A DNA stretch of 64,000 nucleotides from an uncultured Bifidobacterium sp. (GCA_964539515.1 CAZIJO010000003.1:21490-85489); one strand, 5' to 3'; shown: positions 1-64,000, counted from the stretch's first letter. Notes: a model not told the origin generated them from the letters alone. A program made the numbers and translations.

Positions 1-1548
1 GTCCTTTTGCTGGTCGTGGCGCTGATGGCCCTTGGGCTGGGAGTTGGGGTGATGGTTTATTACCAGCACGCCAAACGCTCGGTCGCCGATTACCAGAAGC
101 AATTGGTTGCCAACGGCGAAAAGCTGGCTGTCGAGGAGTTGATACCCAAAACCGTTCAGCCCGAGGAAAACGGCGCGAACGCCTTCTTTCGGGCACTTAC
201 GATGATAAATTTCTCGCCGGACGTGCTTTACTCCAATCCGCCGTCCGGTATGACCATGGTCGCCCCCGGCAAAGCCCGCGTTGGCTGGGCGCAACCGGAC
301 ATCCGCTCCAAAGAGGCCACCAACGCGTGGGAGGATGCCTACATCGCGGTGGGCAACTTTTCCGCCGCACTCACGTTGCTGGAAGAATTGATCGAGCACC
401 CGCATCTTGATTTCAATGTGAACTATCGTTTGGGTTTCACTATGCCTCTGCCAAGTCTTGCCCAAACCAAGGGGGCGGCCCAAAAGCTGTACTATGCCGC
501 TCTCTGCGATCTGCATCGGGGCGATACCGCGTCGGCCACAACTCGCCTCCGCGCTCTGCTCGCGATGGTGCAAGGCAGCACCGATGAGCGACTGTTCATT
601 TCTCAGTTGGTGCGCATGGCCATTGCCGCCATCGGGGCGGTCGGCACCTGGGAATTGTTGCAAGCGCCGAATGCCACGGACGAACAACTCGCCAGTATCC
701 AAAACGACTGGAGCCGTCTCGAGTTCATCATCGCTGCTGAAAACGCCCTGGCTATGGAACGCGCCATGAGCCAGATGACAATCGAACATATGCGTGATTC
801 TAGCGCCGAGTTCCGCAAGGCTGCCTCGGGTTTTTCCGGGCTCGGAGCGGGAGCCGCCGGTGGTGGTGGCGAATGGTTCGACCAAGCCAAACAATTCGGT
901 AAAGACACCTGGAATAAGACCCGACTCAAGGCCAAAGAATCAGCCTGGCGCTTTGCTTGGTCATATCCGGATCAATTGCGTGCGCTCAAAGGACAGCAGG
1001 TGTTGATTGAGACTGCGCGTCTTGTTCGGACCAATGGGAATTTCGCCGCCGCTCTGGCGTTACAAAAGGGTCGACTGGCGGCGCTGGAGATTCAGGACAT
1101 CGAGACTGACGACTTCTTCAGCATCGGTCCCGCCGACGTGGATTTTCGCACTCTTTTATCTCAAGGTGTTCTTTCGCTGACGCGTTTCCTCGACAAGGTA
1201 ATGACCATCGAAGTGTCCAGGCAAATGATCGTCACGGCCGTTGCACTCCAACGTTACAAGCTGCGAAAGGGAGACTATCCGCCGGAACTCGCCGCGCTCG
1301 TCCCCGAGCTTCTCCCCATCTTGCCCCGCGATCCTGTGGATGGCAAACCATTGCGTTACAAATCGAACCCGAACGGGACTTTCCTGCTGTATTCCGTTGG
1401 TGAAGACGGCGAAGACAGCGGCGGCGACCTCAAACCAGCCAACCCAGAAAGAGAATCCTTCTACTGGCAACATGGTCGGGACTGGGTCTGGCCGCAACCA
1501 GCGACGCCGAAAGAAGTTGAGGATTTCTATCAGGAGCAGTCCAAATAG
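1..1548 (+). CDS. hypothetical membrane-anchored protein, 5' partial; C-terminal pseudopilin-G-like motif
   Basis: Frame is open from base 1. N-terminal hydrophobic stretch; C-terminal DPVDGKPLRY...LYSVGEDGEDSGG motif typical of PVC-superphylum GspG-like tails. Confidence 0.7.
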   Translation, partial: VLLLVVALMALGLGVGVMVYYQHAKRSVADYQKQLVANGEKLAVEELIPKTVQPEENGANAFFRALTMINFSPDVLYSNPPSGMTMVAPGKARVGWAQPDIRSKEATNAWEDAYIAVGNFSAALTLLEELIEHPHLDFNVNYRLGFTMPLPSLAQTKGAAQKLYYAALCDLHRGDTASATTRLRALLAMVQGSTDERLFISQLVRMAIAAIGAVGTWELLQAPNATDEQLASIQNDWSRLEFIIAAENALAMERAMSQMTIEHMRDSSAEFRKAASGFSGLGAGAAGGGGEWFDQAKQFGKDTWNKTRLKAKESAWRFAWSYPDQLRALKGQQVLIETARLVRTNGNFAAALALQKGRLAALEIQDIETDDFFSIGPADVDFRTLLSQGVLSLTRFLDKVMTIEVSRQMIVTAVALQRYKLRKGDYPPELAALVPELLPILPRDPVDGKPLRYKSNPNGTFLLYSVGEDGEDSGGDLKPANPERESFYWQHGRDWVWPQPATPKEVEDFYQEQSK

Positions 1549-1641
1549 TTTGTCCGCCGCAACATGCTTTTTCAGTGAACCGTAAAGGAGGGGGTGTTCT
1601 GCGTGCGATGGTCGGGCCTGTAACTGCCCGCTTGAATCTGG

Positions 1642-2874
1642 TCACCGTGCCCCATCCACGATCTGGCAGACGAGGGGCTGCAACTTGACGCCAGTCTGCT
1701 TTTCGTATTCGGTCGCCATGTGCGCCATAAACGGCTCCACCTTATGATGGGCGACGAGATTGAGCGTCGCGCCGCCGAAACCGCCGCCCGTCAGTCGCGC
1801 CCCAAGGCAGGCGGGATGCTGCCGCGCGATCGCCACCAGCTCATCGAGTTCGGGGGTGCTGTTCCGGAGAAAATCCCGCGAGCTTTCGTGACTTTGAAAA
1901 AGGTACTGACCGAACTGTGCCAGATCATCCGCCCGCAGCGCCCGTTCCGCCGCCACGACACGCGCGATCTCCCCGACGACGTGGTGCGCACATGCGAATT
2001 CGCGTTCGGTCAGCGTGGCCCGCGCCGCCGGCAGTTGCTTGCGTTCGACGGTGCGCAAAAATTTTGCCCCGAGCTTGCGGGCCGCGGACGCGCAATGGTC
2101 GCGCAGCTCCTTGTATTCGCCGCCCACCAGTGCGTGGTTCACACCGCTCGGACAGACCACCAGGGCCACGCCCGGCAGCGGGGCGTGATCCACGGTCAAC
2201 GACTGGCAGTCAATGCTCATCACGTTCCACGCCCGGCCGAACAGCGACGAAATCTGATCGAGCAGGCCACAGGGCACGCCGACGAATTCGTTTTCCGCCG
2301 CGCGGCACAACCGGGCGTAATGCATCCGCTCGGCGGTCGGGACGGGCGGCAGTTCACCGCGTTCGTTCGGTCGGGGCGGCAGCGCCGTGCCCGTTTCGGT
2401 GAGGGTGAAGGGATGAAGCCGGCGAATCGTCATGGCCGTCGCCACTTCGAGCGCGGCCGAGCTGCTCATGCCCGCGCCCAGGGGCAGCGTGCCGTGGATG
2501 GCGGCGTTGAACCCGCTGAAATGCACCCCGCGGCGGCGCAGTTGCACCAGCACCCCCTTCACATAATCCGCCCACCGGGCCGCCGGGTTCGATTTGATGT
2601 CGCTGACGCTAAATTGTTCCGCCCCGGAGAAGGCGGACGAAATCAATTCCACCCGGCCGTCGGATCGCGGCGCGGACGCGATGAAAATATATTTGTCCAC
2701 GGCCACGGACAGGACGAGGCCCTGGTTGTAATCGGTGTGATTGCCGAGGACTTCAAGCCGGCCGGGCGCGGCGGCGACGTGCGTGGGCGCATACTGGAAG
2801 TGCTTCTTAAACAGGGCGGCCACTGCCGCTGCGGCATCGCCGGTTTTCAAGCTCGGTAATTCGGTATTCAGCAT
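1642..2874 (-). CDS. galK: galactokinase
   Basis: GHMP motifs APGRLEVLGNHTDYNQG, PLGAGMSSSAALE and GARLTGGGFGG; start moved to ATG at 2874. Confidence 0.93.
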   Translation of the reverse strand: MLNTELPSLKTGDAAAAVAALFKKHFQYAPTHVAAAPGRLEVLGNHTDYNQGLVLSVAVDKYIFIASAPRSDGRVELISSAFSGAEQFSVSDIKSNPAARWADYVKGVLVQLRRRGVHFSGFNAAIHGTLPLGAGMSSSAALEVATAMTIRRLHPFTLTETGTALPPRPNERGELPPVPTAERMHYARLCRAAENEFVGVPCGLLDQISSLFGRAWNVMSIDCQSLTVDHAPLPGVALVVCPSGVNHALVGGEYKELRDHCASAARKLGAKFLRTVERKQLPAARATLTEREFACAHHVVGEIARVVAAERALRADDLAQFGQYLFQSHESSRDFLRNSTPELDELVAIARQHPACLGARLTGGGFGGATLNLVAHHKVEPFMAHMATEYEKQTGVKLQPLVCQIVDGAR

Positions 2875-2937
2875 TTCATCACCTGGGAACAAGGCCCGGC
2901 AGGAGTTCCTTTTGGAAACGGAGCCCTTGCCGGCCTT

Positions 2938-3216
2938 TCAGACCAGTCGGTCGAACTTTCGCGCGAGTTTGAAATCCTTCTCCGTGAGCCCGCCTTCGCT
3001 GTGCGTCGTGAGCGTGAGCGTGACTTTGTTCCAGCGGATATCAATATCGGGATGATGCCATGCCTTCTCCGCGTCTCGTGCCACCGCGTTGACGAACCGG
3101 ATCGCGGCGGGGAAATCCTTGAATACAAAGGTGCGGGTAATGGCGCCGCCGGCTCGTTGCCATTCGGGGAGCGCCTCGAGCGCGCTTTTGATTTGGGCGG
3201 CTTTGAGTTTGGCCAT
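2938..3216 (-). CDS. phhB: pterin-4-alpha-carbinolamine dehydratase
   Basis: FKDFPAAIRFVNAVARDAEKAWHHPDIDIRWNKV...THSEGGLTEKDF signature; start at MAKLK (3216). Confidence 0.93.
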   Translation of the reverse strand: MAKLKAAQIKSALEALPEWQRAGGAITRTFVFKDFPAAIRFVNAVARDAEKAWHHPDIDIRWNKVTLTLTTHSEGGLTEKDFKLARKFDRLV

Positions 3217-3247
3217 GTCTGCTTGATGCCAGAAGGCGCGCGATGGG

Positions 3248-3649
3248 TCACGTCGAAACTGGCGGGATCGGTGGCGGCGGAGATGGAATTTCGTCGAAGA
3301 CGCGGAGCGCGTTTCGCCGCGCTTCGCGAACGAGGCCAACCGTAGTCACTAGCGACCACAACCACGCGGCAATGAACAGAACCCCACCGGTCTCCCCAAT
3401 CCATGCGATTGGGGTTATCGGCACGTCCCCGGCAATCTGACCATAATATTGCCGCAGCAACGCCACGAACCAGGCCAAAAGGAATCCAAACCCGATCAAG
3501 GCCAGAATGAGCTGGCCGCAGCCCGCCACCAGCCGTCCGGCCATGAGCGTGCCGAGACCGGGGGTGGCGAGCAGATTAATGAGCGCGGCATTGCGGGCGG
3601 TGGCCGGGCTAAGCGGTTTGCGACCGCGGGGCGGTGAAGATGGTTTCAT
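3248..3649 (-). CDS. hypothetical membrane protein
   Basis: INLLATPGLGTLMAGR followed by 2-3 hydrophobic helices and a Pro-rich tail; overlaps the upstream gene's stop. Confidence 0.65.
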   Translation of the reverse strand: MKPSSPPRGRKPLSPATARNAALINLLATPGLGTLMAGRLVAGCGQLILALIGFGFLLAWFVALLRQYYGQIAGDVPITPIAWIGETGGVLFIAAWLWSLVTTVGLVREARRNALRVFDEIPSPPPPIPPVST

Positions 3650-4571
3650 AGGCGTACATCATGGCCGCAAAACCAAGGGGCATGGAGAAGACCAGGCCCA
3701 CACAACACAGCAGGAAGCCGACGAGATTGATCAAGCCCACCAGGATAAGGAGGCCGCAGAGTTGCCACCAATGTTTGCGCACCATCTTCCAGCTCGCTTG
3801 CATGGCCGGCCAGAAATCCAGGCGTTTGTCCACGATCAGGGGCAGGGTGAACATCCAGTTGACCGTTAGAAAAATCGCGGGCACGAGACAAGCCAACCCG
3901 GCCCCAAAGACCGCGGCGATCGCCGCCGGGTTGGGTTCCTGATGCTGCGTCATCGCGGGCAACAGGGCCACCAAGCCAACGACAATTGCCGGAATGAAAC
4001 ACAGACTCGTCAGAATGGTGGAAACGATGTAACCCAGGACGAGTTGGATAAATGCGCGTCGGAATCCTTCAAACACATCCCCGGCGGTGGCGGGTTGGGC
4101 GCGGATCGCCTGGAGGGTGACGTAGAAAAGCCCACCCATCAGTGGGGCCGCCACGAAGAGATTCGCCAGCGAAAAGAGCGCGCCGATGATCGGAAGGGCG
4201 CCGAGCAGGCTGAAGACGATTTCGATCCCAACATAGATCAAGGTCGCGCCGACCAGCAGGCCCATGTTTTTCTGCAAGAGTTCCCAACCCCGGCTGATGC
4301 ATGCGCCAAGGTCCAGATTGTAATCCTGATCCAGAATTTCGGGTCCCATCTCTGCGCCGGTGGAGGCCGCAAAAGGCGCGGGAGTGGAGGCTGCCTTGGT
4401 GGCTAATGCCTCGGCAAATTCGGGAAAGGTGTCAACGGTTCGCCAGTCGGTCTGACCCTCCGCCTGCGCCAGCGTCTGCCCGCTCGCGCGACCCTGGCGT
4501 ATCCATTCGCGCAATTGCTCGGCACTGACCGGGCCATATTCTTTCTTATCCGCTCCGATGATTTTATACAT
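3609..4571 (-). CDS. GYF_2 (DUF4339) domain multi-pass membrane protein
   Basis: N-terminal MYKIIGADKKEYGPVS...LREWIRQGR...W motif, then about 5 TM helices. Confidence 0.85.
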   Translation of the reverse strand: MYKIIGADKKEYGPVSAEQLREWIRQGRASGQTLAQAEGQTDWRTVDTFPEFAEALATKAASTPAPFAASTGAEMGPEILDQDYNLDLGACISRGWELLQKNMGLLVGATLIYVGIEIVFSLLGALPIIGALFSLANLFVAAPLMGGLFYVTLQAIRAQPATAGDVFEGFRRAFIQLVLGYIVSTILTSLCFIPAIVVGLVALLPAMTQHQEPNPAAIAAVFGAGLACLVPAIFLTVNWMFTLPLIVDKRLDFWPAMQASWKMVRKHWWQLCGLLILVGLINLVGFLLCCVGLVFSMPLGFAAMMYAYETIFTAPRSQTA

Positions 4572-4606
4572 GATTTAGGTGGGTTGGTTTGGGTTGAGTT
4601 ATGGGT

Positions 4607-5029
4607 TCACGGTGACATCCAGGCAAACGCCGGTGCCGGCACATTTCGCAGGACGGTAAACAGAATCACGATGGCGGCAATCACCCAGGCCGTGGCCGGA
4701 CGCGCGAGGGACAGTGCGCTGGAGCGCACGGCCCTCCGGCCGGATTGCTGGCGGACCAAGCCTAACGCCAGCAATGGCAGGGCAGACACCAGCAAGGCAT
4801 TGTGATGAAACGCCGCGGCGAAGTTGCCGTGCGTCAACTGGTGCAACGCGCGCAACGAACCGCAGCCGGGGCAGTGCAGGCCGGTGAATTTATGGAACAG
4901 GCACACCGGGTAGATCGGGCTCCGGGCCGGGTCAAACGCAAATAGCACGACAAACGCGAGCAAACCGGCCGCAATCAGTCCGAGGCCGATAAATGTTTTT
5001 TGCGACAGGGGCGGAAGCTTTTTGGGCAT
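4607..5029 (-). CDS. DUF2752 domain membrane protein
   Basis: YPVCLFHKFTGLHCPGCGSLRALHQL signature; start MPKK overlaps the upstream stop (TGATG). Confidence 0.88.
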   Translation of the reverse strand: MPKKLPPLSQKTFIGLGLIAAGLLAFVVLFAFDPARSPIYPVCLFHKFTGLHCPGCGSLRALHQLTHGNFAAAFHHNALLVSALPLLALGLVRQQSGRRAVRSSALSLARPATAWVIAAIVILFTVLRNVPAPAFAWMSP

Positions 5030-5544
5030 CACAGTCTTTTCCATGGAGCCGGGAATTGGTGCCAGCTCATCGCGAGACCAATGGTCATCAACACCACCGC
5101 CAGCGTCAAACTCACAATCGAGCACAGAAGCCCGGTCACCGCGAGTCCCCGGCCGGAATAGACATCAGGATGCTGCTGGATTTGGACCAGCCCGACGAGG
5201 GAAAAGACAATGCCCAGCAGGTTGAAGGGCAAGCCGTAACAACAGCACAGGCCAAAAGTAAGCGAGACGATGCCCAGAATCAGGCCCGCCACCGCGAAAG
5301 GACTGTTGGTTTGGGGCGTTGTCCTGGTGAGCTGGTTCGGGCCGGGCCGAATCGGCGGCGGTGTGGTTGGGTGGGTGGTAAAGGACGAGAAATCAGGCAG
5401 GGCGCGCAGGGGTTTCCACTCCCCGCCGCCCTCAGGCAACACCTGGGTGTCAGTGTTGACGCGGCCCTCGGTAATCCACTGGCGCAGTTGATTGGCGTCA
5501 ACCGGGCCATATTCGCGTCCGTCCGCCCCGATGATCTTATACAT
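5029..5544 (-). CDS. GYF_2 + DUF4190-like membrane protein
   Basis: MYKIIGADGREYGPV GYF motif; AVAGLILGIVSL...CC...LGIVFSLVGL...GRGLAVTGL DUF4190-like segment. Confidence 0.85.
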   Translation of the reverse strand: MYKIIGADGREYGPVDANQLRQWITEGRVNTDTQVLPEGGGEWKPLRALPDFSSFTTHPTTPPPIRPGPNQLTRTTPQTNSPFAVAGLILGIVSLTFGLCCCYGLPFNLLGIVFSLVGLVQIQQHPDVYSGRGLAVTGLLCSIVSLTLAVVLMTIGLAMSWHQFPAPWKRL

Positions 5545-5821
5545 GGTGAATTCCTGCGGGATGAAGGGTTACATTACCAGAGCATCCGTATCCCGGAGCA
5601 CACGAGGAAGCAAGCACCGAAAAGCCGCCACAGCCGGCCAATCTCAGGTTTTTGGCGGAGGCAGTGGGGGGAGAAAAGGCGGTAGCAACGGGCGTGTGCG
5701 AACGCGCGGCGACCCGCGTGATGCTGGTGTTGGCGGAAGGGGCGCGCGAGGAGATTCATTTTGATTGAATTCGGGAATTCCCTGCCTTGCCTCCTTTTGG
5801 TTTCTTTGGAACCATGTTCCC

Positions 5822-7204
5822 ATGGCAACCAAACCCACCCCCGTGACGCGTCGCCGCTTCCTGACCACCTCAACCAAAGCCGCCGCCACCGTTGCCGCGG
5901 CAAATCTTTGGCTGCAACCCGGCCGGGCGCCCGGTGCGCCCCGGCGCCTGTCACCCAACGAAAAACTGAATCTGGCCTTCATCGGCGTGGGCGGTCAGGG
6001 GGCGGCTGACCTTGATGCCATCACCCAGGCGGAAGATGTAAACGTCGTCGCGCTCTGCGATGTGGATGAAATCCGGCTCAATGGCGCGGCCCAAAAACAC
6101 CCCAGGGCGAAGCTGTATCGGGATTACCGCAAGCTGCTCGAAACCGAGAATTCCGTGGACGCAGTGGTGGTGGCCACGCCGGATCACAATCATGCGCCGG
6201 CAAGCATCATGGCCCTCAAGCTGGGCCGGCATGTGTATTGTGAGAAGCCGCTCACACGCACCGTAAAGGAGGCGCGGGCGGTGACGCTGGCGGCGCGCGA
6301 AGCCAAGGTGGCGACGCAGATGGGGAATCAAGGAATGGCCTTCGAGGGCAATCGCTTCATCAAGGAATGGCTGGCCGACGGCGCGATCGGCGCCGTCCGC
6401 GAAGTGCATGTCTGGTCCGACCGGCCCACCCATCGCGGCAAGCTGCCGTTCTGGTGGCCGCAGGGAGTCGACCGGCCCACCGATACGCCCCCCGTACCGG
6501 CCACGCTGGATTGGGACTTGTGGTTGGGGCCGGCGCCGGCGCGGCCGTATCATCCGGCGTACGTGCCGTTCAAGTGGCGCGGCTGGTGGGACTTTGGTTC
6601 TGGCGGCCTGGGGGACATGGGGATTCACAACCTCGCCCCGGTATTCGCAGCGTTAAACCTTGGCGCGCCGACAAGTCTCGCGGCCAGTTCCACGCCGGTA
6701 TTTCCCGAGACCGTGCCGCTCGCCAATGTCGTCCATTATGAATTCCCGGCGCGCGGAGCGTCGCCGCCGGTCAAATTGCATTGGTACGACGGGGGAATCA
6801 TGCCGCCGCGACCCGCGGAGCTGGAGATCGAGCGGGAATTGAATCACGAAGACGGCATCATCTTCGTCGGCGACAAGGGCAAGATGCTGGTCGAAGGCTG
6901 GGGCGGGGAAAAGCCGCGCCTGATCCCGGAATCGCGCAATCAGGAATACCAAAGGCCACCGAAAACGCTGCCGCGTTCCGTGGGGCATCACAAAGAATGG
7001 TTGCTCGCCTGCCGGACCGGATCGCCAACGCAATCGGATTTTGCCTTCGCCGGGCCGTTGACCGAAGCGGTGTTGCTCGGGATGGTCTGTGTGCGCAACG
7101 GCGGGGACCTCTTGCATTGGGACAGCGCCAATCTCAAGGTCACCAATGACCCGGACGCAAATCGCTTTCTCCATTACGACTATCGACCGAGCTGGGAGCT
7201 GTAA
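5822..7204 (+). CDS. Gfo/Idh/MocA family oxidoreductase with Tat signal
   Basis: TRRRFL twin-arginine signal; IGVGGQG Rossmann motif; ATPDHNH, YCEKPL, GDMGIH. Confidence 0.92.
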   Translation: MATKPTPVTRRRFLTTSTKAAATVAAANLWLQPGRAPGAPRRLSPNEKLNLAFIGVGGQGAADLDAITQAEDVNVVALCDVDEIRLNGAAQKHPRAKLYRDYRKLLETENSVDAVVVATPDHNHAPASIMALKLGRHVYCEKPLTRTVKEARAVTLAAREAKVATQMGNQGMAFEGNRFIKEWLADGAIGAVREVHVWSDRPTHRGKLPFWWPQGVDRPTDTPPVPATLDWDLWLGPAPARPYHPAYVPFKWRGWWDFGSGGLGDMGIHNLAPVFAALNLGAPTSLAASSTPVFPETVPLANVVHYEFPARGASPPVKLHWYDGGIMPPRPAELEIERELNHEDGIIFVGDKGKMLVEGWGGEKPRLIPESRNQEYQRPPKTLPRSVGHHKEWLLACRTGSPTQSDFAFAGPLTEAVLLGMVCVRNGGDLLHWDSANLKVTNDPDANRFLHYDYRPSWEL

Positions 7205-7255
7205 GCGGTGAGTCCGCGGAGCGGTGCGCCGGCGGACCAAGCCAGGTGGCCGGCC

Positions 7256-8575
7256 TTAAGGTGAGCGGATTCGGTAGGCACGAGCGGAATAATTCGTCCA
7301 CTGGGGATCGCCAAAATAAACTGAACCGTTGGTGAGCGTGCAGCTTTTTAGCGCATTCCAAACTGGATTGGCCGGGTTCGTGGAAGCCTCTACCAGGATC
7401 GGAATATTCGGGGTGCCGGTGATGGTGAATCCGAATTGGTTGTTCCGCACGCCAAAGCTGGGATCGCTGGATTGTGCCTGCGGGTTCCAAAGGAGGGTAG
7501 GCCGACCGCCAAACGACGGTCCCCAGCCGCTGGTGCCAGGCAGGTGATATACGATTGCGGAACTGGCATTCTTGAGCGCATCCGCGCCGACGAGGGGCGC
7601 GTTTCCTTGGCCATAGACCGCCGTCAGGTAATAGCAGTTTTCGAAAGCAGAATTTCCGATCCAAGTGACGAGCTTCGGGATCGTGACGCTGGTCAGGCTG
7701 ATGCAATCATAGAATGCCGTGACGCCAATATCGGTGACCCGCTGCGGAATCGTGATCCGGGCAAGGCTGAGGCAGCGATAGAACGCTGCACTGGCAATGC
7801 TGGTGAGGGTTTCGGGGAGCGAGACATTGGTCAGACTCCAGCAGTCATAGAACGCCCCGCCCCCAACGTTGGTGACGCCATGGGGGATCGTGATCGTTCT
7901 CAAGCTGGTGCAGGAATAGAATGCCCCATCCCCGATCCCGGTGACACCGTTGCCGAGCTGGACGCTGGTCAGGCCGGTGCAGTCGTGGAATGCTCCTTCG
8001 CCAATGCGGGCAACGCTATCGGGGAGGATCAGTTTGATCAGGCTGGTGCAGGTGTAGAACGCGTAATTGCCGAGGCGGGCGACCCGGTTGCCGAGCTGCA
8101 CGTCGCTCAGGGCCGAGCAATCATAGAATGCTCCGTTACCGACATTGGTGACGCTGTTCCCGATTGTGACCTTGGCCAGGCTGCGGCAGGAGAAGAATGC
8201 GTAATCTCCAAGGTCGCCGACGTTGTTGCCAACCGTCACGCTGGTCAAGTTGGTAGCGTTCAGGAAGGCAAAGTCGCCAATGCGGGTGACCGGCAAGCCA
8301 TTGATCGAACTGGGAATCGTCACGACGTAGGCGGATCCCGTGTAGGCCGTAATGGTGAGCGTGCCGGCGTTGGTGACATAATTGTACTGCGCTGGCGCTC
8401 CGGCGATTCCCATCCAGAGAATCAACATGGCCAACCTTATGGCGGCGCCAGCGGCTCCCAAACTTCGCTCCGGCTTTGGATCGGTCGGGCAAAAATATCC
8501 GCCGGCTTGTTCGCGCGCTCGCGTTTTGCACCCTTCCGGCCTCATGCGCCGACATTGCGCTTTTGCATTCTTCAC
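7256..8575 (-). CDS. BspA-type leucine-rich-repeat surface protein with Verrucomicrobia-type C-terminal domain
   Basis: About 10 tandem 23-aa repeats (LxxVxIxxxVxxIGxxAFxxCxx); C-terminal FGFTITG...VEASTN...W...F.DP...YRI domain. True start uncertain (8575, 8545 or 8428). Confidence 0.88.
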   Translation of the reverse strand: MKNAKAQCRRMRPEGCKTRAREQAGGYFCPTDPKPERSLGAAGAAIRLAMLILWMGIAGAPAQYNYVTNAGTLTITAYTGSAYVVTIPSSINGLPVTRIGDFAFLNATNLTSVTVGNNVGDLGDYAFFSCRSLAKVTIGNSVTNVGNGAFYDCSALSDVQLGNRVARLGNYAFYTCTSLIKLILPDSVARIGEGAFHDCTGLTSVQLGNGVTGIGDGAFYSCTSLRTITIPHGVTNVGGGAFYDCWSLTNVSLPETLTSIASAAFYRCLSLARITIPQRVTDIGVTAFYDCISLTSVTIPKLVTWIGNSAFENCYYLTAVYGQGNAPLVGADALKNASSAIVYHLPGTSGWGPSFGGRPTLLWNPQAQSSDPSFGVRNNQFGFTITGTPNIPILVEASTNPANPVWNALKSCTLTNGSVYFGDPQWTNYSARAYRIRSP

Positions 8576-9180
8576 GTCAATAGCGGTGAAGTGGTCATCT
8601 GAACCTTAGCCCTTCGATTTGGTAAGATACGGCCGGCTAAAGTAACGAGAAGGTTCCCCGGTTCGCTTGCTGTGCCAGGCTCATCCATTTGTCGCAGAAT
8701 GGTGGCGTTGTGTGTGGCCATCAACTGACCGTCAACCCGCGATGTTGCGCAATTGCTGGGGGAGGGAGGATTTGGGATTATTGCGCATTGGCCGCATCCC
8801 GTGACCGGCTGGAGGTTGCGGTCGGCCCGGAACCCTTTCGGTTGGGCCGGGCGGCTGCGGGCCGGCAAGGTGCTGGGCGCGAGGACGGCAGCGAGCGGGG
8901 TTGCATTTTCCTCCGCCCGCCACGCTATGCGGAACTAATCAATGGCATTAAAAGCTCAAAAAACGTGAATAATTTCACAAAGAGTCTTGCGACGCGATTT
9001 GGGGTTGTTAAGAATGCGGCTGCGTAATCGTGCGATTATGGCGTGGGAGTCCGGGGCGGCTTTATCATGCCGGGGCAGAAGCTTGTTTGTCGCTCGCACG
9101 TTTTTTCGGCAATCCCGACATCAGCCAGAAAGTCTGGCCGGTGAATTTTTGTTTTTTGACGGACTCAGTGGATATCTGAA

Positions 9181-9849
9181 ATGTCAGCAATTTTTCCGAA
9201 ATGGACCAACCGGTTGCCGTTGATGATCATCCTCGGTGGCGGTTTGTTTGCCACAGCGGTGACCGCGGGGGTTTGGTATTACTTCACCCCGAAATATTTC
9301 CTCGTCGGATATCAACCCATCCAGCCGGTGGCCTTTTCGCACGCCACCCATGCCGGACAATTGGGGATGGATTGCCGCTACTGCCATAGCGCGGTGGAGC
9401 AGTCGTGGTTCTCGAACATCCCGTCGTCCTCCACCTGTATGAACTGCCACAATCAGGTGCTCAAAGATGATGATCGTCTGGCCCTCGTCCGCGAAAGCGC
9501 CGCGACCGGGAAGCCGATCCCGTGGGTGCAGATTCATCGCGTGCCGGACTTCGTTTATTTCAACCACTCCGTCCACGTCAATCGGGGCATCAGCTGCGTT
9601 GAGTGCCACGGGCCGATCGACAAGATGGATGAGGTTTATCACGCGAAACCGTTGAGCATGTCGTTCTGCCTCGAATGCCATCGCAATCCGGCGGCGAAAG
9701 TGCGGCCGGCCGACAAGATTACGGATTTGAACTGGCAGTGGAGCCCCGACCCGGCCGTCAATGCACAGCAGCAGAAGGCGTTCGGCGAAAAATTCGTCAC
9801 GGATAACCGGGTGGAATCGCTTCAGAACTGCTCGGCCTGTCACCGATGA
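9181..9849 (+). CDS. actA: alternative complex III pentaheme cytochrome c subunit ActA
   Basis: Five CxxCH motifs (CRYCH, CMNCH, CVECH, CLECH, CSACH); QPIQPVAFSHATH; N-terminal TM; first gene of the act cluster. Confidence 0.93.
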   Translation: MSAIFPKWTNRLPLMIILGGGLFATAVTAGVWYYFTPKYFLVGYQPIQPVAFSHATHAGQLGMDCRYCHSAVEQSWFSNIPSSSTCMNCHNQVLKDDDRLALVRESAATGKPIPWVQIHRVPDFVYFNHSVHVNRGISCVECHGPIDKMDEVYHAKPLSMSFCLECHRNPAAKVRPADKITDLNWQWSPDPAVNAQQQKAFGEKFVTDNRVESLQNCSACHR

Positions 9850-12800
9850 AAACCATTCCCGTAACGGACACCACCCCTGCGACCGGCCGCCAATACTGGC
9901 GCGGTTTGGATCAACTGGCCGAGACGCCGGAGTTCAAGGAATGGCTGCAGCGGGAGTTTCCCGCCGGGGCGAGCGAGATGACGGACCCGGTTTCCCGCCG
10001 GCACTTTGTCAAAATCATGTCCGCCTCCTTCATGCTGGCGGGGCTGGGGTTGGGGGCCACCGGCTGCCGACGGCCGGAGGACAAGTTGATGCCCTTCGGT
10101 AAGGCGGCAGAGAATTTCGTTTACGGCACGTCTCAGCATTTTGCCACCGCCATGCCGACGCGGGGCGGGGCGGTTCCGCTCCTGGTGAAGTCGTATGAGG
10201 GGCGGCCCGTCAAGGTGGAAGGCAATCCACTGTTCCCCGGCGGTAACGGCAGCACGGACCGGTTTGCGCAGGCTTCGTTGCTGAACTTATACGATCCGGA
10301 TCGCGCCACGCGATTTGCGAAGCAGGGCGGCTCGGGCCGGCTGGAATCCGTGCAACCCGAAGTGGCGCTCGATGCGCTCATTGGCCTGGCGGCGAAATTC
10401 GCAGCAACCCAAGGCGAAGGATTGGCCCTGCTCGCCGAGCGCACCCATTCGCCGTCACGCCGGCGGCTGCATCAGGAAATTTCCAAAAAACTCCCCAAGT
10501 CGCAATGGTACCTGTACGACGCGATCGATGCGGACGTGCATCAACGGGCGGCCACCCGGGCATTTGGCAAACCGGTCAAGCCGGTTTTCCGCTACGATGT
10601 GGCCAGCACCATTCTTGCGCTGGATTGTGATTTCATCGGCGGGGAGGAGGATGCGCACAATAACATTGGCCGTTTTGCCAAGGGGCGAAAGATCGAGAAA
10701 CCCGAAGATTCGATGAGCCGCCTGTACGCGGTGGAATCGCTCTTCACGCTCACCGGCGTCAATGCGGATCATCGGTTGCGCTTGCCGGCAAGCGCTGTTG
10801 CCCAGATTGCGGCGGCCATTGCAGCGGAACTGGGCGTGAAGGTCGTAGGCGGCACCTTGCCGGCGGGAGTTGACGCAAAGTGGATTTCCGAATGTGCCAG
10901 GGATTTGAAGGCAAACGCAGGCAAGTCGCTGGTCGTCGCGGGCTATCGCCAGCCGATGGCGGTGCATCTCCTGGCTCACGCCATCAACGCCGCGTTGGGC
11001 AGCGTGGGCACCACGGTGGAATTGATCGAAGTTCCCGCCCCGATTTCGGAGAGTCTCCCGAAACTCGCCGAGGCACTGAATGGCGGCCGGGTCGAGACCC
11101 TCGTGATTCTCGGGGCCAATCCGGTTTACAATGCGCCGGCGGATTTGAATTGGGCGGCGACGCAGCGCAAGGCGAAGGCGGTGGTGCGCCTGGGATATTA
11201 CGAAGACGAAACCGGCGCGGTTTCCGACTGGCATTTTCCACTTGCCCATTACCTGGAGTCGTGGGGTGACACGGTCACCAGTGATGGCACCTTGGTGCCT
11301 GTTCAGCCGCTGATTGCGCCGTTGTTCGGCGGCTTGACCGACCTCGAGTTTCTCTCCCGCCTCGCCGGGTTGCCCGAAACCAGCCCGAACAAGATCGTCC
11401 GCGAAACGTTCGCCAGCATCACCGGTAACCGCACCGAGGCGGCCTGGAACAAGTTCTTGCACGATGGCTTTGCACCCGGCACGGCGGCAAAGAAGGTCAG
11501 CGCCAACTTTAATGCGTCGGCCCTCGGCGGAATCACCACGCCCGCAGGCGCCGGCAAGGACAATCTCGAGGTGGTGCTCTTTCGCGATGCGAAGGTGGAC
11601 GACGGCCGTTACGCGAACAACGGCTGGTTGCAGGAGTTGCCCGAACCCATCACCAAGATGGTATGGGACAACGCCGTGCTGGTCAGCCGCAAAACCGCGC
11701 GTGAGCTTGGCGTGCAGAATGAGGACGTCGTCGAAATAAAGATCGGCGAGCGTTCGATCAAAGGGGCGATTTGGACGCAGCCGGGCATGGCGGATTATTC
11801 ACTCGGCCTGGCGCTCGGTTATGGGCGCACCCGGGTTGGGCGTGTCGGTGTCGGGACCGGTTTCGACGCTTACCCGTTGTTCTCGACCCGGACGGGTTAC
11901 ATTGCAACCGGGGCCACCGTACGCAAGACCGACGAGACCTATCCGCTGGTTTGCACGCAGAGCCATTGGTCCATGGAAGGTCGCGCCATCGTGCGCGAGG
12001 CGAATCTGGCGCAGTTCAAGTCCCATCCGGATTTCGCGGAGCGGATGAATGCTGAGGAAGCGCCGAACGAAAGCCCGATTTATCCAAATCCGCTGGATGA
12101 GGCCAAGAAGACCGCGCTGCATCAGTGGGGCATGTCGGTGGATTTGAATTCCTGCGTCGGCTGCGGCACGTGCGTGATGGCGTGTCAGAGCGAGAACAAC
12201 ATTCCGATTGTCGGCAAGGATCTGGTGAGTCGTGGGCGCGAAATGCAATGGATCCGGATCGATCGCTATTTTTCAACGGATCCAAGCAAGCGCACGTTTG
12301 GCCAGACCTACCAGAAGGACGAGGCCCAGCAGTTCGACACCTGGATTGATGACGTGCAGGCGGTGAACCAGCCGATGTTCTGCCAGCATTGCGAAGCCGC
12401 GCCCTGCGAAAGTGTCTGCCCCGTCAATGCGACGATCCACGACCACGAAGGTTTGAACGTGATGGCGTACAACCGTTGCGTCGGCACGCGGTACTGTTCC
12501 AACAACTGCCCCTATAAAGTCCGGCGGTTCAATTATCTCGATTACAACAAGCGCCCGTTGAAGGAGCTGAAGGGCCCGTTTTATGCCACCACCCTGCTGC
12601 ATCGAACCGGCGGGGAATGGGACCTGGCGCGCTGGTGGAAGGATCAGAATGCCACCATGCGTCCGGATGACGAGCTGGATTTGATCCGGATGATCAAGAA
12701 CCCGGACGTGACGGTGCGCATGCGCGGCGTCATGGAGAAATGCACCTTCTGCCTCCAGCGGATTGAGGGCGCGAAGATCGCGCAGAAGGTCAAGGCCGGC

Positions 12801-13145
12801 GAGTCGGGCGACGTGGTGGTGCCGGATGGCACGATCAAGACGGCCTGCGAGCAGGCGTGCCCGGCCGAAGCGATTGTGTTCGGCAACGTTGCCGATCCGG
12901 AGAGCCGGGTGTCGAAACTCAAGGCGCAGGAACGGGATTACTCGGTGCTGGACTTCCTGAAAACGAAACCGCGCACCACCTACCTGGCGCGCGTTCGCAA
13001 TCCGAATCCCGCCATGCCGGACTACGAAGAAGCGCCACTGACCTTCAAGGAATTTGCGACCAAGAATGGAGACCCCTTTGCCCATGGTGGCCACGGAAAG
13101 GCCGCCGCGCCCCATGAACACGCTGTCGAGAAAGGAGCGCACTAA
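9846..13145 (+). CDS. actB: alternative complex III subunit ActB (molybdopterin-oxidoreductase-like + Fe-S domain)
   Basis: YWRGLDQL and SRRHFVK Tat-variant leader; [10 protein letters not shown]; ferredoxin motifs [44 protein letters not shown]. Confidence 0.94.
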
Positions 13146-14563
13146 TGTCTGAAGCCACCACTCAGATTCAGGTGCCCGTGACGCCGCCGGAACTGGAGCG
13201 GATTCCGCTGGTGCAGAACAATCGCAGCTTCGGCTGGATTTCCGACCGTGTCTCCGCCATCACCGAAGGCAAAACGCCGGCCTGGTGGTGGGCGGCCTTC
13301 ATTCCCAGCATCAGCTTGCTGGCGCTGCTGGGGGCGATGCTGTTCTATCAGGCCACTACGGGCGTTGGCGTCTGGGGGAATCATCACCCCACGATGTGGG
13401 GCTGGGACATTATCAATTTCGTGTGGTGGATCGGTATCGGCCACGCGGGCACATTGATCTCGGCCATTCTTTTCTTGCTGCGCCAGAAATGGCGGACGGG
13501 CGTGAACCGGGCCGCGGAAGCCATGACCATATTCGCCGTCATGTGCGCCGGAATTTATCCGGCGATGCACGTTGGGCGCGTGTGGTTCGACTGGTGGCTG
13601 TTCCCCATCCCGACCTACCAGGGACTCTGGCCGCAATTCCGTTCGCCCCTGATGTGGGACGTGTTTGCCGTTTCCACCTATTTCACGGTTTCCGTTCTGT
13701 TCTGGTACGTCGGTCTGGTCCCTGACCTGGCGACGATGCGGGATCGTGCCAAAACCAAAATCCGGCAGTTTATTTATGGAGTGATGGCCTTCGGCTGGAC
13801 CGGCTCAAACCGGCACTGGAGCAATTACGAGAAGGCGTATCTGATTCTCGCGGGTCTTTCCACGCCGCTGGTGCTTTCCGTTCACTCGATCGTCTCCCTG
13901 GACTTTGCGGTGTCGCAGCTGCCCGGCTGGCACACGACCATTTTTCCCCCGTACTTCGTGGCGGGCGCGGTATTCTCCGGCTTCGGCATGGTGCTCACGC
14001 TGCTGATTCCGTTGCGGAGCATGTGCCATCTCGAGGATGTGATCACGATGCGGCACATTGACGTGATGTGCAAAGTGACGCTGGCGACCGGTTCAATCGT
14101 CGGTTACGCCTACGGCATGGAGTTCTTTATTGCCTGGTACTCCGGCAGTGCCTTCGAGCGCTTCGCCTTCATCAACCGCGCGATGGGTCCTTATTGGTGG
14201 GGTTACTGGCTGATGGTGGGATGCAACGTGATCGTGCCCCAGCTCTTCTGGTTCACCAAGGTGCGGAAGACCCTTTGGCTGGTGTTCATCCTGTCAATCC
14301 TGGTCAATGTCGGCATGTGGTTCGAGCGCTTCGTGATCGTCGTGATCTCGTTGCATCGTGAGTTTCTGCCGGCCAACTGGGATTATTTCAAGCCAACCTG
14401 GGTGGATATTTGCACCTACCTCGGCACGTTTGGATTGTTTTTCACCATGTTCCTCCTGTTCCTGCGCTTCCTGCCGATGGTGGCCATTTCGGAAGTCAAG
14501 GGCGTGACCCCCCAGGCGGATCCGCACCACCCGCTGGCCAAAGGTAACGGAGGCAAGCACTGA
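13145..14563 (+). CDS. actC: alternative complex III NrfD/PsrC-family membrane subunit ActC
   Basis: [56 protein letters not shown]. Confidence 0.94.
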
Positions 14564-15102
14564 TGAGCGCCAACGCCAAACCCTACGGTCTGCTCGCGGA
14601 GTTTGACAACACGGCGGACGTGTTGCACGCGGCGGAAAAAGTTCGTAACGCCGGCTTCCGCATCTGGGATGTGTACATGCCATTCCCGATTCACGGCATG
14701 GACAAGGCCATGGGCCTGAAGAATTCCAAGGTCGGCTGGTTCTCGTTCATCGGCGGCGCGACCGGGTACACGACCGGCATGCTGATGATCTGGTGGATGA
14801 ACGCGGTGGACTACAAGATCCTGATCGGCGGCAAGCCGATGTTCAGTCCGCATGGCGCGTTTCCGCCCTCGTACGAGCTCACCATTCTCTTCGGCGCGTT
14901 CGGTGCCATTCTGGGCATGTTGTTCCTGAACCGTCTGCCGCGATTGCACCATCCGCTGCTCAAGCACAAACGCTTCGCCCTCGCGTCCCATGACAAGTTC
15001 TACGTGGTGATCGAAACCGCCGATCCGAAGTATTCCGAAACGGAAACCCGCAAGTTGCTCGAGGCTGCCGGCAGCAAGCGCATCGAAATGGTGGAGGATT
15101 AA
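14563..15102 (+). CDS. actD: alternative complex III subunit ActD (DUF3341)
   Basis: YMPFPIHGMDKAMG, GGKPMFS, FPPSYELTILF; position after actC. Confidence 0.92.
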   Translation: MSANAKPYGLLAEFDNTADVLHAAEKVRNAGFRIWDVYMPFPIHGMDKAMGLKNSKVGWFSFIGGATGYTTGMLMIWWMNAVDYKILIGGKPMFSPHGAFPPSYELTILFGAFGAILGMLFLNRLPRLHHPLLKHKRFALASHDKFYVVIETADPKYSETETRKLLEAAGSKRIEMVED

Positions 15103-15746
15103 TGCGCTACTTCTTCTTAATCTTTGCGGTGTTGGTCCTCATCGTGGTCGGCATCGCCGGCCGGCGGGGTGATCTGTCGCGCAATCGGCCGGTCCAGATT
15201 TTCCCGGACATGAAACGGCAGCTCAAGCTGCGCCCGCAAACGCCCAATGGTTTTTTTGCCAGCGGCCTGAGTTCGCACCTGCCGCCGTCGGGCACCATTG
15301 CACAGAGCAAGCCGATGGCCGTCGGGGGGCGGGAGGTTTACCCGTTCGAAGACCTGCCGGTGAACACGGGCCGCGTGCCGGGAACGACCAATTTTGTCGA
15401 GCTGACGCCCGTTCCGGTCACGGGTCGATTGCTGGCCCGGGGGCAGCAGCGGTATGCGATTTATTGCGCACCCTGTCATGGCCAGACCGGCGATGGGAAT
15501 GGGATCACCAAGAAGATCGGGGCGATGGCCGTGGTGGCGAACCTGCATGACAAGCGCATCGTGGAATTGACCGATGGCGAAGTGTTCAACACGGTCAGCT
15601 TCGGCAAGAACAACATGCAAGGTTATGCGCCGCAGATCGGGGTCGAGGATCGCTGGGCGATTATTGCGTATCTCCGCGCTTTGCAATTGAGCCGGCTCGG
15701 TTCGGTGGACGACCTCGCGCCGGAGACCCGCGCGAAACTCAAGTAA
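15102..15746 (+). CDS. actE: alternative complex III monoheme cytochrome c ActE
   Basis: FPDMKRQ.K.RPQ, GQQRYAIYCAPCHG, NMQGYA, DRWAIIAYLRALQ. Confidence 0.9.
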   Translation: MRYFFLIFAVLVLIVVGIAGRRGDLSRNRPVQIFPDMKRQLKLRPQTPNGFFASGLSSHLPPSGTIAQSKPMAVGGREVYPFEDLPVNTGRVPGTTNFVELTPVPVTGRLLARGQQRYAIYCAPCHGQTGDGNGITKKIGAMAVVANLHDKRIVELTDGEVFNTVSFGKNNMQGYAPQIGVEDRWAIIAYLRALQLSRLGSVDDLAPETRAKLK

Positions 15747-15750
15747 GCGT

Positions 15751-17064
15751 ATGAGTCAACAAGACGATTTCTCCAACACCGATCCGACGCTGCCCCCGCC
15801 GCTTGACTTGTCCAAATGGCGCAAGTTGCCGGGCCAGTTGATTGCGGTTGGGGGCCTGGTCACGCTGGTCGGGCTGGTGGTCAGCTGGCGGCACGATGGC
15901 CTGGTCAATTTTGGTTTCTCCTGGCTCGTGGCGTTCATGTTTTTCCTGAGCCTGGGGCTCGGTTCGTTGTTCCTCGTGCTGGCGCATCACCTGTTTGACG
16001 CGGGTTGGTCGGTGGCCACCCGCCGCATGTGCGAGCACATGTCATCCCTGCTCTTTCCGTGGCTGGCGATTTTGTTCATCCCCATTGCGTTGTTGGCCTC
16101 TCGAATCTACGCCTGGATGGGGCCGGTGTTGCAGGACCATCCCGATCACGCCCTAAAGGCCAAATCGCCCCTCTTTACGACCGCCGGATTTTACCTCGTC
16201 GCGGTGGCGTGCTTTGCCGTGTGGTGGCTGTTGACGAACCGGTTGAAATACTGGTCGCTCAAGCAGGACGAAACCGGATCGGCGGAATGCACCCGCAAGA
16301 TGCGCCTGCATTCGTATTGGGGCATCTGGCTCTTCGCGTTCACGGTCACCTTCGGCGCGATCATGTGGATGAAGGCGTTGCAACATCAGTGGTTCTCCAC
16401 CATGTATGGCGTCCAATACTTCGCCGGCAGTGTCTGGCTCACCTTGGCGACGATTTATGTTCTCACGATGCTGCTGGATCGGCAACGCGTGCTCACCGAC
16501 GTGTTGCACGAGCATCAGTTTTATTTTCTCGGCACGCTGATGTTTGCGTTCACGGTGTTCTACGCCTACGTGTCGTTCTCCCAATACTTCATCATCTGGA
16601 ACGCCAACATGCCGGAGGAAACCTTCTGGTACGTCGTCCGCGAGAAGGGGACCTGGTTTTATGTCGGCCTCGTCATCATCTTCGGGCATTTCTTCATGCC
16701 CTTCCTGGCGCTGTTGCGCATCGATGTGAAGAGTAATTTTGCGCTCATGATTCCGATCGCGGCCTGGGCCTGGCTCATGCATTTCGTGGACATGACCTTC
16801 AACATCCTGCCGCCCCAGTTCAAGGATGGCTTTCCGTTCCAATGGATCTGGCTGCCGCTCGGCATCATGGCCCTCATGGGCGGTCTGCTGGCGCAGGAGT
16901 TTATCCGGAAATTTGCCAGTGCCTCGCCTTATCCCAAGAAGGACCCGCGGCTCATCGAGGCGATGGGGCTTTATCATCCGGTGGCCACCCAGATCTCCGG
17001 TGGTGAACTCGATCAGGCCGACACGCGGCACGGCGCCCCCATTCAACCCAAAGGAAGTCACTGA
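15751..17064 (+). CDS. actF: alternative complex III membrane subunit ActF
   Basis: About 10 TM helices; WFSTMYG, YVSFSQYFIIWNANMPEETFWY. Confidence 0.9.
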   Translation: MSQQDDFSNTDPTLPPPLDLSKWRKLPGQLIAVGGLVTLVGLVVSWRHDGLVNFGFSWLVAFMFFLSLGLGSLFLVLAHHLFDAGWSVATRRMCEHMSSLLFPWLAILFIPIALLASRIYAWMGPVLQDHPDHALKAKSPLFTTAGFYLVAVACFAVWWLLTNRLKYWSLKQDETGSAECTRKMRLHSYWGIWLFAFTVTFGAIMWMKALQHQWFSTMYGVQYFAGSVWLTLATIYVLTMLLDRQRVLTDVLHEHQFYFLGTLMFAFTVFYAYVSFSQYFIIWNANMPEETFWYVVREKGTWFYVGLVIIFGHFFMPFLALLRIDVKSNFALMIPIAAWAWLMHFVDMTFNILPPQFKDGFPFQWIWLPLGIMALMGGLLAQEFIRKFASASPYPKKDPRLIEAMGLYHPVATQISGGELDQADTRHGAPIQPKGSH

Positions 17065-17447
17065 TGAATGCAGATGTGTCGGAGAGCAATGCTTGCGGCC
17101 GCAATTTCTCCGTGACCGCGGCGGTCGTCATTGTCTGCCTCATCTTTGCCGGGCTCGTCTGGAAGATGCGGGAATACACCACCCCGCCGCCGCTGAACGC
17201 GGTGCGCGCCGCCGAACGGGCCAAGGCCCTGGCCGATTTGCGCGCCGAGGAGGCCACCGCCTTGAACAACGTCGGTTGGGTGGACCAGGCGAAAGGGGTC
17301 GTTCGCCTGCCCATTGCCGACGCGGTGAAGCTCGCGGAAAAGCAATGGCAGAATCCCGCGCAAGCCCGCGCCAATTTGATTGCCCGGGTCGAAAAGGCCA
17401 CGGCCCTCCCGCCCAAAGCGCCGGAGAAACCGAGCCAGTTCGAGTAA
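17064..17447 (+). CDS. ActG-like small membrane-anchored protein
   Basis: One TM helix, then GWVDQAKGVVRLPIADAVKL, resembling the ActG motif; translationally coupled to actF. Confidence 0.6.
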   Translation: MNADVSESNACGRNFSVTAAVVIVCLIFAGLVWKMREYTTPPPLNAVRAAERAKALADLRAEEATALNNVGWVDQAKGVVRLPIADAVKLAEKQWQNPAQARANLIARVEKATALPPKAPEKPSQFE

Positions 17448-17468
17448 TTCCCCGTCTGCCCAGACTGA

Positions 17469-18893
17469 ATGACCGCGACTTCGTCCACCCCGCCGCCGCT
17501 GATTGACAATTCCTGTCGTCTGCCCCTCCTCACGCTTTTTGGAGGTGCGGCCATCTGGCTCGCGCTGAGTTCGGTCTTTGGCGTCATCGCCTCGCTGACG
17601 TTCCACAAGCCCTCGATGTTCGCGGACTGCGCGATGTTCAGCTACGGGCGGGCGCTTCCCGCCTGGTCTTTTCTGCTCGTCTATGGCTTCTGCATCCCGG
17701 CCGGCCTCGGGGTTGGTCTCTGGTTGCTGGCGCGGCTTGGTCGCGTCGCGCTGGCCCGGCCCTGGCTGATCGTCGTGGGGGCTAAACTCTGGTCGCTTGG
17801 CGTCATCGTCGGCTTGATCGCGATTCTCTCCGGTCAAGCCACCGGGTTCGAGTGGCTCGAAATGCCGCGATACGCGGCGGTGATCTTGTTCCTTGCGTTT
17901 CTGCTGATCACGGTGTGGGCCTATGTCACCTACACCCAGCGCACGGAGCGGGCGCTTTATCCCTCGCAATGGTTCGTGCTGGCGGCGTTGCTCTGGTTTC
18001 CCTGGATTTTCTCAACAGCCAGTCTGCTGTTGCAATTTTTCCCTGTGCGGGGGGTCGTGCAGGCTTCGGTCGCGTGGTGGTTTGCCGGCAACCTGCTGAA
18101 TGTGTGGCTGACCCTCGCCGGGCTGGCGTCCACGTTTTATGTGCTGCCCAAGCTCACCGGACGCCCGTTGCAAAGTCATTACCTCGCGTTGTTCGCCTTC
18201 TGGACGCTGATTCTTTTCGGCACTTGGACGGGCATTCCGGCGCACGCCGCGCTCCCGGCTTGGATGCCGACCTTGAGCGGGGCGGCGAGCGTGATGCTGC
18301 TGATTCCGGTGCTCGCGGTCGCCACCAGCGTGATCCTGACTGTGCGCGGCGCCAAGACTCCGTGCGGTGGCGGCCCGCTGTGCTTTACCAAATTCGCCGC
18401 CATGTGCCTGGTGCTGGCGACGCTGCTGCTCGCAGTGGCTGCCTGTCCCCAAGTCAGCCGGGTCACCGATTTTACCTGGTTTAACCACGGGCAGAACACC
18501 CTGCGGATCTACGGTTTCTTTGGCATGACGATGTTCGGCGCCATCTATCACATCCTGCCGCAGCTCGTCGGGCTGGAGCGGGTTTGTCCGCGGTGGATGC
18601 GGATCAATTTCTGGCTGGTGATGCCGGGCACTCTCCTTCTCGCCCTGCCGCTGGTGTTTGGTGGCATCGCGCAAGGCTTGAAGCTCGTCGAGGCGACGAT
18701 TCCGTTTGTGGAGGTGGCCAAGTCCACTTTGATGGCTTTTCGCATCAGTACGCTGGGCGAGACGATGATCGCCCTCGGTAACTTGATTTTCTTGTTCAAT
18801 ATCCTGTCGGCGATGGTGGGCTACTATCGTTCGGTCGGCCGGAAGTGCTATGCCGAGGTCACTGCGCTTGAACCCGCGGGGGTGAAGCCATGA
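17469..18893 (+). CDS. cbb3-type oxidase subunit I (CcoN) homolog lacking metal-ligand histidines
   Basis: About 12 TM helices, co-linear with CcoN (YGRALP, WWFAGN, LPKLTGRPL, ALPAW, GAIYHILP, GIAQG), but His ligand positions read W, G, (no HH), Q, T. Confidence 0.85.
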   Translation: MTATSSTPPPLIDNSCRLPLLTLFGGAAIWLALSSVFGVIASLTFHKPSMFADCAMFSYGRALPAWSFLLVYGFCIPAGLGVGLWLLARLGRVALARPWLIVVGAKLWSLGVIVGLIAILSGQATGFEWLEMPRYAAVILFLAFLLITVWAYVTYTQRTERALYPSQWFVLAALLWFPWIFSTASLLLQFFPVRGVVQASVAWWFAGNLLNVWLTLAGLASTFYVLPKLTGRPLQSHYLALFAFWTLILFGTWTGIPAHAALPAWMPTLSGAASVMLLIPVLAVATSVILTVRGAKTPCGGGPLCFTKFAAMCLVLATLLLAVAACPQVSRVTDFTWFNHGQNTLRIYGFFGMTMFGAIYHILPQLVGLERVCPRWMRINFWLVMPGTLLLALPLVFGGIAQGLKLVEATIPFVEVAKSTLMAFRISTLGETMIALGNLIFLFNILSAMVGYYRSVGRKCYAEVTALEPAGVKP

Positions 18894-19762
18894 AATCCAG
18901 CGTGCTGGTCTTCTTGGCGGCGTTCATTGCGCTTTCGGCGTCCTGGGGCGGATTCGTGCTCGCGCCGCAATTGCAATTGGGCCGCTCAGGGCAGGCCAAG
19001 ACCGTTCCTGGTCAGGCCAATTATCCAATCGCGCGTCCGGGGCTCGCCGCGCAAGGGGCGGAAGTCTATCGCTCCCTGGGTTGTGTTCACTGTCACAGCC
19101 AGTCGGTTCGCCAGGACGGCGTAAAATGTGAGATCATTTTGACCGACGCGGGAACCAATACGGCGGCCACCGCGGCCGCGCTCGCCAAGCTAAACGCCAA
19201 GCTTGGTCAGGCGGATCTCCTCTCCGCGTTGCCGAAAACATTGATGTCGGTCGCCGATATGAACGCCGCGGACCCGATCCTTAAAGCGATCGGTTCGGCC
19301 GGGGCCAAGGCGCAAGTGGTGGTGAGTGCACTGGGACCGGATATGGCGCGCGGCTGGGGCCGCCGGCGTTCCGTCGCCCAGGATTACCTCTATGATTTGC
19401 CCGTGCAACCCGGCTCCCGGCGGGCCGGACCGGACCTTGCGAATGTGGGCCTGCGCCAACCGGATGTGAACTGGCAATTGCGCCATCTCTACGCTCCGGC
19501 CGCCGATGTTCCCGGTTCCACGATGCCGCCCTACCGCTTTTTGTTCGAACTGCGCAAGGTCGGGAAGCAGTCCTCCGCCAGGGCGCTGCAACTTTCCGGC
19601 GACTTCGCGCCGCCGGCCGGCTATGAAATCGTGCCGACCGACGACGCATTGGCTCTGGCCGCCTATCTGGTGAGTTTGCGCGCCGAGGCGCCTTTGTTTG
19701 AATCGCCGTTTACCGCGCCCGCCGCGCCGCCGGTTGCAGCCACCAATTCCCCAGCGAAATGA
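18890..19762 (+). CDS. ccoO: cbb3-type oxidase subunit II (CcoO)-like cytochrome c
   Basis: GAEVYRSLGCVHCHSQSVR, GSRRAGPDLANVG, HLYAP, GSTMPPY. Confidence 0.85.
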   Translation: MKSSVLVFLAAFIALSASWGGFVLAPQLQLGRSGQAKTVPGQANYPIARPGLAAQGAEVYRSLGCVHCHSQSVRQDGVKCEIILTDAGTNTAATAAALAKLNAKLGQADLLSALPKTLMSVADMNAADPILKAIGSAGAKAQVVVSALGPDMARGWGRRRSVAQDYLYDLPVQPGSRRAGPDLANVGLRQPDVNWQLRHLYAPAADVPGSTMPPYRFLFELRKVGKQSSARALQLSGDFAPPAGYEIVPTDDALALAAYLVSLRAEAPLFESPFTAPAAPPVAATNSPAK

Positions 19763-20367
19763 GCGCCGAAGCGAAACAACCGAGCCGCGCTTTGCCGGAA
19801 GCCGAACCGACTTCCGCGGCGACGACCGTGCCAATGTGGTTGATTGCGGCGATGCTGGTGTTGCTGTTTCTCGGCGCGTGGTATTTCGATGCGCGCGGCG
19901 GATGGTTCGAGGCGAAGGTTTATGCGCCGTACCATTCGGTGGCGGATGTCGGACGGTTTCAGCCACGTTCCGGTGGCGAAGCGGTTTTGTTGCGCGGCAA
20001 ATTGTTGTTCGAGCAAAACTGCGCGCTGTGCCATAACCCCGATGGCATGGGCAAGCCGGCGCAGGCACCGCCCTTGGCCGGTTCGGAATGGGTTTTAACC
20101 ACGGGTGTCAATCGTCTGATTCGTATTCCCCAAGTTGGCTTGAACGGGCCGATCGAAGTCAAAGGTCAACCCTGGAACCTGCCCATGGCCGCCATGGGCG
20201 CGATGTATCCGGACGAGGACCTCGCGGCCGTGCTCAGCTACATTCGCAATGCCTGGGGCAACAAGGCTTCCGTGGTTACCGCCGAGCAGGTCAAGAAAGT
20301 GCGCGCGGAATTGGCCGGTCGGAGCCAGCCGTACTCCCCGGACGAGTTGAAGAAAGAGGCGGAGTAA
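19759..20367 (+). CDS. membrane-anchored monoheme cytochrome c
   Basis: TM helix, CALCH, APPLAGSEWV, PMAAM, AAVLSYIRNAWGN. Confidence 0.9.
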   Translation: MSAEAKQPSRALPEAEPTSAATTVPMWLIAAMLVLLFLGAWYFDARGGWFEAKVYAPYHSVADVGRFQPRSGGEAVLLRGKLLFEQNCALCHNPDGMGKPAQAPPLAGSEWVLTTGVNRLIRIPQVGLNGPIEVKGQPWNLPMAAMGAMYPDEDLAAVLSYIRNAWGNKASVVTAEQVKKVRAELAGRSQPYSPDELKKEAE

Positions 20368-20387
20368 GCTGCCGGGGCGTGGGAAGC

Positions 20388-21419
20388 CTATCGCGAGCGC
20401 GCCGTGATGCGCTCAATCGCCCACTGGGCGTGTTCACGAACCAGAGGTTCGGGATCCTGTCGGGCCTTTTCCAAAGTCGCGAGGCTGTTCTCATCCCCCG
20501 TATTTCCCAAGGCCACACAAACATTGCGCAGCAGACCCCGACGTTTCGTTCGCAGTACCGGAGTGCCCGCAAATTTGGTCTTGAACCCAGTTTCGTCGAG
20601 CTTTAGCAATTCAATCAGATCCGGCGTGGCAAGCTCGGGACGGGCGTGTGGTTTCATCAAACTCCCTTCGCGGGCAAAGCGATTCCACGGGCAGACGGCG
20701 AGGCAGTCGTCGCACCCGTAGATGCGATTACCGATGAGCGGCCGCAGTTCCAACGGGATCGCGCCCTTGAGTTCGATGGTGAGGTAGGAGATGCAACGGC
20801 GGGCGTCGAGTTGGAACGGAGCGGTGATGGCTTGCGTCGGGCAGGCCGCGATGCAGCGCGTGCAGGTGCCGCAATGGTTTTTCTCGGGCGAGTCGGGTGG
20901 CAATTCCAGGGTCGTCAAAATTTCAGCCAGAAAAATCCAGTTGCCGAGCTTGCGGCTGATGAGATTGGTATGTTTGCCGACGAAACCCAGGCCGGCGCGT
21001 TGGGCGAAGTCGCGTTCCAAAATCGGCCCGGTGTCCACATACCAAAGCGAGCGGGTGCTTTCCCCGCCGAGTTCCTTCACGGCGGCGGCCAGGGATTTCA
21101 AACGCTCGGCCAGTACATCGTGGTAGTCGGTGAAGCGGGCATAGCGGGCCACCTCGCCGGAGGGCGGAGGGCGGAAGGCGGAGGGCGGAGGATCCGTCGC
21201 ATAGCTGATGGCCAGCATGATCACGCTTTGCGCACCCGGGAGGACCAATTGCGGATTCATCCGCTTGGCTGCGTTGCGTTCGAGCCAGCCCATTTCGCCG
21301 TGGCGTCCGTCGGCCAGCCATTGTCGCAGCTGAGGCGCACTTTGCGGCGGCGCGGCGGTGGTGAAGCGGCAGTCGTCGAAGCCGAGTTCCAAGGCCCGCT
21401 GGCGGATTGCCACTTTCAT
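20388..21419 (-). CDS. queG: epoxyqueuosine reductase
   Basis: YARFTDYH, VDTGPILER, CGTCTRCIAACPT, DARRCISYLTIE, YGCDDCLAVCPWN; start MKVAIR (21419). Confidence 0.95.
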   Translation of the reverse strand: MKVAIRQRALELGFDDCRFTTAAPPQSAPQLRQWLADGRHGEMGWLERNAAKRMNPQLVLPGAQSVIMLAISYATDPPPSAFRPPPSGEVARYARFTDYHDVLAERLKSLAAAVKELGGESTRSLWYVDTGPILERDFAQRAGLGFVGKHTNLISRKLGNWIFLAEILTTLELPPDSPEKNHCGTCTRCIAACPTQAITAPFQLDARRCISYLTIELKGAIPLELRPLIGNRIYGCDDCLAVCPWNRFAREGSLMKPHARPELATPDLIELLKLDETGFKTKFAGTPVLRTKRRGLLRNVCVALGNTGDENSLATLEKARQDPEPLVREHAQWAIERITARSR

Positions 21420-21441
21420 CCTAAATCCGGCAGTTGAAATC

Positions 21442-21588
21442 GCCACAAAGAGGCACAAGAAGCACAAAACACAGGACCACGATGGAAATACTACCGGTGA
21501 CATCCCTCAACGGCCAGGTGGACGATTCCGACGTCGGACAAAGTATGTCGAACCTAATTTCTTTGCGCCTTTTGTGCCTTTTTGTGGC
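21442..21588. repeat. inverted repeat pair with 9-nt periodic GCCACAAAG/AGGCACAAG units
   Basis: gccacaaagaggcacaagaagcacaaa (from 21442) versus tttgcgccttttgtgcctttttgtggc (ending 21588). Confidence 0.8.
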
Positions 21589-21676
21589 TGGTTGGACTGC
21601 GGTTTCCAGGTTCATCGGTGCGGAGTCAGTCAGGCGAAACACAAAGGCGCAACCAGACTTCTAAGGCGTGTGACTT

Positions 21677-21807
21677 AACGCAGAGGTCGCAATGGTTCTC
21701 GCCAAGGCCGCCAAGAAAATCCGCCTCGGCGTTCTTCGGCGCCAACCTCGGCGTCCTCTGCGTTAAAAAATCTTTGCGCCGTTGCATCTTTGCGACTTGG
21801 CGTTAAA
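21677..21807. repeat. AACGCAGAG...CTCTGCGTT inverted repeat plus a single CTTTGCG-type arm
   Basis: aacgcagaggtcgc (21677) pairs with gcgtcctctgcgtt (ending 21764); tctttgcgccgttgcatctttgcgacttggcgtt follows. Confidence 0.75.
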
Positions 21808-21815
21808 GACCGGAT

Positions 21816-22355
21816 TTATTTTCGCGCATGGGTGGCGAGGCGGAACTGGTGGACGACCTGTTGGGCAACCTCGCGAATGGAGCGAAACTCGGTGTTCAAG
21901 AGCACATCGGCCTGGCGGTAAAAGGGTTTTCGGGTGGCCAGCAGGGAGCAAATCTTGGCCCGCGGGTCGGCTTCGAGGAGCAGGGGACGATGGGTCTGGC
22001 TGTGGACGCGCTCGAAGATTTTATCCGGCGATGCCCACAGGCAGACCACCAGCGAGTGTTGCTTGAGGCTTTCCAGATTGACGGGGTTGACCGGCAGTCC
22101 CCCGCCGGTGGCAATCACCGTCCGGCTGCGGGTGGCTAGTTCCGCGACAAGTTGTTGTTCCAGTTCGCGAAAGGCCGGTTCTCCATGTTCGGCAAAAATC
22201 TCCGCGATCCGTTTGCCGGCGCGCGCCTCGATGAGTTCGTCCGTGTCGAGAAACTCAAAGTGTAATTGGTCCGCCACCAGCCGGCCGACGGACGACTTGC
22301 CCGTGCCCATGAATCCAATCAAGGCGACATTGACGATGGTGCGGGCCGCGGTCAC
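21816..22355 (-). CDS. aroK: shikimate kinase
   Basis: LIGFMGTGKSSVG, GEPAFRELE, IATGGG, RPLL. Confidence 0.95.
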   Translation of the reverse strand: MTAARTIVNVALIGFMGTGKSSVGRLVADQLHFEFLDTDELIEARAGKRIAEIFAEHGEPAFRELEQQLVAELATRSRTVIATGGGLPVNPVNLESLKQHSLVVCLWASPDKIFERVHSQTHRPLLLEADPRAKICSLLATRKPFYRQADVLLNTEFRSIREVAQQVVHQFRLATHARK

Positions 22356-22394
22356 GGGAATGAGTTAAACGGTTTTGGACGGGGTTGACACGTT

Positions 22395-22508
22395 CAAAGT
22401 CCAAGAACTGAAGTCGGAAGTCTGACGCCCAAAGTCTAAAGTCAATTGTCTGCCGTGGCGTGGTCAGGTTTGGGACTTTAGGCTTCAGACTTTAGCCTTT
22501 AGCCTTTA
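22395..22508. repeat. heptamer-periodic inverted repeat (AAAGTC / GACTTT)
   Basis: caaagtc caagaac tgaagtc ggaagtc tgacgcc caaagtc taaagtc versus gacttta ggcttca gacttta gccttta gccttta. Confidence 0.75.
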
Positions 22509-22973
22509 AATAACGAAGTCGAGGGCGCTGGCGGGGGTCAGTTCGAGTTTGCGCGCGCGCTCGGCCAGATCGGCCAGCGTGACCCGCTCCATGATGGCAA
22601 CGATGGCGTCGCGCGTGTCCTTCATCACGCTCCGGATGGCGCAGCGGGATTCGTCGGGGCAGGAGCATTTCTCGTAAAAGTTCTCACTCACGCAGCTGAT
22701 CGGTGCGAGTGCACCCTCAATGTGGCGGACAATTTCCGCCAGGTTGATTTTATCGGGCCGCCGCCGCAGGCGATAACCACCCGCCACCCCGCGCTTGCTC
22801 TCAACCAAGTGGGCGGATTTGAGATCGTTGAGGATCTGTTCCAGGAAACGTTTCGGAATGTTCTGCTTCCGCGAGATTTCCTGAATGCGCACCACGGAGT
22901 CATCCTCCTGAAAGTCACGCGCCAGAACCAACAGCGCTCGTAGCGCGTATTCCCCACGAACGGATAGTTTCAT
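22506..22973 (-). CDS. Rrf2 family transcriptional regulator (CymR/IscR-like)
   Basis: MKLSVRGEYALRALL, IPKRFLEQIL, SKRGVAGGYRL; four Cys in C-x8-C-x-C-x5-C; C-terminus LDFVI; divergent from the sulfur operon. Confidence 0.93.
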   Translation of the reverse strand: MKLSVRGEYALRALLVLARDFQEDDSVVRIQEISRKQNIPKRFLEQILNDLKSAHLVESKRGVAGGYRLRRRPDKINLAEIVRHIEGALAPISCVSENFYEKCSCPDESRCAIRSVMKDTRDAIVAIMERVTLADLAERARKLELTPASALDFVI

Positions 22974-23067
22974 GCCAGCAAGTAAACAATCTCTACCTGA
23001 AAAGTAAAGTTTTAGAGAATCAGAGAATATGTCGATATTACAGGCAAAAACAAACTACAAAATAACT

Positions 23068-23093
23068 ATTGACTTAGTAGAGATTAAGTCTAT
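23068..23093 (+). promoter_or_regulatory. candidate Rrf2 operator overlapping a TTGACT -35-like hexamer
   Basis: ATTGACTTA-GTAGAGAT-TAAGTCTAT dyad in the AT-rich divergent intergenic region; the core GTAGAGATT recurs inverted at 22988-22996. Confidence 0.55.
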
Positions 23094-23121
23094 TCTGGTC
23101 GCGTTGTTACGAAAAATAGGT

Positions 23122-23310
23122 ATGAAAACAATCGAAAATTCAGCCAAAACACCAGTGGTGGCGAACCAGGAAACCTGGCTTGAAACGGTGCGTGCCCAAG
23201 TCGCTTCGTTGCGCTTTGGCGTTGTGCAGATTGTTGTTCATGATTCCCAGGTCGTACAGATCGAGCGCACCGAGAAAGTAAGGCTCGACCGTAAACCGTT
23301 GGAAGGGTAA
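23122..23310 (+). CDS. YezD/DUF2292 family small protein
   Basis: SLRFGVVQIVVHDSQVVQIERTEKVRL signature. Confidence 0.9.
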   Translation: MKTIENSAKTPVVANQETWLETVRAQVASLRFGVVQIVVHDSQVVQIERTEKVRLDRKPLEG

Positions 23311-23339
23311 TACCGGTCAGACCACCGAAGGATGATGGA

Positions 23340-25073
23340 ATGAGGAGAATCGCGAAAACAATCCTGTTTGGTTGGAACATGCCAGTCATGGTTTTAGCTG
23401 GCCTGTTGTCACCAGTTGGGGGGAAAGCCCAACCGGTATCTTCGAACACCGTTCCGGCTGCCACGCCCTCCTCCCAAGCGGTCCCTGCTGCCAACGGAGT
23501 TTCTCCGAGCCAGCCAGAACAATCGGAGCTGATCAAAGAACTGCTCGGTCGCTTGGAGCGGCTTGAAAACAAGGAGGCGGAGCAAAAGCAGCGGACCGAA
23601 GCCGCCGAGAAGGCACACCAGGAAGAGGTGCAGAAACTCCTCGGGCGCATCGGTGAACTCGAGGGCAAGGTCGGCTCCCTTGAGTCGGGCAAGGTCCTGC
23701 CCGAGATCGCGGTTTCCCCAAAGGATGGGCCGACAACGCAGGAGCTGGATCAGAAACTTCGGGTGATGGCGCGCAACGAGGAGCTGGCGGCAGAAGCCGC
23801 CGAGGCGCAAGCCGCCGCGCGCGCGAAGGAAACGCCGCGAATCACGGCCGGGGCGAATGGATTCGCCATCAGTTCGGCGGACACGAACTATGTGTTGAAG
23901 CTACGGGGTTTGGTGCAGGTGGATTCGCGTTCCTTTTTTGACGACAATCAATACCTCGAAGGCAATGATGGTTTTTATTTGCGGCGCGCCCGGCCCATTT
24001 TCGAGGGCACGCTCTTTCGTGATTTCGATTTCAATTTGACGCCCGATTTCGGCGGCAACAACGTCCAAATCTTTGATGCCTGGATGAATTACCGTTACCG
24101 GCCCGAGTTGCAGTTGAAGGCCGGAAAGTTCAAGAGCCCGGTCGGATTTGAAATGTTGCAATCCGTCGGCATGCTGCCGTTTAACGAGCGTTCGTTGGTC
24201 AGCAATTTTGTGCCGGCACGAACCCTCGGCCTCCAAATCTGGGGAGACATTGCCGGTGGAGCGGTAAGTTATGCCGCCGGGGTTTTTGATGGCTCCGGGG
24301 ATGCGCGAGTTGCGAGCAACAGCGATATCGATGATGCCAAGGAATTCGCGGGACGGCTTGGGTTTCAACCATTCAAGCAAAGCGCCACCACCATGCTGAC
24401 GGGACTTCGCTTGGGCGCGGGCGGGAGCTTCACCCAGGTGCGTTCCAATACCGCCAGCTTGCCGAACACGACGGGCGGAACTTTGCCCGGTTATGTGACC
24501 TCCGCCTTGCAACAATTCTTTGCCTACAATCCGGCGATCGGGACCGTATATGCCGACGGGGTTCACTGGCGGATTTCCCCCTATGCGGCCTACACCCTGG
24601 GACCATTTGGGCTGTTGGGGGAATACATCGTTGCCCAGCAGGGCGTGGTAAACAGTGTGACCGGGGCGCGCGAGGATTTGTTGGATTCGGCCTGGCAGCT
24701 TTCTGCGCAATGGGTGTTGACGGGTGAAGATGCCTCCTTCACTGGCATCGCGCCGAAGTCGCCATTTGATCCGCGGGCTGGAAAATGGGGAGCCTGGCAG
24801 CTCGTGGCCCGCTTTGCCCAGGCGGATCTTGATTCAGATGCTTTCCCCGTTTTCTCCGATCCCACGCTTTCGGCGCATTCGGCCATGAGTTGGGGAATTG
24901 GGCTGAACTGGTGGCTGAACCGGAATGTCCGGGTGCTTACGAGTTATTCCAGAACCTGGTTTGGCGGCGGGGGCGAGGTGAATCCGGTGTTCATCGGCAC
25001 CCACGTGCCCCCGGCCACGGTTACGCACCAGGACGAAAGCGTATTCATGACCCGGCTCCAGCTTGCGTTTTAA
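23340..25073 (+). CDS. OprO/OprP-family anion-selective porin with N-terminal coiled coil
   Basis: LRGLVQVD, FYLRRARPIFEG, DAWMNYRY, KAGKFKSPVGFE, ERSLV; ends LQLAF (beta-signal Phe). Confidence 0.88.
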   Translation: MRRIAKTILFGWNMPVMVLAGLLSPVGGKAQPVSSNTVPAATPSSQAVPAANGVSPSQPEQSELIKELLGRLERLENKEAEQKQRTEAAEKAHQEEVQKLLGRIGELEGKVGSLESGKVLPEIAVSPKDGPTTQELDQKLRVMARNEELAAEAAEAQAAARAKETPRITAGANGFAISSADTNYVLKLRGLVQVDSRSFFDDNQYLEGNDGFYLRRARPIFEGTLFRDFDFNLTPDFGGNNVQIFDAWMNYRYRPELQLKAGKFKSPVGFEMLQSVGMLPFNERSLVSNFVPARTLGLQIWGDIAGGAVSYAAGVFDGSGDARVASNSDIDDAKEFAGRLGFQPFKQSATTMLTGLRLGAGGSFTQVRSNTASLPNTTGGTLPGYVTSALQQFFAYNPAIGTVYADGVHWRISPYAAYTLGPFGLLGEYIVAQQGVVNSVTGAREDLLDSAWQLSAQWVLTGEDASFTGIAPKSPFDPRAGKWGAWQLVARFAQADLDSDAFPVFSDPTLSAHSAMSWGIGLNWWLNRNVRVLTSYSRTWFGGGGEVNPVFIGTHVPPATVTHQDESVFMTRLQLAF

Positions 25074-25108
25074 GTCCCTGACCTATGAAAGGAATCAATC
25101 AAGTGCAA

Positions 25109-26107
25109 ATGACCAAACTCATCACCCTTTTGGTAGCCGCTTTGGCGGCCTTGGGCTCGGGAGCGGGCGTAAATGCCAAGGACTTCAAGCTCCTCAACGT
25201 CTCCTATGACCCCACGCGCGAGCTCTACACGGAGTACAACGCCGCCTTCGCGAAGTTTTGGAAGGAAAAGACCGGTGACACCGTGAAGATTGATCAATCC
25301 CACGGCGGCTCGGGCAAACAGGCGCGCTCGGTGATGGAAGGACTCTCCGCCGATGTCGTCACCCTCGCGCTGGCTTACGACGTGGACGTCATTGCGGAGA
25401 AGGCGAGACTGTTCCCGGCCACGTGGCAAAAGCGATTGCCCGGCAATAGTGCGCCCTACACCTCGACGATCGTATTCCTGGTGCGCAAAGGGAATCCCAA
25501 AGGCATCAAAGATTGGAACGACCTCGTCAAGCCGGGCGTGGCGATTATTCCGGCCAATCCCAAAACCTCCGGGGCGGCCCGGTGGACGTATCTGGCGGCG
25601 TGGGGCTACGTGTTGAAAAACGGCGGGGACGAGGTGAAGGCGAAAGAATTTGTGGCAAAATTCTACAAGAACGTGCCTGTGCTCGATACCGGCGCGCGGG
25701 GAGCGACCACCACCTTCATCCAGCGCGAAATCGGCGATGTGCTTGTGGGCTGGGAGAACGAGGCGTTCCTTGCGCTCAAGGAATACGGGGCGGACAAATT
25801 CGAAATCGTTGTTCCGTCCGTCAGCATTCTGGCGGAGCCGCCGGTGACGGTCGTGGACAAGGTGGCGAAGAAAAAGGGCACCGAAGCCGTTGCCACGGCA
25901 TATCTCGAATATCTTTACTCGGATGAGGGCCAGGAAATTGCCGGACGGAACTTTTATCGTCCGCGTTCCGAAAAGGCGGCAGCGAAGTACGCCAGCCAAT
26001 TCACCAAGGTCAGTCTGTTCACGATTGATGAAGTGTTCGGTGGCTGGCAGAAGGCGCACAAGGCGCACTTTGCGGACGGCGGCTCCTTTGATCAGATCCA
26101 ACGCTGA
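25109..26107 (+). CDS. sbp: sulfate ABC transporter substrate-binding protein
   Basis: [54 protein letters not shown]-type motif, [11 protein letters not shown]. Confidence 0.95.
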
Positions 26108-26141
26108 ACGCCTCGCGCACCACCGCCAGAGCCCAAAACCC

Positions 26142-27155
26142 ATGAACGTCACCGTTGCCGCAAAACGATTCGCGCTCGGAGCAATGGCCCTTGCTGCGGT
26201 GTCGTTGGCCGCGGCGGCGGAGACGAAGCTCTTGAATGCCTCATTCGACATTTCGCGTGAATTGTTCCAGCGCTACAACGAAGCCTTTGTGCGCCACTGG
26301 CAACAGGCAGGGGGCGCGAGCGTGGCGGTGAATCAGTCGCACGCCGGTTCTTCCAAGCAGGCGCGCGCGGTGATTGATGGCCTGGAGGCCGATGTGGTCA
26401 CTTTCAACCAGGTCACGGATGTGGAAGCGGTGGCCGAGCGTGGTCTGATCGCCCGCGACTGGCGCAAGCTGTTGCCGCATCAAAGTTCGCCTTTCAGCTC
26501 CACGATCGTGTTTCTGGTGCGCCAGGGAAACCCCAAGGGCATCAAGGACTGGAGCGACCTGGTGCAGCCCGGCATCTCGGTGATCGTGCCCAATCCGAAA
26601 ACCTCGGGCAACGGCCGTTACAGTTATTTGGCGGCGTGGGGATACGCGCTGAAGCAATCCGCCGGTGACGAGGCGAAGGCCCGCGAGTTTGTGGGGAAAC
26701 TGTTCGCGAACGTTCCCGTCCTCGACACCGGCGGTCGCGGTGCCACCACGACATTCGCCCAGCGCGAAATCGGCGATGTGCTGCTGACCTTCGAGGCGGA
26801 GGTGTATTTGACGGTGAAGGAATTTGGCGCGGGGAAATTCGAGGCGGTCGTGCCTTCGTGCAGTATTGAGGCCGACATGCCCGTGGCCGTAGTCCAAAAG
26901 GTGGTTGGCAAGCGCGGCACGGAGCAACTCGCACGCGCTTATCTCGAACACCTTTATTCGGACGAAGGGCAGGGGATCATTGCGGCCAATTATTATCGGC
27001 CCCGATCGCAAAAGGTTGCCGGGCAATACGCCGCCCAGTTCGGCAAGCTGGAGTTGTTCTCCGTCGAGAAAGTCTTTGGTGATTGGGCCAGCGCGCAAAA
27101 GACGCATTTCAGCGAGGGCGGCGTGTTCGACCAACTCTACAAAAAATCCAAGTGA
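26142..27155 (+). CDS. cysP: thiosulfate/sulfate ABC transporter substrate-binding protein (CysP-like)
   Basis: SFDISRELF, QSHAGSSKQAR, DVVTFNQVTDV and SGNGRYSYL match CysP rather than Sbp. Confidence 0.85.
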   Translation: MNVTVAAKRFALGAMALAAVSLAAAAETKLLNASFDISRELFQRYNEAFVRHWQQAGGASVAVNQSHAGSSKQARAVIDGLEADVVTFNQVTDVEAVAERGLIARDWRKLLPHQSSPFSSTIVFLVRQGNPKGIKDWSDLVQPGISVIVPNPKTSGNGRYSYLAAWGYALKQSAGDEAKAREFVGKLFANVPVLDTGGRGATTTFAQREIGDVLLTFEAEVYLTVKEFGAGKFEAVVPSCSIEADMPVAVVQKVVGKRGTEQLARAYLEHLYSDEGQGIIAANYYRPRSQKVAGQYAAQFGKLELFSVEKVFGDWASAQKTHFSEGGVFDQLYKKSK

Positions 27156-27157
27156 CC

Positions 27158-27982
27158 ATGAGCACGACCATGATTTCACGCTTCCCGGAAAAGCCGGCGG
27201 CAGCCCGCCTGCGTTCAGCCGGCGACGCCGTTGCGCCATTGGAGGCGCTGGCGGCCAGTTCGCCCAATTTGGTGGCGAATCACGAATTGCGCTTCGATCA
27301 GGCCGGTGAGTCCTATGTGTTGCCGCGTTACACTTATCTCGGGCTCCGCGGGGGCGACCGCCCCATCCGCATCGGCATTTTTGCCGGGATTCATGGCGAT
27401 GAGCCCGAGGGCGTGCGCGCGGCGGTGTTGTTTCTGAAGCTGCTGGAGAGCGTGCCCGAGGTGGCGCGAGGTTACTCCCTCACGGTCTATCCGGTTTGCA
27501 ACCCCACGGGCTACGAGGACAACACTCGCTTGTCACGCCGGGGCAGGGACCTGAACCGTGAATTCTGGACGAACTCGGGCGAGCCAGAGGTGAAACTTCT
27601 CGAAGCCGAGCTGGGCGCGCGTTCATTTGACGGCATCATCTCCCTGCACACGGACGATACCAGCGATGGTTTCTACGGTTATGCGCGGGGCGCCACATTA
27701 ACCAAACACCTGATCGAACCCGCCCTGGCCGCTGCCGAGCGGATTTTGCCGCGTAATGCTCGTGAGACCATCGACGGCTTTCGGGCGCGCAACGGAATCA
27801 TCTTGGAATGCTACCAAGGCGTCCTGAGCGCGCCGGCCAGTGCAAGTCCGCGTCCATTCGAAATCATCCTCGAAACGCCGCAGTCGCCCGCCCCCGAGGT
27901 CAAGGACGCCGCCTTCGTCGCGGCATTGCAAACCATCCTGCTCGAATACCGGAAGTTCATTGCCTACGCGCCCAACATTTGA
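27158..27982 (+). CDS. M14-family Zn metallopeptidase/deacylase (AstE/AspA-like), intact active site
   Basis: IHGDE, NPTG...R...DLNR, SLHTD, ILETP; no signal peptide; ends AYAPNI. Confidence 0.85.
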   Translation: MSTTMISRFPEKPAAARLRSAGDAVAPLEALAASSPNLVANHELRFDQAGESYVLPRYTYLGLRGGDRPIRIGIFAGIHGDEPEGVRAAVLFLKLLESVPEVARGYSLTVYPVCNPTGYEDNTRLSRRGRDLNREFWTNSGEPEVKLLEAELGARSFDGIISLHTDDTSDGFYGYARGATLTKHLIEPALAAAERILPRNARETIDGFRARNGIILECYQGVLSAPASASPRPFEIILETPQSPAPEVKDAAFVAALQTILLEYRKFIAYAPNI

Positions 27983-27992
27983 GCCCGCAACC

Positions 27993-28826
27993 ATGACGCT
28001 CGTGAACTCCAAACGGCACCCGGTCAAAGCGGCGAACGACTCGCGCCAGCCGGACCGGCTGTTGCGCTACTTCGATGCCGTCGCGGAAAAATCCGGCCAC
28101 CTGCTGAGCAAGGCGGTGAAGACGTTCGAGTCCGCTGGCGAACTCTATGGCCTCCCGCGTTTTATTTGGGCCGGGCCAGCGGGTGGTCATGACACGTTTC
28201 GCCTTGGCATTTTCGCCACGTTGAATGGCGATGAGCCGGAGGGCGCGTTTGCCCTGACGCGATTCATCGCGGGATTGGAACAAGCGCCCGAACTGGCGCG
28301 GGGCTATGCTTTCTCGATTTATCCGCTCTGCAACCCCACGGGCTTCGAGGACAACACCCGCCTCTCCCGTGCCGGCGCTGCGTTGAACCGTTTGTTCTGG
28401 ACCGAATCCGACGCGCCCGAAGTCCGCTTTCTCGAATCGGAAATCTGGATGCAGGCGTTTCACGGCATCCTCAACCTGCGCAGTGACGCGGAAACTGCGG
28501 GCGTTTATGGCTTCGCCTCGGGTGGGATCATCTCGCAGGCCTTGCTGCAACCCGCGCTTCAGGCGGCGGGAACCTTTCTCCCGCGCAATCGTCAACGCGA
28601 GATCGACGGCATCCCCGCCCGGCGCGGGATGGTGTATGCGGACATCTACAACGCCGCGCGCGGAGCGTTGCGCGCCGTGCCTGGCCTGGAGAATCCGCCG
28701 TTTGAAATTACCCTGGCCACACCGCGCGCGGCCGCGGTGCATCTGCAAGTCGAGGCGCTGAATGCGGCGTTGCTTGCCATCCTGTCCGAATTCCGCTCAT
28801 TACAGGCCTATGCCCAGAACATTTGA
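27993..28826 (+). CDS. M14-family paralog with degenerate active site
   Basis: Co-linear with paralog 1, but LNGDE (H>N), ALNR (D>A), LRSD (H>R), TLATP (E>A); ends AYAQNI. Confidence 0.82.
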   Translation: MTLVNSKRHPVKAANDSRQPDRLLRYFDAVAEKSGHLLSKAVKTFESAGELYGLPRFIWAGPAGGHDTFRLGIFATLNGDEPEGAFALTRFIAGLEQAPELARGYAFSIYPLCNPTGFEDNTRLSRAGAALNRLFWTESDAPEVRFLESEIWMQAFHGILNLRSDAETAGVYGFASGGIISQALLQPALQAAGTFLPRNRQREIDGIPARRGMVYADIYNAARGALRAVPGLENPPFEITLATPRAAAVHLQVEALNAALLAILSEFRSLQAYAQNI

Positions 28827-28846
28827 ACCACGACCAAGGTGAACCC

Positions 28847-29671
28847 ATGAAAACCACTGCGCTTGCCCCCGCCATCCGTGCCGGATTCAACCTGCGCGAG
28901 CGTCCCACGCTGGCCGATCTGTTGGCGCCCCTGGATCAACTCGCTGCCAAGTCGTCCAATCTGCTTGCCCGGCCCCTTGGGCAGTTTGAGCGCGATGGCC
29001 ACAGTTACGCGATGCCACGCTACATTTTCGTCGGCCCGCAAGGCGGGGATGTGCCGATTCCCGTCGGCATTTTCGCCGGCATCTATGGGGATGAACCGGA
29101 AGGAACACGCGCATTGGTGAAGTTCGCCCAATTGCTCGAAGCGCATCCCGAACTTGCCGCCGGGTATGTCCTGTTCCTCTATCCGGCTTGCAATCCCACC
29201 GGGCTCGCGGCGGGCACGGCGTTTTCCAGCCGCGGCAAGGACCTGAATCTTGAACTTGTGAAGATCTCTCACGAACCCGAGGCGCGCTGGTTGCAAAGTG
29301 AACTCGCGTCGCAACACCTGGAAGGCATCATCAAGCTGCACACCAAGGCCGGGAGCAATACCTTCTACGGGCTGGTTCGGGGCGAGACCCTTGCGCGCCA
29401 ACTGCTGGATCCCGCGCTGGCCGCCGCCGCGGAATTGTTGCCGGTGGCGGAGGACTCAGGCATCGAGGCGTTTCGCGCGCGGGATGTTTCCTACGACCAC
29501 TATGAAGGTGGATCGCCGACGGCGCCAGAAGCTCCGACGCGTCCGTTCGAGGTCATTCTCGAAACGCCCGGGCAGGTTCCGGCTTATCTTCGCGAATGGG
29601 CCTTCGTGCTGGCGCTACGTTCCATTCTGACCGAGTACCGGAAATTCCTCGCCTACGCTCCCAACCTTTGA
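28847..29671 (+). CDS. M14-family paralog, partly degenerate
   Basis: IYGDE (H>Y), DLNL (R>L); LHTK and ILETP retained; ends AYAPNL. Confidence 0.82.
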
Positions 29672-29697
29672 TCCGCCCGAACCAAACCAACATCTCT

Positions 29698-30663
29698 ATG
29701 CCTCGCATCTACAACAACATCACGGAAACGATCGGCAATACGCCGCTCGTGCGCTTGAATCGCACTGCGCAAAACCATGGCGCGGTCGCCGAGGTCCTGC
29801 TCAAACTGGAATTCTTCAATCCGCTGTCCAGCGTGAAGGACCGTATCGGGGTGGCGATGATTGATGACGCCCTGCAAACCGGGAAGATCAACCCGAGCAC
29901 GGTGCTCATCGAACCCACGAGCGGCAACACCGGCATCGCGCTCGCCTTCGTGGCGGCGGCCCGGGGACTGAAGTTGATTCTCACCATGCCCGAAACCATG
30001 AGCCTCGAACGCCGCAAGCTGCTCAAGATTCTTGGCGCAAAATTGGTCCTGACCGAGGGCCCAAAAGGGATGAAAGGCGCCATCGCCAAGGCCGAGGAAT
30101 TGCGCCAGCAGATTCCGAACAGCGTCATTCTTCAGCAGTTCTCCAATCCGTCGAACCCGGCGATTCATCGCAAGACCACGGCGGAGGAAATCTGGCGCGA
30201 CACGGACGGCAAAGTTGACTTTGTTGTCGCGGGTGTTGGAACGGGTGGGACGATCACCGGCGTGGCCGAAGTCATCAAGTCGCGCAAGCCTGCTTTCAAG
30301 GCAATCGCGGTTGAGCCGGTCAAATCGCCGGTCATTTCGGGCGGCCAGCCCGGCCCGCACAAGCTGCAGGGCATCGGCGCGGGTTTCATTCCGGACAATC
30401 TAAACGTGAAGATCGTGGACGAGGTCATCAAGGTGGATGAAGCCGAATCCGGCCCGGTGTCGAAGGAGATCAACCGCCTCGACGGGATTCCCGTTGGCAT
30501 TTCGAGCGGCGCCATTGTTTGGGCGGCGTTGCAAGTGGCAAAGCGCCCGGAGAACTTAGGCAAGCAGATTGTCGCCATCGTGCCGTCCGCCTCGGAACGT
30601 TATCTGTCATCGTGGCTGTTTGCCGACATTGATACGGAGAGCGACAAGCTCGATTTCGTCTAG
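29698..30663 (+). CDS. cysK: cysteine synthase A (O-acetylserine sulfhydrylase)
   Basis: [15 protein letters not shown] (PLP Lys), [41 protein letters not shown]. Confidence 0.96.
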
Positions 30664-30685
30664 CCCGTCACTCATTGATGTTCTC

Positions 30686-30931
30686 ATGACCCGCGCCAAC
30701 AACAACGGCTCCCTTTGGACCCCGCACGCCTGGGCGACCACGCCGGCGGCGGCTGGCTTATGGAACGGCTGGTTGACGGTCGCTGTGGATCTAGTCTGGC
30801 CCACCCCGCCCGGGGAGGTCGTTACAAACTTGAAACCCAAAATTTCAAGAGCTCACCGGACCACCGGAAGTTCTTCGAGGAAGAACAGGAAACCCGGTGA
30901 AGGTCCGCATCCAGTTGCTGCCGGCGAGTAA
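30686..30931 (+). CDS. putative small Trp-rich ORF (81 aa) or structured leader
   Basis: ATG 30686 to TAA 30931, co-directional within the operon gap; five Trp within the first 37 aa; overlaps several hairpins. Confidence 0.35.
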   Translation: MTRANNNGSLWTPHAWATTPAAAGLWNGWLTVAVDLVWPTPPGEVVTNLKPKISRAHRTTGSSSRKNRKPGEGPHPVAAGE

Positions 30932-31062
30932 GCGCTCGCTGATCCTCAGCCTGATTCGTTCCCGCCTTCGGTTGACACCGCTGGCTGCGGTGTCGTCGCG
31001 CCCGTGCGCGGTTGTTTCCCGTGTTTGACCTCATTGAGCACAGAAAACCAAACACAGTGAAA

Positions 31063-32049
31063 ATGAAATCAAATCAAAACCTGAAACCCATCCGCAGCGT
31101 CGCTGCGGTGGTGGGTGGTTTTGCCTGGTTCACCGGGGCGGCGTTCGCAGCGCCATTCCTGTACAGCTCGGGTGATCTCGTGCTGGCGTTCCGCCAGACC
31201 GGATCGGCGAGTGATTACGCCGTGAACATCGGCAAGGCTACCAACTATAACAACCTGCCGGGAGGTTCAACCTTCGCGGTTACCAACTTGTCCGTCTCCC
31301 AACTCGGTGCCGCTTTTCCGAGTGTGAACGAATTGAAGTGGTCCGTGGCGGGCGCCATTCGCACGGCGGGCAATCCAACCTATCCCATCCAGACCCTCTG
31401 GGTGAGCCGGCCCCGCGTGGATGCCGGCACGCCCAGCGCGCCCTGGTTGCGGCGCAGCACTTCGACCCAGGGCACCGCCGGCGCGCAGATTGACGCCGTC
31501 GGAGTGCGCGCTGCCAACGGCAGCAGTTTCCTCGCAGCCGGACCCAACAACACTGTGACCGGAGTCGTCTTGCCCGTGGCCAGCGACTTCAATCTCGGTC
31601 AAGTCATTGGCACGTTCGGTAATTATGACAACACGTTTCAGGGAAATGTGGAGAATCTCACCGCCGCTGATTTTGACGGTGCGCCTGAAAACGTTTCCCG
31701 CTCGGACTTGTATGAACTGTTGCCGGGCAACAGCGCGTTAAATCTGCCGGGACGCTTCCTGGGCTTCTTTGAACTGAAGCCCAACGGCGCGTTGACCTTC
31801 ACGGCGGCCTCCACGGTACTGCCGGCGCCGACAATCACCAGCATCACCCGCACCGGCGATGTCACCACCGTCTCCTTCACGACGGTTTCCGGCGGAACGT
31901 ATCGGTTACGGGCTACTAATGCAGCGGGATTGACCACGCCCGTCTCGACCTGGACCACTGGCAATTCCCTTGCGGGCACGGGCGGAGTGTTGTCGCTCAC
32001 GGACACCAATTCCGCCGACATCCGCTTCTTTGCGGTGGATGTGCAATAA
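31063..32049 (+). CDS. secreted Ser/Thr/Gly-rich protein with Verrucomicrobia-type C-terminal Ig-like domain; no Cys or Met after the start
   Basis: Signal peptide ending AFA-A; GDLVLAFR N-terminus; C-terminal PTITSITRTG...YRL...W...TDTN...RFFAV domain. Confidence 0.85.
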   Translation: MKSNQNLKPIRSVAAVVGGFAWFTGAAFAAPFLYSSGDLVLAFRQTGSASDYAVNIGKATNYNNLPGGSTFAVTNLSVSQLGAAFPSVNELKWSVAGAIRTAGNPTYPIQTLWVSRPRVDAGTPSAPWLRRSTSTQGTAGAQIDAVGVRAANGSSFLAAGPNNTVTGVVLPVASDFNLGQVIGTFGNYDNTFQGNVENLTAADFDGAPENVSRSDLYELLPGNSALNLPGRFLGFFELKPNGALTFTAASTVLPAPTITSITRTGDVTTVSFTTVSGGTYRLRATNAAGLTTPVSTWTTGNSLAGTGGVLSLTDTNSADIRFFAVDVQ

Positions 32050-32126
32050 CCTGAACCGAACTAAACAACTGAAAACGGAATTATCCCTATTTGAAATCGA
32101 AAACTTGAACCTTTGAGAGACTGATT

Positions 32127-33203
32127 ATGAAAACGACAAACTTACTGATAATTGCGGCGGGCGCGGTGCTCGCTGTCACCAGCGCGCAGGCGCAGGTGGA
32201 AATCAACATCTCCGGCGCGGTGGCCTTTCGTGATACGTCCTATCGTGCCATCCGGGCGCTCTATGGAGCAAATCTCGCGTCGGAGAATAACCTCACCCCG
32301 CCGCCCTCTTCACTAAAGGTGACGTGGACGGGGCAGATCACGAACTTGTTCGGCAATCAAACTGTCACCATCCGCACGTTCTACAACGGGGCCAACGCCG
32401 GCATCCAGGACCTGGTGCAGAATCGTAACGTCAACTACCTGGCGTCTTCGACCCCGGGAGGCACCTCCACGGTGAATCTCCAGTCGGACCTGGCGTATTC
32501 CTCGGTATTCCAGGCATCCACGCCATATACCTCGCCCGCCCTGGAAGATGTGCGCTTTGGTCTCACGCCGGTCTTTTTCGTCAAGAGCACCAGTGCTCCG
32601 GCGGGATTGACCAACATCACCGTGCAACAATTCCGCACGCTGGCAGCCAACGGTTCCGTTCCCGGTTGGTTTCTGACCGGCAACACCAATGATACCGCAC
32701 CCATCTACTACGTCAGCCGCGACCCGAGTGCTGGTCAGCGGACGATCATCGAACGCGAACAGGGATTCTACGGCAACGCGATCTTCTACAACTGGAACCC
32801 TGCTACGACCCAGTTCGATCCTGATCCCACCGGGCGCACGTCCACGCAGATTCGCGACCTGCTGAACATCTCCGGCCCGGCAGTCAGTTATTTGACCGGA
32901 GTGGACGCGGTGAACGTCAATGGCGGGGCCAATATCCTGGCTTTGAATGGCTTTCGGCCGGTGTTGAATCCTTACAACTCCGTCAGCAACAATCACGCGC
33001 CGGTCATCAACGGCCAATACACGCAGTGGGGCTATGAGCACATCTTCATTCGGACCACCGCATCGGCCAACCTCCGCAACTTCCGTAATGCGCTGATTGC
33101 GAAGATTGATGAGGACCTGCAAACCTCCGCTTACTCAATTCCGCTGAGTCGCGCCCGGGTCGAGCGCTCGGCGCAAGGTGGCCCGGTCTCGCCCCTTGAT
33201 TAA
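32127..33203 (+). CDS. secreted PstS-like (PBP-fold) solute-binding protein; no Cys or Met after the start
   Basis: Signal peptide ending AQA-Q; ISGAVAFR, GANAGIQ, VSRDPSAGQR and YTQWGYEH resemble PBP/PstS-fold motifs. Confidence 0.65.
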   Translation: MKTTNLLIIAAGAVLAVTSAQAQVEINISGAVAFRDTSYRAIRALYGANLASENNLTPPPSSLKVTWTGQITNLFGNQTVTIRTFYNGANAGIQDLVQNRNVNYLASSTPGGTSTVNLQSDLAYSSVFQASTPYTSPALEDVRFGLTPVFFVKSTSAPAGLTNITVQQFRTLAANGSVPGWFLTGNTNDTAPIYYVSRDPSAGQRTIIEREQGFYGNAIFYNWNPATTQFDPDPTGRTSTQIRDLLNISGPAVSYLTGVDAVNVNGGANILALNGFRPVLNPYNSVSNNHAPVINGQYTQWGYEHIFIRTTASANLRNFRNALIAKIDEDLQTSAYSIPLSRARVERSAQGGPVSPLD

Positions 33204-33269
33204 GTAATACTCGTTGCCGCCGGCGCGGGTCCCTGGCCCGCGCCGGCTTCTGCCCGAGCGACCATACGA

Positions 33270-35768
33270 ATGGAGCCATCTTCAAGATTCAATCGAATGC
33301 CGGGTCTGCAAACCGGAGTTCTGATTATGACCGCCCTGCTCATCGCCGCCCGCTTCAGCGGAACAATGGCGCTGGCGCAGTCCACCAATGCGCCGATCGT
33401 TCCCAGCTATCAGGTCGCGCGCTATGAACTCGATAGTCCGGTGCTCACTCCGGCGGACGTGGAACGGTTGACGGCCGACGCAACCGGTGATGCCGTGACC
33501 GTGGCGGAAATCCGGCGCGCCCTGAACCGATTGCAAACCGCCTTGCGCGAGCGCGGCTATCGACAGGCGGCATTGACGTTGCCACAGCAAGCGCTCACCA
33601 ATGGCGTGGTGCGCGTGCGGGTGTGGGAAGGTCCGGCGCCGGGCCAGGCCGCGCCGGCGGCGACCCCGCCGGTGGAACTGCCGGCGTTGGCTGCGCCGGC
33701 CTACGACATCCGCCACTTTGAAATTCACGGCAACACCAAGCTTTCGCCGGAGGCGATCGACCGCATTCTCGGTCCGGCGGCCGGGCCGTCGGCCAATCTT
33801 GATGCGTTGCGCGAAGCGCTGGTGAAACTGCGTGACGCTTACCGCGAGCGCCGCCTGCCGCTGGCCACGGTCACCGTTCCGGAACAATTGCTGACCGATG
33901 GCACGATTGTCATCCAGGTGAACGAGGGTTGGGATCCCGAGGCGGAAGCGCTCGCCAAAGCACAAACCGTGACGCCAACCAATGTTCCAGCCACTCCCCC
34001 CGAGCGCACGTTTGAGGTGCGTCGTTATGAAGTGCTGGGCAACACGTTGCTCGCCCCGGCTGCAATTGATGCCATCGTCACCAATGGCGTTGGCACGAAC
34101 GTCACGTTCACGCAGGTGCGGAAGGTTCTCGGGGATCTGCAACTCGCCTATCGCGAGCGCGGTTTTGCCAGCGCCAGCGTAGCGCTGCCGCCCCAGCAAC
34201 TCACCAACGCCACCATCAAAATCCAAGTCACCGAAGGCGTGCTCGTGGATGCGCGCGTGACCGGCAATCGCTATTTCAGTTCCAACAACGTCATGCGCGC
34301 TTTGCCGTCGGTGGCCAACGCGCTCATCTGGAAGGACGAGGTAATCAACAGTCGCGTGTTGCAGCGTGAACTGGACCTCGCGAATCAGAACCGGGACCGG
34401 CAGATTTATCCGGTCCTCAATCCCGGCCCCGACCCGGGCACGACCGCCTTGGATTTGCGGGTGAAGGACCGCTTGCCCTTGCACGGGCGATTGGAGCTCA
34501 ACAATCAATCGACCCCCGGCACGCCGGACTGGCGGCTCAACGCCTCTGCTAATTACAACAACCTCTGGCAACGGGAGCACGCTGTTGGCATTTTCTATGG
34601 ATTCACCCCCGAGGAGTTCAAAGTCCCGCAGCCAGACCCGGATTACTTTTTCAACCGGCCGCTCGTGGCGAACTTCGGCGCTTATTACCGCATTCCGTTT
34701 GGCGAGCCGCAATCGGTGCAGGAGATCATCAGCGGCAACCGCAACTTTGGCTTTGACGAGGCGACCAAGCAGTTCCGCCTGCCGCCACCGGGCAGCCGGC
34801 CGGACCTGACATTCTCCGTCAGTGGTTCTTCCAGCGACACTGGTGTCAATTACGGCCCGACCACCGTGGTTTCCCAGACGCCGTTGCTGACGATTCTCTC
34901 CCGGGACAGCGGCCAGGATTTGAACTTAAATCAAAGCGCTGGCTACAACCTCAATCTGCCGCGCGCTTTGAGTGACACCCGCCGCCTCAACTTCTCCCTC
35001 GGCATGGACTGGAAGCGCAGCGAGAAGGAGAGTTACAACACGAACAACTTTCTGATCATTACCGTCATCACCAATTCCCAAGGGTCGCAGATTATTACCA
35101 GCGAGGTGTCGTCGCCACAGCCCCCGCGCAAGACCGAGGTCAACTATCTGCCGCTTAACTTCGGGTTCAGTTTCGCGGATGCAAGTCCGAAAGCCACCTT
35201 GTTTGCCAGCGTGGTCTTGAGCGCCAATTTTCTGGGCAACGACTCTGATTTTGTTGCCGCCTCGTACACCCCTGAAGCGCAGGCGGAATATGCGAAGGCC
35301 GTCTTTGCGCTGAGCTACGATCGCAAAGTGTTCAACGACTGGTCGCTGTTGTGGCGACTCAATGGGCAGGCGGCGACGGGACCGTTGATCAACAACGAAC
35401 AATTTGCCGTCGGCGGCATCAACAGCGTGCGGGGCTATTATGAGGGCGATGAGTACGGAGACGTCGGTTGGTTTACCAGTGCGGAGCTGCGCACGCCATA
35501 CCTTGCCACTGAAGCCGGAGTGGTGGATGGCTTCACGCCGGTTTGGTTGCGGGGTTCGATATTTCTCGACGCCGGCCAGCCGATCTATCTCGACGATGTT
35601 CCTTGGGTCGCGCCGGACCGCTTTCTCTGGAGCACGGGTTTTGGCCTCTCAGCAAACATCAACAACCACTTTGACGCGAAAGTTGCAGTCGGTTGGCCGC
35701 TGGCCGACTCCGCCAACACCCAGGCTTATCAACCGCGCGTGCTCTTCTCATTGGGAGGACAGTTTTGA
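33270..35768 (+). CDS. ShlB/FhaC/HecB-family two-partner-secretion outer-membrane transporter (TpsB)
   Basis: Repeated POTRA motifs (YRERG...LPxQ.LT.G...I.V.EG), PGPDPGTT, conserved VRGY loop; ends LGGQF. Confidence 0.92.
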   Translation: MEPSSRFNRMPGLQTGVLIMTALLIAARFSGTMALAQSTNAPIVPSYQVARYELDSPVLTPADVERLTADATGDAVTVAEIRRALNRLQTALRERGYRQAALTLPQQALTNGVVRVRVWEGPAPGQAAPAATPPVELPALAAPAYDIRHFEIHGNTKLSPEAIDRILGPAAGPSANLDALREALVKLRDAYRERRLPLATVTVPEQLLTDGTIVIQVNEGWDPEAEALAKAQTVTPTNVPATPPERTFEVRRYEVLGNTLLAPAAIDAIVTNGVGTNVTFTQVRKVLGDLQLAYRERGFASASVALPPQQLTNATIKIQVTEGVLVDARVTGNRYFSSNNVMRALPSVANALIWKDEVINSRVLQRELDLANQNRDRQIYPVLNPGPDPGTTALDLRVKDRLPLHGRLELNNQSTPGTPDWRLNASANYNNLWQREHAVGIFYGFTPEEFKVPQPDPDYFFNRPLVANFGAYYRIPFGEPQSVQEIISGNRNFGFDEATKQFRLPPPGSRPDLTFSVSGSSSDTGVNYGPTTVVSQTPLLTILSRDSGQDLNLNQSAGYNLNLPRALSDTRRLNFSLGMDWKRSEKESYNTNNFLIITVITNSQGSQIITSEVSSPQPPRKTEVNYLPLNFGFSFADASPKATLFASVVLSANFLGNDSDFVAASYTPEAQAEYAKAVFALSYDRKVFNDWSLLWRLNGQAATGPLINNEQFAVGGINSVRGYYEGDEYGDVGWFTSAELRTPYLATEAGVVDGFTPVWLRGSIFLDAGQPIYLDDVPWVAPDRFLWSTGFGLSANINNHFDAKVAVGWPLADSANTQAYQPRVLFSLGGQF

Positions 35769-38700
35769 ATGAAGACTATTGAGCCAAAAAATTTGAAGGA
35801 CGCTCGCCCTCACCCCGTCCCTCTCCCTCGGGGAGAGGGAGGGCCAATCAGCGTCAACGAAAGCTCCGGTCGTCTTGGTTGCATCCGCCGCCAAATAATT
35901 CGTCAAGGTGGGTCTCATCAGCAAACTGGTGATGTTTCAAATGGCAAGACGCGGCGAGAATTTCTCCCTCTCCTGGGGGAGAGGGCCGGGGTAAGGGCGG
36001 GTGTTGTCACAAATCTCATACGAGTCTTCTCGGTTACGGTGGCGTTCCTGATCACCACAAACGTGTTGGCCAACCCGAATGGTCTCAGCGTTCAGAGCGG
36101 CAATGCCAGCGTCACTGTCAACGGCAACCAATACCACATCACGGCGTCGCACAATGCCATCCTCAACTGGCAGTCCTTCAACATCGCTGCGGGCGAAACC
36201 ACCCGTTTCATTCAACCCTCGGCATCCTCCGTTGTTTGGAATCGCATCCACGACGCCAGTCCATCGCAAATTTACGGCAATCTTGCCGCCAACGGGGTAG
36301 TGGTGTTGATGAACCAGAACGGCTTTTACTTCGGGCCGAATTCGTTCGTGAGCGCGGCGGGGCTGATTGTTTCCACCGCGCCGTTTGTGCCGGCGGAAAG
36401 TGGCGGCGGATTGTTCTGGCAATTCACCGGTCCAGCACCTGGGGCAAGCATCATCAACTACGGTCAGTTTAGCGTGGGGCAGGGCGGCTCAGCGTTTCTG
36501 ATTGCCGAAACCATCGAGAATCACGGTAGTATCACCGCGCCCGGCGGCAGCATCGGCCTGATCGCCGGACAGGAAATCTTGCTGAGTGAACGGCCCGATG
36601 GGCGCGGCTTGAGCGCTTCGGTCACGCTGCCCACGGGGGCGGTCAACAACTCCGGCGATCTGATTGCGGATGCCGGCACGATTGCCCTGAACGCGCGTGT
36701 GGTGAACCAGCATGGATTGGTGCAGGCCAACTCGATTCGCGAGCGCAACGGCATCATCGAATTGATTGCCTCGGATTCGCTCACCCTCGGGCAAGACTCC
36801 ATTGTTTCTGCCAGTGGAGATTCGGTTGGTGTGAGCGCCGGCGGCGCGATTGTCATCAAGTCCGCCGGCACATTCGCGGACGAGACTGGTTCTCAGATTG
36901 AAGTCCGGGGTGGGTCGCTGGGCGGTGACGGAGGCTTCGCGGAAGTCTCCGCGCCGCTCATGGATTCCATCGAGTCGCAAATTGATGGCCGTGCGGCTGT
37001 CGGTTATCGCGGCGGACGATTGCTGATTGATCCGCAGGACATCGTGATCGGTTTCAGCGGTGGCACCCTTGGTTCGGGCACGGTAGGAGCGAATGATCCG
37101 CCCGTCCCCGGCACGCTCAACCTCGACGTGAACTCGTCGTTCCTGGGCTTCTCTCAAATTATACTGCAAGCCACGCGCAACATCACCCTGGCATCGGGGG
37201 TCACCTGGGATCTCGTCGCCAGTACCGGCCTCAGCGAACCCGGCAGCCTCTTGAAACTTGAGGCCGGCAACAACATCACGCTTTCCAGCGGCGCGAGCAT
37301 TCTCGCCGGTGAGAACTGGTCGGTGACTTTGCAGGCCGGGCGTGACTTTTCACTGGCGGACTCAGTGATTGCCGGCACCGGCAACATTCTGTTCTCGGGG
37401 ACAGGTTCGTTGCAGGCGCAAAATGGAAACATCAGTTTGCTGGCGGGCAACAACCTCAGCGTGGGCAGCGGCCACGTGCGGACAATTGGCGGCGGCCGCA
37501 TCAGTGCCCATGCGGTGGGCGGCAGCATCAACACCGGCACGAAGGCGAACGGTTTTATCTTTGTGCCCACCGGTTCGGGCTACAACGTGAGCGCCGACCT
37601 CGGCGGCATCAGCACGGCCAGCGGTGGCGATGTGTCGCTGACGGCCGGATTGGATGTGTTGAGCTATCTTCCGATCGCGGGCGGGGTGCAAACTGACGCC
37701 GGCAGCGGCGCTTTCGGTGCGGCCCCTGGCAACGTGACCATTACTGCCGGTCGGGATGTTGGCGGGCATTTTGTCGTGCGCAATGGTGTGGGCAGTATCA
37801 CTGCCGGCCGCAACGCCGGCCTCGCCACGCGTCTGCTTGCGCTGAGTCTGGTGAGCGGTGGCTGGACGGTCAACGCCGCCAACGACATTCTGCTGCAGGA
37901 GGTGCGCAATCCGAACGGGGTGTTCAACAATCTCGGATCGAGCACCTCGCCCAATCGGCATCGCTTCGACTACGCCGCCAATGCCTACACGATCTTGAAC
38001 GGCGGTCACTCCGTGCAATTGCGCGGGACGGCGCTGCCGCGTTATCTCGACGTCTTTTCGCAAGGCATTCCGGCGATTTATCCCGGGCTGCTTGAAATCA
38101 CCGCCGGTGCGGGCGGTGTGGTCCTTGGCAACGATGTCATTCTGTTTCCCGCGCCCAACGGCAACCTCAGCATCGCCACCACGGACGGCGGTTCGCTCTT
38201 TGGCACGCGCGCCGGCGATCTCACCCAGCTGGTCTTTTCCGACAGTGGCAAGACGCAGTATCGGGCATTCGGTGATTTCGGGATCGCGGATCGCTCGGGC
38301 AACCTGCTGCACCTGAACGACCCGGTGCCGGTCACACTGGACATTGCGGGCGACATGGACGGCATTCTGCTGGGCGTGCCCAAACGCGCGGAGATCAGCA
38401 TTGGCGGCAACATGGTCAACAGCCGGTTCGACGGGCAGAATCTTCGCGCCACGGATGAAACCCGCATCACGGTTGCGGGCAACATCATCAATCGAAACGA
38501 ATTCACGACGGTCGCCAGTCCGCAGCCGAATTTCCGGTTGTTCGATCCGCTGCTTGATTTGATTTATCCGCCGCTGACCGGTGGCGCTGCCGGTGTTCAA
38601 AACCAGTTCATCTACAATCCGACGACTGGTGAGCTGACGTTCCAGGGCCGCATGACGGGCGAACAGTTGCAGGCGTTGCTGAATCTGACCGTGCGGGCCT

Positions 38701-40025
38701 TCGATGCCGATGGGATTCCGTTGTATCAACCAAACGGTGAACCGGTCACCGTGACGGCGGAATTCGCGAGTGCCGCCGTGCTTCAGCAACTTTACAACAA
38801 CAGCCAGGACGTGCCGCTCAACCCCGACACCGGTTATCGTATCGGCGGCGGTGGCAGATTCACCCTCCGGGCCAACAACCTCGACCTGGGCGCGACGGTT
38901 GGCATCGTGTCCCAGGGCCCGCGCGCCAATGCCCGACTGGCAAACCTTTTCACGGAGGGCGCGGACATCAATGTATTCCTGACCGGCAACCTCGACATGT
39001 TTTCCACCAAGATTGCGTCGCTGAATGGCGGTGAGATCAATGTATATGCGGACGGCCATGTCAGCGTCGGTTCGCGCACCTTCACGACGAGTGGCCAGGC
39101 GGCCCGCGGCATTTTTACGGTGGACGAGAGCGACATCACCGTCATCGCGCGTGGCGACATCAACGTGAACGGCTCGCGCATTGCGGCCTACGACGGCGGC
39201 CATGTGCTGGTGCGGTCGCTGGAAGGGGATGTGGACGCGGGCACGGGCGGGGGAGGCGCGGCGACCGTGGAGAAGATTTACGTGGACCCGGTCACCCGGG
39301 CCATTCAGACTTACGCACCGACGATACCCGGCAGCGGCATTCTGGCGACCACCTTTCCGCCATCGCAGGATTCTGCATTTCCCCGTTCGCTCAACACTGT
39401 GGGGGACATTGTCGTCGAAACGCCCCAAGGCAACATCATCGCGAGTTCGGGCGGCATTGTGCAGATCCCGCTCAACGGCGTGGGCAGCAGCCTCGGCACG
39501 GTCACGCTGCGCGCGGGAACGCAGGATGAGCGCGGCAATGTGATTTATCGCGGCAACATTGACGCGAGCGGTTCGGGCGTCATTGGCAGCACGGTGAAGT
39601 TGGAAGCGAGTGGCGACATCAAGGGGTTGGTCTTTGCGCGGGACAACCTGGACATTGAGGCCAATCAGAGCGTGAACGTAACCGCCCTGGCCGTGGGCAG
39701 CGCCAACGTCAGCGCCGGTGACACCATCTCGGGAACGATCATTGGCGTCGGCAGTGTCAACGCCAGCGGGTCGAGCGTGGATGCGTCGCTGCTGTCCCAG
39801 AACGTGACCGCCAGCGGCGACGTGACTTCTTCGCAGGTTGGCTTTGCCCAGGCCAACGTGGCGGCAACCACCAGCCAGGGTTTGCAGTCGGACGACAGCG
39901 CGAAAGAAGCTGCCGCCGGTGAAAAGCAGGACGAGGAAGACGAGTTGAAGAAGAATCGTCCCGGCCCGCGTATCGCCAAAACCACCGGCCGCGTCACGGT
40001 GATTCTGCCCGAGAAAAAATCCTGA
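35769..40025 (+). CDS. filamentous-haemagglutinin-like exoprotein (TpsA)
   Basis: ANPNG after the signal peptide; TPS domain ILNWQSFNI...NRI...SQIYG.L.ANG.V.LMNQNG; Gly/Ser/Asn-rich beta-helix repeats; starts 1 nt after the tpsB stop. Confidence 0.92.
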   Translation: MKTIEPKNLKDARPHPVPLPRGEGGPISVNESSGRLGCIRRQIIRQGGSHQQTGDVSNGKTRREFLPLLGERAGVRAGVVTNLIRVFSVTVAFLITTNVLANPNGLSVQSGNASVTVNGNQYHITASHNAILNWQSFNIAAGETTRFIQPSASSVVWNRIHDASPSQIYGNLAANGVVVLMNQNGFYFGPNSFVSAAGLIVSTAPFVPAESGGGLFWQFTGPAPGASIINYGQFSVGQGGSAFLIAETIENHGSITAPGGSIGLIAGQEILLSERPDGRGLSASVTLPTGAVNNSGDLIADAGTIALNARVVNQHGLVQANSIRERNGIIELIASDSLTLGQDSIVSASGDSVGVSAGGAIVIKSAGTFADETGSQIEVRGGSLGGDGGFAEVSAPLMDSIESQIDGRAAVGYRGGRLLIDPQDIVIGFSGGTLGSGTVGANDPPVPGTLNLDVNSSFLGFSQIILQATRNITLASGVTWDLVASTGLSEPGSLLKLEAGNNITLSSGASILAGENWSVTLQAGRDFSLADSVIAGTGNILFSGTGSLQAQNGNISLLAGNNLSVGSGHVRTIGGGRISAHAVGGSINTGTKANGFIFVPTGSGYNVSADLGGISTASGGDVSLTAGLDVLSYLPIAGGVQTDAGSGAFGAAPGNVTITAGRDVGGHFVVRNGVGSITAGRNAGLATRLLALSLVSGGWTVNAANDILLQEVRNPNGVFNNLGSSTSPNRHRFDYAANAYTILNGGHSVQLRGTALPRYLDVFSQGIPAIYPGLLEITAGAGGVVLGNDVILFPAPNGNLSIATTDGGSLFGTRAGDLTQLVFSDSGKTQYRAFGDFGIADRSGNLLHLNDPVPVTLDIAGDMDGILLGVPKRAEISIGGNMVNSRFDGQNLRATDETRITVAGNIINRNEFTTVASPQPNFRLFDPLLDLIYPPLTGGAAGVQNQFIYNPTTGELTFQGRMTGEQLQALLNLTVRAFDADGIPLYQPNGEPVTVTAEFASAAVLQQLYNNSQDVPLNPDTGYRIGGGGRFTLRANNLDLGATVGIVSQGPRANARLANLFTEGADINVFLTGNLDMFSTKIASLNGGEINVYADGHVSVGSRTFTTSGQAARGIFTVDESDITVIARGDINVNGSRIAAYDGGHVLVRSLEGDVDAGTGGGGAATVEKIYVDPVTRAIQTYAPTIPGSGILATTFPPSQDSAFPRSLNTVGDIVVETPQGNIIASSGGIVQIPLNGVGSSLGTVTLRAGTQDERGNVIYRGNIDASGSGVIGSTVKLEASGDIKGLVFARDNLDIEANQSVNVTALAVGSANVSAGDTISGTIIGVGSVNASGSSVDASLLSQNVTASGDVTSSQVGFAQANVAATTSQGLQSDDSAKEAAAGEKQDEEDELKKNRPGPRIAKTTGRVTVILPEKKS
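35805..35999. mobile_element. 195-bp MITE/REP-like element inserted in frame in the tpsA 5' end
   Basis: 37-nt inverted units cgccctcaccccgtccctctccctcggggagagggag and its near reverse complement ending ...cggggtaagggcg; length is exactly 65 codons. Confidence 0.8.
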
Positions 40026-40056
40026 GCCACTACCGCAATCCATTTCCAAAACCTCT

Positions 40057-40869
40057 ATGCTAACCGAAACCCTCCTCACTCCCATGTTCGCCTCGGGCGC
40101 GCTCCAGTTCGCGTTCGAAAAAGCCACGCTCGAAGGCAAGCTCACCATCGGCGCGCTCGTCATCGTGTCGCTGTTCAGTTGGTCGGTCATTATTACCAAA
40201 ATCCTCCAACTCTGGCGCGCGAGCCGGGTGTCGAAAAGGTTCTTTGACGCCTATCACGAGACGCGCGACCCGCTGGAGTTGCAGCGCAAGGGGCTGAAGT
40301 TCGATGGCGCGCCGGCTTACGAATTGTACGAGGCCGGGCAAAAGGAACTTCAGTTCCAAATCACGAAACATCCCGTGGTCGTGAAGGGCGAGGCCAGGAT
40401 TACCCAGGCCAGTTTTGATTCGGTGCGGGTCTCACTGGAAGAAGCCGCGATGCACGAGGCGCTCGCGCTGGAGAAGGGGATGATTGTGCTGTCCACGGCC
40501 GTGGCGGGCGGGCCGTTCATTGGTTTGCTCGGCACTGTCTGGGGCGTCATGGAGACTTTCTCCGGCATCGCGAAGGCAAATTCCGCCAGCCTCACTGCTA
40601 TGGCACCCGGTGTCGCGGGCGCGTTGATTGCCACGGTCATTGGCCTGCTGGTCGCGATTCCCGCGATGTTCGCCTACAACTTCATGGTGACGCGGATTCG
40701 CGCGTTCACACAGGAACTGGACGCGTTTGCCATCCGGTTCGCCACGCAGATCGAACACACCTACGTGGACGCGCGGCCCATCGGCGAGGAGGTTTCCGAA
40801 GCCATCACCCGCGCCATTCGCAAGGAGGGCTATGATGCCAACACCGTCATTCAGGCGGCGCATATATGA
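40057..40869 (+). CDS. exbB: MotA/TolQ/ExbB proton channel protein
   Basis: AGGPFIGLLGTVWGVMETF, APGVAGALIATVIGLLVAIPA. Confidence 0.93.
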   Translation: MLTETLLTPMFASGALQFAFEKATLEGKLTIGALVIVSLFSWSVIITKILQLWRASRVSKRFFDAYHETRDPLELQRKGLKFDGAPAYELYEAGQKELQFQITKHPVVVKGEARITQASFDSVRVSLEEAAMHEALALEKGMIVLSTAVAGGPFIGLLGTVWGVMETFSGIAKANSASLTAMAPGVAGALIATVIGLLVAIPAMFAYNFMVTRIRAFTQELDAFAIRFATQIEHTYVDARPIGEEVSEAITRAIRKEGYDANTVIQAAHI

Positions 40870-41279
40870 GAAAGTGCTCCAAGAGCTTGCATCAGTCGCT
40901 GACGGAGCTGAATATCACTCCGTTGCTCGATCTCGCGTTCGTGTTGCTGGTGATTTTCATCATCACCACAACCCCCATTGTGAACGATCTGGATTTGAAC
41001 CTGCCGACGGCATCGAAGAAGCAAAAGGATTCACCGCCCAAAGCGAACTACGTGACGGTGGACGCGGCGGGCACGATTCACCTGAACAAGCAGCAGGTCA
41101 CACTCGAAGGATTGCTCTCGGAACTCATCCAGTTGCGCGTGGACGACCCGGATTTGAGTGTCATTGTCCGCGGTGACAGCAAGACGAAGTACCGGCACAT
41201 CGTGACCGTGATGGATGCCCTGCAACAGGCCAACGTCGTGAAAGTGGATCTGGCCACCGAGCCGAACGGAAAGAACTGA
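40866..41279 (+). CDS. exbD: biopolymer transporter ExbD
   Basis: ELNITPLLDLAFVLLVIFIITTP, IVRGD, VMDAL. Confidence 0.93.
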   Translation: MRKCSKSLHQSLTELNITPLLDLAFVLLVIFIITTTPIVNDLDLNLPTASKKQKDSPPKANYVTVDAAGTIHLNKQQVTLEGLLSELIQLRVDDPDLSVIVRGDSKTKYRHIVTVMDALQQANVVKVDLATEPNGKN

Positions 41280-41283
41280 GCAA

Positions 41284-41967
41284 ATGGCGGATCGTCGAAA
41301 AGAGCAACGCGCGTCGCGATTGAGTGTCGTGATTTCCCTGGGGTTCCACGCCGTCATCATTGGTGGCTTGGTGTTCATCGCGGCCCGCGAGGGTATGCTT
41401 GGCAAGGAACTCAAAAAGATTGCCGTGACGATGGTGCCAAAGGAAAAGCCGCCGGAGGAAAAGCCCAAGGAAAAAGAACCGGAACCCAAGCCGCCCGTGG
41501 AAGAACCAAAACCGGAGCAAACCAAGCCGGTGGAAACCGCGCCCCAAATTGCCAAGCCCACCGCCACACCCCCGCCGGCCGCCTCCGTGGCCGTCCCGGC
41601 CGCCGCTCCCGCGCCGACTGCTTTGCCGGCGTTCGCTTTCGAGGGCGGCAAGCAAGTTGAGACTACGGCCGACCCTGATTTGATCTACAAAGGATTTGTC
41701 GAATACACGCTGCGCTCCCGCTGGAGCCGGCCCGAGGGAATTGATGACGCCAAATTCGTCGCCGAGGTGGAATTGGCGTTAGACAGCTCAGGACGCGTGC
41801 AGGGGACAACCTGGAAGAAAGGTTCCGGAAATTCGGCTTGGGATGCCTCCGTGAGGAGGGTGTTGGCAGCGACGGCCAACATCGGCCGTCCGCCGCCGAA
41901 GGGCTTTCCCGCGCAAGTGCTCGTCCGGTTTGATGTGCAGACCGTTGAGGAGATCGGAATCGAATGA
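41284..41967 (+). CDS. tonB: TonB/TolA-like energy transducer
   Basis: N-terminal TM with SLGFH (SxxxH-type motif), Pro/Lys/Glu-rich spacer, C-terminal W.RP...G.V...SG...WD.SV domain. Confidence 0.85.
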   Translation: MADRRKEQRASRLSVVISLGFHAVIIGGLVFIAAREGMLGKELKKIAVTMVPKEKPPEEKPKEKEPEPKPPVEEPKPEQTKPVETAPQIAKPTATPPPAASVAVPAAAPAPTALPAFAFEGGKQVETTADPDLIYKGFVEYTLRSRWSRPEGIDDAKFVAEVELALDSSGRVQGTTWKKGSGNSAWDASVRRVLAATANIGRPPPKGFPAQVLVRFDVQTVEEIGIE

Positions 41968-42404
41968 AAAAGCGGCGCGCGTTCAGAAAAGTTCACCGTG
42001 AAGGCCACGGCTCGCTGAACGAGTTGAACATCACGCCGCTGCTCGACTTGGTGTTCGTGCTGCTGGTGATTTTCATCATCACGACCCCGCAGTTGACCAA
42101 CAGCCTCGAGATCAATCTGCCCTCCGGCAAACCGCCGCCACCGAAAGCTGACGCGCCCAAGCCGAAGGTCAACCGTATCATCGTGGACGATACCGGGCAG
42201 GCATTCTTTAATCGCGAACCGTTAACGATCCCCGCGCTAAAAACAAAGTTGCAGCAGATGAAAACCGCCGATCCGGAGTTGGGCGTGGTCGTCGAGGGTT
42301 CGGAGGAAGTGGATTATCAAAACATGATCAACGTGCTGGATGTGTTGCAGCAATTGGACATCACCAAGGTTGGGCTTGCGACGGAGGCCGCATCGAATCC
42401 GTAA
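41964..42404 (+). CDS. exbD: second ExbD/TolR
   Basis: ELNITPLLDLVFVLLVIFIITTP, VLDVLQQLDITKVGL. Confidence 0.92.
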   Translation: MKKRRAFRKVHREGHGSLNELNITPLLDLVFVLLVIFIITTPQLTNSLEINLPSGKPPPPKADAPKPKVNRIIVDDTGQAFFNREPLTIPALKTKLQQMKTADPELGVVVEGSEEVDYQNMINVLDVLQQLDITKVGLATEAASNP

Positions 42405-42461
42405 GGAGCTGACTGGTTTCCAGCGCACAGCTTGCGGCCCGCTACATTCTAGGATTGTGCG

Positions 42462-42484
42462 GTAAACAAGTAAAAAGTTAGTCT
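42462..42484 (+). promoter_or_regulatory. possible second Rrf2-type site upstream of cysT
   Basis: GTAAACAAGTAAAAAGTTAGTCT matches the yezD-proximal site TTGACTTAGTAGAGATTAAGTCT at 14/23 positions; AT-rich patch in a GC-rich background. Confidence 0.35.
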
Positions 42485-42499
42485 GTGCGCCGCACTCGG

Positions 42500-43327
42500 A
42501 TGGAACAAAAGAAATTCAATGTCATGCCCGGCTTCGGTCTGACGATGGGCTTTACGCTCTTCTATTTGAGCGCGATTGTGCTCATTCCCATCGGCGCGAT
42601 CGTGCTCAAGACGCTTGGCATTCCGTGGAGCGAGTTCTGGCGGTTGGCGACGACCGACCGGGCGCTGGCAGCCTACAAACTCACCTTCGGAGCCTCGTTG
42701 GTCGCGGCGTTTGCGAACGCCGTTTTCGGCACGTTGCTTGCCTGGGTGCTGACGCGGTACGAATTTCCCGGACGCCGGTTCATCGATGCCATGGTGGATT
42801 TTCCCTTCGCCCTGCCAACCGCGGTGGCGGGGCTGACCCTGGCCAGCCTTTTCGCGGCCAACGGCTGGCTGGGAAAATACCTGGTGCCGTTGGGAGTCAA
42901 GGGCGCTTTCACCCCGCTGGGGGTCATCATTGCGTTGACCTTCGTCGGAATGCCGTTTGTCGTGCGCACGCTCCAACCGGTGATTGAGAACTTCGAACGC
43001 GAGGTCGAGGAATCGGCCGCGACGCTGGGGGCCGGGCGGCTGCGAACGTTTTTGACCGTGATTGCCCCGTCGCTGCTGCCATCCATCATCACGGGTTTCG
43101 CGCTGGCGTTTGCCCGGGCAATTGGCGAATACGGGTCCATCGTTTTTATTTCCAGCCACCACCGGTACGTGGACGAGATTGTTCCGTTCCTGATTGTCGA
43201 ACACCTGGATCAATTCGAGCATGCCGGGGCCATGACGCTGGCGGTGGTGCTATTGATCTTCTCGTTTGCCTTGCTCGGAGTCATCAATGTGCTCGAACAG
43301 TGGGCCAACAAGTTTGTGAAGGGATGA
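42500..43327 (+). CDS. cysT: sulfate ABC transporter permease CysT
   Basis: PGFGLTMG, DAMVDFPFALPTAVAG, PFVVRTLQPV, EESAATLGA, RAIGEYGS. Confidence 0.95.
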   Translation: MEQKKFNVMPGFGLTMGFTLFYLSAIVLIPIGAIVLKTLGIPWSEFWRLATTDRALAAYKLTFGASLVAAFANAVFGTLLAWVLTRYEFPGRRFIDAMVDFPFALPTAVAGLTLASLFAANGWLGKYLVPLGVKGAFTPLGVIIALTFVGMPFVVRTLQPVIENFEREVEESAATLGAGRLRTFLTVIAPSLLPSIITGFALAFARAIGEYGSIVFISSHHRYVDEIVPFLIVEHLDQFEHAGAMTLAVVLLIFSFALLGVINVLEQWANKFVKG

Positions 43328-43427
43328 GCGCTACTTTTCAAAAGGCTGATCTTTGTCTCCCCGCCGGGTTCAAGTCGCCAGTACTTTGCAGAGTAGATCG
43401 TTTGCGGTCGGATTAACGGACGCTTAA

Positions 43428-44363
43428 ATGGCTGGCATTACCAAAAAACAATGGGCCGGAGGGCGCAAGAAATCGCAACGCGGGACGGAAGAATCCCCGT
43501 TTGCGAAATGGACGCTCATTGCCCTGGCGATGCTGTTTTGCCTGGTTTTTCTGCTCCTGCCGCTGATCAACGTGTTTGCGCAGGCGTTTGCCAAAGGTTG
43601 GACGGCTTACTGGTCCGCGCTGACGCATCCGGATTCCTGGTCGGCGATCAAACTCACCCTGCTGGTGGCGGCGATCAGCGTGCCGTTGAATGTGCTGTTC
43701 GGGCTCGCGGCCGCCTGGGCGATTGCCAAGTTCGAGTTTCGCGGCAAGGCGCTGCTCATCACCTTGATCGATCTGCCCTTCTCGGTTTCGCCGGTGGTGG
43801 CGGGCTTGATGTTCATCGTGTTGTTTGGTCTGCAGGGTTTTTTTGGCGAATGGCTGAACGATCATGACTTCAAAGTCATTTTTGCGGTACCCGGGATTGT
43901 GCTGGCGACGGTGTTCATCACCTTCCCGTTCGTGGCCCGGGAGTTGATCCCCGTGATGCAGGCGACCGGCACGGACCAGGAGCAGGCGGCCCTCACCCTG
44001 GGCGCCAACGGCTGGCAGACTTTCTGGCACGTCACGCTGCCGTCCGTAAAGTGGGGGCTGATCTACGGGATTATTTTGTGCAACGCCCGCGCGATGGGCG
44101 AATTCGGCGCCGTGTCGGTGGTGAGCGGTCACATCACCGGGCAGACGGATACAATGCCTTTGCGGGTGGAGAAACTTTACAACGAGTATCAGGGGCCGGC
44201 GGCTTTCGCCGTCGCCAGTCTCCTGGCGATGCTGGCGCTGGTAACATTGGCTATCAAAACCTTCCTGGAATGGAAGCAGCACCGGGAATTTGAACTCGCC
44301 CAGCAGGCGACGCTGGGGGAGACCGGCGACACGGTTTTCCTGGCGCAACCCAAATCTGAATGA
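43428..44363 (+). CDS. cysW: sulfate ABC transporter permease CysW
   Basis: LIDLPFSVSPVVAG, FPFVARELIP, ARAMGEFGAVSVVSG, TMPLRVE. Confidence 0.95.
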   Translation: MAGITKKQWAGGRKKSQRGTEESPFAKWTLIALAMLFCLVFLLLPLINVFAQAFAKGWTAYWSALTHPDSWSAIKLTLLVAAISVPLNVLFGLAAAWAIAKFEFRGKALLITLIDLPFSVSPVVAGLMFIVLFGLQGFFGEWLNDHDFKVIFAVPGIVLATVFITFPFVARELIPVMQATGTDQEQAALTLGANGWQTFWHVTLPSVKWGLIYGIILCNARAMGEFGAVSVVSGHITGQTDTMPLRVEKLYNEYQGPAAFAVASLLAMLALVTLAIKTFLEWKQHREFELAQQATLGETGDTVFLAQPKSE

Positions 44364-45463
44364 GCATCGAACTGAAAGGCGTCACCAAGAAATTCGGCGA
44401 GGTCACCGCCGTGAATGATGTCAATTTCTCCGTCAACGACGGGGAATTGATGGCCTTGCTGGGGCCCAGCGGCGGCGGCAAGACGACGGTGCTGCGGATG
44501 ATTGCGGGCCTCGAAGTGCCGACCGAAGGGGACATCTTCGTCCGGGGCGAGCGGGTGAACGATGTGCCGGTGCAGAAGCGCAACATCGGGTTCGTCTTTC
44601 AGAGTTACGCGCTGTTCAAGAGCATGACGGTGTTCAAAAACATTGCCTTCGGTCTGAAGATAAAAAAGTGGAAGCCGGCGGAGGCCGAGGCCCGGGTGAT
44701 GGAATTATTGCAACTTTTTGGTCTGGCCGGCCTGGAGAATCGTTATCCGCACCAGCTATCCGGCGGGCAGCGGCAACGCGTGGCCATCGCCCGCTCCCTG
44801 GCGCCCAAGCCCGGCGTGCTGTTGCTGGATGAACCGTTTGGCGCCGTGGACGCAAAGATCCGCCAGGAGTTGCGCGAGTGGCTCGTGACCCTGCACCACG
44901 AGCTGAATGTGACTACGATTTTCGTCACGCACGACCAGGAGGAAGCGATGGAAGTTTCGAATCGCATCGTGATTTTCTCGAAGGGAAATCTCGAACAGAT
45001 CGGGACGCCGCGCGAAGTCTATGAACAACCGGCGAACGAATTCGTGGCGCGCTTTGTAGGTGTAATGAACGTCCTCGACACCGAGGTGTCGGGGGGCGTC
45101 GCCCGGATCAATGAAATGGCGTTTCCGGCCGGTGGTCACGCCGACGGCATGCGCCTGCGGATAGGTTTCCGGCCGTACGCGGTGCAGGTTTCCAATGATC
45201 TGGCCCTGCTTCCCTATCGCGCCGTATTGCGGCACACTTTCTTCCTCGGAATCCTGCTACGGCTCGAATTGGAACTGGCCTCCGGCCTGATCATTCGTAG
45301 CCGTATGACAAAGGAAGAATATGCCCAGCTGGGCCTGGTTGACGGTCGGGAGGTGTCGTTTCAAATCAAAAGTTACCGTGTGCTGGCGAGCGAAGATGCC
45401 CGGCTGGCGCCGGAGTTGGAGGCGACGTACCAAGCCCCGCCAACCATCGGCGAGCACATTTGA
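44360..45463 (+). CDS. cysA: sulfate ABC transporter ATP-binding protein CysA
   Basis: GPSGGGKT Walker A, FVFQSYALF, LSGGQRQRVA, LLLDEPFGA, THDQEEA; TOBE-like tail. Confidence 0.95.
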   Translation: MSIELKGVTKKFGEVTAVNDVNFSVNDGELMALLGPSGGGKTTVLRMIAGLEVPTEGDIFVRGERVNDVPVQKRNIGFVFQSYALFKSMTVFKNIAFGLKIKKWKPAEAEARVMELLQLFGLAGLENRYPHQLSGGQRQRVAIARSLAPKPGVLLLDEPFGAVDAKIRQELREWLVTLHHELNVTTIFVTHDQEEAMEVSNRIVIFSKGNLEQIGTPREVYEQPANEFVARFVGVMNVLDTEVSGGVARINEMAFPAGGHADGMRLRIGFRPYAVQVSNDLALLPYRAVLRHTFFLGILLRLELELASGLIIRSRMTKEEYAQLGLVDGREVSFQIKSYRVLASEDARLAPELEATYQAPPTIGEHI

Positions 45464-45658
45464 GAGTCTCGTGCCCTCCTTCGGCACTTTTTGGTTGCCG
45501 ACAGGATTTTCGGAGCTCATCCCGTTTGACAGCGGGAGGGCGCGCCGAGGCGAACTGTGGCGGAGGGTTGCTACGCGGGCTGGGGTGTCGGCCGGCAACC
45601 TGGGCTACGTGCTGCCGAACATCGCAAACTTCCCGAACCCTATTGGTTTCATGTTGCC

Positions 45659-46258
45659 TTGAAGCGTTTTGGGCTCATTGCTTGCGCGACCTTGCTCGCG
45701 GTCATCCTCTGGCTGGGCATTCCGCTGCGCGAAGAGTCCACCCAGTCGCGGAGCGTGTCTCCGCCCGAAAGCGATCCCATGGCCGGCGCGGTCGCCGTCA
45801 CCACCGTGCCCACCCCGGGCGCAGTTGGTTCCGGACCGGTGGCGCCATTGTTGGGCGAGACCATCCTGCGGGACTATGCCAATTCCAATCTCCCGCCGGC
45901 GAACGATCTCACCCTGATGTCACGCTTGATGGAGAACTCCTTGCTCCTGCTGAAGTCCGCCGGGAATCGACCGTTAAGTGCGAATGAAGACTGGGCGGAA
46001 CTGTTGCGGGGCCAGAACGGCGCTGGCGAGCGATTTCTGCCGGACCGGCACCCCGCGCTGGCCCCCGACGGGAAACTGGTGGATCGCTGGGGCACGCCGT
46101 TGTTCATCCACGCGCTGGGGGGCGGCCGTTTTGAACTCCGTTCGGGAGGGCCGGACCAGCGGCTTTGGACGGCGGATGACATTCATCGAAATGCGGACGG
46201 CTCCTTTCGCCGCGGCGCAAGCTTGAATGCGGACAGCTTGCTGCCTCCGGTTTATTGA
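45659..46258 (+). CDS. hypothetical membrane-anchored protein with GspG-like C-terminal motif
   Basis: N-terminal TM; LVDRWGTPL...ELRSGGPDQRLWTADD. Start uncertain (ORF open from 45557). Confidence 0.65.
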   Translation: MKRFGLIACATLLAVILWLGIPLREESTQSRSVSPPESDPMAGAVAVTTVPTPGAVGSGPVAPLLGETILRDYANSNLPPANDLTLMSRLMENSLLLLKSAGNRPLSANEDWAELLRGQNGAGERFLPDRHPALAPDGKLVDRWGTPLFIHALGGGRFELRSGGPDQRLWTADDIHRNADGSFRRGASLNADSLLPPVY

Positions 46259-47115
46259 CCCGCAAGGCCCTGCAAGTAGGCGAAGATCAGTTTCGGCAGC
46301 TCGCGGCTGTAACCACCTTCCAGCAGGCTGAACATGGGCACGCCGATTTGGCGTAACTCCGTCCCTAGCCAGTGAAAATCATCCTCTTCGAGCGACCCTT
46401 GCGCCAACGGATCTCGCACATAAGCGTCAAAGCCGGCGGAGACCGCGATTAATTCCGGGCGGAACGACTTCAAGTCCGACAAGGCGTGCGCCAATCGCTG
46501 GCGGTATTCACCGCGCGGCGAATGTGGGGCCACCGGATAGTTGAAGCAATTGTTACCGACGTGGGCCGCGCCCGTGCCGGGGTAGCAGGGGTGCTCGTGA
46601 ATGGAAAAAAACGCCGCGCCCGGATGATTCACCAGAATGTCCTCCGTCCCGTTGCCGTGATGGACATCAAAGTCGAAGACGGCAATGCGTTTGGTCCCGC
46701 TGGCCAGGGCCTGCAACGCCGCGATGGCGACGCTGTTCAGGTAGCAGAATCCCATGACCTCGTTCCGGGTGGCATGATGCCCCGGGGGACGCATGAGACT
46801 GAAAACGGCTTCGCCTTTGCGGGCAAATGCGAGGGCGAGCAACGCTGCGCCGGCCGCGTTGCGGGCCAGGGTCTCAATCTCCGGAAAGAACGAGGTGTCG
46901 GCATCGAAATCGCGGGGAACGCGGAGACGGGCAATGTACTCGGGGGTGTGCGCGCGGAGGATGGCTTCATCATTGGCGGGCGTGGGCGATACCCAGGTCA
47001 ACGGGAGTTCCGTTTGGTCGCGCAACAACTCCTGTGTCAGGGCAACCCGGGCCGGGCGTTCGGGATGACCCGGGCGGTGATAGCTCGTGCAGTTTTGGTC
47101 CGTGATGATCGTCAC
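46252..47115 (-). CDS. histone deacetylase family protein
   Basis: HPERPAR, RPPGHHA, GFCYLN, DFDVHHGNGT, SAGFDAY, LEGGY. Confidence 0.94.
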   Translation of the reverse strand: MTIITDQNCTSYHRPGHPERPARVALTQELLRDQTELPLTWVSPTPANDEAILRAHTPEYIARLRVPRDFDADTSFFPEIETLARNAAGAALLALAFARKGEAVFSLMRPPGHHATRNEVMGFCYLNSVAIAALQALASGTKRIAVFDFDVHHGNGTEDILVNHPGAAFFSIHEHPCYPGTGAAHVGNNCFNYPVAPHSPRGEYRQRLAHALSDLKSFRPELIAVSAGFDAYVRDPLAQGSLEEDDFHWLGTELRQIGVPMFSLLEGGYSRELPKLIFAYLQGLAGQ

Positions 47116-47316
47116 GCGAAAAATTTAACCACGGACGCGGCTGGAAAGACACGGATTATTTGACTCCCCACTGGCGGTCGGACCAGTGATTGGGCGGGTA
47201 GGAAAGCTGATCGTGTTCGCTTCGGGGCTGAGGTCGGCGCTCCCGGCGGCGCACGATTTGAATTTTTCTTTTCCCGCCCCGTCGTTACATTTGCCAACGC
47301 TGGATTTTATTACGCC

Positions 47317-48351
47317 ATGAAAATAAGAGTCATCGCCGTCGCCCTGTTGGCCGTGCTGACAGCCTTTATGCCGCCCATGGCTCGCGCCTGGGATTATGAG
47401 GGTCACCGGGTCGTGAATCAGCTGGCCCTGGCCGCCTTGCCGGCGAGTTTTCCGGCCTTTGCGCTAACGCCGCAAGCGCGCGAGCGCATTGCCTTCCTCG
47501 GGGGCGAACCCGATCGCTGGCGCAACATCACGAACGATCCGGCGCTCCCGCATGCCAATGGACCGGATCATTACCTGGATTTGGAGGAGCTGGCCGCATA
47601 CGGCCTGACCGCCGACACGTTGCCGAATCTGCGTTACGACCTGGCGGCCCGTCTGGCGATTGCCCGGGCCGCCCACCCGGAGCGCTTCGATCCGATTGAT
47701 CCTTTGAAGAACCGGGACCACACGCGGGAACTCATCGGTTTCGCGCCGTACACCATCACGGAGTATTGCGGCAAGCTGCGGTCCGGTTTTTCCTACCTCA
47801 AAGCATATCAGGAGTACGGCGGCACGCCGGAGGAAATCGCCAATGCCCAGGCCAACATCGTTTACGTCATGGGGGTGATGGGGCACTTCGTTGGCGATGG
47901 CGCCCAACCCTTGCACGTGACCCGGCATCATCACGGTTGGGTGGGCGCCAATCCGAAGGGCTACACGACGAACGCCAGTTTTCATGCCTGGATTGACGGT
48001 GGCTTTTTCAAAAAAACCGGTGGCATCAACGCCGCACCACTGGTGGGAAGAATCCGTCCGGCGATCATCGTGGGCGATCCCCTGAAACCAGAAGATCTGT
48101 TCCGCCAGGTCATGATTTATCTCGGTCAGACCTATCAACAGCTCGAACCGCTTTACCAGCTGGAGAAGGAGAAGAAACTAACTTCGGAGAATGCGCCGGC
48201 GGGCGAGGGCCGGGCGTTTCTCGAGGGCCAGCTCGTGAAGGGCGGGCAGATGCTGGGCAATTTGTGGTTTTCCGCGTGGCAACAGGCGACGGAAGACAAA
48301 TACCTCATCCGCCAACTGACCGAACGGATGGCGGCGAACAGTGGCAAGTGA
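47317..48351 (+). CDS. secreted S1/P1 nuclease-like (Zn-dependent PLC/nuclease fold) protein
   Basis: Signal peptide then W-DYEGH; PDRWR, HYLD, GHFVGDGAQPLH, FHAWID. Confidence 0.8.
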   Translation: MKIRVIAVALLAVLTAFMPPMARAWDYEGHRVVNQLALAALPASFPAFALTPQARERIAFLGGEPDRWRNITNDPALPHANGPDHYLDLEELAAYGLTADTLPNLRYDLAARLAIARAAHPERFDPIDPLKNRDHTRELIGFAPYTITEYCGKLRSGFSYLKAYQEYGGTPEEIANAQANIVYVMGVMGHFVGDGAQPLHVTRHHHGWVGANPKGYTTNASFHAWIDGGFFKKTGGINAAPLVGRIRPAIIVGDPLKPEDLFRQVMIYLGQTYQQLEPLYQLEKEKKLTSENAPAGEGRAFLEGQLVKGGQMLGNLWFSAWQQATEDKYLIRQLTERMAANSGK

Positions 48352-48374
48352 GCGAACCTGTTTCTCGAGCGAAC

Positions 48375-48740
48375 ATGACCAACCCTACGGCCATCCGTGT
48401 GGCAGCGCTGCTGGGCTTTCTGGCCGTGGCGCTCGGGGCGTTTGGGGCGCACGGATTGAAAGACTTGCTGGCACAAAACCACACCGCGGCCATCTGGGAG
48501 AAAGCGGTGTTCTACCACTTCATCCATACCCTGATGCTGTTCGTGCTGGCGCAACGCCGGCCGATACCCAGCGGCCCCTGGCTGAGTTTCCTGGCGGGAA
48601 TCCTGATTTTCTCCGGTTCGCTCTACCTGCTCGCCGTGACGAATACAAAATGGCTAGGTGCCATCACGCCGCTCGGCGGGCTGAGCTTTCTGGTGGGCTG
48701 GGGATGGCTTTTGCTGCGGGCGCGAAAACTGGCGGAATAG
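48375..48740 (+). CDS. DUF423 membrane protein
   Basis: ALGAFGAHGL, AVFYHFIH, FSGSLYLLA, GAITPLGG. Confidence 0.93.
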   Translation: MTNPTAIRVAALLGFLAVALGAFGAHGLKDLLAQNHTAAIWEKAVFYHFIHTLMLFVLAQRRPIPSGPWLSFLAGILIFSGSLYLLAVTNTKWLGAITPLGGLSFLVGWGWLLLRARKLAE

Positions 48741-48860
48741 ATCGGTGCTGTTCTAAAGGTGGTGGCTTCAGGCAGAAACCAACCTGCCGTTGCTTTCGAT
48801 TGTAACGCCTAGGTGGAAATCCCCGTTGCCAGACCGAGAGGCGTCCGTTATATCGACAGC

Positions 48861-49490
48861 ATGAAATCAACCCGGCCAGGACGTCGCCGTCCGGTGACCC
48901 AGTTCCGTGCCGGAGGATTTTCCCTCATTGAAATGATGATTGTGCTGGCAATCATTCTGGTCTTGTACGCGATGTATTTCGGTTTTGGCTCCCGTCAAAA
49001 TCAAATGCAGCAAAAGAAAAAGTGTTCGACCAACCTGCAAAAAATCGCCGTGGCAATGCAGATTTATGCCAATGACAGCGCCGACCGGTATCCCGTGGTT
49101 CCCGGCGCGCGGTCGGCCGAGGAAGCTCTGGCCGGCCTGGTGCCGCGCTATGCCGCGGACACGGCCATCTTCGTTTGTCCGGGGAGCAAGGATTCGCCCT
49201 TGCCGCCGGGCGAGCCGCTGCCGAAAGGCCGGATCAGTTACGCCTATTACATGGGACGAGCGGTGTCCAATCCGCAGGCGGTGCTGATGAGCGATCGGCA
49301 GACCGACGCCCTCGCAAAGGCGGCCGGGCAGGCGGCCTTTTCCCCGACGGGCAAGCCACCGGGCAACAACCATCACAAGTACGGTGGCAACCTGCTATTG
49401 GGTGACGGCAGCGTGCTGGGATCGCCAGCGGTGTTGGTGATGCCGCTGCCGCTCGCGACAAACGTGGTGCTGTTAAACCCAAAACCGTAG
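48861..49490 (+). CDS. prepilin-type N-terminal cleavage/methylation protein with H-X9-DG-like tail
   Basis: GGFSLIEMMIVLAII, KCSTNLQKI, FVCP, NHHKYGGNLLLGDGSV. Confidence 0.85.
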   Translation: MKSTRPGRRRPVTQFRAGGFSLIEMMIVLAIILVLYAMYFGFGSRQNQMQQKKKCSTNLQKIAVAMQIYANDSADRYPVVPGARSAEEALAGLVPRYAADTAIFVCPGSKDSPLPPGEPLPKGRISYAYYMGRAVSNPQAVLMSDRQTDALAKAAGQAAFSPTGKPPGNNHHKYGGNLLLGDGSVLGSPAVLVMPLPLATNVVLLNPKP

Positions 49491-49496
49491 TGGCCA

Positions 49497-51926
49497 ATGA
49501 AGATCCAATGTGATTGCGGCGCAAAATACGCCTTCGACGTTTCGGTCGAAATGGTCCGGCAGCCAGTGAAATTTGTCTGCCCTGGCTGCGGGTTGGATTC
49601 GTCCGTGCGAGTGAATGCGCTGATTCAGCAGCAGTTCAGCCAGGCAAGCGGGACCGGGGAGGACGCTGCTCCGGCGGTGGCCATAGTGCCGCCACCAACG
49701 TCAACCCCGGAGCCGACGGCGCCGTCCGCGCCCGCGCCAATGGCGCCACGTGTCCGGTTGAGTCACGGCGGGCAGGCGGCATCGGCTGCCGAGACAGCGG
49801 ATGTGAAGGACACGCGGTTTTGTTCCAAGCATCCGCAACAGCGGGTGACGGGCCAATGTCGCGTCTGCGGGAAATCGATCTGTCCGAAGTGCATGGAGCT
49901 GTTTGGCTATGTCTGTTCGCCGCATTGCCAGGAAAAGGCGGATTTGCAGGGCATTGACATTCCGGTTTATGCCGGCCGGAAATCCGTGGTCGAGCGTCAA
50001 CGCTGGAACAAGATTGGCCTGGTGTTCAAACTGGCCGCCTTGCTGGTGGTTGTGTTCATCGGGCTGTGGATTTGGTTCGAGTTCTTTCTCTCGCGACCCC
50101 ATACCGCTTTCGCGGTTCGCTTTGAGAATGAACCGGCCATGTCCGGTGTGAGTGCGCTGAGCGACCCTGGGCAGCTGGTGTTCATTCATGGCGACAAACT
50201 GGCCCGATACGATCTCAAAACCAAAAAGGAAGTCTGGCGTCGCCAGCTCGTCGACAAGAAGACAATGGCCGAGAAGGCCGCCCGGGAACTCAAAGAGATG
50301 CAGTCCGCGGAGCAAAGAGGCGAGAGCTTGTTCAAGGTTCCACAACTTGAGGAACTGATCCGCGACAGGACCCGGGCGGCCGAGCGTGACTTGGATTTGT
50401 ATGTGCACGATCAAAACCTCTGGGTGGCGGTGGATGGCAAGCTGGTGCGCTACGATTGGGATTCCGGTGCGCCCCGGCAGGAGCTCGCCGTCACGGACGA
50501 TTCCTCCCGCGCCCGGAAGCTCGGGGAGGAGATCGAATGGCGCACCGGGTACGGTGAAGGGCTCATGACCATTACCCGCTTCAATTTGGCGTCCGGGAAG
50601 GCGCGGACGAACCAGCTCGGCGAGGTGCCCGTTTCCCCGGGCGCGCCGACGGCCACGAACGCGGTTGTCGGCAAAACCACCCGCCCGCCCGCCGCGAAGT
50701 CAGCCGCCGCCCGGAAAGCACCGGTCGAGCCCGCCCAAAAACTGGATCCGCAGAAGCTCGCCACGCAACTGGCCGAAGCCCCGGCCGCAGCAAAGATTGC
50801 TGGCCCGGCGACGATTGCCACTGCGGCCAACCAGGAACGCACGCTGGCCGAAATGCGTTCCCAGGACGAAAACATTCCCGTTCGCCCGGCGGCGAAAACC
50901 GGGCCGAATTACGCCGATCATTTCACGGTCGTTCCCACGCGGGATGGTTTTGTGCAGTTTTCCCGGCGACTGATCGAGGAAAAGTTCATCAGTCACACGG
51001 CCATGAAAGCGCCGCCCAAGAAATCCGCCCTCAATGGGAACTTGTCGGTGACGGCCACGGTGGATGTGGCCAACGAATTACTCAACGAAATGCAACGCAA
51101 CGCGGGCGGTGATCAAGTGGTGGAGGATGTGAGCCGATACGCCGTGAAGGTGCGGATCGGTGATGGGAAGAATGCGGCCGACTGGGTGGGCGAAGTCGTC
51201 GGTCGGCCCGCGCTGTATCCGCTATCCAGCGGCAATGCGATCGTCGCGGGCAAGACCCTCGTGGTCCTCGATAAATCCAACCGGCAAAAATGGCAGAGTG
51301 CGCTCAGTTACCCGGTCCTCGGCGGCGGTGGGGAATCCGTTGACGACGGGGACGAAGCGGAGGAGCACAGCGGGCTCGGTCCCGTGGTGGAGCGCGGTGA
51401 TACCCTCTACGTTTTCGATCAAGGTGTATTGAGCGCGTTCGAACTTGCGACCGGCAACGCCCATTGGCGGCTGCCCTCGGTCGGTATCTCCGGACTTTAC
51501 TTTGATGATTCCGGGATGATTTATGTGAACACCACGACGGCCAGCCCGGAGAACATCAAGTATTCCAAACAGATTGACGTGAGTGATCGGATTAATCCTG
51601 TGGTTCTCAAACTGGATCCCAAGACGGGCAAGGAACTTTGGCAGCAAACGCTGAGCGGCAACATCAGCTATCTCGCCGGCCAGTATATCTATTGCATCGC
51701 TTTCACCGGCCCGCGCGACGATGAGGACGAGATCAACTCTGATCTGGCGGTGCTGGGCATGGAAAAAAGGCCCTATCTGCGCATCCGGCGGATCAATCCC
51801 AAGAACGGCCGGATCCTGTGGGAGCACTTTCAGCAGCGCGGGCCGCTGAACGTGCAGATTGACCGCAACACCATCCAACTGGTCTTCAAACGCGAGGTGC
51901 AGGTGCTGAAATACCTGTCCTTCTGA
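49497..51926 (+). CDS. Zn-ribbon/B-box + TM + PQQ-like beta-propeller protein
   Basis: CDCG...CPGCG; CSKH...CRVCGKSICPKC; one TM helix; propeller-like repeats (AFELATGNAHW, KLDPKTGKELW, RINPKNGRILW). Confidence 0.75.
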   Translation: MKIQCDCGAKYAFDVSVEMVRQPVKFVCPGCGLDSSVRVNALIQQQFSQASGTGEDAAPAVAIVPPPTSTPEPTAPSAPAPMAPRVRLSHGGQAASAAETADVKDTRFCSKHPQQRVTGQCRVCGKSICPKCMELFGYVCSPHCQEKADLQGIDIPVYAGRKSVVERQRWNKIGLVFKLAALLVVVFIGLWIWFEFFLSRPHTAFAVRFENEPAMSGVSALSDPGQLVFIHGDKLARYDLKTKKEVWRRQLVDKKTMAEKAARELKEMQSAEQRGESLFKVPQLEELIRDRTRAAERDLDLYVHDQNLWVAVDGKLVRYDWDSGAPRQELAVTDDSSRARKLGEEIEWRTGYGEGLMTITRFNLASGKARTNQLGEVPVSPGAPTATNAVVGKTTRPPAAKSAAARKAPVEPAQKLDPQKLATQLAEAPAAAKIAGPATIATAANQERTLAEMRSQDENIPVRPAAKTGPNYADHFTVVPTRDGFVQFSRRLIEEKFISHTAMKAPPKKSALNGNLSVTATVDVANELLNEMQRNAGGDQVVEDVSRYAVKVRIGDGKNAADWVGEVVGRPALYPLSSGNAIVAGKTLVVLDKSNRQKWQSALSYPVLGGGGESVDDGDEAEEHSGLGPVVERGDTLYVFDQGVLSAFELATGNAHWRLPSVGISGLYFDDSGMIYVNTTTASPENIKYSKQIDVSDRINPVVLKLDPKTGKELWQQTLSGNISYLAGQYIYCIAFTGPRDDEDEINSDLAVLGMEKRPYLRIRRINPKNGRILWEHFQQRGPLNVQIDRNTIQLVFKREVQVLKYLSF

Positions 51927-51945
51927 TCTCGCGGGCCGGCTGCAA

Positions 51946-53061
51946 TCAAACCGTTTCCGGTAGCTGGCGGAGCAAATTCTGGAGAAACACCACGTTGTCG
52001 CATTCGACGTAGTTCATCGTGCCGCCCATGCGGGCGAAGCTCTTGCAAAACCGAAGGTAGTACGCGGGATTGTCCTTGGGCGGTTCGCCGGTGCTCCAGT
52101 CCCAGTTCCCGCCGTCTTGAATGTCCACGACGTAAATCGTATGGCCACTGACGATTTTGCGCCCGGCTTGCAGGCGCAGATTGTTCACGCAACTGAGGCT
52201 CTTCTCAAACACCTGCGGCGCCATGATGGCCGAACCGACGGACAAGACCACGCCGCCGTCCAGTCCGTCCACCGCGCGGCCAAAGAGTCCGAAGTCGGTC
52301 GTGGCGGCCCGGCCGATGGCCGCGCCGTTGAACATCGGGTGATTGGAAATGATGTCGTAACCAATGCCGGGATGAACGGTGAGCGGAACATTGTGCCGGA
52401 AAGCCTGCGCGAGAATGGAACTCGCCGGATGCCGGTGCTTGACTTCGATCCGGCCGGCCGGAAGGGTGTGCGCGATCATGGCCTGCAACAATTCGGCGCG
52501 GGCCGGCGCGAGCGGGTGCGTCGGCTCGGTGCTCAAAGATTGCTTGAGGGCATCCATCGCGGGCAGCGTCGTGCCGTCCTCAACGATGAAGCGACCCAGG
52601 CTGCGTCCGTAACCTTCCCCGCGCAACGCGCCCGCCAGCAGGGCCAGATGAATATTACGACCGGTTTCGTCCCAGGTGCCGAACGTGCCGGTGGCGACAT
52701 TATCGCGAACACTCTCCGCGGTCCGGCCCTGGAAGGCGAGTTCCCAATCGTGGATCGTGCCGGCGCCGTTGGTGGCCAGGTGCGTGACCCACCCTCCCGC
52801 GACGAGCCCATTGACCACCTCCAGCAAGCCATTTTTTACAAGGTGCGCGCCGTAGAGCAGCATGACGCTTGCGCCGCGGTTGCGAGCCGCGGTGACTTTC
52901 GCCACGCAGTCACGGATATGCGCCGTCATCCCCGCGGAACAGGCGGTGTCTCCACTGCTGACTCCCGTCAGGAGTTCTTCCAAGGTGCTGAGATTTCGCC
53001 GCTGGGCCAGCGGGTAGGCTTTGATCTTTTTGAGGTCGAGCGGCGTTGGGAAGTCTTTCAT
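51946..53061 (-). CDS. conserved hypothetical protein, deoxyhypusine-synthase-like fold
   Basis: YGAHLVKNG, ATNGAGTIHDWE, TVHPGIGYDII, VGSAIMAPQVFEK. Confidence 0.65.
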   Translation of the reverse strand: MKDFPTPLDLKKIKAYPLAQRRNLSTLEELLTGVSSGDTACSAGMTAHIRDCVAKVTAARNRGASVMLLYGAHLVKNGLLEVVNGLVAGGWVTHLATNGAGTIHDWELAFQGRTAESVRDNVATGTFGTWDETGRNIHLALLAGALRGEGYGRSLGRFIVEDGTTLPAMDALKQSLSTEPTHPLAPARAELLQAMIAHTLPAGRIEVKHRHPASSILAQAFRHNVPLTVHPGIGYDIISNHPMFNGAAIGRAATTDFGLFGRAVDGLDGGVVLSVGSAIMAPQVFEKSLSCVNNLRLQAGRKIVSGHTIYVVDIQDGGNWDWSTGEPPKDNPAYYLRFCKSFARMGGTMNYVECDNVVFLQNLLRQLPETV

Positions 53062-53269
53062 GTCGCGCCGGTATTTAAGCAGGGTGGAACTCGGATGAAA
53101 ACGGATTTCTTGCCCGGTCGCCTTCGAGGGGCAGGGCTTCCGTGCGCCGTCGCGGAGTGGCGGTTCACCCGCCAGTCGTTGAGCCGGCGCATCCTGGCCG
53201 ACGGAAAGTGCTCACGTATATCCGGGTGGTTTGAAGGTTTCGTGTGGCGTCACCGGCTTCGACCGCATT

Positions 53270-53319
53270 CCGGTTGGCAGGATGCCAACCTCCACGCCAG
53301 GCAAGATGGCCGACCCTAC
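53270..53319. repeat. REP-like palindrome (GGCAGGATGCC family)
   Basis: GGTTGGCA-GGA-TGCCAACC hairpin followed by caggcaagatggccgaccctac. Confidence 0.65.
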
Positions 53320-53361
53320 ATTCCCTGTCCGATTCTGCCCTTGGCGGCTACTATAGGGTGA

Positions 53362-54882
53362 GTGAAAGACCAGACCGACGCCCAATTGCTGCGCGCCTAT
53401 GCGGAACACCGCTCCGATCCGGCCTTTGCCGAACTGGTGCGCCGCCATGTGGATATCGTCTATTCCGCCGCGTTGCGCATGGTTTGTGACGCGCACCTCG
53501 CGCAAGACGTGACCCAAGGCGTGTTCCTCGCCCTCGCCCGGAACGCCGCCAGGCTCACGGATCGAGCGGTTTTGTCCGGTTGGCTACATCGCACCGCGCA
53601 GAACATCGCTGCGCAGACCGTCCGCACGGATGTGCGCCGCCGGAGCCGGGAACAGGAGGCCGCCGCCATGAACGAATTGCTTGCCGCTGAACCAAACGCC
53701 GTCTGGGAGCACATTGCGCCGTTGCTCGACACCGCGCTCGGCGAACTGAGCGATGCGGACCGTGACGCGCTGTTGCTCCGCTACTTTGAACGCAAGTCCG
53801 CGAACGAGATGGCGGCAACGCTGGGCATCAGCGACGAAGCCGCGCAAAAGAGAGTAAACCGCGCCGTGGAACGCCTCCGCGGGCTATTTGCCAATCGCGG
53901 CATTACCGTTGGCGCGAGCGGACTCGTCGTCGTAATCACGGCCAATGCCGTCCACGCCGCGCCCCCTGGGTTGGTCGTCACGATTTCATCCGTTGCCACG
54001 CTGGCTGCGACAACCTTGATGACCACCGCCACCAATGCCGTGACCATGACCACCATGCAAAAGCTTGTGGTTGCCACCATCTTGGTGGCCAGTTTAGGCA
54101 CGCCCGTGCTCGTTCAAGTCCACGCTCAAAAACAATTGGCTGAACAAGTGCGCGCGTTGCAGCGCCAGGCAGATCTTTTGGCCGAACTAAAAGCGAGGAA
54201 TGAAAAGCTCACAAACCTCCTGACCGAAACCAAAAGTTCGAGTGCGGTCCACGGAGACCAATTCATGGAACTGTTGCGGCTTCGTGGTCAGGTGGGTCGC
54301 TTGAGCCGGGAGGTTCAGGCACTGAAACAACTGAACGCTTCAAGTTCGACAAACGCCGGCAATAACTTCGCAACTACGAGTAGAATCTGGTCGGAACGTG
54401 CAACCCAACTCCGGCAATGGCTGGAGGCGAATCCGGCTGGAAGAATTCCCGAACTGCAGTTTCTCACCGAGCAGGAATGGATTGAGTCCATCCATCCGCT
54501 GGCGCTTAGCACCGACGAGGAATACCGTCGTGCTGTCAGTAATCTCCGAGCCAATGCGGAGTCGCGCGTGCTCGACGTCCTGCAGGGTGCGCTTTGGCAG
54601 TTTGGACTGTCAAATGCAGGCCGATTCCCAAGCGAACTCACCCAACTGAAACCCTATTTGGGCTCAAGCTTGGATGACGCTATTCTCAATCGTTACGAGA
54701 TCGTGCGCACGAAAGATTTGGTCGGGGAACTGCAACTCGGGGAAGATTGGGCGATCACCCAGAAAGTTCCGGTGGACGACGTTTGGGACGCGCGGCTGAC
54801 GATCGGGATGACGGGTGGTGGCATGGCCGACAGCCGGGTGACCAATCGCTGGCGGCAACGGCACGGACAAGGTAATGAGTAG
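53362..54882 (+). CDS. ECF sigma factor with long C-terminal extension (TM + coiled coil + globular domain)
   Basis: TDAQLL...AFAELVRRH..IVYSAALR, AQDVTQGVF, GWL (sigma region 2); DRDALLLRYFE...MAATLGISDEAAQKRVNRA (region 4). Confidence 0.92.
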   Translation: MKDQTDAQLLRAYAEHRSDPAFAELVRRHVDIVYSAALRMVCDAHLAQDVTQGVFLALARNAARLTDRAVLSGWLHRTAQNIAAQTVRTDVRRRSREQEAAAMNELLAAEPNAVWEHIAPLLDTALGELSDADRDALLLRYFERKSANEMAATLGISDEAAQKRVNRAVERLRGLFANRGITVGASGLVVVITANAVHAAPPGLVVTISSVATLAATTLMTTATNAVTMTTMQKLVVATILVASLGTPVLVQVHAQKQLAEQVRALQRQADLLAELKARNEKLTNLLTETKSSSAVHGDQFMELLRLRGQVGRLSREVQALKQLNASSSTNAGNNFATTSRIWSERATQLRQWLEANPAGRIPELQFLTEQEWIESIHPLALSTDEEYRRAVSNLRANAESRVLDVLQGALWQFGLSNAGRFPSELTQLKPYLGSSLDDAILNRYEIVRTKDLVGELQLGEDWAITQKVPVDDVWDARLTIGMTGGGMADSRVTNRWRQRHGQGNE

Positions 54883-54909
54883 TATCCATCGGTCTTTGGG
54901 GGACGAACT

Positions 54910-55644
54910 ATGACAAAATTCAAACTCACTCTGCTGCTTGCCACCATCGCTGCGAGTCTGGTGGTGACTTTGTTTCTCTTCCGCACCGCCCAGGTGAAGT
55001 TGCGCGAAAATGATAAGACGGTGCTTTGGCAGGACGAGCAGGTGGCCGGGTTGATGGCCGAGCAAGAAAGGATGTCAAACCAATGGGTGGCCGCCGGGAG
55101 CGCCACCAGGAATCAGGAGAGCGAGCTCGCGCGGCTCCGCCGACTGGCGCAGGCGCTGCAGGTGCAGACCAATGAGCTTGCGAATAATCTCGCCCGCCAG
55201 CGACCGATGCAAGTATCCCCGACTGCTGCAAAACGGGAACCGCGTCCGCCCGAATACTACGACGAATTACACCGCCGGGCGGGGGGCAAAACCCGGGATG
55301 CCGTGAATCTCAGCCAGGTGTTCACCAGGTATGCTTCGGATCATCAAGGTCGCTTTCCCTCGAGTTTGGATCAGACAACAACCTATTTACAAAGGGACAA
55401 CCTGCCGCTCAGCGGAACAAACCAATTTGAAATCCTCTATCACGGCTCCATCGACGACCTTAAGGGAATTCCCGGGGGCGCGGTGGCGTTGTTTCGCGAC
55501 CGGCAAACCTGGCTTGCGCCCAGCGGTAAGCCGGCCCGCGTTTATGGCCTGGCCAATGGTTCCTCCCAGATTGTGGAATCGGACGACGATTTCAAGACGT
55601 GGGAAGCGGAGCATGTTTTTTCTTCCTCAGCTGCCAGCCAATGA
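54910..55644 (+). CDS. membrane-anchored protein paralogous to the ECF C-terminal extension
   Basis: TM helix, coiled coil ELARLR, YASDHQGRFPSSLDQ (versus ELLRLR and FGLSNAGRFPSELTQL in the ECF). Confidence 0.7.
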   Translation: MTKFKLTLLLATIAASLVVTLFLFRTAQVKLRENDKTVLWQDEQVAGLMAEQERMSNQWVAAGSATRNQESELARLRRLAQALQVQTNELANNLARQRPMQVSPTAAKREPRPPEYYDELHRRAGGKTRDAVNLSQVFTRYASDHQGRFPSSLDQTTTYLQRDNLPLSGTNQFEILYHGSIDDLKGIPGGAVALFRDRQTWLAPSGKPARVYGLANGSSQIVESDDDFKTWEAEHVFSSSAASQ

Positions 55645-55735
55645 AATCGCCGTCCAATTCAGCGATATGGTTCCGTGATCGTCAACTGGAGAGGGAGTCG
55701 CTTTTTAGGCGCTCGTTTAAGCCGAGGTCGCCGGG

Positions 55736-56623
55736 TTAGATGTCACAAATCCGCACGCCTTGTTTGAGGGAAGCCAGAGCGTCCGGACGCTTCGGAACAA
55801 ATTCCTGCGCGACGAACCCTTTGTAGCCCGTATCCAGGATCGCCTGCATGATGCGGGGGTAGTGGAGTTCCTGGGTATCATCAATCTCCCCGCGGCCCGG
55901 CACGCCGCCTGTATGATAGTGCGCGATAGCTTCGTGGCTCTGTTTGATGGTGGCGCAAATGTCCCCGTCCATGATTTGCATGTGGTAAATGTCGTAGAGG
56001 AGTTTGAAGCGCTCGGAGCCGACCTGCCTGACCAACTCCACCCCCCAGCGGGCGTGATCACACATGTAATCGTGGTGGTCCACCTTGCTGTTGAGCAATT
56101 CCATGATGACCGTGACCTTGTGTTTCTCGGCGAGGGGTGCGATGCGTTTCAACCCCACCGCGCAGTTCGCCAGACCTTGCTCGTCGCTCATGCCTTTGCG
56201 GTTGCCGGAAAAGCAAATCACATTCGGTGCGCCGAACTCAGCGGCGACGGGCAGCGTCTGCGCCATGAACTCGACAATTTTGTCGTGGTTCTCCACGCGG
56301 TTCAGTCCCGAGGTGATGCCGCCGGGCACGCCACTCACGACGGCGCAGGTGAGTCCGTGCTTCTTGAGCGTGGGAAAATCCTTCACTTCGAGCAGTTCAA
56401 CGGATTGCAGCCCGATCTCCTTGGCGGCAACACAGAATTCCTCGAGGGGAATCTTGCCGTAACACCATTTGCAGACGGAGTGGTTGATGCGGCCCTTGAG
56501 TTTGGGAGCGATGGCGGCTTCTGCGGCAGTGAGACGATGCGAGAGACCTGAGGCGACGGCGGCGGCAGCTGAAGTTGCGGCGATTGTGCGAAGCGCGGAA
56601 CGACGGGAGAGTTGCTTTCTCAT
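55736..56623 (-). CDS. hydroxypyruvate isomerase (Hyi)/xylose-isomerase-like TIM-barrel protein with Tat signal
   Basis: SRRSAL Tat motif; ICFSGNR, ELLNSKVDH, LYDIYHMQIMDG, HYHTGGVPGRGE, QEFVP. Confidence 0.9.
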   Translation of the reverse strand: MRKQLSRRSALRTIAATSAAAAVASGLSHRLTAAEAAIAPKLKGRINHSVCKWCYGKIPLEEFCVAAKEIGLQSVELLEVKDFPTLKKHGLTCAVVSGVPGGITSGLNRVENHDKIVEFMAQTLPVAAEFGAPNVICFSGNRKGMSDEQGLANCAVGLKRIAPLAEKHKVTVIMELLNSKVDHHDYMCDHARWGVELVRQVGSERFKLLYDIYHMQIMDGDICATIKQSHEAIAHYHTGGVPGRGEIDDTQELHYPRIMQAILDTGYKGFVAQEFVPKRPDALASLKQGVRICDI

Positions 56624-56721
56624 GAATGGATTCTTACCACGGATGGACCGTGATGGGCACTGATTTTTTATGCGGACTGGCTGGTGGTGGAGACGAATTG
56701 CCGGAGCGGGTTATAATCCGT

Positions 56722-56815
56722 TCTTAATCCTAATCTTCGTCTTGATCGTAATGCCTTTGCCGATCGCGCCGTTCTGCCGGGGAGAATAAGAATACGATTA
56801 AGATTATGATTATGA
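56722..56815. repeat. hexamer-periodic inverted repeat (TAATCT / AGATTA)
   Basis: tcttaatcctaatcttcgtcttgatcgtaat versus aataagaatacgattaagattatgattatga. Confidence 0.7.
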
Positions 56816-56829
56816 ACCTTGGCCCGACG

Positions 56830-58269
56830 CTACCCGAGCGCCAGCGCGCCGGTGCTGTCGCCAAACTTTTCCACCGGCGTGCCCATGTGTTCGAGCATCG
56901 AAACGTAGAGATTGCAGAGCGGCGTGCCCTTTGGGCTGGCGATATGGCGGCCGGGCTTGAGTTTGCCGCCGCCCCGCCCGGCCAGGAGGATGGGTAGGTT
57001 GGCCGGATCATGCCGGTTGCCGTCGGACATGCTCGAACCGAACAACACCATGCTGTTGTCGAGCAGCGTGCGTTCGCCCTCCTTGATCGCGGCGAGTTTG
57101 TCCATCAAATAAGCGAGCTGCTCGTTATGCCAGCGGTTGATTTTGGTGTACGGCTCGAACTTCTCGGGCTTGTCCTGGTGATGGCTGAATTCGTGATGGC
57201 CGCCGCCGGCACCGGGAATGAGCTGGCCGAAATTCTTGCCGGAAACGTCGTTGGCAAACATGAAAGTGCCGACGCGGGTGCTGTCGGTCCAAAAGGCCAG
57301 CGCCATCAAATCGAGCATCAGCCGGACGTGTTCCTGGTGATCGCCAGGTTCGCCCTTCGGCGCCGCGATCTCGCCCGGTTGCGTTTCGGGCTTCCACCCG
57401 CGTGGATCGGGCTTGGAGAAGAACTCGAGTCGTTTCTCCACTTCGCGGACGGCATCAAGGTATTCGTCGAGTTTGTATTGATCGTCCCGGCCCAGGCGGT
57501 TGCGCAACGATTTGGCATCGTCAAGAACGAGATCCAGGAGCGCGGCCCGATCCGCCTGCTGGCGACGGTCGGCGTTCGATATGCGGTTGGCCTTCATCAC
57601 GCTAAAGAGCCGCTCGTAGGCGAGCCGGGGGTTGATCTCCTTCGCCAACGGCATGCTGGGCGAGCGCCAGGCGATGTAACAGCCATAGAGCCGGGTATAA
57701 CCGACGTTGGTGTCAATGCCCGAGATCACCGGGTCAATGCCCAGTTCGAGCGAGGGCAGGGGAGTCAGGTGGCCGATTTGCTGCGCACAGAGCTGGTCAA
57801 TCGAAAGCCCGCCCACGCTGATGTCTTTCCCGGCGGTCTTACGCACCGGCAGGCCGGTCAGGAAGTTTGCAGTCTTGGCGTAATGACCGTCGCCTTGATG
57901 GCTGTGTTGTTTGTCGAGGCCGGAGAAAACCAGCAAGTTTTCGCGATGCCGGGCCAGCGGTTCGAGGGCGTAGGGTAATTCAAATTCGGCGCCAGCCTGC
58001 TTGGGAAACCAGTTTTTCTCCCACACCCCGTTCGGGAAATAAATGCCGGCCATGCGCACCGGCGCTTGCACGTTGGTGGCGGCTTTGGTCGAAGCGACCG
58101 CATCCGGCGCCGCCAAAGCGGCGACCTTACCCATGGCATCCAGCAGGGGCAGTCCCAGCAACGCCCCCGTGCCTTTGAGAAACGAACGGCGGGGCATGCG
58201 CCAGTTTCTTTTCAGAATGGCGGGCGTTTGGGGGACGAATTCCAAGCCGGATCGGTTGGCGGATTCCAT
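56830..58269 (-). CDS. DUF1552 domain protein
   Basis: RRSFLKG...LPLLDAM, YFPNG, SIDQL, LPSLEL, LDEYLDAVREVEKR, HHEFSHH, DNSMVLFGS.MSDGN.H. Confidence 0.92.
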   Translation of the reverse strand: MESANRSGLEFVPQTPAILKRNWRMPRRSFLKGTGALLGLPLLDAMGKVAALAAPDAVASTKAATNVQAPVRMAGIYFPNGVWEKNWFPKQAGAEFELPYALEPLARHRENLLVFSGLDKQHSHQGDGHYAKTANFLTGLPVRKTAGKDISVGGLSIDQLCAQQIGHLTPLPSLELGIDPVISGIDTNVGYTRLYGCYIAWRSPSMPLAKEINPRLAYERLFSVMKANRISNADRRQQADRAALLDLVLDDAKSLRNRLGRDDQYKLDEYLDAVREVEKRLEFFSKPDPRGWKPETQPGEIAAPKGEPGDHQEHVRLMLDLMALAFWTDSTRVGTFMFANDVSGKNFGQLIPGAGGGHHEFSHHQDKPEKFEPYTKINRWHNEQLAYLMDKLAAIKEGERTLLDNSMVLFGSSMSDGNRHDPANLPILLAGRGGGKLKPGRHIASPKGTPLCNLYVSMLEHMGTPVEKFGDSTGALALG

Positions 58270-58270
58270 G

Positions 58271-60232
58271 TCAGGACTCTGGTGCGTTGAGCTTCGGATA
58301 GAAGCGATGTTGAAACGGGTAGCTCATCGCGATCGTCTCGATCAATACGGTGGTGCGCCAGTTGTTCTGCGCGAGGGCTTTCATGGCCTCATCAATAACA
58401 CAGTCGTCAAATTTGTTCAATTCGCGTCCGAAAGCGAAGCCGGTCATTTTGCGGGCCAGGTGACGGATGATCTTCTCCTTGCGCGCCAAGAGCACCTGTT
58501 TTAATCCAGCCGGACCTTCGTAGACCTCGCCCGAGGGCAGCGTCCCCTTGGTGTCCAGCGGCGTGCCTTGCAAATGGTCGCGCCAGCGGCCGAGGACATC
58601 ATAGTTTTCGAGGCCAAAGCCGAGTGGATCCATCTTGTCGTGGCACGATGCGCATTCGGCCTTGAGGCGATGTTGCTCGAGCTGTTGCCGCAGGGAAAGA
58701 CCGGCGGTCTCGGCGGCCCTCTCATTCAGTGCGGGCACATCCGGTGGCGGCGGTGGAATCTTTTCACCCAGCAACGCCTCGATCACCCAGCGTCCGCGCA
58801 AGACTGGACTGGTGCGCAATGGGAACGAAGTTGCCGCATGCACGGCGGCCATGCCCAGCAGGCCGCCGCGCCGGGCATCCGCCACTTCCACGAGTCGCAG
58901 CTCATTGCCCGTGACATCTGGAAGGCCATACAGATTCGCGAGCCGCTGGTTGGCAAAGGTGTAATTACTATCAAGCAGTTCGAGCAAGGATCGGTCCGCT
59001 TGAATTAGGTAATTGAAAAACGCCGTGACCTCACCTTTCATGGCCTGGGCGAGCGCAGGGTCGAACTCCGGATACTTCGTGGCGTCGGGCTTCACCTCGC
59101 TGCCGAGCCGGTCCAGATCCAGCCATTGGAGGGCGAAGCGTTCGCCAAACGCGGCGGCTTTCGGATCTTTCAGCATTCGACGAATCTGCGCACGATAAAC
59201 ATTGGTGTGGGCGAGGTGGCCCGCCTCGGCGAGCGCGAGCAGTTCTTCATCGGGCATCGAGGACCAAAGAAAATAGGACAGCTTGCTGGCGAGGGGAACA
59301 TCCGCGAGCCGTTGGATCCCGTTGGTGGCGGGCTCGGGCTCCGCGAGGAATAGAAAGTGGGGCGAGATAAGCACGCCCTGAAGAGCTAGCCGTACCGCAG
59401 CCGCGAAATTATCGCCCCGCCTGTTCGCCCGTGCATACAAACTGTGCAGGTCATTCACTTCCTCGCGGCTCACCGGTCGGCGCCAGGCGCGACGGGCAAA
59501 CGCGGCAATTACTTCCCGCGCGAACGTCTCCGATTTTTCGAACCAGCCCGGCGTGCGAAACAGGATGCGTTCGCGGGCCGAGCGCAATTCGCGGGCTTGT
59601 CCGCGGGGGCGATCCGGCAGGATCAACTGCGTGATTTGCTCGGCCGCCGCGAGATACTTCTCCACGTGAATGGAGGACGTGAACAGCGTGTCGCCGGTCG
59701 TGTCAAAGCCCTCGCCGCCGCCGCCGTCCGCGGGCAGCAGGTGTTCCAGTTGGAGGTCGAGTTCGACGCCGAAAAGATCGCGGATGGTGTTGATGTATTC
59801 GGCGCGGTTAAGCCGCCGGCTCATTACGTAGCCGCGGTAGAAATTGGCCGTGCGGTCGGAAGCGATCTGATTGCAATCGGGCTTTTCGGGCTGGGGCAGT
59901 TGCCGGAGGAATCCCGTGAGTTTCTGGAACTGATTAAAGTCCAGCTCGCCGGACTTCTTGGGCGGCATCTCATAGGCCTGGACCTTCTCCAGCACCGCCT
60001 GCCAGAGCTCCGGCTCGGTCTTGATCGCGTCGAAATTCTCGAACCGCTCGAGATTCAGGTCTCCCTTGGTCTGGGTCGCGTTGTGACACTCGTAGCATTT
60101 CTTCGCCATCAACGGGCGGATGTGCTTGGCGTAATCCTCCGCCAGTTCGGCGCGGCTGACGAGGGTGAAGCCCAAAAGGGCCGCAAATACTGTCGGCTTC
60201 ACTCGTGACGCGAGTTTAAGGATGTGGATCAC
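58271..60232 (-). CDS. planctomycete cytochrome c + DUF1587/1592/1595/1588/1585 (PSD) domain protein
   Basis: CYECH, RRLNRAEYINTIRDL, LSYFLWSSMPD, RTSPVLRGRW, CASCHDKMDPLGFGLE. Confidence 0.92.
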   Translation of the reverse strand: MIHILKLASRVKPTVFAALLGFTLVSRAELAEDYAKHIRPLMAKKCYECHNATQTKGDLNLERFENFDAIKTEPELWQAVLEKVQAYEMPPKKSGELDFNQFQKLTGFLRQLPQPEKPDCNQIASDRTANFYRGYVMSRRLNRAEYINTIRDLFGVELDLQLEHLLPADGGGGEGFDTTGDTLFTSSIHVEKYLAAAEQITQLILPDRPRGQARELRSARERILFRTPGWFEKSETFAREVIAAFARRAWRRPVSREEVNDLHSLYARANRRGDNFAAAVRLALQGVLISPHFLFLAEPEPATNGIQRLADVPLASKLSYFLWSSMPDEELLALAEAGHLAHTNVYRAQIRRMLKDPKAAAFGERFALQWLDLDRLGSEVKPDATKYPEFDPALAQAMKGEVTAFFNYLIQADRSLLELLDSNYTFANQRLANLYGLPDVTGNELRLVEVADARRGGLLGMAAVHAATSFPLRTSPVLRGRWVIEALLGEKIPPPPPDVPALNERAAETAGLSLRQQLEQHRLKAECASCHDKMDPLGFGLENYDVLGRWRDHLQGTPLDTKGTLPSGEVYEGPAGLKQVLLARKEKIIRHLARKMTGFAFGRELNKFDDCVIDEAMKALAQNNWRTTVLIETIAMSYPFQHRFYPKLNAPES

Positions 60233-60316
60233 GAGCAGTTCCTGGGGCGCAAGCCGTGCTGAATATCCATTGCTGGAATCAGCGATCGCATCAGCGGGAG
60301 AAGGCAGCTCGGGGCG

Positions 60317-61042
60317 TTACTTTGCAAATTGCGCGTAGCGCTCGGCCACGAAGTCCCAATTCACAACGTTCCACCAGGCGGCGATGTAGTCCGCGCGCTT
60401 GTTCTGGTACTTCAAGTAGTAGGCGTGCTCCCAGACGTCCAAGCCGAGGAGGATTTGTGCACCCTGCGCCAGCGGACTGTCCTGGTTGGGTGTGGCGTGA
60501 ATGGCGAGCTTGCCGTTCGAATAAGCCAACCACGCCCAACCGCTACCGAATTGGCCGAGCCCCGCCTTGCCCAAGGATTCCTTGAAGGCATTGAACCCGC
60601 CGAAGGATTTCTCGATGGCCCTGAGCAACTCACCCTTTGGCTCGCCGCCGCCGTTCTTTTTCATCATCTGCCAGAAGAGAGAATGGTTATAGTGTCCACC
60701 ACCGTTATTGCGGACGGCAGTGCGGATTTTTTCCGGGAGGGCATTCAGATTCGCGACCATTTCTTCAACCGATTTTTTGCCCGCCGCGGGATGGTCTGCC
60801 ACCGCCTTGTTCAAATTGGCCACGTAGGCAGCATGGTGTTTGTCGTGGTGAATCTCCATCGTGCGTGCGTCGATGTGGGGTTCGAGCGCGTCAAAGGCGT
60901 AGGGCAGCGGTGGTAACGTAAACGGGCCGGCGGGCGTGGCGGAGGCAACCGCGGGTGTGGTTTGGGCAATGGCGCCGGGCACGGTCGCGAAGGCGGCCGA
61001 AACGAGGGCAGTGGTTTTGAGGGCTTGACGACGGCTTATCAT
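60317..61042 (-). CDS. sodA: Mn-type superoxide dismutase with Tat signal peptide
   Basis: SRRQALK Tat leader; [47 protein letters not shown]. Confidence 0.93.
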
Positions 61043-61321
61043 ATTCGTTGTGGATTGAAAGTTTCTGGGGCGAAGCTAACACGAACGGTCGCGCCGAGGC
61101 AATTGTCCAGCTGGTTTATTTCTAGGAGGTCGTCCCTGTCACCCCCTGCCGGGAACATCGCGATTCCAAGATTATTGGCGGGCTGCCTGAATTCGGTACA
61201 AGCGGTGAGACAGGTCGGGGGAATGTCATGCATTCATTTCGCCAAAGCTTGCAATGTCGGGCCGGAATCACGACTGCGGTGCCGTGGCGTGGGCACAACA
61301 TCTGCATGATCCACTGCGCTT

Positions 61322-62782
61322 ATGGAGAAGTATTATGTCGCTTGTGATTTTGGCGTGCGAACCAGTCGCATTCTGTTGGGTACCTTGCACAATCAAACGC
61401 TCAAGGTGAATGAGTTGCGTCGGTTCAAAACCTCGGTCATCAGTGAGAAGAATTCTTTGCAATGGAACGTCCCCGAAATCTATCGCGAAACGCTGGCTGC
61501 GCTGACTGAATTGGGCGAGCAGGAGGTGGGGGTGGCGGGCGTGAGTTGCAGCTCGTGGGGCGGAGATTACATGTTGTTTGATTCGGACGGGGCCCTGTTG
61601 ACACCCGTATTTCACCGTGCGGATCAACGGACTGCCGCCGGGATGAAGACGGTCCTGTCGAAGCTGCAGCCGGATACCATTTATGAAGAAGCCGGGGTGC
61701 AAAGCCGGCCCGGTTGCACTTTGTTTCAGTTGGGCGCGGAAGGTTCCCGCCGGCTTAAACGGGGCAATCATCTGCTGCCATTTGCTGATGGGTTCAACCA
61801 TCTGCTCGGAGGCGACCGTAGCGCGGAATTATCTTCAGCGAGCACAACCCAGCTTCTGAATCCGGCCACGCAAACCTGGTCGAAGCCGTTGGCGAGCCGC
61901 TTAGGGCTGGCCATGGAGTTGTTACCGAACCTTGTTTCTCCAGGCACGAAGCTCGGCCGGCTGCGGCCCGACCTGATAAAACAGACGCGGCTCGAGGATG
62001 CGACAGTGATTGCTTCGTGTTCGAACGAACTTTCAGCCGCCTTGGCTGGCCTGCCGCTCGGACATGGCAAGGATTGGGCCTACATGCGGGTCGGCAGCGA
62101 ATCGCTCATCGGGACGCAAGTGCCCGCACCCCTAATGAGTAAAGCGGCGCAGGAACTGGGTTACTCAAATGAAATCTGTCTGGATGGGACGACCAATCTC
62201 TACAAGCCCACTTTAGGCCTCGAATTGCTGGAGGATTGCCGGCGGTTTTGGATCGCCCAGGACCGCGAACTATCGGACGACGTCCTGCTTCATCTCGCGA
62301 CCACTTCACCCGCGTTCGAATGCCTGATCAACCTTGCCGATCCCCGCTTTGCGGAGCCGGGTGATCTCCCCTTGAAGGTTCAAGCTTTTTGTCGCGAGAC
62401 GGGCCAGGAGATTCCCCGCAAACCCGGGCAGATTATCCGGTGTGTGCTGGAAAGCCTCGCGTTGGAGTATCGCAAGGAGTTTCTTCTGCTTGAACAGTTG
62501 ACCGGCAGCAAATTCACCCGGCTCTACTTGTTCGGTGGGGCGGAAAATGGACTTCTCAATCACTTCATTGTCAACGCGCTGCAAGTGCCGGTCATCCTCA
62601 CTTCCCCGGACAGTGGCGCGATCGGCAACGTGCTCGTGCAAACGTTGGCTTTGCGGCATATCCCGTCGCTGGGCGAAGCCCGGGAGATTCTACGCAATTC
62701 CATCAAGACTCAAGCGATTGTGCCGCATCCGGCCTCGTGGGAAATGGTTGCGAATCGGATGGCGGAACTGGTGGCAAGTTAG
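61322..62782 (+). CDS. rhamnulokinase-like FGGY carbohydrate kinase homolog with degenerate motifs
   Basis: Co-linear with RhaB (WGGDYMLFD, ASTTQLLN, SNE, FCRETGQ, ESLAL, AIGNVL), but DFGVRTSR replaces DLGASSGR and NEL replaces HDT. Confidence 0.8.
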   Translation: MEKYYVACDFGVRTSRILLGTLHNQTLKVNELRRFKTSVISEKNSLQWNVPEIYRETLAALTELGEQEVGVAGVSCSSWGGDYMLFDSDGALLTPVFHRADQRTAAGMKTVLSKLQPDTIYEEAGVQSRPGCTLFQLGAEGSRRLKRGNHLLPFADGFNHLLGGDRSAELSSASTTQLLNPATQTWSKPLASRLGLAMELLPNLVSPGTKLGRLRPDLIKQTRLEDATVIASCSNELSAALAGLPLGHGKDWAYMRVGSESLIGTQVPAPLMSKAAQELGYSNEICLDGTTNLYKPTLGLELLEDCRRFWIAQDRELSDDVLLHLATTSPAFECLINLADPRFAEPGDLPLKVQAFCRETGQEIPRKPGQIIRCVLESLALEYRKEFLLLEQLTGSKFTRLYLFGGAENGLLNHFIVNALQVPVILTSPDSGAIGNVLVQTLALRHIPSLGEAREILRNSIKTQAIVPHPASWEMVANRMAELVAS

Positions 62783-62835
62783 CAATTCGGTTCAGTTAAT
62801 TGAGCGCTAACAGTACGGCCCTGGCTACGGGCTGG

Positions 62836-63261
62836 CTACGATCGCTTCTCGTCGGCATCAATGAAGTCTACAAAGTTTTTGAGATCATCGCGGTGGCTTA
62901 ACCCGGCCTGGGCTTTGCGCATTTTCAACCGGGCGATGCCTTCTGCATCATCGGCCTTGGGGTAATCGAGCATGCTGGCCAGCAACGCGGCTTTGTCGGT
63001 CGGAGACTTTCTAACGTGGTGGAGAACCCAATCGCACACCTCGCCGTCGCTGACTGTTTCTTTCACCACCGCGATCATCTGCTCGTGGGTCACGCCTGCC
63101 GCCTTCAGCCAGGCACCATCAAAGCCTTTGCCGAAGTTGTTCTGGTAGTCAGCGTGGAGTTTTCCGGCCAGATGCAGCCGGATCTTATCCACGTAACGCG
63201 GCAAATGCGGCCAGCCGTTCATGGTTTCGCGGGGACTGCGGGGATAAATTATTTCACTCAT
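62836..63261 (-). CDS. DUF5069 domain protein
   Basis: PRSPRE.MNGWPHLPRYVDKIRL...D.IDADE; start MSEII. Confidence 0.85.
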   Translation of the reverse strand: MSEIIYPRSPRETMNGWPHLPRYVDKIRLHLAGKLHADYQNNFGKGFDGAWLKAAGVTHEQMIAVVKETVSDGEVCDWVLHHVRKSPTDKAALLASMLDYPKADDAEGIARLKMRKAQAGLSHRDDLKNFVDFIDADEKRS

Positions 63262-63378
63262 GGGTGGAATGATTGGCCGGCTGGCGGGCGGTGTCAACCG
63301 TTGCCCGCTGAATGCCAGGAAAGCAAAAAAGCGTGAGATTCTGACGCTTGCTCGCGATCCGGACCAACTCCGTCCCGG

Positions 63379-64000
63379 TTAGGGATTGTCGGTAGCGGAA
63401 AGTAGCTTCAAACCGCGCCGCAGGTCATCCTGGCGCAGGCCAATCTGTTCAACGGGAATGCGTCGGAATCCCAGAGCCCAGGCTGGCGAATCTTTCTTCA
63501 GCTTGAAGTCCACCGCGCGCCACTTGTCATCTGGCAAGGATTTGAGACTTGAGGCGGCGTTGGTAAGATTGTTTTCAAGTTGGAACAAGCGAGCCGTGGC
63601 ATGCCAGCCGATATCCAGCCATTTGCCGACGCAGATATTGCGGGCAATCACGTTGTCCTCCGGCGGCACCCCTTTGAACGCCCCGCCGGTGATCGCTGGA
63701 CCTTGGGGCGGACCGTAATAGCGGTCGAGCGATTTCATTTCCGGATATCGCTCACGATAGAGCGCCAGGGGCACGTCACCCAGCCGCTTCCGCATGGTGT
63801 CGTCCACCATGTTGTGCCAGACAGTTGACGGGTCAAGGCCACGGCCATCCGCGCGCACGGCTGGGTCGCAGTCCACAAACAAGTTGTTCTCCACGCGATG
63901 ATCCCGGCCCCCGCCGATGAACATGGCCCAGTGAACCTTGTAAAACACATTGCCGAACACCTCCGTGCCGCTCACGCAGTCGTCCATATAGACACCCATG
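63379..64000 (-). CDS. right-handed parallel beta-helix repeat protein, 5' partial
   Basis: GVYMDDCVSGTEVFGNVF, FIGGGRDHRVENNLFV; C-terminal DF.LK.DSPA..LGF..IP.EQIG motif; runs off the window. Confidence 0.8.
   Translation of the reverse strand, partial: MGVYMDDCVSGTEVFGNVFYKVHWAMFIGGGRDHRVENNLFVDCDPAVRADGRGLDPSTVWHNMVDDTMRKRLGDVPLALYRERYPEMKSLDRYYGPPQGPAITGGAFKGVPPEDNVIARNICVGKWLDIGWHATARLFQLENNLTNAASSLKSLPDDKWRAVDFKLKKDSPAWALGFRRIPVEQIGLRQDDLRRGLKLLSATDNP

Follow-up and report, generated by a model that had tools for sequence, protein, structure and literature searches.

We find that a two-partner secretion (TPS) pair and a four-gene Ton/Tol-type motor are joined in one conserved operon of Verrucomicrobiota that holds no TonB-dependent receptor. 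In the window (the whole stretch of DNA that was analyzed, 64,000 nucleotides), this block runs on the plus strand from 31063 to 42404 and consists of U345, U358, TpsB, TpsA and ExbB-ExbD-TonB-ExbD. It sits within a sulfate-assimilation operon and probably marks a sulfur-limitation response of abundant freshwater and soil Verrucomicrobiota, to which two protein families belong that have no known function and are devoid of sulfur amino acids. Such a conserved, receptor-less union of TPS and motor, found in a lineage for which one complete genome and numerous assemblies of good quality exist, raises two questions. Can an Omp85-family transporter couple to the proton-motive force? And does TonB have clients beyond the classical receptors?

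Organization of the locus

In the window, Rrf2, Porin_O_P, two Sbp genes and CysK lie upstream of the block and CysTWA lies downstream. The features, with the evidence for each, are as follows.

22506..22973, minus strand: Rrf2-family transcription regulator (Pfam Rrf2, E 3e-39; context)
23340..25073, plus strand: Porin_O_P anion-selective porin (Pfam PF07396, E 5e-32; context)
25085..27155, plus strand: Sbp1 and Sbp2, paralogous sulfate/thiosulfate-type binding proteins (Pfam SBP_bac_11, E 1e-36 and 7e-31)
27083..29671, plus strand: three tandem AstE_AspA-like (zinc deacylase-type) paralogs (Pfam PF24827; context)
29596..30663, plus strand: cysteine synthase CysK (NCBIfam TIGR01139 cysK, 444.5 bits; cut-off 350.95)
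31063..32049, plus strand: U345, secreted protein of 328 amino acids with a C-terminal FN3/Ig-like domain (AF2 pLDDT 85.6)
32127..33203, plus strand: U358, secreted protein of 358 amino acids with a PstS (type II periplasmic-binding-protein) fold (AF2 pLDDT 86.9)
33270..35768, plus strand: TpsB, 832 amino acids, Omp85/ShlB barrel (Pfam POTRA_2 in three stretches, POTRA, ShlB, Omp85)
35769..40025, plus strand: TpsA, 1418 amino acids, TPS domain and a predicted beta-helix of about 1000 residues (Pfam TPS, E 3e-24)
36075..36779, plus strand: TPS secretion domain of TpsA (amino acids 103-337; ANPNGL and NQNGF motifs)
39819..39974, plus strand: variable TpsA linker, low-complexity, acidic then basic (amino acids ~1351-1402; conservation 0.53 in block 1351-1400)
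39987..40010, plus strand: C-terminal strand motif GRVTVILP of TpsA (amino acids 1407-1414; four residues before the stop)
40057..40869, plus strand: ExbB/TolQ-type proton-channel subunit (Pfam MotA_ExbB, E 2e-29)
40866..41279, plus strand: ExbD/TolR paralog 1 (Pfam ExbD, E 6e-29)
41284..41967, plus strand: TonB/TolA-type force transducer (Pfam TonB_2, E 5e-11)
41964..42404, plus strand: ExbD/TolR paralog 2 (Pfam ExbD, E 3e-27)
42485..45463, plus strand: sulfate ABC transporter, CysT (42485-43327), CysW (43428-44363) and CysA (44360-45463) (Pfam BPD_transp_1 twice, ABC_tran and TOBE)

All genes that an earlier note on this DNA had placed at 32127-42404 were found, on the plus strand and at those coordinates. 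The gap of 31 nt between TpsA and ExbB and the presence of two ExbD paralogs in the four-gene motor hold as well; the paralogs are 43% identical to each other and both have the transmembrane Asp. The start of the block needs to be moved, since the conserved U345, its first gene, ahead of U358, also belongs to it. The start of tpsA is the base right after the tpsB stop codon.

We compared the window with 34 non-redundant related Verrucomicrobiota loci (contigs), here called the main clade; counts cover the loci that are assessable for each gene. Of the 34, 27 show one or more porin or cys genes. Upstream of TpsB, 22 of the 23 assessable loci have a Porin_O_P homolog at no more than 8 kb; in the 23rd (L017) it is present but at a greater distance. 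The CysTWA flank has homologous counterparts in six loci (L002, L008, L010, L011, L017, L032), and genes for DUF2292, an SrpI-like protein, cysteine desulfurase and rhodanese are additional neighbors of the block in other genomes. The Rrf2 protein is a candidate regulator of the sulfur cluster, and in L004 an Rrf2 gene likewise flanks it. Two of the upstream groups are repeats at the DNA level: Sbp1 (25085-26107) and Sbp2 (inside the ORF 25890-27155) contain an internal direct repeat of 194 nt with 72% identity, and the AstE_AspA-like trio, which has homologs in 18 of 34 related loci, is a three-copy repeat with spacings of 832 and 860 nt. Between 21000 and 46500, a search with Rfam for sulfur-responsive riboswitches gave nothing above E 0.1, and a promoter and terminator scan did no better than on shuffled sequence.

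Linkage of the motor to the TPS pair

Among assessable main-clade loci, TpsA is present in 31/31, ExbB in 25/25, ExbD1 in 24/24, and TonB and ExbD2 in 22/22 each, while U358 and U345 are each found in 28/29. Wherever a locus is assessable, the motor comes after TpsA, at a distance of about 10-60 nt. The arrangement is not due to chance: all related loci that are assessable have this gene order. The block, including the motor, also occurs in divergent sister clades with unrelated flanks, next to aromatic amino-acid genes in L040 and with a histidine kinase downstream in L084. L038 keeps a single motor gene next to TpsA, that for TonB, with a response regulator gene in between. The four-gene core is found with no motor within 10 kb in L082/L083, P0528 and L085. 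Proteobacterial relatives of TpsB (27-35% identity) were left out of the downstream assessment because their TpsA genes, encoding more than 3300 amino acids, occupy the whole 10-kb flank. The genetic tie between motor and TPS pair that the earlier note proposed is therefore borne out, with no exception in the 22-25 assessable loci per motor gene and with support from L040 and L084; so is the co-occurrence of this TpsA subfamily with exbBD-tonB, which it had suggested as a check and which extends to all assessable main-clade loci.

The same note had remarked on the lack of a TonB-dependent receptor. This also stands: Plug and TonB_dep_Rec domains are absent among window ORFs of at least 600 amino acids, and eight related loci likewise show no such receptor in their precomputed Pfam annotation.

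The motor itself is of a Ton/Tol type. Among solved structures, TolQ (84 bits) and ExbB (78 bits) are about equally near to its ExbB subunit, and the TolQ/TolR/TolA models of NCBIfam score marginally above those of ExbB/ExbD/TonB, all of them below cut-off. The TonB protein has an S-x3-H transmembrane motif, a Pro/Lys/Glu-rich spacer and a C-terminal TonB_2 domain; a sequence search of the PDB gave no match to it. Could this be a housekeeping Tol-Pal system? We rejected this candidate: the inspected gene lists of related loci contain neither tolB nor pal, the motor is followed by cysTWA, and it travels with the TPS pair.

Architecture of TpsB and TpsA

TpsB has four POTRA domains, and its V720-R-G-Y723 (loop 6) and F765-x-D767 motifs do not vary among 25 homologs. 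On inspection of the sequence, the first POTRA strand begins some 10 residues after the predicted signal cleavage site (ALA/QS), which leaves no room for a plug helix H1 of the FhaC type. With four POTRAs and no plug helix, the predicted architecture is not that of FhaC. In sister clades (L033, L034, L039, L040, L082/L083, L084), TpsB is fused in frame, via a hydrophobic segment, to an N-terminal AraC-type cupin and HTH; independent annotators also call the fusion as one gene. In the sulfur clade, the window included, TpsB carries a normal signal peptide and lacks any regulatory domain.

TpsA matches the NCBIfam model adhes_NPXG (65.6 bits; cut-off 29.1). Block conservation is 0.65-0.80 from amino acid 101 to 1350 (31 homologs), and best-HSP identity to homologs is higher for TpsA (60-75%) than for TpsB (47-64%) at the same loci. 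After the variable linker, the GRVTVILP strand is found in every complete aligned homolog except L017, with minor substitutions (I to F or L, G to S, V to I), and within the last 20 amino acids in 88 of the 150 best family representatives. It is a candidate TonB-binding strand (TonB box). However, the same strand occurs in L082/L083, P0528 and L085, relatives that lack a motor in the surrounding 10 kb, so it is not specific evidence for coupling to the motor; it may instead be a simple periplasmic anchor or a POTRA-binding strand.

That TpsA is a CDI toxin or a haemolysin/cytolysin, with the motor irrelevant, has next to no probability in our view: it draws on generic TPS architecture and nothing more, and we rejected it because there is no toxin domain, VENN-type boundary or small immunity gene, exbB starts 31 nt after tpsA, and TpsA is conserved throughout, its C-terminus being nearly invariant rather than polymorphic, in agreement with the earlier note, which had seen nothing CDI-like in the gene.

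Sulfur sparing of the exported proteins

Exported proteins of the block are strongly depleted in sulfur amino acids. In the window, the Cys+Met content is 0.00% in both U345 and U358 (zero Cys and zero internal Met), 0.60% in TpsB and 0.45% in TpsA; the remaining window proteins have 2-5%. The medians over 30-38 main-clade homologs are close to these values (U345, 0.00%; U358, 0.00%; TpsB, 0.43%; TpsA, 0.53%). Relatives of the exported proteins outside sulfur loci contain 1-3.6%, and U358-like proteins of non-sulfur clades contain 1.4-3.6%. The link to sulfur drawn in the earlier note thus has two independent supports, the embedding of the block between CysK and CysTWA and the Cys/Met depletion. 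Sparing of this strength in all four proteins points to structural or binding proteins that are made in quantity, rather than to a low-copy sensor.

U345 has no match in Pfam or NCBIfam. It has 171 homologs, and the few that carry source-given names are from Verrucomicrobiota. A fold search of the AF2 model against the PDB gave nothing at E <= 0.001, the FN3-like C-terminal domain being matched weakly, and a profile sequence search of the PDB gave no match. The U345-like proteins of L082/L083 bear PEP-CTERM surface-sorting signals.

U358 (236 homologs) likewise has no match in NCBIfam or in Pfam, PBP_like_2 included; a weak profile match to PstS1 (E 0.002) covers its last 60 residues. The AlphaFold2 model matches PstS by Foldseek, in agreement with the PstS-like character first proposed for it: 4lat and 4exl are found with E 5e-13 to 4e-12 and target TM 0.79-0.83, and the top 20 matches are phosphate-binding proteins throughout. 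Three invariant loops lie at helix N-termini (S29-G-A-V-A-F-R35, N87-G-A-x-A-G92 and R198-D-x-x-A-G-Q-R205). The first reads SGAVAFR in the sulfur clade as against (S/T)GSTAFR in sister clades, a difference that is consistent with a changed ligand. Against E. coli PstS, hhalign puts Ser108 at the position of Asp56, the phosphate-discriminating residue, in an alignment so weak (probability 1.8%) that it serves as a lead only. U358 shares with PstS/DING-type phosphate-binding proteins the fold, and it has conserved loops at helix N-termini, the place of anion binding in PstS, but it is about 100 amino acids larger than PstS, its genomic context is one of sulfur rather than phosphate, and no pst genes (pstCAB) accompany it in the window. 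It is probably a PstS-fold protein with a switched ligand. Its export signal is a plain Sec signal peptide with no lipobox; the surface location given in the earlier note is an assumption, and U358 may be purely periplasmic.

A model for the block and its alternatives

What might such a block do? We favor, at somewhat short of an even chance, a surface scavenging device that is induced by sulfur limitation, built on the TPS pair and driven by the Ton/Tol-type motor, where TpsB/TpsA would stand in for the plugged receptor. Several parts of this picture are inferred: that the motor acts on the TPS pair, where TonB makes contact, that transport is directed inward, where U345 and U358 reside, which ligand is bound and what the C-terminal strand does. 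They would fit together as follows. Sulfur scarcity would switch on the Rrf2-controlled cluster, and the beta-helix fiber of TpsA would be exported by the plug-less, four-POTRA TpsB. The charged C-terminal linker would keep TpsA threaded in the TpsB pore and the GRVTVILP strand in the periplasm, like the C-terminus of HMW1. The C-terminal domain of TonB could then grip a periplasmic strand of TpsA or TpsB by beta-augmentation, the GRVTVILP tail being the best candidate, and the motor (ExbB, a presumed ExbD1/ExbD2 heterodimer, and TonB) would pull the complex, resulting in gating or partial retraction. TpsB/TpsA would thereby take the role of the plugged 22-strand receptor of classical TonB transport. 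U358 would bind a sulfur oxyanion or a small organosulfur compound, and together with U345 it would capture this ligand or pass it toward the periplasm, Sbp and CysTWA. The cluster already has an anion porin alongside a full set of sulfate ABC genes, which makes a need for energized outer-membrane import of a small anion questionable. Type V secretion is, moreover, regarded as energy-independent (PMC5422565).

It is tempting to go further and to propose a type Vb system driven by the proton-motive force, in which TonB pulls on the C-terminal strand of TpsA, and the TpsA tail and TpsB, as a two-protein counterpart of a TonB-dependent receptor, import the sulfur compound captured by U358. We regard this specific version as unlikely, yet it would matter. 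Textbooks define type V secretion by the absence of external energy and TonB by its plugged-barrel clients; if true, this would be the first energized two-partner system and the first TonB client for nutrient import other than a plugged 22-strand barrel.

The linkage between motor and TPS pair is equally compatible with an outward-directed motor, which would power the export, folding, retention, retraction or release of the TpsA fiber with no import through TpsB. U345 and U358 would perhaps be displayed on the fiber, and the cell would attach to or harvest sulfur-rich particles or polymers. A mechanical or structural role would fit the conservation of TpsA over its full length, exceeding that of TpsB, and the PEP-CTERM signals on U345-like proteins point to the surface; Myxococcus Agl-Glt, in which a motor drives a surface adhesin, offers a precedent. 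However, the motor-less relatives apparently cope with the same four-gene core, and the placement between binding protein and porin on one side and an ABC importer on the other points to uptake. Moreover, TPS secretion has been reconstituted with no energy input (PMC5422565). On balance we think an outward motor improbable.

Somewhat less probable still is that TPS and motor share no more than their regulation, the motor being a sulfur-limitation Ton system that serves receptors elsewhere (e.g., for sulfonates or sulfate esters) and the TPS pair an independent starvation protein. Pseudomonads are known to take up organosulfur compounds in a TonB-dependent way, the C-terminal motif also occurs outside motor-linked loci, and our receptor survey covered the window and the inspected related loci, so that receptors may be encoded elsewhere in the genome. 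Against this we set the invariant order of TpsA and then motor in all assessable main-clade loci, the TonB gene that alone remains with TpsA in L038, and the fact that none of the inspected related loci has a receptor. Furthermore, the pairing persists in clades that lack the sulfur genes and have other regulators (L040, L084), and shared sulfur regulation cannot explain it there.

Could the block be a sensor rather than a transporter? TpsA would then be an extracellular antenna, and an event at the surface would be passed inward by way of the motor and TonB to control sulfur genes with no transport, by analogy to TonB-dependent cell-surface signaling. The fusion of sister-clade TpsB to an AraC-type cupin and HTH and the response regulator between TpsA and TonB in L038 are suggestive in this respect. 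We give sensing little chance: in the sulfur clade TpsB has an ordinary signal peptide in place of a regulatory domain, the sparing of sulfur speaks for abundant proteins, and the cluster already includes an Rrf2 regulator.

Comparison with known systems

Our search of the literature on TPS with ExbD/TonB, on a TonB box in TpsA and on sulfur starvation in Verrucomicrobia returned no description of this module; several known systems resemble parts of it. One of these is HxuCBA of Haemophilus influenzae, with HxuA as TpsA, HxuB as TpsB and HxuC as TonB-dependent receptor (PMC5422565, PMC4873976). Here too a nutrient-acquiring TPS pair shares an operon with TonB-dependent uptake, and TpsA acts on the nutrient source at the surface. 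In HxuCBA, however, a classical plugged receptor carries out the TonB step and the Ton motor is encoded elsewhere, whereas the present block has the motor in the operon and no receptor. The nutrient of HxuCBA is haem; the present block has a sulfur context, and a PstS-fold protein and U345 in addition.

For the C-terminus of TpsA, the relevant case is HMW1/HMW1B of H. influenzae, a cell-attached TpsA whose C-terminus is periplasmic through the TpsB pore (PMC3297439), which is the topology that we propose for the GRVTVILP tail. HMW1 uses a disulfide-bonded loop as a lock, while TpsA here has no Cys and would rely on a short beta-strand after a charged linker; unlike the present block, HMW1 has neither motor nor nutrient context. 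FhaB/FhaC shares with our pair the NPNL/NPNG-type TPS domain, the ShlB-type Omp85 barrel with a VRGY loop 6, POTRA_2 and the tpsB-tpsA order. With two POTRAs and a plug helix at its N-terminus, FhaC differs from TpsB, which has four POTRAs and no room for such a helix; FHA secretion is energy-independent, and the TpsA passenger here is unusually conserved.

On the side of the motor, Agl-Glt of Myxococcus brings together TonB-C-domain proteins and a TolQ/ExbB-type motor whose two TolR/ExbD-type subunits differ, and its target at the outer membrane is a platform for a surface adhesin rather than a nutrient receptor. Its outer-membrane parts are unrelated to those of the block, it has neither a TPS pair nor a nutrient operon, and the sole tie found in sequence is to GltJ, which the TonB spacer matches weakly and in low-complexity sequence. 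Classical TonB transport shares the ExbB/TolQ channel, the essential ExbD Asp, the S-x3-H anchor, Pro-rich spacer and C-terminal domain of TonB, and the setting of nutrient limitation. It differs in its 22-strand plugged receptor, of which the locus has none, while the locus has two distinct ExbD paralogs. In the classical systems the TonB-binding strand lies at the N-terminus of a barrel protein; the candidate strand here lies at the C-terminus of a secreted fiber.

The Gene Block

Eight closely spaced genes occupy positions 31063–42404 of the + strand. The earlier note had described a two-partner secretion (TPS) pair with a motor and a PstS-like protein; its gene content and order were correct, with all of the named genes present in the window, and we add one more gene, U345, to the block.

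Genes of the block, with the regulator upstream of it
22506–22973, − strand: Rrf2 regulator, upstream of the block
31063–32049, + strand: U345, 328 amino acids, Sec signal peptide, no family match
32127–33203, + strand: U358, 358 amino acids, Sec signal peptide, no family match
33270–35768, + strand: TpsB, 832 amino acids; three POTRA_2 stretches, one POTRA, ShlB, Omp85
35769–40025, + strand: TpsA, 1418 amino acids; TPS domain at residues 103–337
40057–40869, + strand: ExbB, beginning 31 nt 3′ of TpsA
40866–41279, + strand: ExbD1
41284–41967, + strand: TonB_2-type transducer
41964–42404, + strand: ExbD2

The tpsA gene starts at the base right after the tpsB stop codon. The two ExbD proteins are 43% identical and both retain the transmembrane Asp. 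In the TonB protein, an S-x3-H anchor and a spacer rich in Pro, Lys and Glu precede the C-terminal domain, which spans approximately residues 115–227. No plugged receptor was found among window ORFs of at least 600 amino acids. A GC-rich perfect hairpin (GCCGGCGCGGG...CCCGCGCCGGC; 33216–33250) sits in the 66 nt that separate U358 from tpsB. It might act as an attenuator inside the operon or stabilise the mRNA, so that the binding protein is made at a high level relative to the transporter.

TpsB retains the family motifs VRGY and FxD, and has four POTRAs as opposed to the two of FhaC-type proteins. The roughly 10 residues from the predicted signal cleavage site to the first POTRA strand leave no space for an FhaC-type plug helix. 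In sister clades (L040:9002–11917; L033, L034, L039; L082/L083:7007–9853; L084:6674–9928), an AraC-type cupin and HTH_18 domain is fused in frame, N-terminal to TpsB. Between it and the POTRAs and barrel lies a hydrophobic stretch that resembles a signal peptide and has an AXA-type site. Each fusion is annotated independently as a single protein of 948–1084 amino acids. The DNA-binding domain would either stay in the cytoplasm, tethered to a transporter of the outer membrane, or be made as part of a single chain that is later cleaved; we know of no precedent for such a fusion.

Conservation of the Arrangement

TpsB has many homologs, and those with names are all from Verrucomicrobiota. Gene contexts were taken from protein-indexed assemblies, and 77 loci from a scan of species-representative genomes; the window proteins were compared with the collected loci by tblastn. 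Counts for the main, sulfur-linked clade refer to 34 non-redundant loci, a gene being scored only where the flanking sequence was sufficient. TpsA was found in all 31 assessable loci, ExbB in 25 of 25, ExbD1 in 24 of 24, and TonB and ExbD2 each in 22 of 22. U358 and U345 were each present in 28 of 29, and a porin lay within 8 kb upstream in 22 of 23; the twenty-third locus (L017) has the porin at a greater distance. The proteobacterial relatives of TpsB (27–35% identical) stand outside the motor count because their TpsA genes exceed the flank length. One full Verrucomicrobiota-type block, 59–94% identical to that of the window (L006, CAZQNQ010000009.1), comes from a record titled “uncultured Bifidobacterium sp.,” probably a binning or labelling error.

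A divergent Verrucomicrobiota clade (TpsB 37–45% identical) retains the U358-like gene, TpsB and TpsA. Two of its loci with unrelated neighbours, L040 and L084, keep the full ExbB-ExbD-TonB-ExbD set and have no sulfur genes around the block; in another, L038, an OmpR-type response regulator comes after TpsA, and a lone TonB gene after that. The full motor beside the TPS pair where sulfur genes are absent, and TonB alone in L038, indicate that the tie between motor and TPS is independent of shared sulfur regulation.

We also observed a second TPS/motor neighbourhood of a different kind (L048:9881–16279, L074:402–11629, also L078, L079 and L080), where a DUF2341-LamG-ExbB fusion adjoins a classical two-POTRA TpsB or is at most 8 kb away from it. 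It also holds one or two ExbD genes, a TonB-like gene and a Porin_5 gene, and occurs in one Verrucomicrobia assembly and in Rubrivivax-like Betaproteobacteria.

Sulfur Genes and Amino Acid Composition

In the window, the block is inserted within a sulfate-assimilation cluster. In addition to the Rrf2 gene, its 5′ side carries a Porin_O_P porin, two paralogous sulfate-type binding proteins, three tandem AstE_AspA-like genes and CysK (TIGR01139 score above the cut-off); CysT, CysW and CysA lie immediately downstream. The three AstE_AspA-like (zinc deacylase) paralogs occupy 27083–29671, between Sbp2 and CysK, and 18 of 34 related loci have homologs alongside their sulfur genes. At 9846–14563, a 1099-amino-acid large Fe-S/molybdopterin-like subunit followed by an NrfD-type membrane subunit recalls alternative complex III or a polysulfide-reductase-like module; this pair has no relation to the block.

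The bulk proteins of sulfur starvation are frequently low in Cys and Met. U345 and U358 of the window contain no Cys or internal Met, and the combined content is 0.60% in TpsB, 0.45% in TpsA and 0.59% in Sbp1; fifteen other window proteins have 2–5%. Medians over 30–38 main-clade homologs are 0.00% for U345 and U358, 0.43% for TpsB, 0.53% for TpsA and 0.22% for the porin. In clades outside sulfur loci, U358-like proteins contain 1.4–3.6%, and TpsB and TpsA about 1–3%. Since these are close relatives, the comparison controls for the generally low Cys of exported proteins, and the sparing lends independent support to a role of the block in sulfur limitation.

U358 and U345

U358 belongs to an orphan family of 236 proteins, whose source-named members are from Verrucomicrobiota. 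The “PstS-like” label of the earlier note holds for the fold but not for the family. The AlphaFold2 model is confident (pLDDT 86.9, pTM 0.81), PstS phosphate-binding proteins account for all of its top structural matches (4lat/4exl, E approximately 5e-13 to 4e-12, target TM 0.79–0.83), and the family profile has a weak match to PstS1 in the PDB (E 0.002). Three loops are invariant in the family, each at a helix N-terminus, at the positions where PstS-type proteins hold the anion. The first reads SGAVAFR in the sulfur clade; elsewhere it is (S/T)GSTAFR, which is nearer to the canonical PstS form (window 32127–33203 compared with L084:4541–5743, L082:5060–6370 and L033/L034/L039–L041). This difference fits a change of ligand. 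Outside sulfur loci, Cys and Met in these proteins are at normal levels. Different versions of the module may serve different nutrients.

U345 has 171 homologs and a confident model (pLDDT 85.6). No solved structure matches its N-terminal domain; the C-terminal FN3/Ig-like domain, the sole part that matches, does so weakly. U345-like proteins of one sister clade (L082:4127–4993; L083:1367–2254 and 5081–5968) end in a PEP-CTERM sorting signal, a hint that the cell surface is where the family acts; U345 of the window has no such signal.

The C-Terminus of TpsA

TpsA is conserved over its full length (0.65–0.80 per 50-residue block) and, in the same genomes, more strongly than TpsB, an unusual property in a TPS passenger. 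The predicted beta-helix is followed by a variable linker of approximately 50 residues, acidic then basic, and by a nearly invariant tail strand, T-x-G-R-V-T-V-I-L-P, 2–7 residues before the stop (39987–40010). When 1.84 billion representative proteins were searched with the C-terminal half, 272 clusters came out at E ≤ 1e-30. Among the best 150, 88 have the motif within 20 residues of the C-terminus; in others it has a short extension or takes a near-variant form. All named members are from Verrucomicrobiota and are annotated just as “filamentous hemagglutinin family.”

The C-domains of TonB and TolA bind short strands by beta-augmentation, and the tail looks like such a strand. That it serves TonB as a handle is a hypothesis we consider less likely than not. 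Among more distant tail-bearing TpsAs, those of L082/L083 (42% identical), P0528 and L085 have no motor within 10 kb; TpsB and TpsA are present and, in L082/L083, U345-like and U358-like genes stand beside them. The tail thus predates the link to the motor, and it may primarily be an anchor. The groups are nested: a core of four (U345-like, PstS-like, TpsB and tailed TpsA), within it a subclade that acquired a dedicated motor, and within that a sulfur-limitation subclade.

At the other end of the TpsA ORF, most homologs show no conservation of the first 85 or so codons (35769–36020). Within these codons lie two palindromic arms of a GGGAGAGGG-type repeat element, translated PLPRGEGG and LPLLGERAGVRA, one with a sub-threshold match to Rfam whalefall-1 (35964–35998, E 0.13). 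L005 and L006 share this in-frame insertion and L042 has a partly similar one. The true start codon may lie elsewhere, or the leader may be an extended one.

Interpretation

It is likely that the motor acts on the TPS module, and likely too, with marginally less assurance, that the module serves sulfur acquisition. The interpretation in the earlier note is in part borne out, for the motor–TPS linkage (22/22 to 25/25 loci), the sulfur context (cys cluster, Cys/Met depletion) and the PstS fold; energisation, import and a surface position of the binding protein are its putative parts. Our best explanation, tentative as a whole, is a surface scavenging device that would be induced by sulfur limitation and coupled to the motor. 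TpsB/TpsA would take the place of the plugged receptor, and the PstS-fold protein would supply ligand binding.

The motor might instead work outward, driving the display, retraction or release of the fibre; we consider this unlikely. Mere co-regulation, with the motor working for receptors encoded elsewhere, appears a little less probable still, given the invariant gene order and the pairing of motor and TPS in non-sulfur clades as well. Trans-envelope signalling, for which the AraC::TpsB fusions of sister clades would speak, is improbable, and that TpsA is a toxin is hardly credible.

Comparison with Known Systems

By its defining domains the TPS pair is genuine, yet its architecture is not of the FhaC type. 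Likewise, the motor is a complete Ton/Tol-type one, but the locus lacks both the receptor that defines Ton transport and the TolB/Pal that define Tol-Pal. We found no published description of a TPS pair with a motor in this arrangement; if the coupling is true, the mechanism is categorically new. Type V translocation, according to a review, is powered by no energy source (PMC5422565), which is why the conserved motor matters. In function the module comes closest to HxuCBA, a system whose TPS pair supplies a TonB-dependent receptor (PMC5422565). The closest topological analogue is HMW1/HMW1B: the C-terminus of the HMW1 adhesin, reaching through the TpsB pore, remains periplasmic (PMC3297439), a precedent for a periplasmic TpsA C-terminus.
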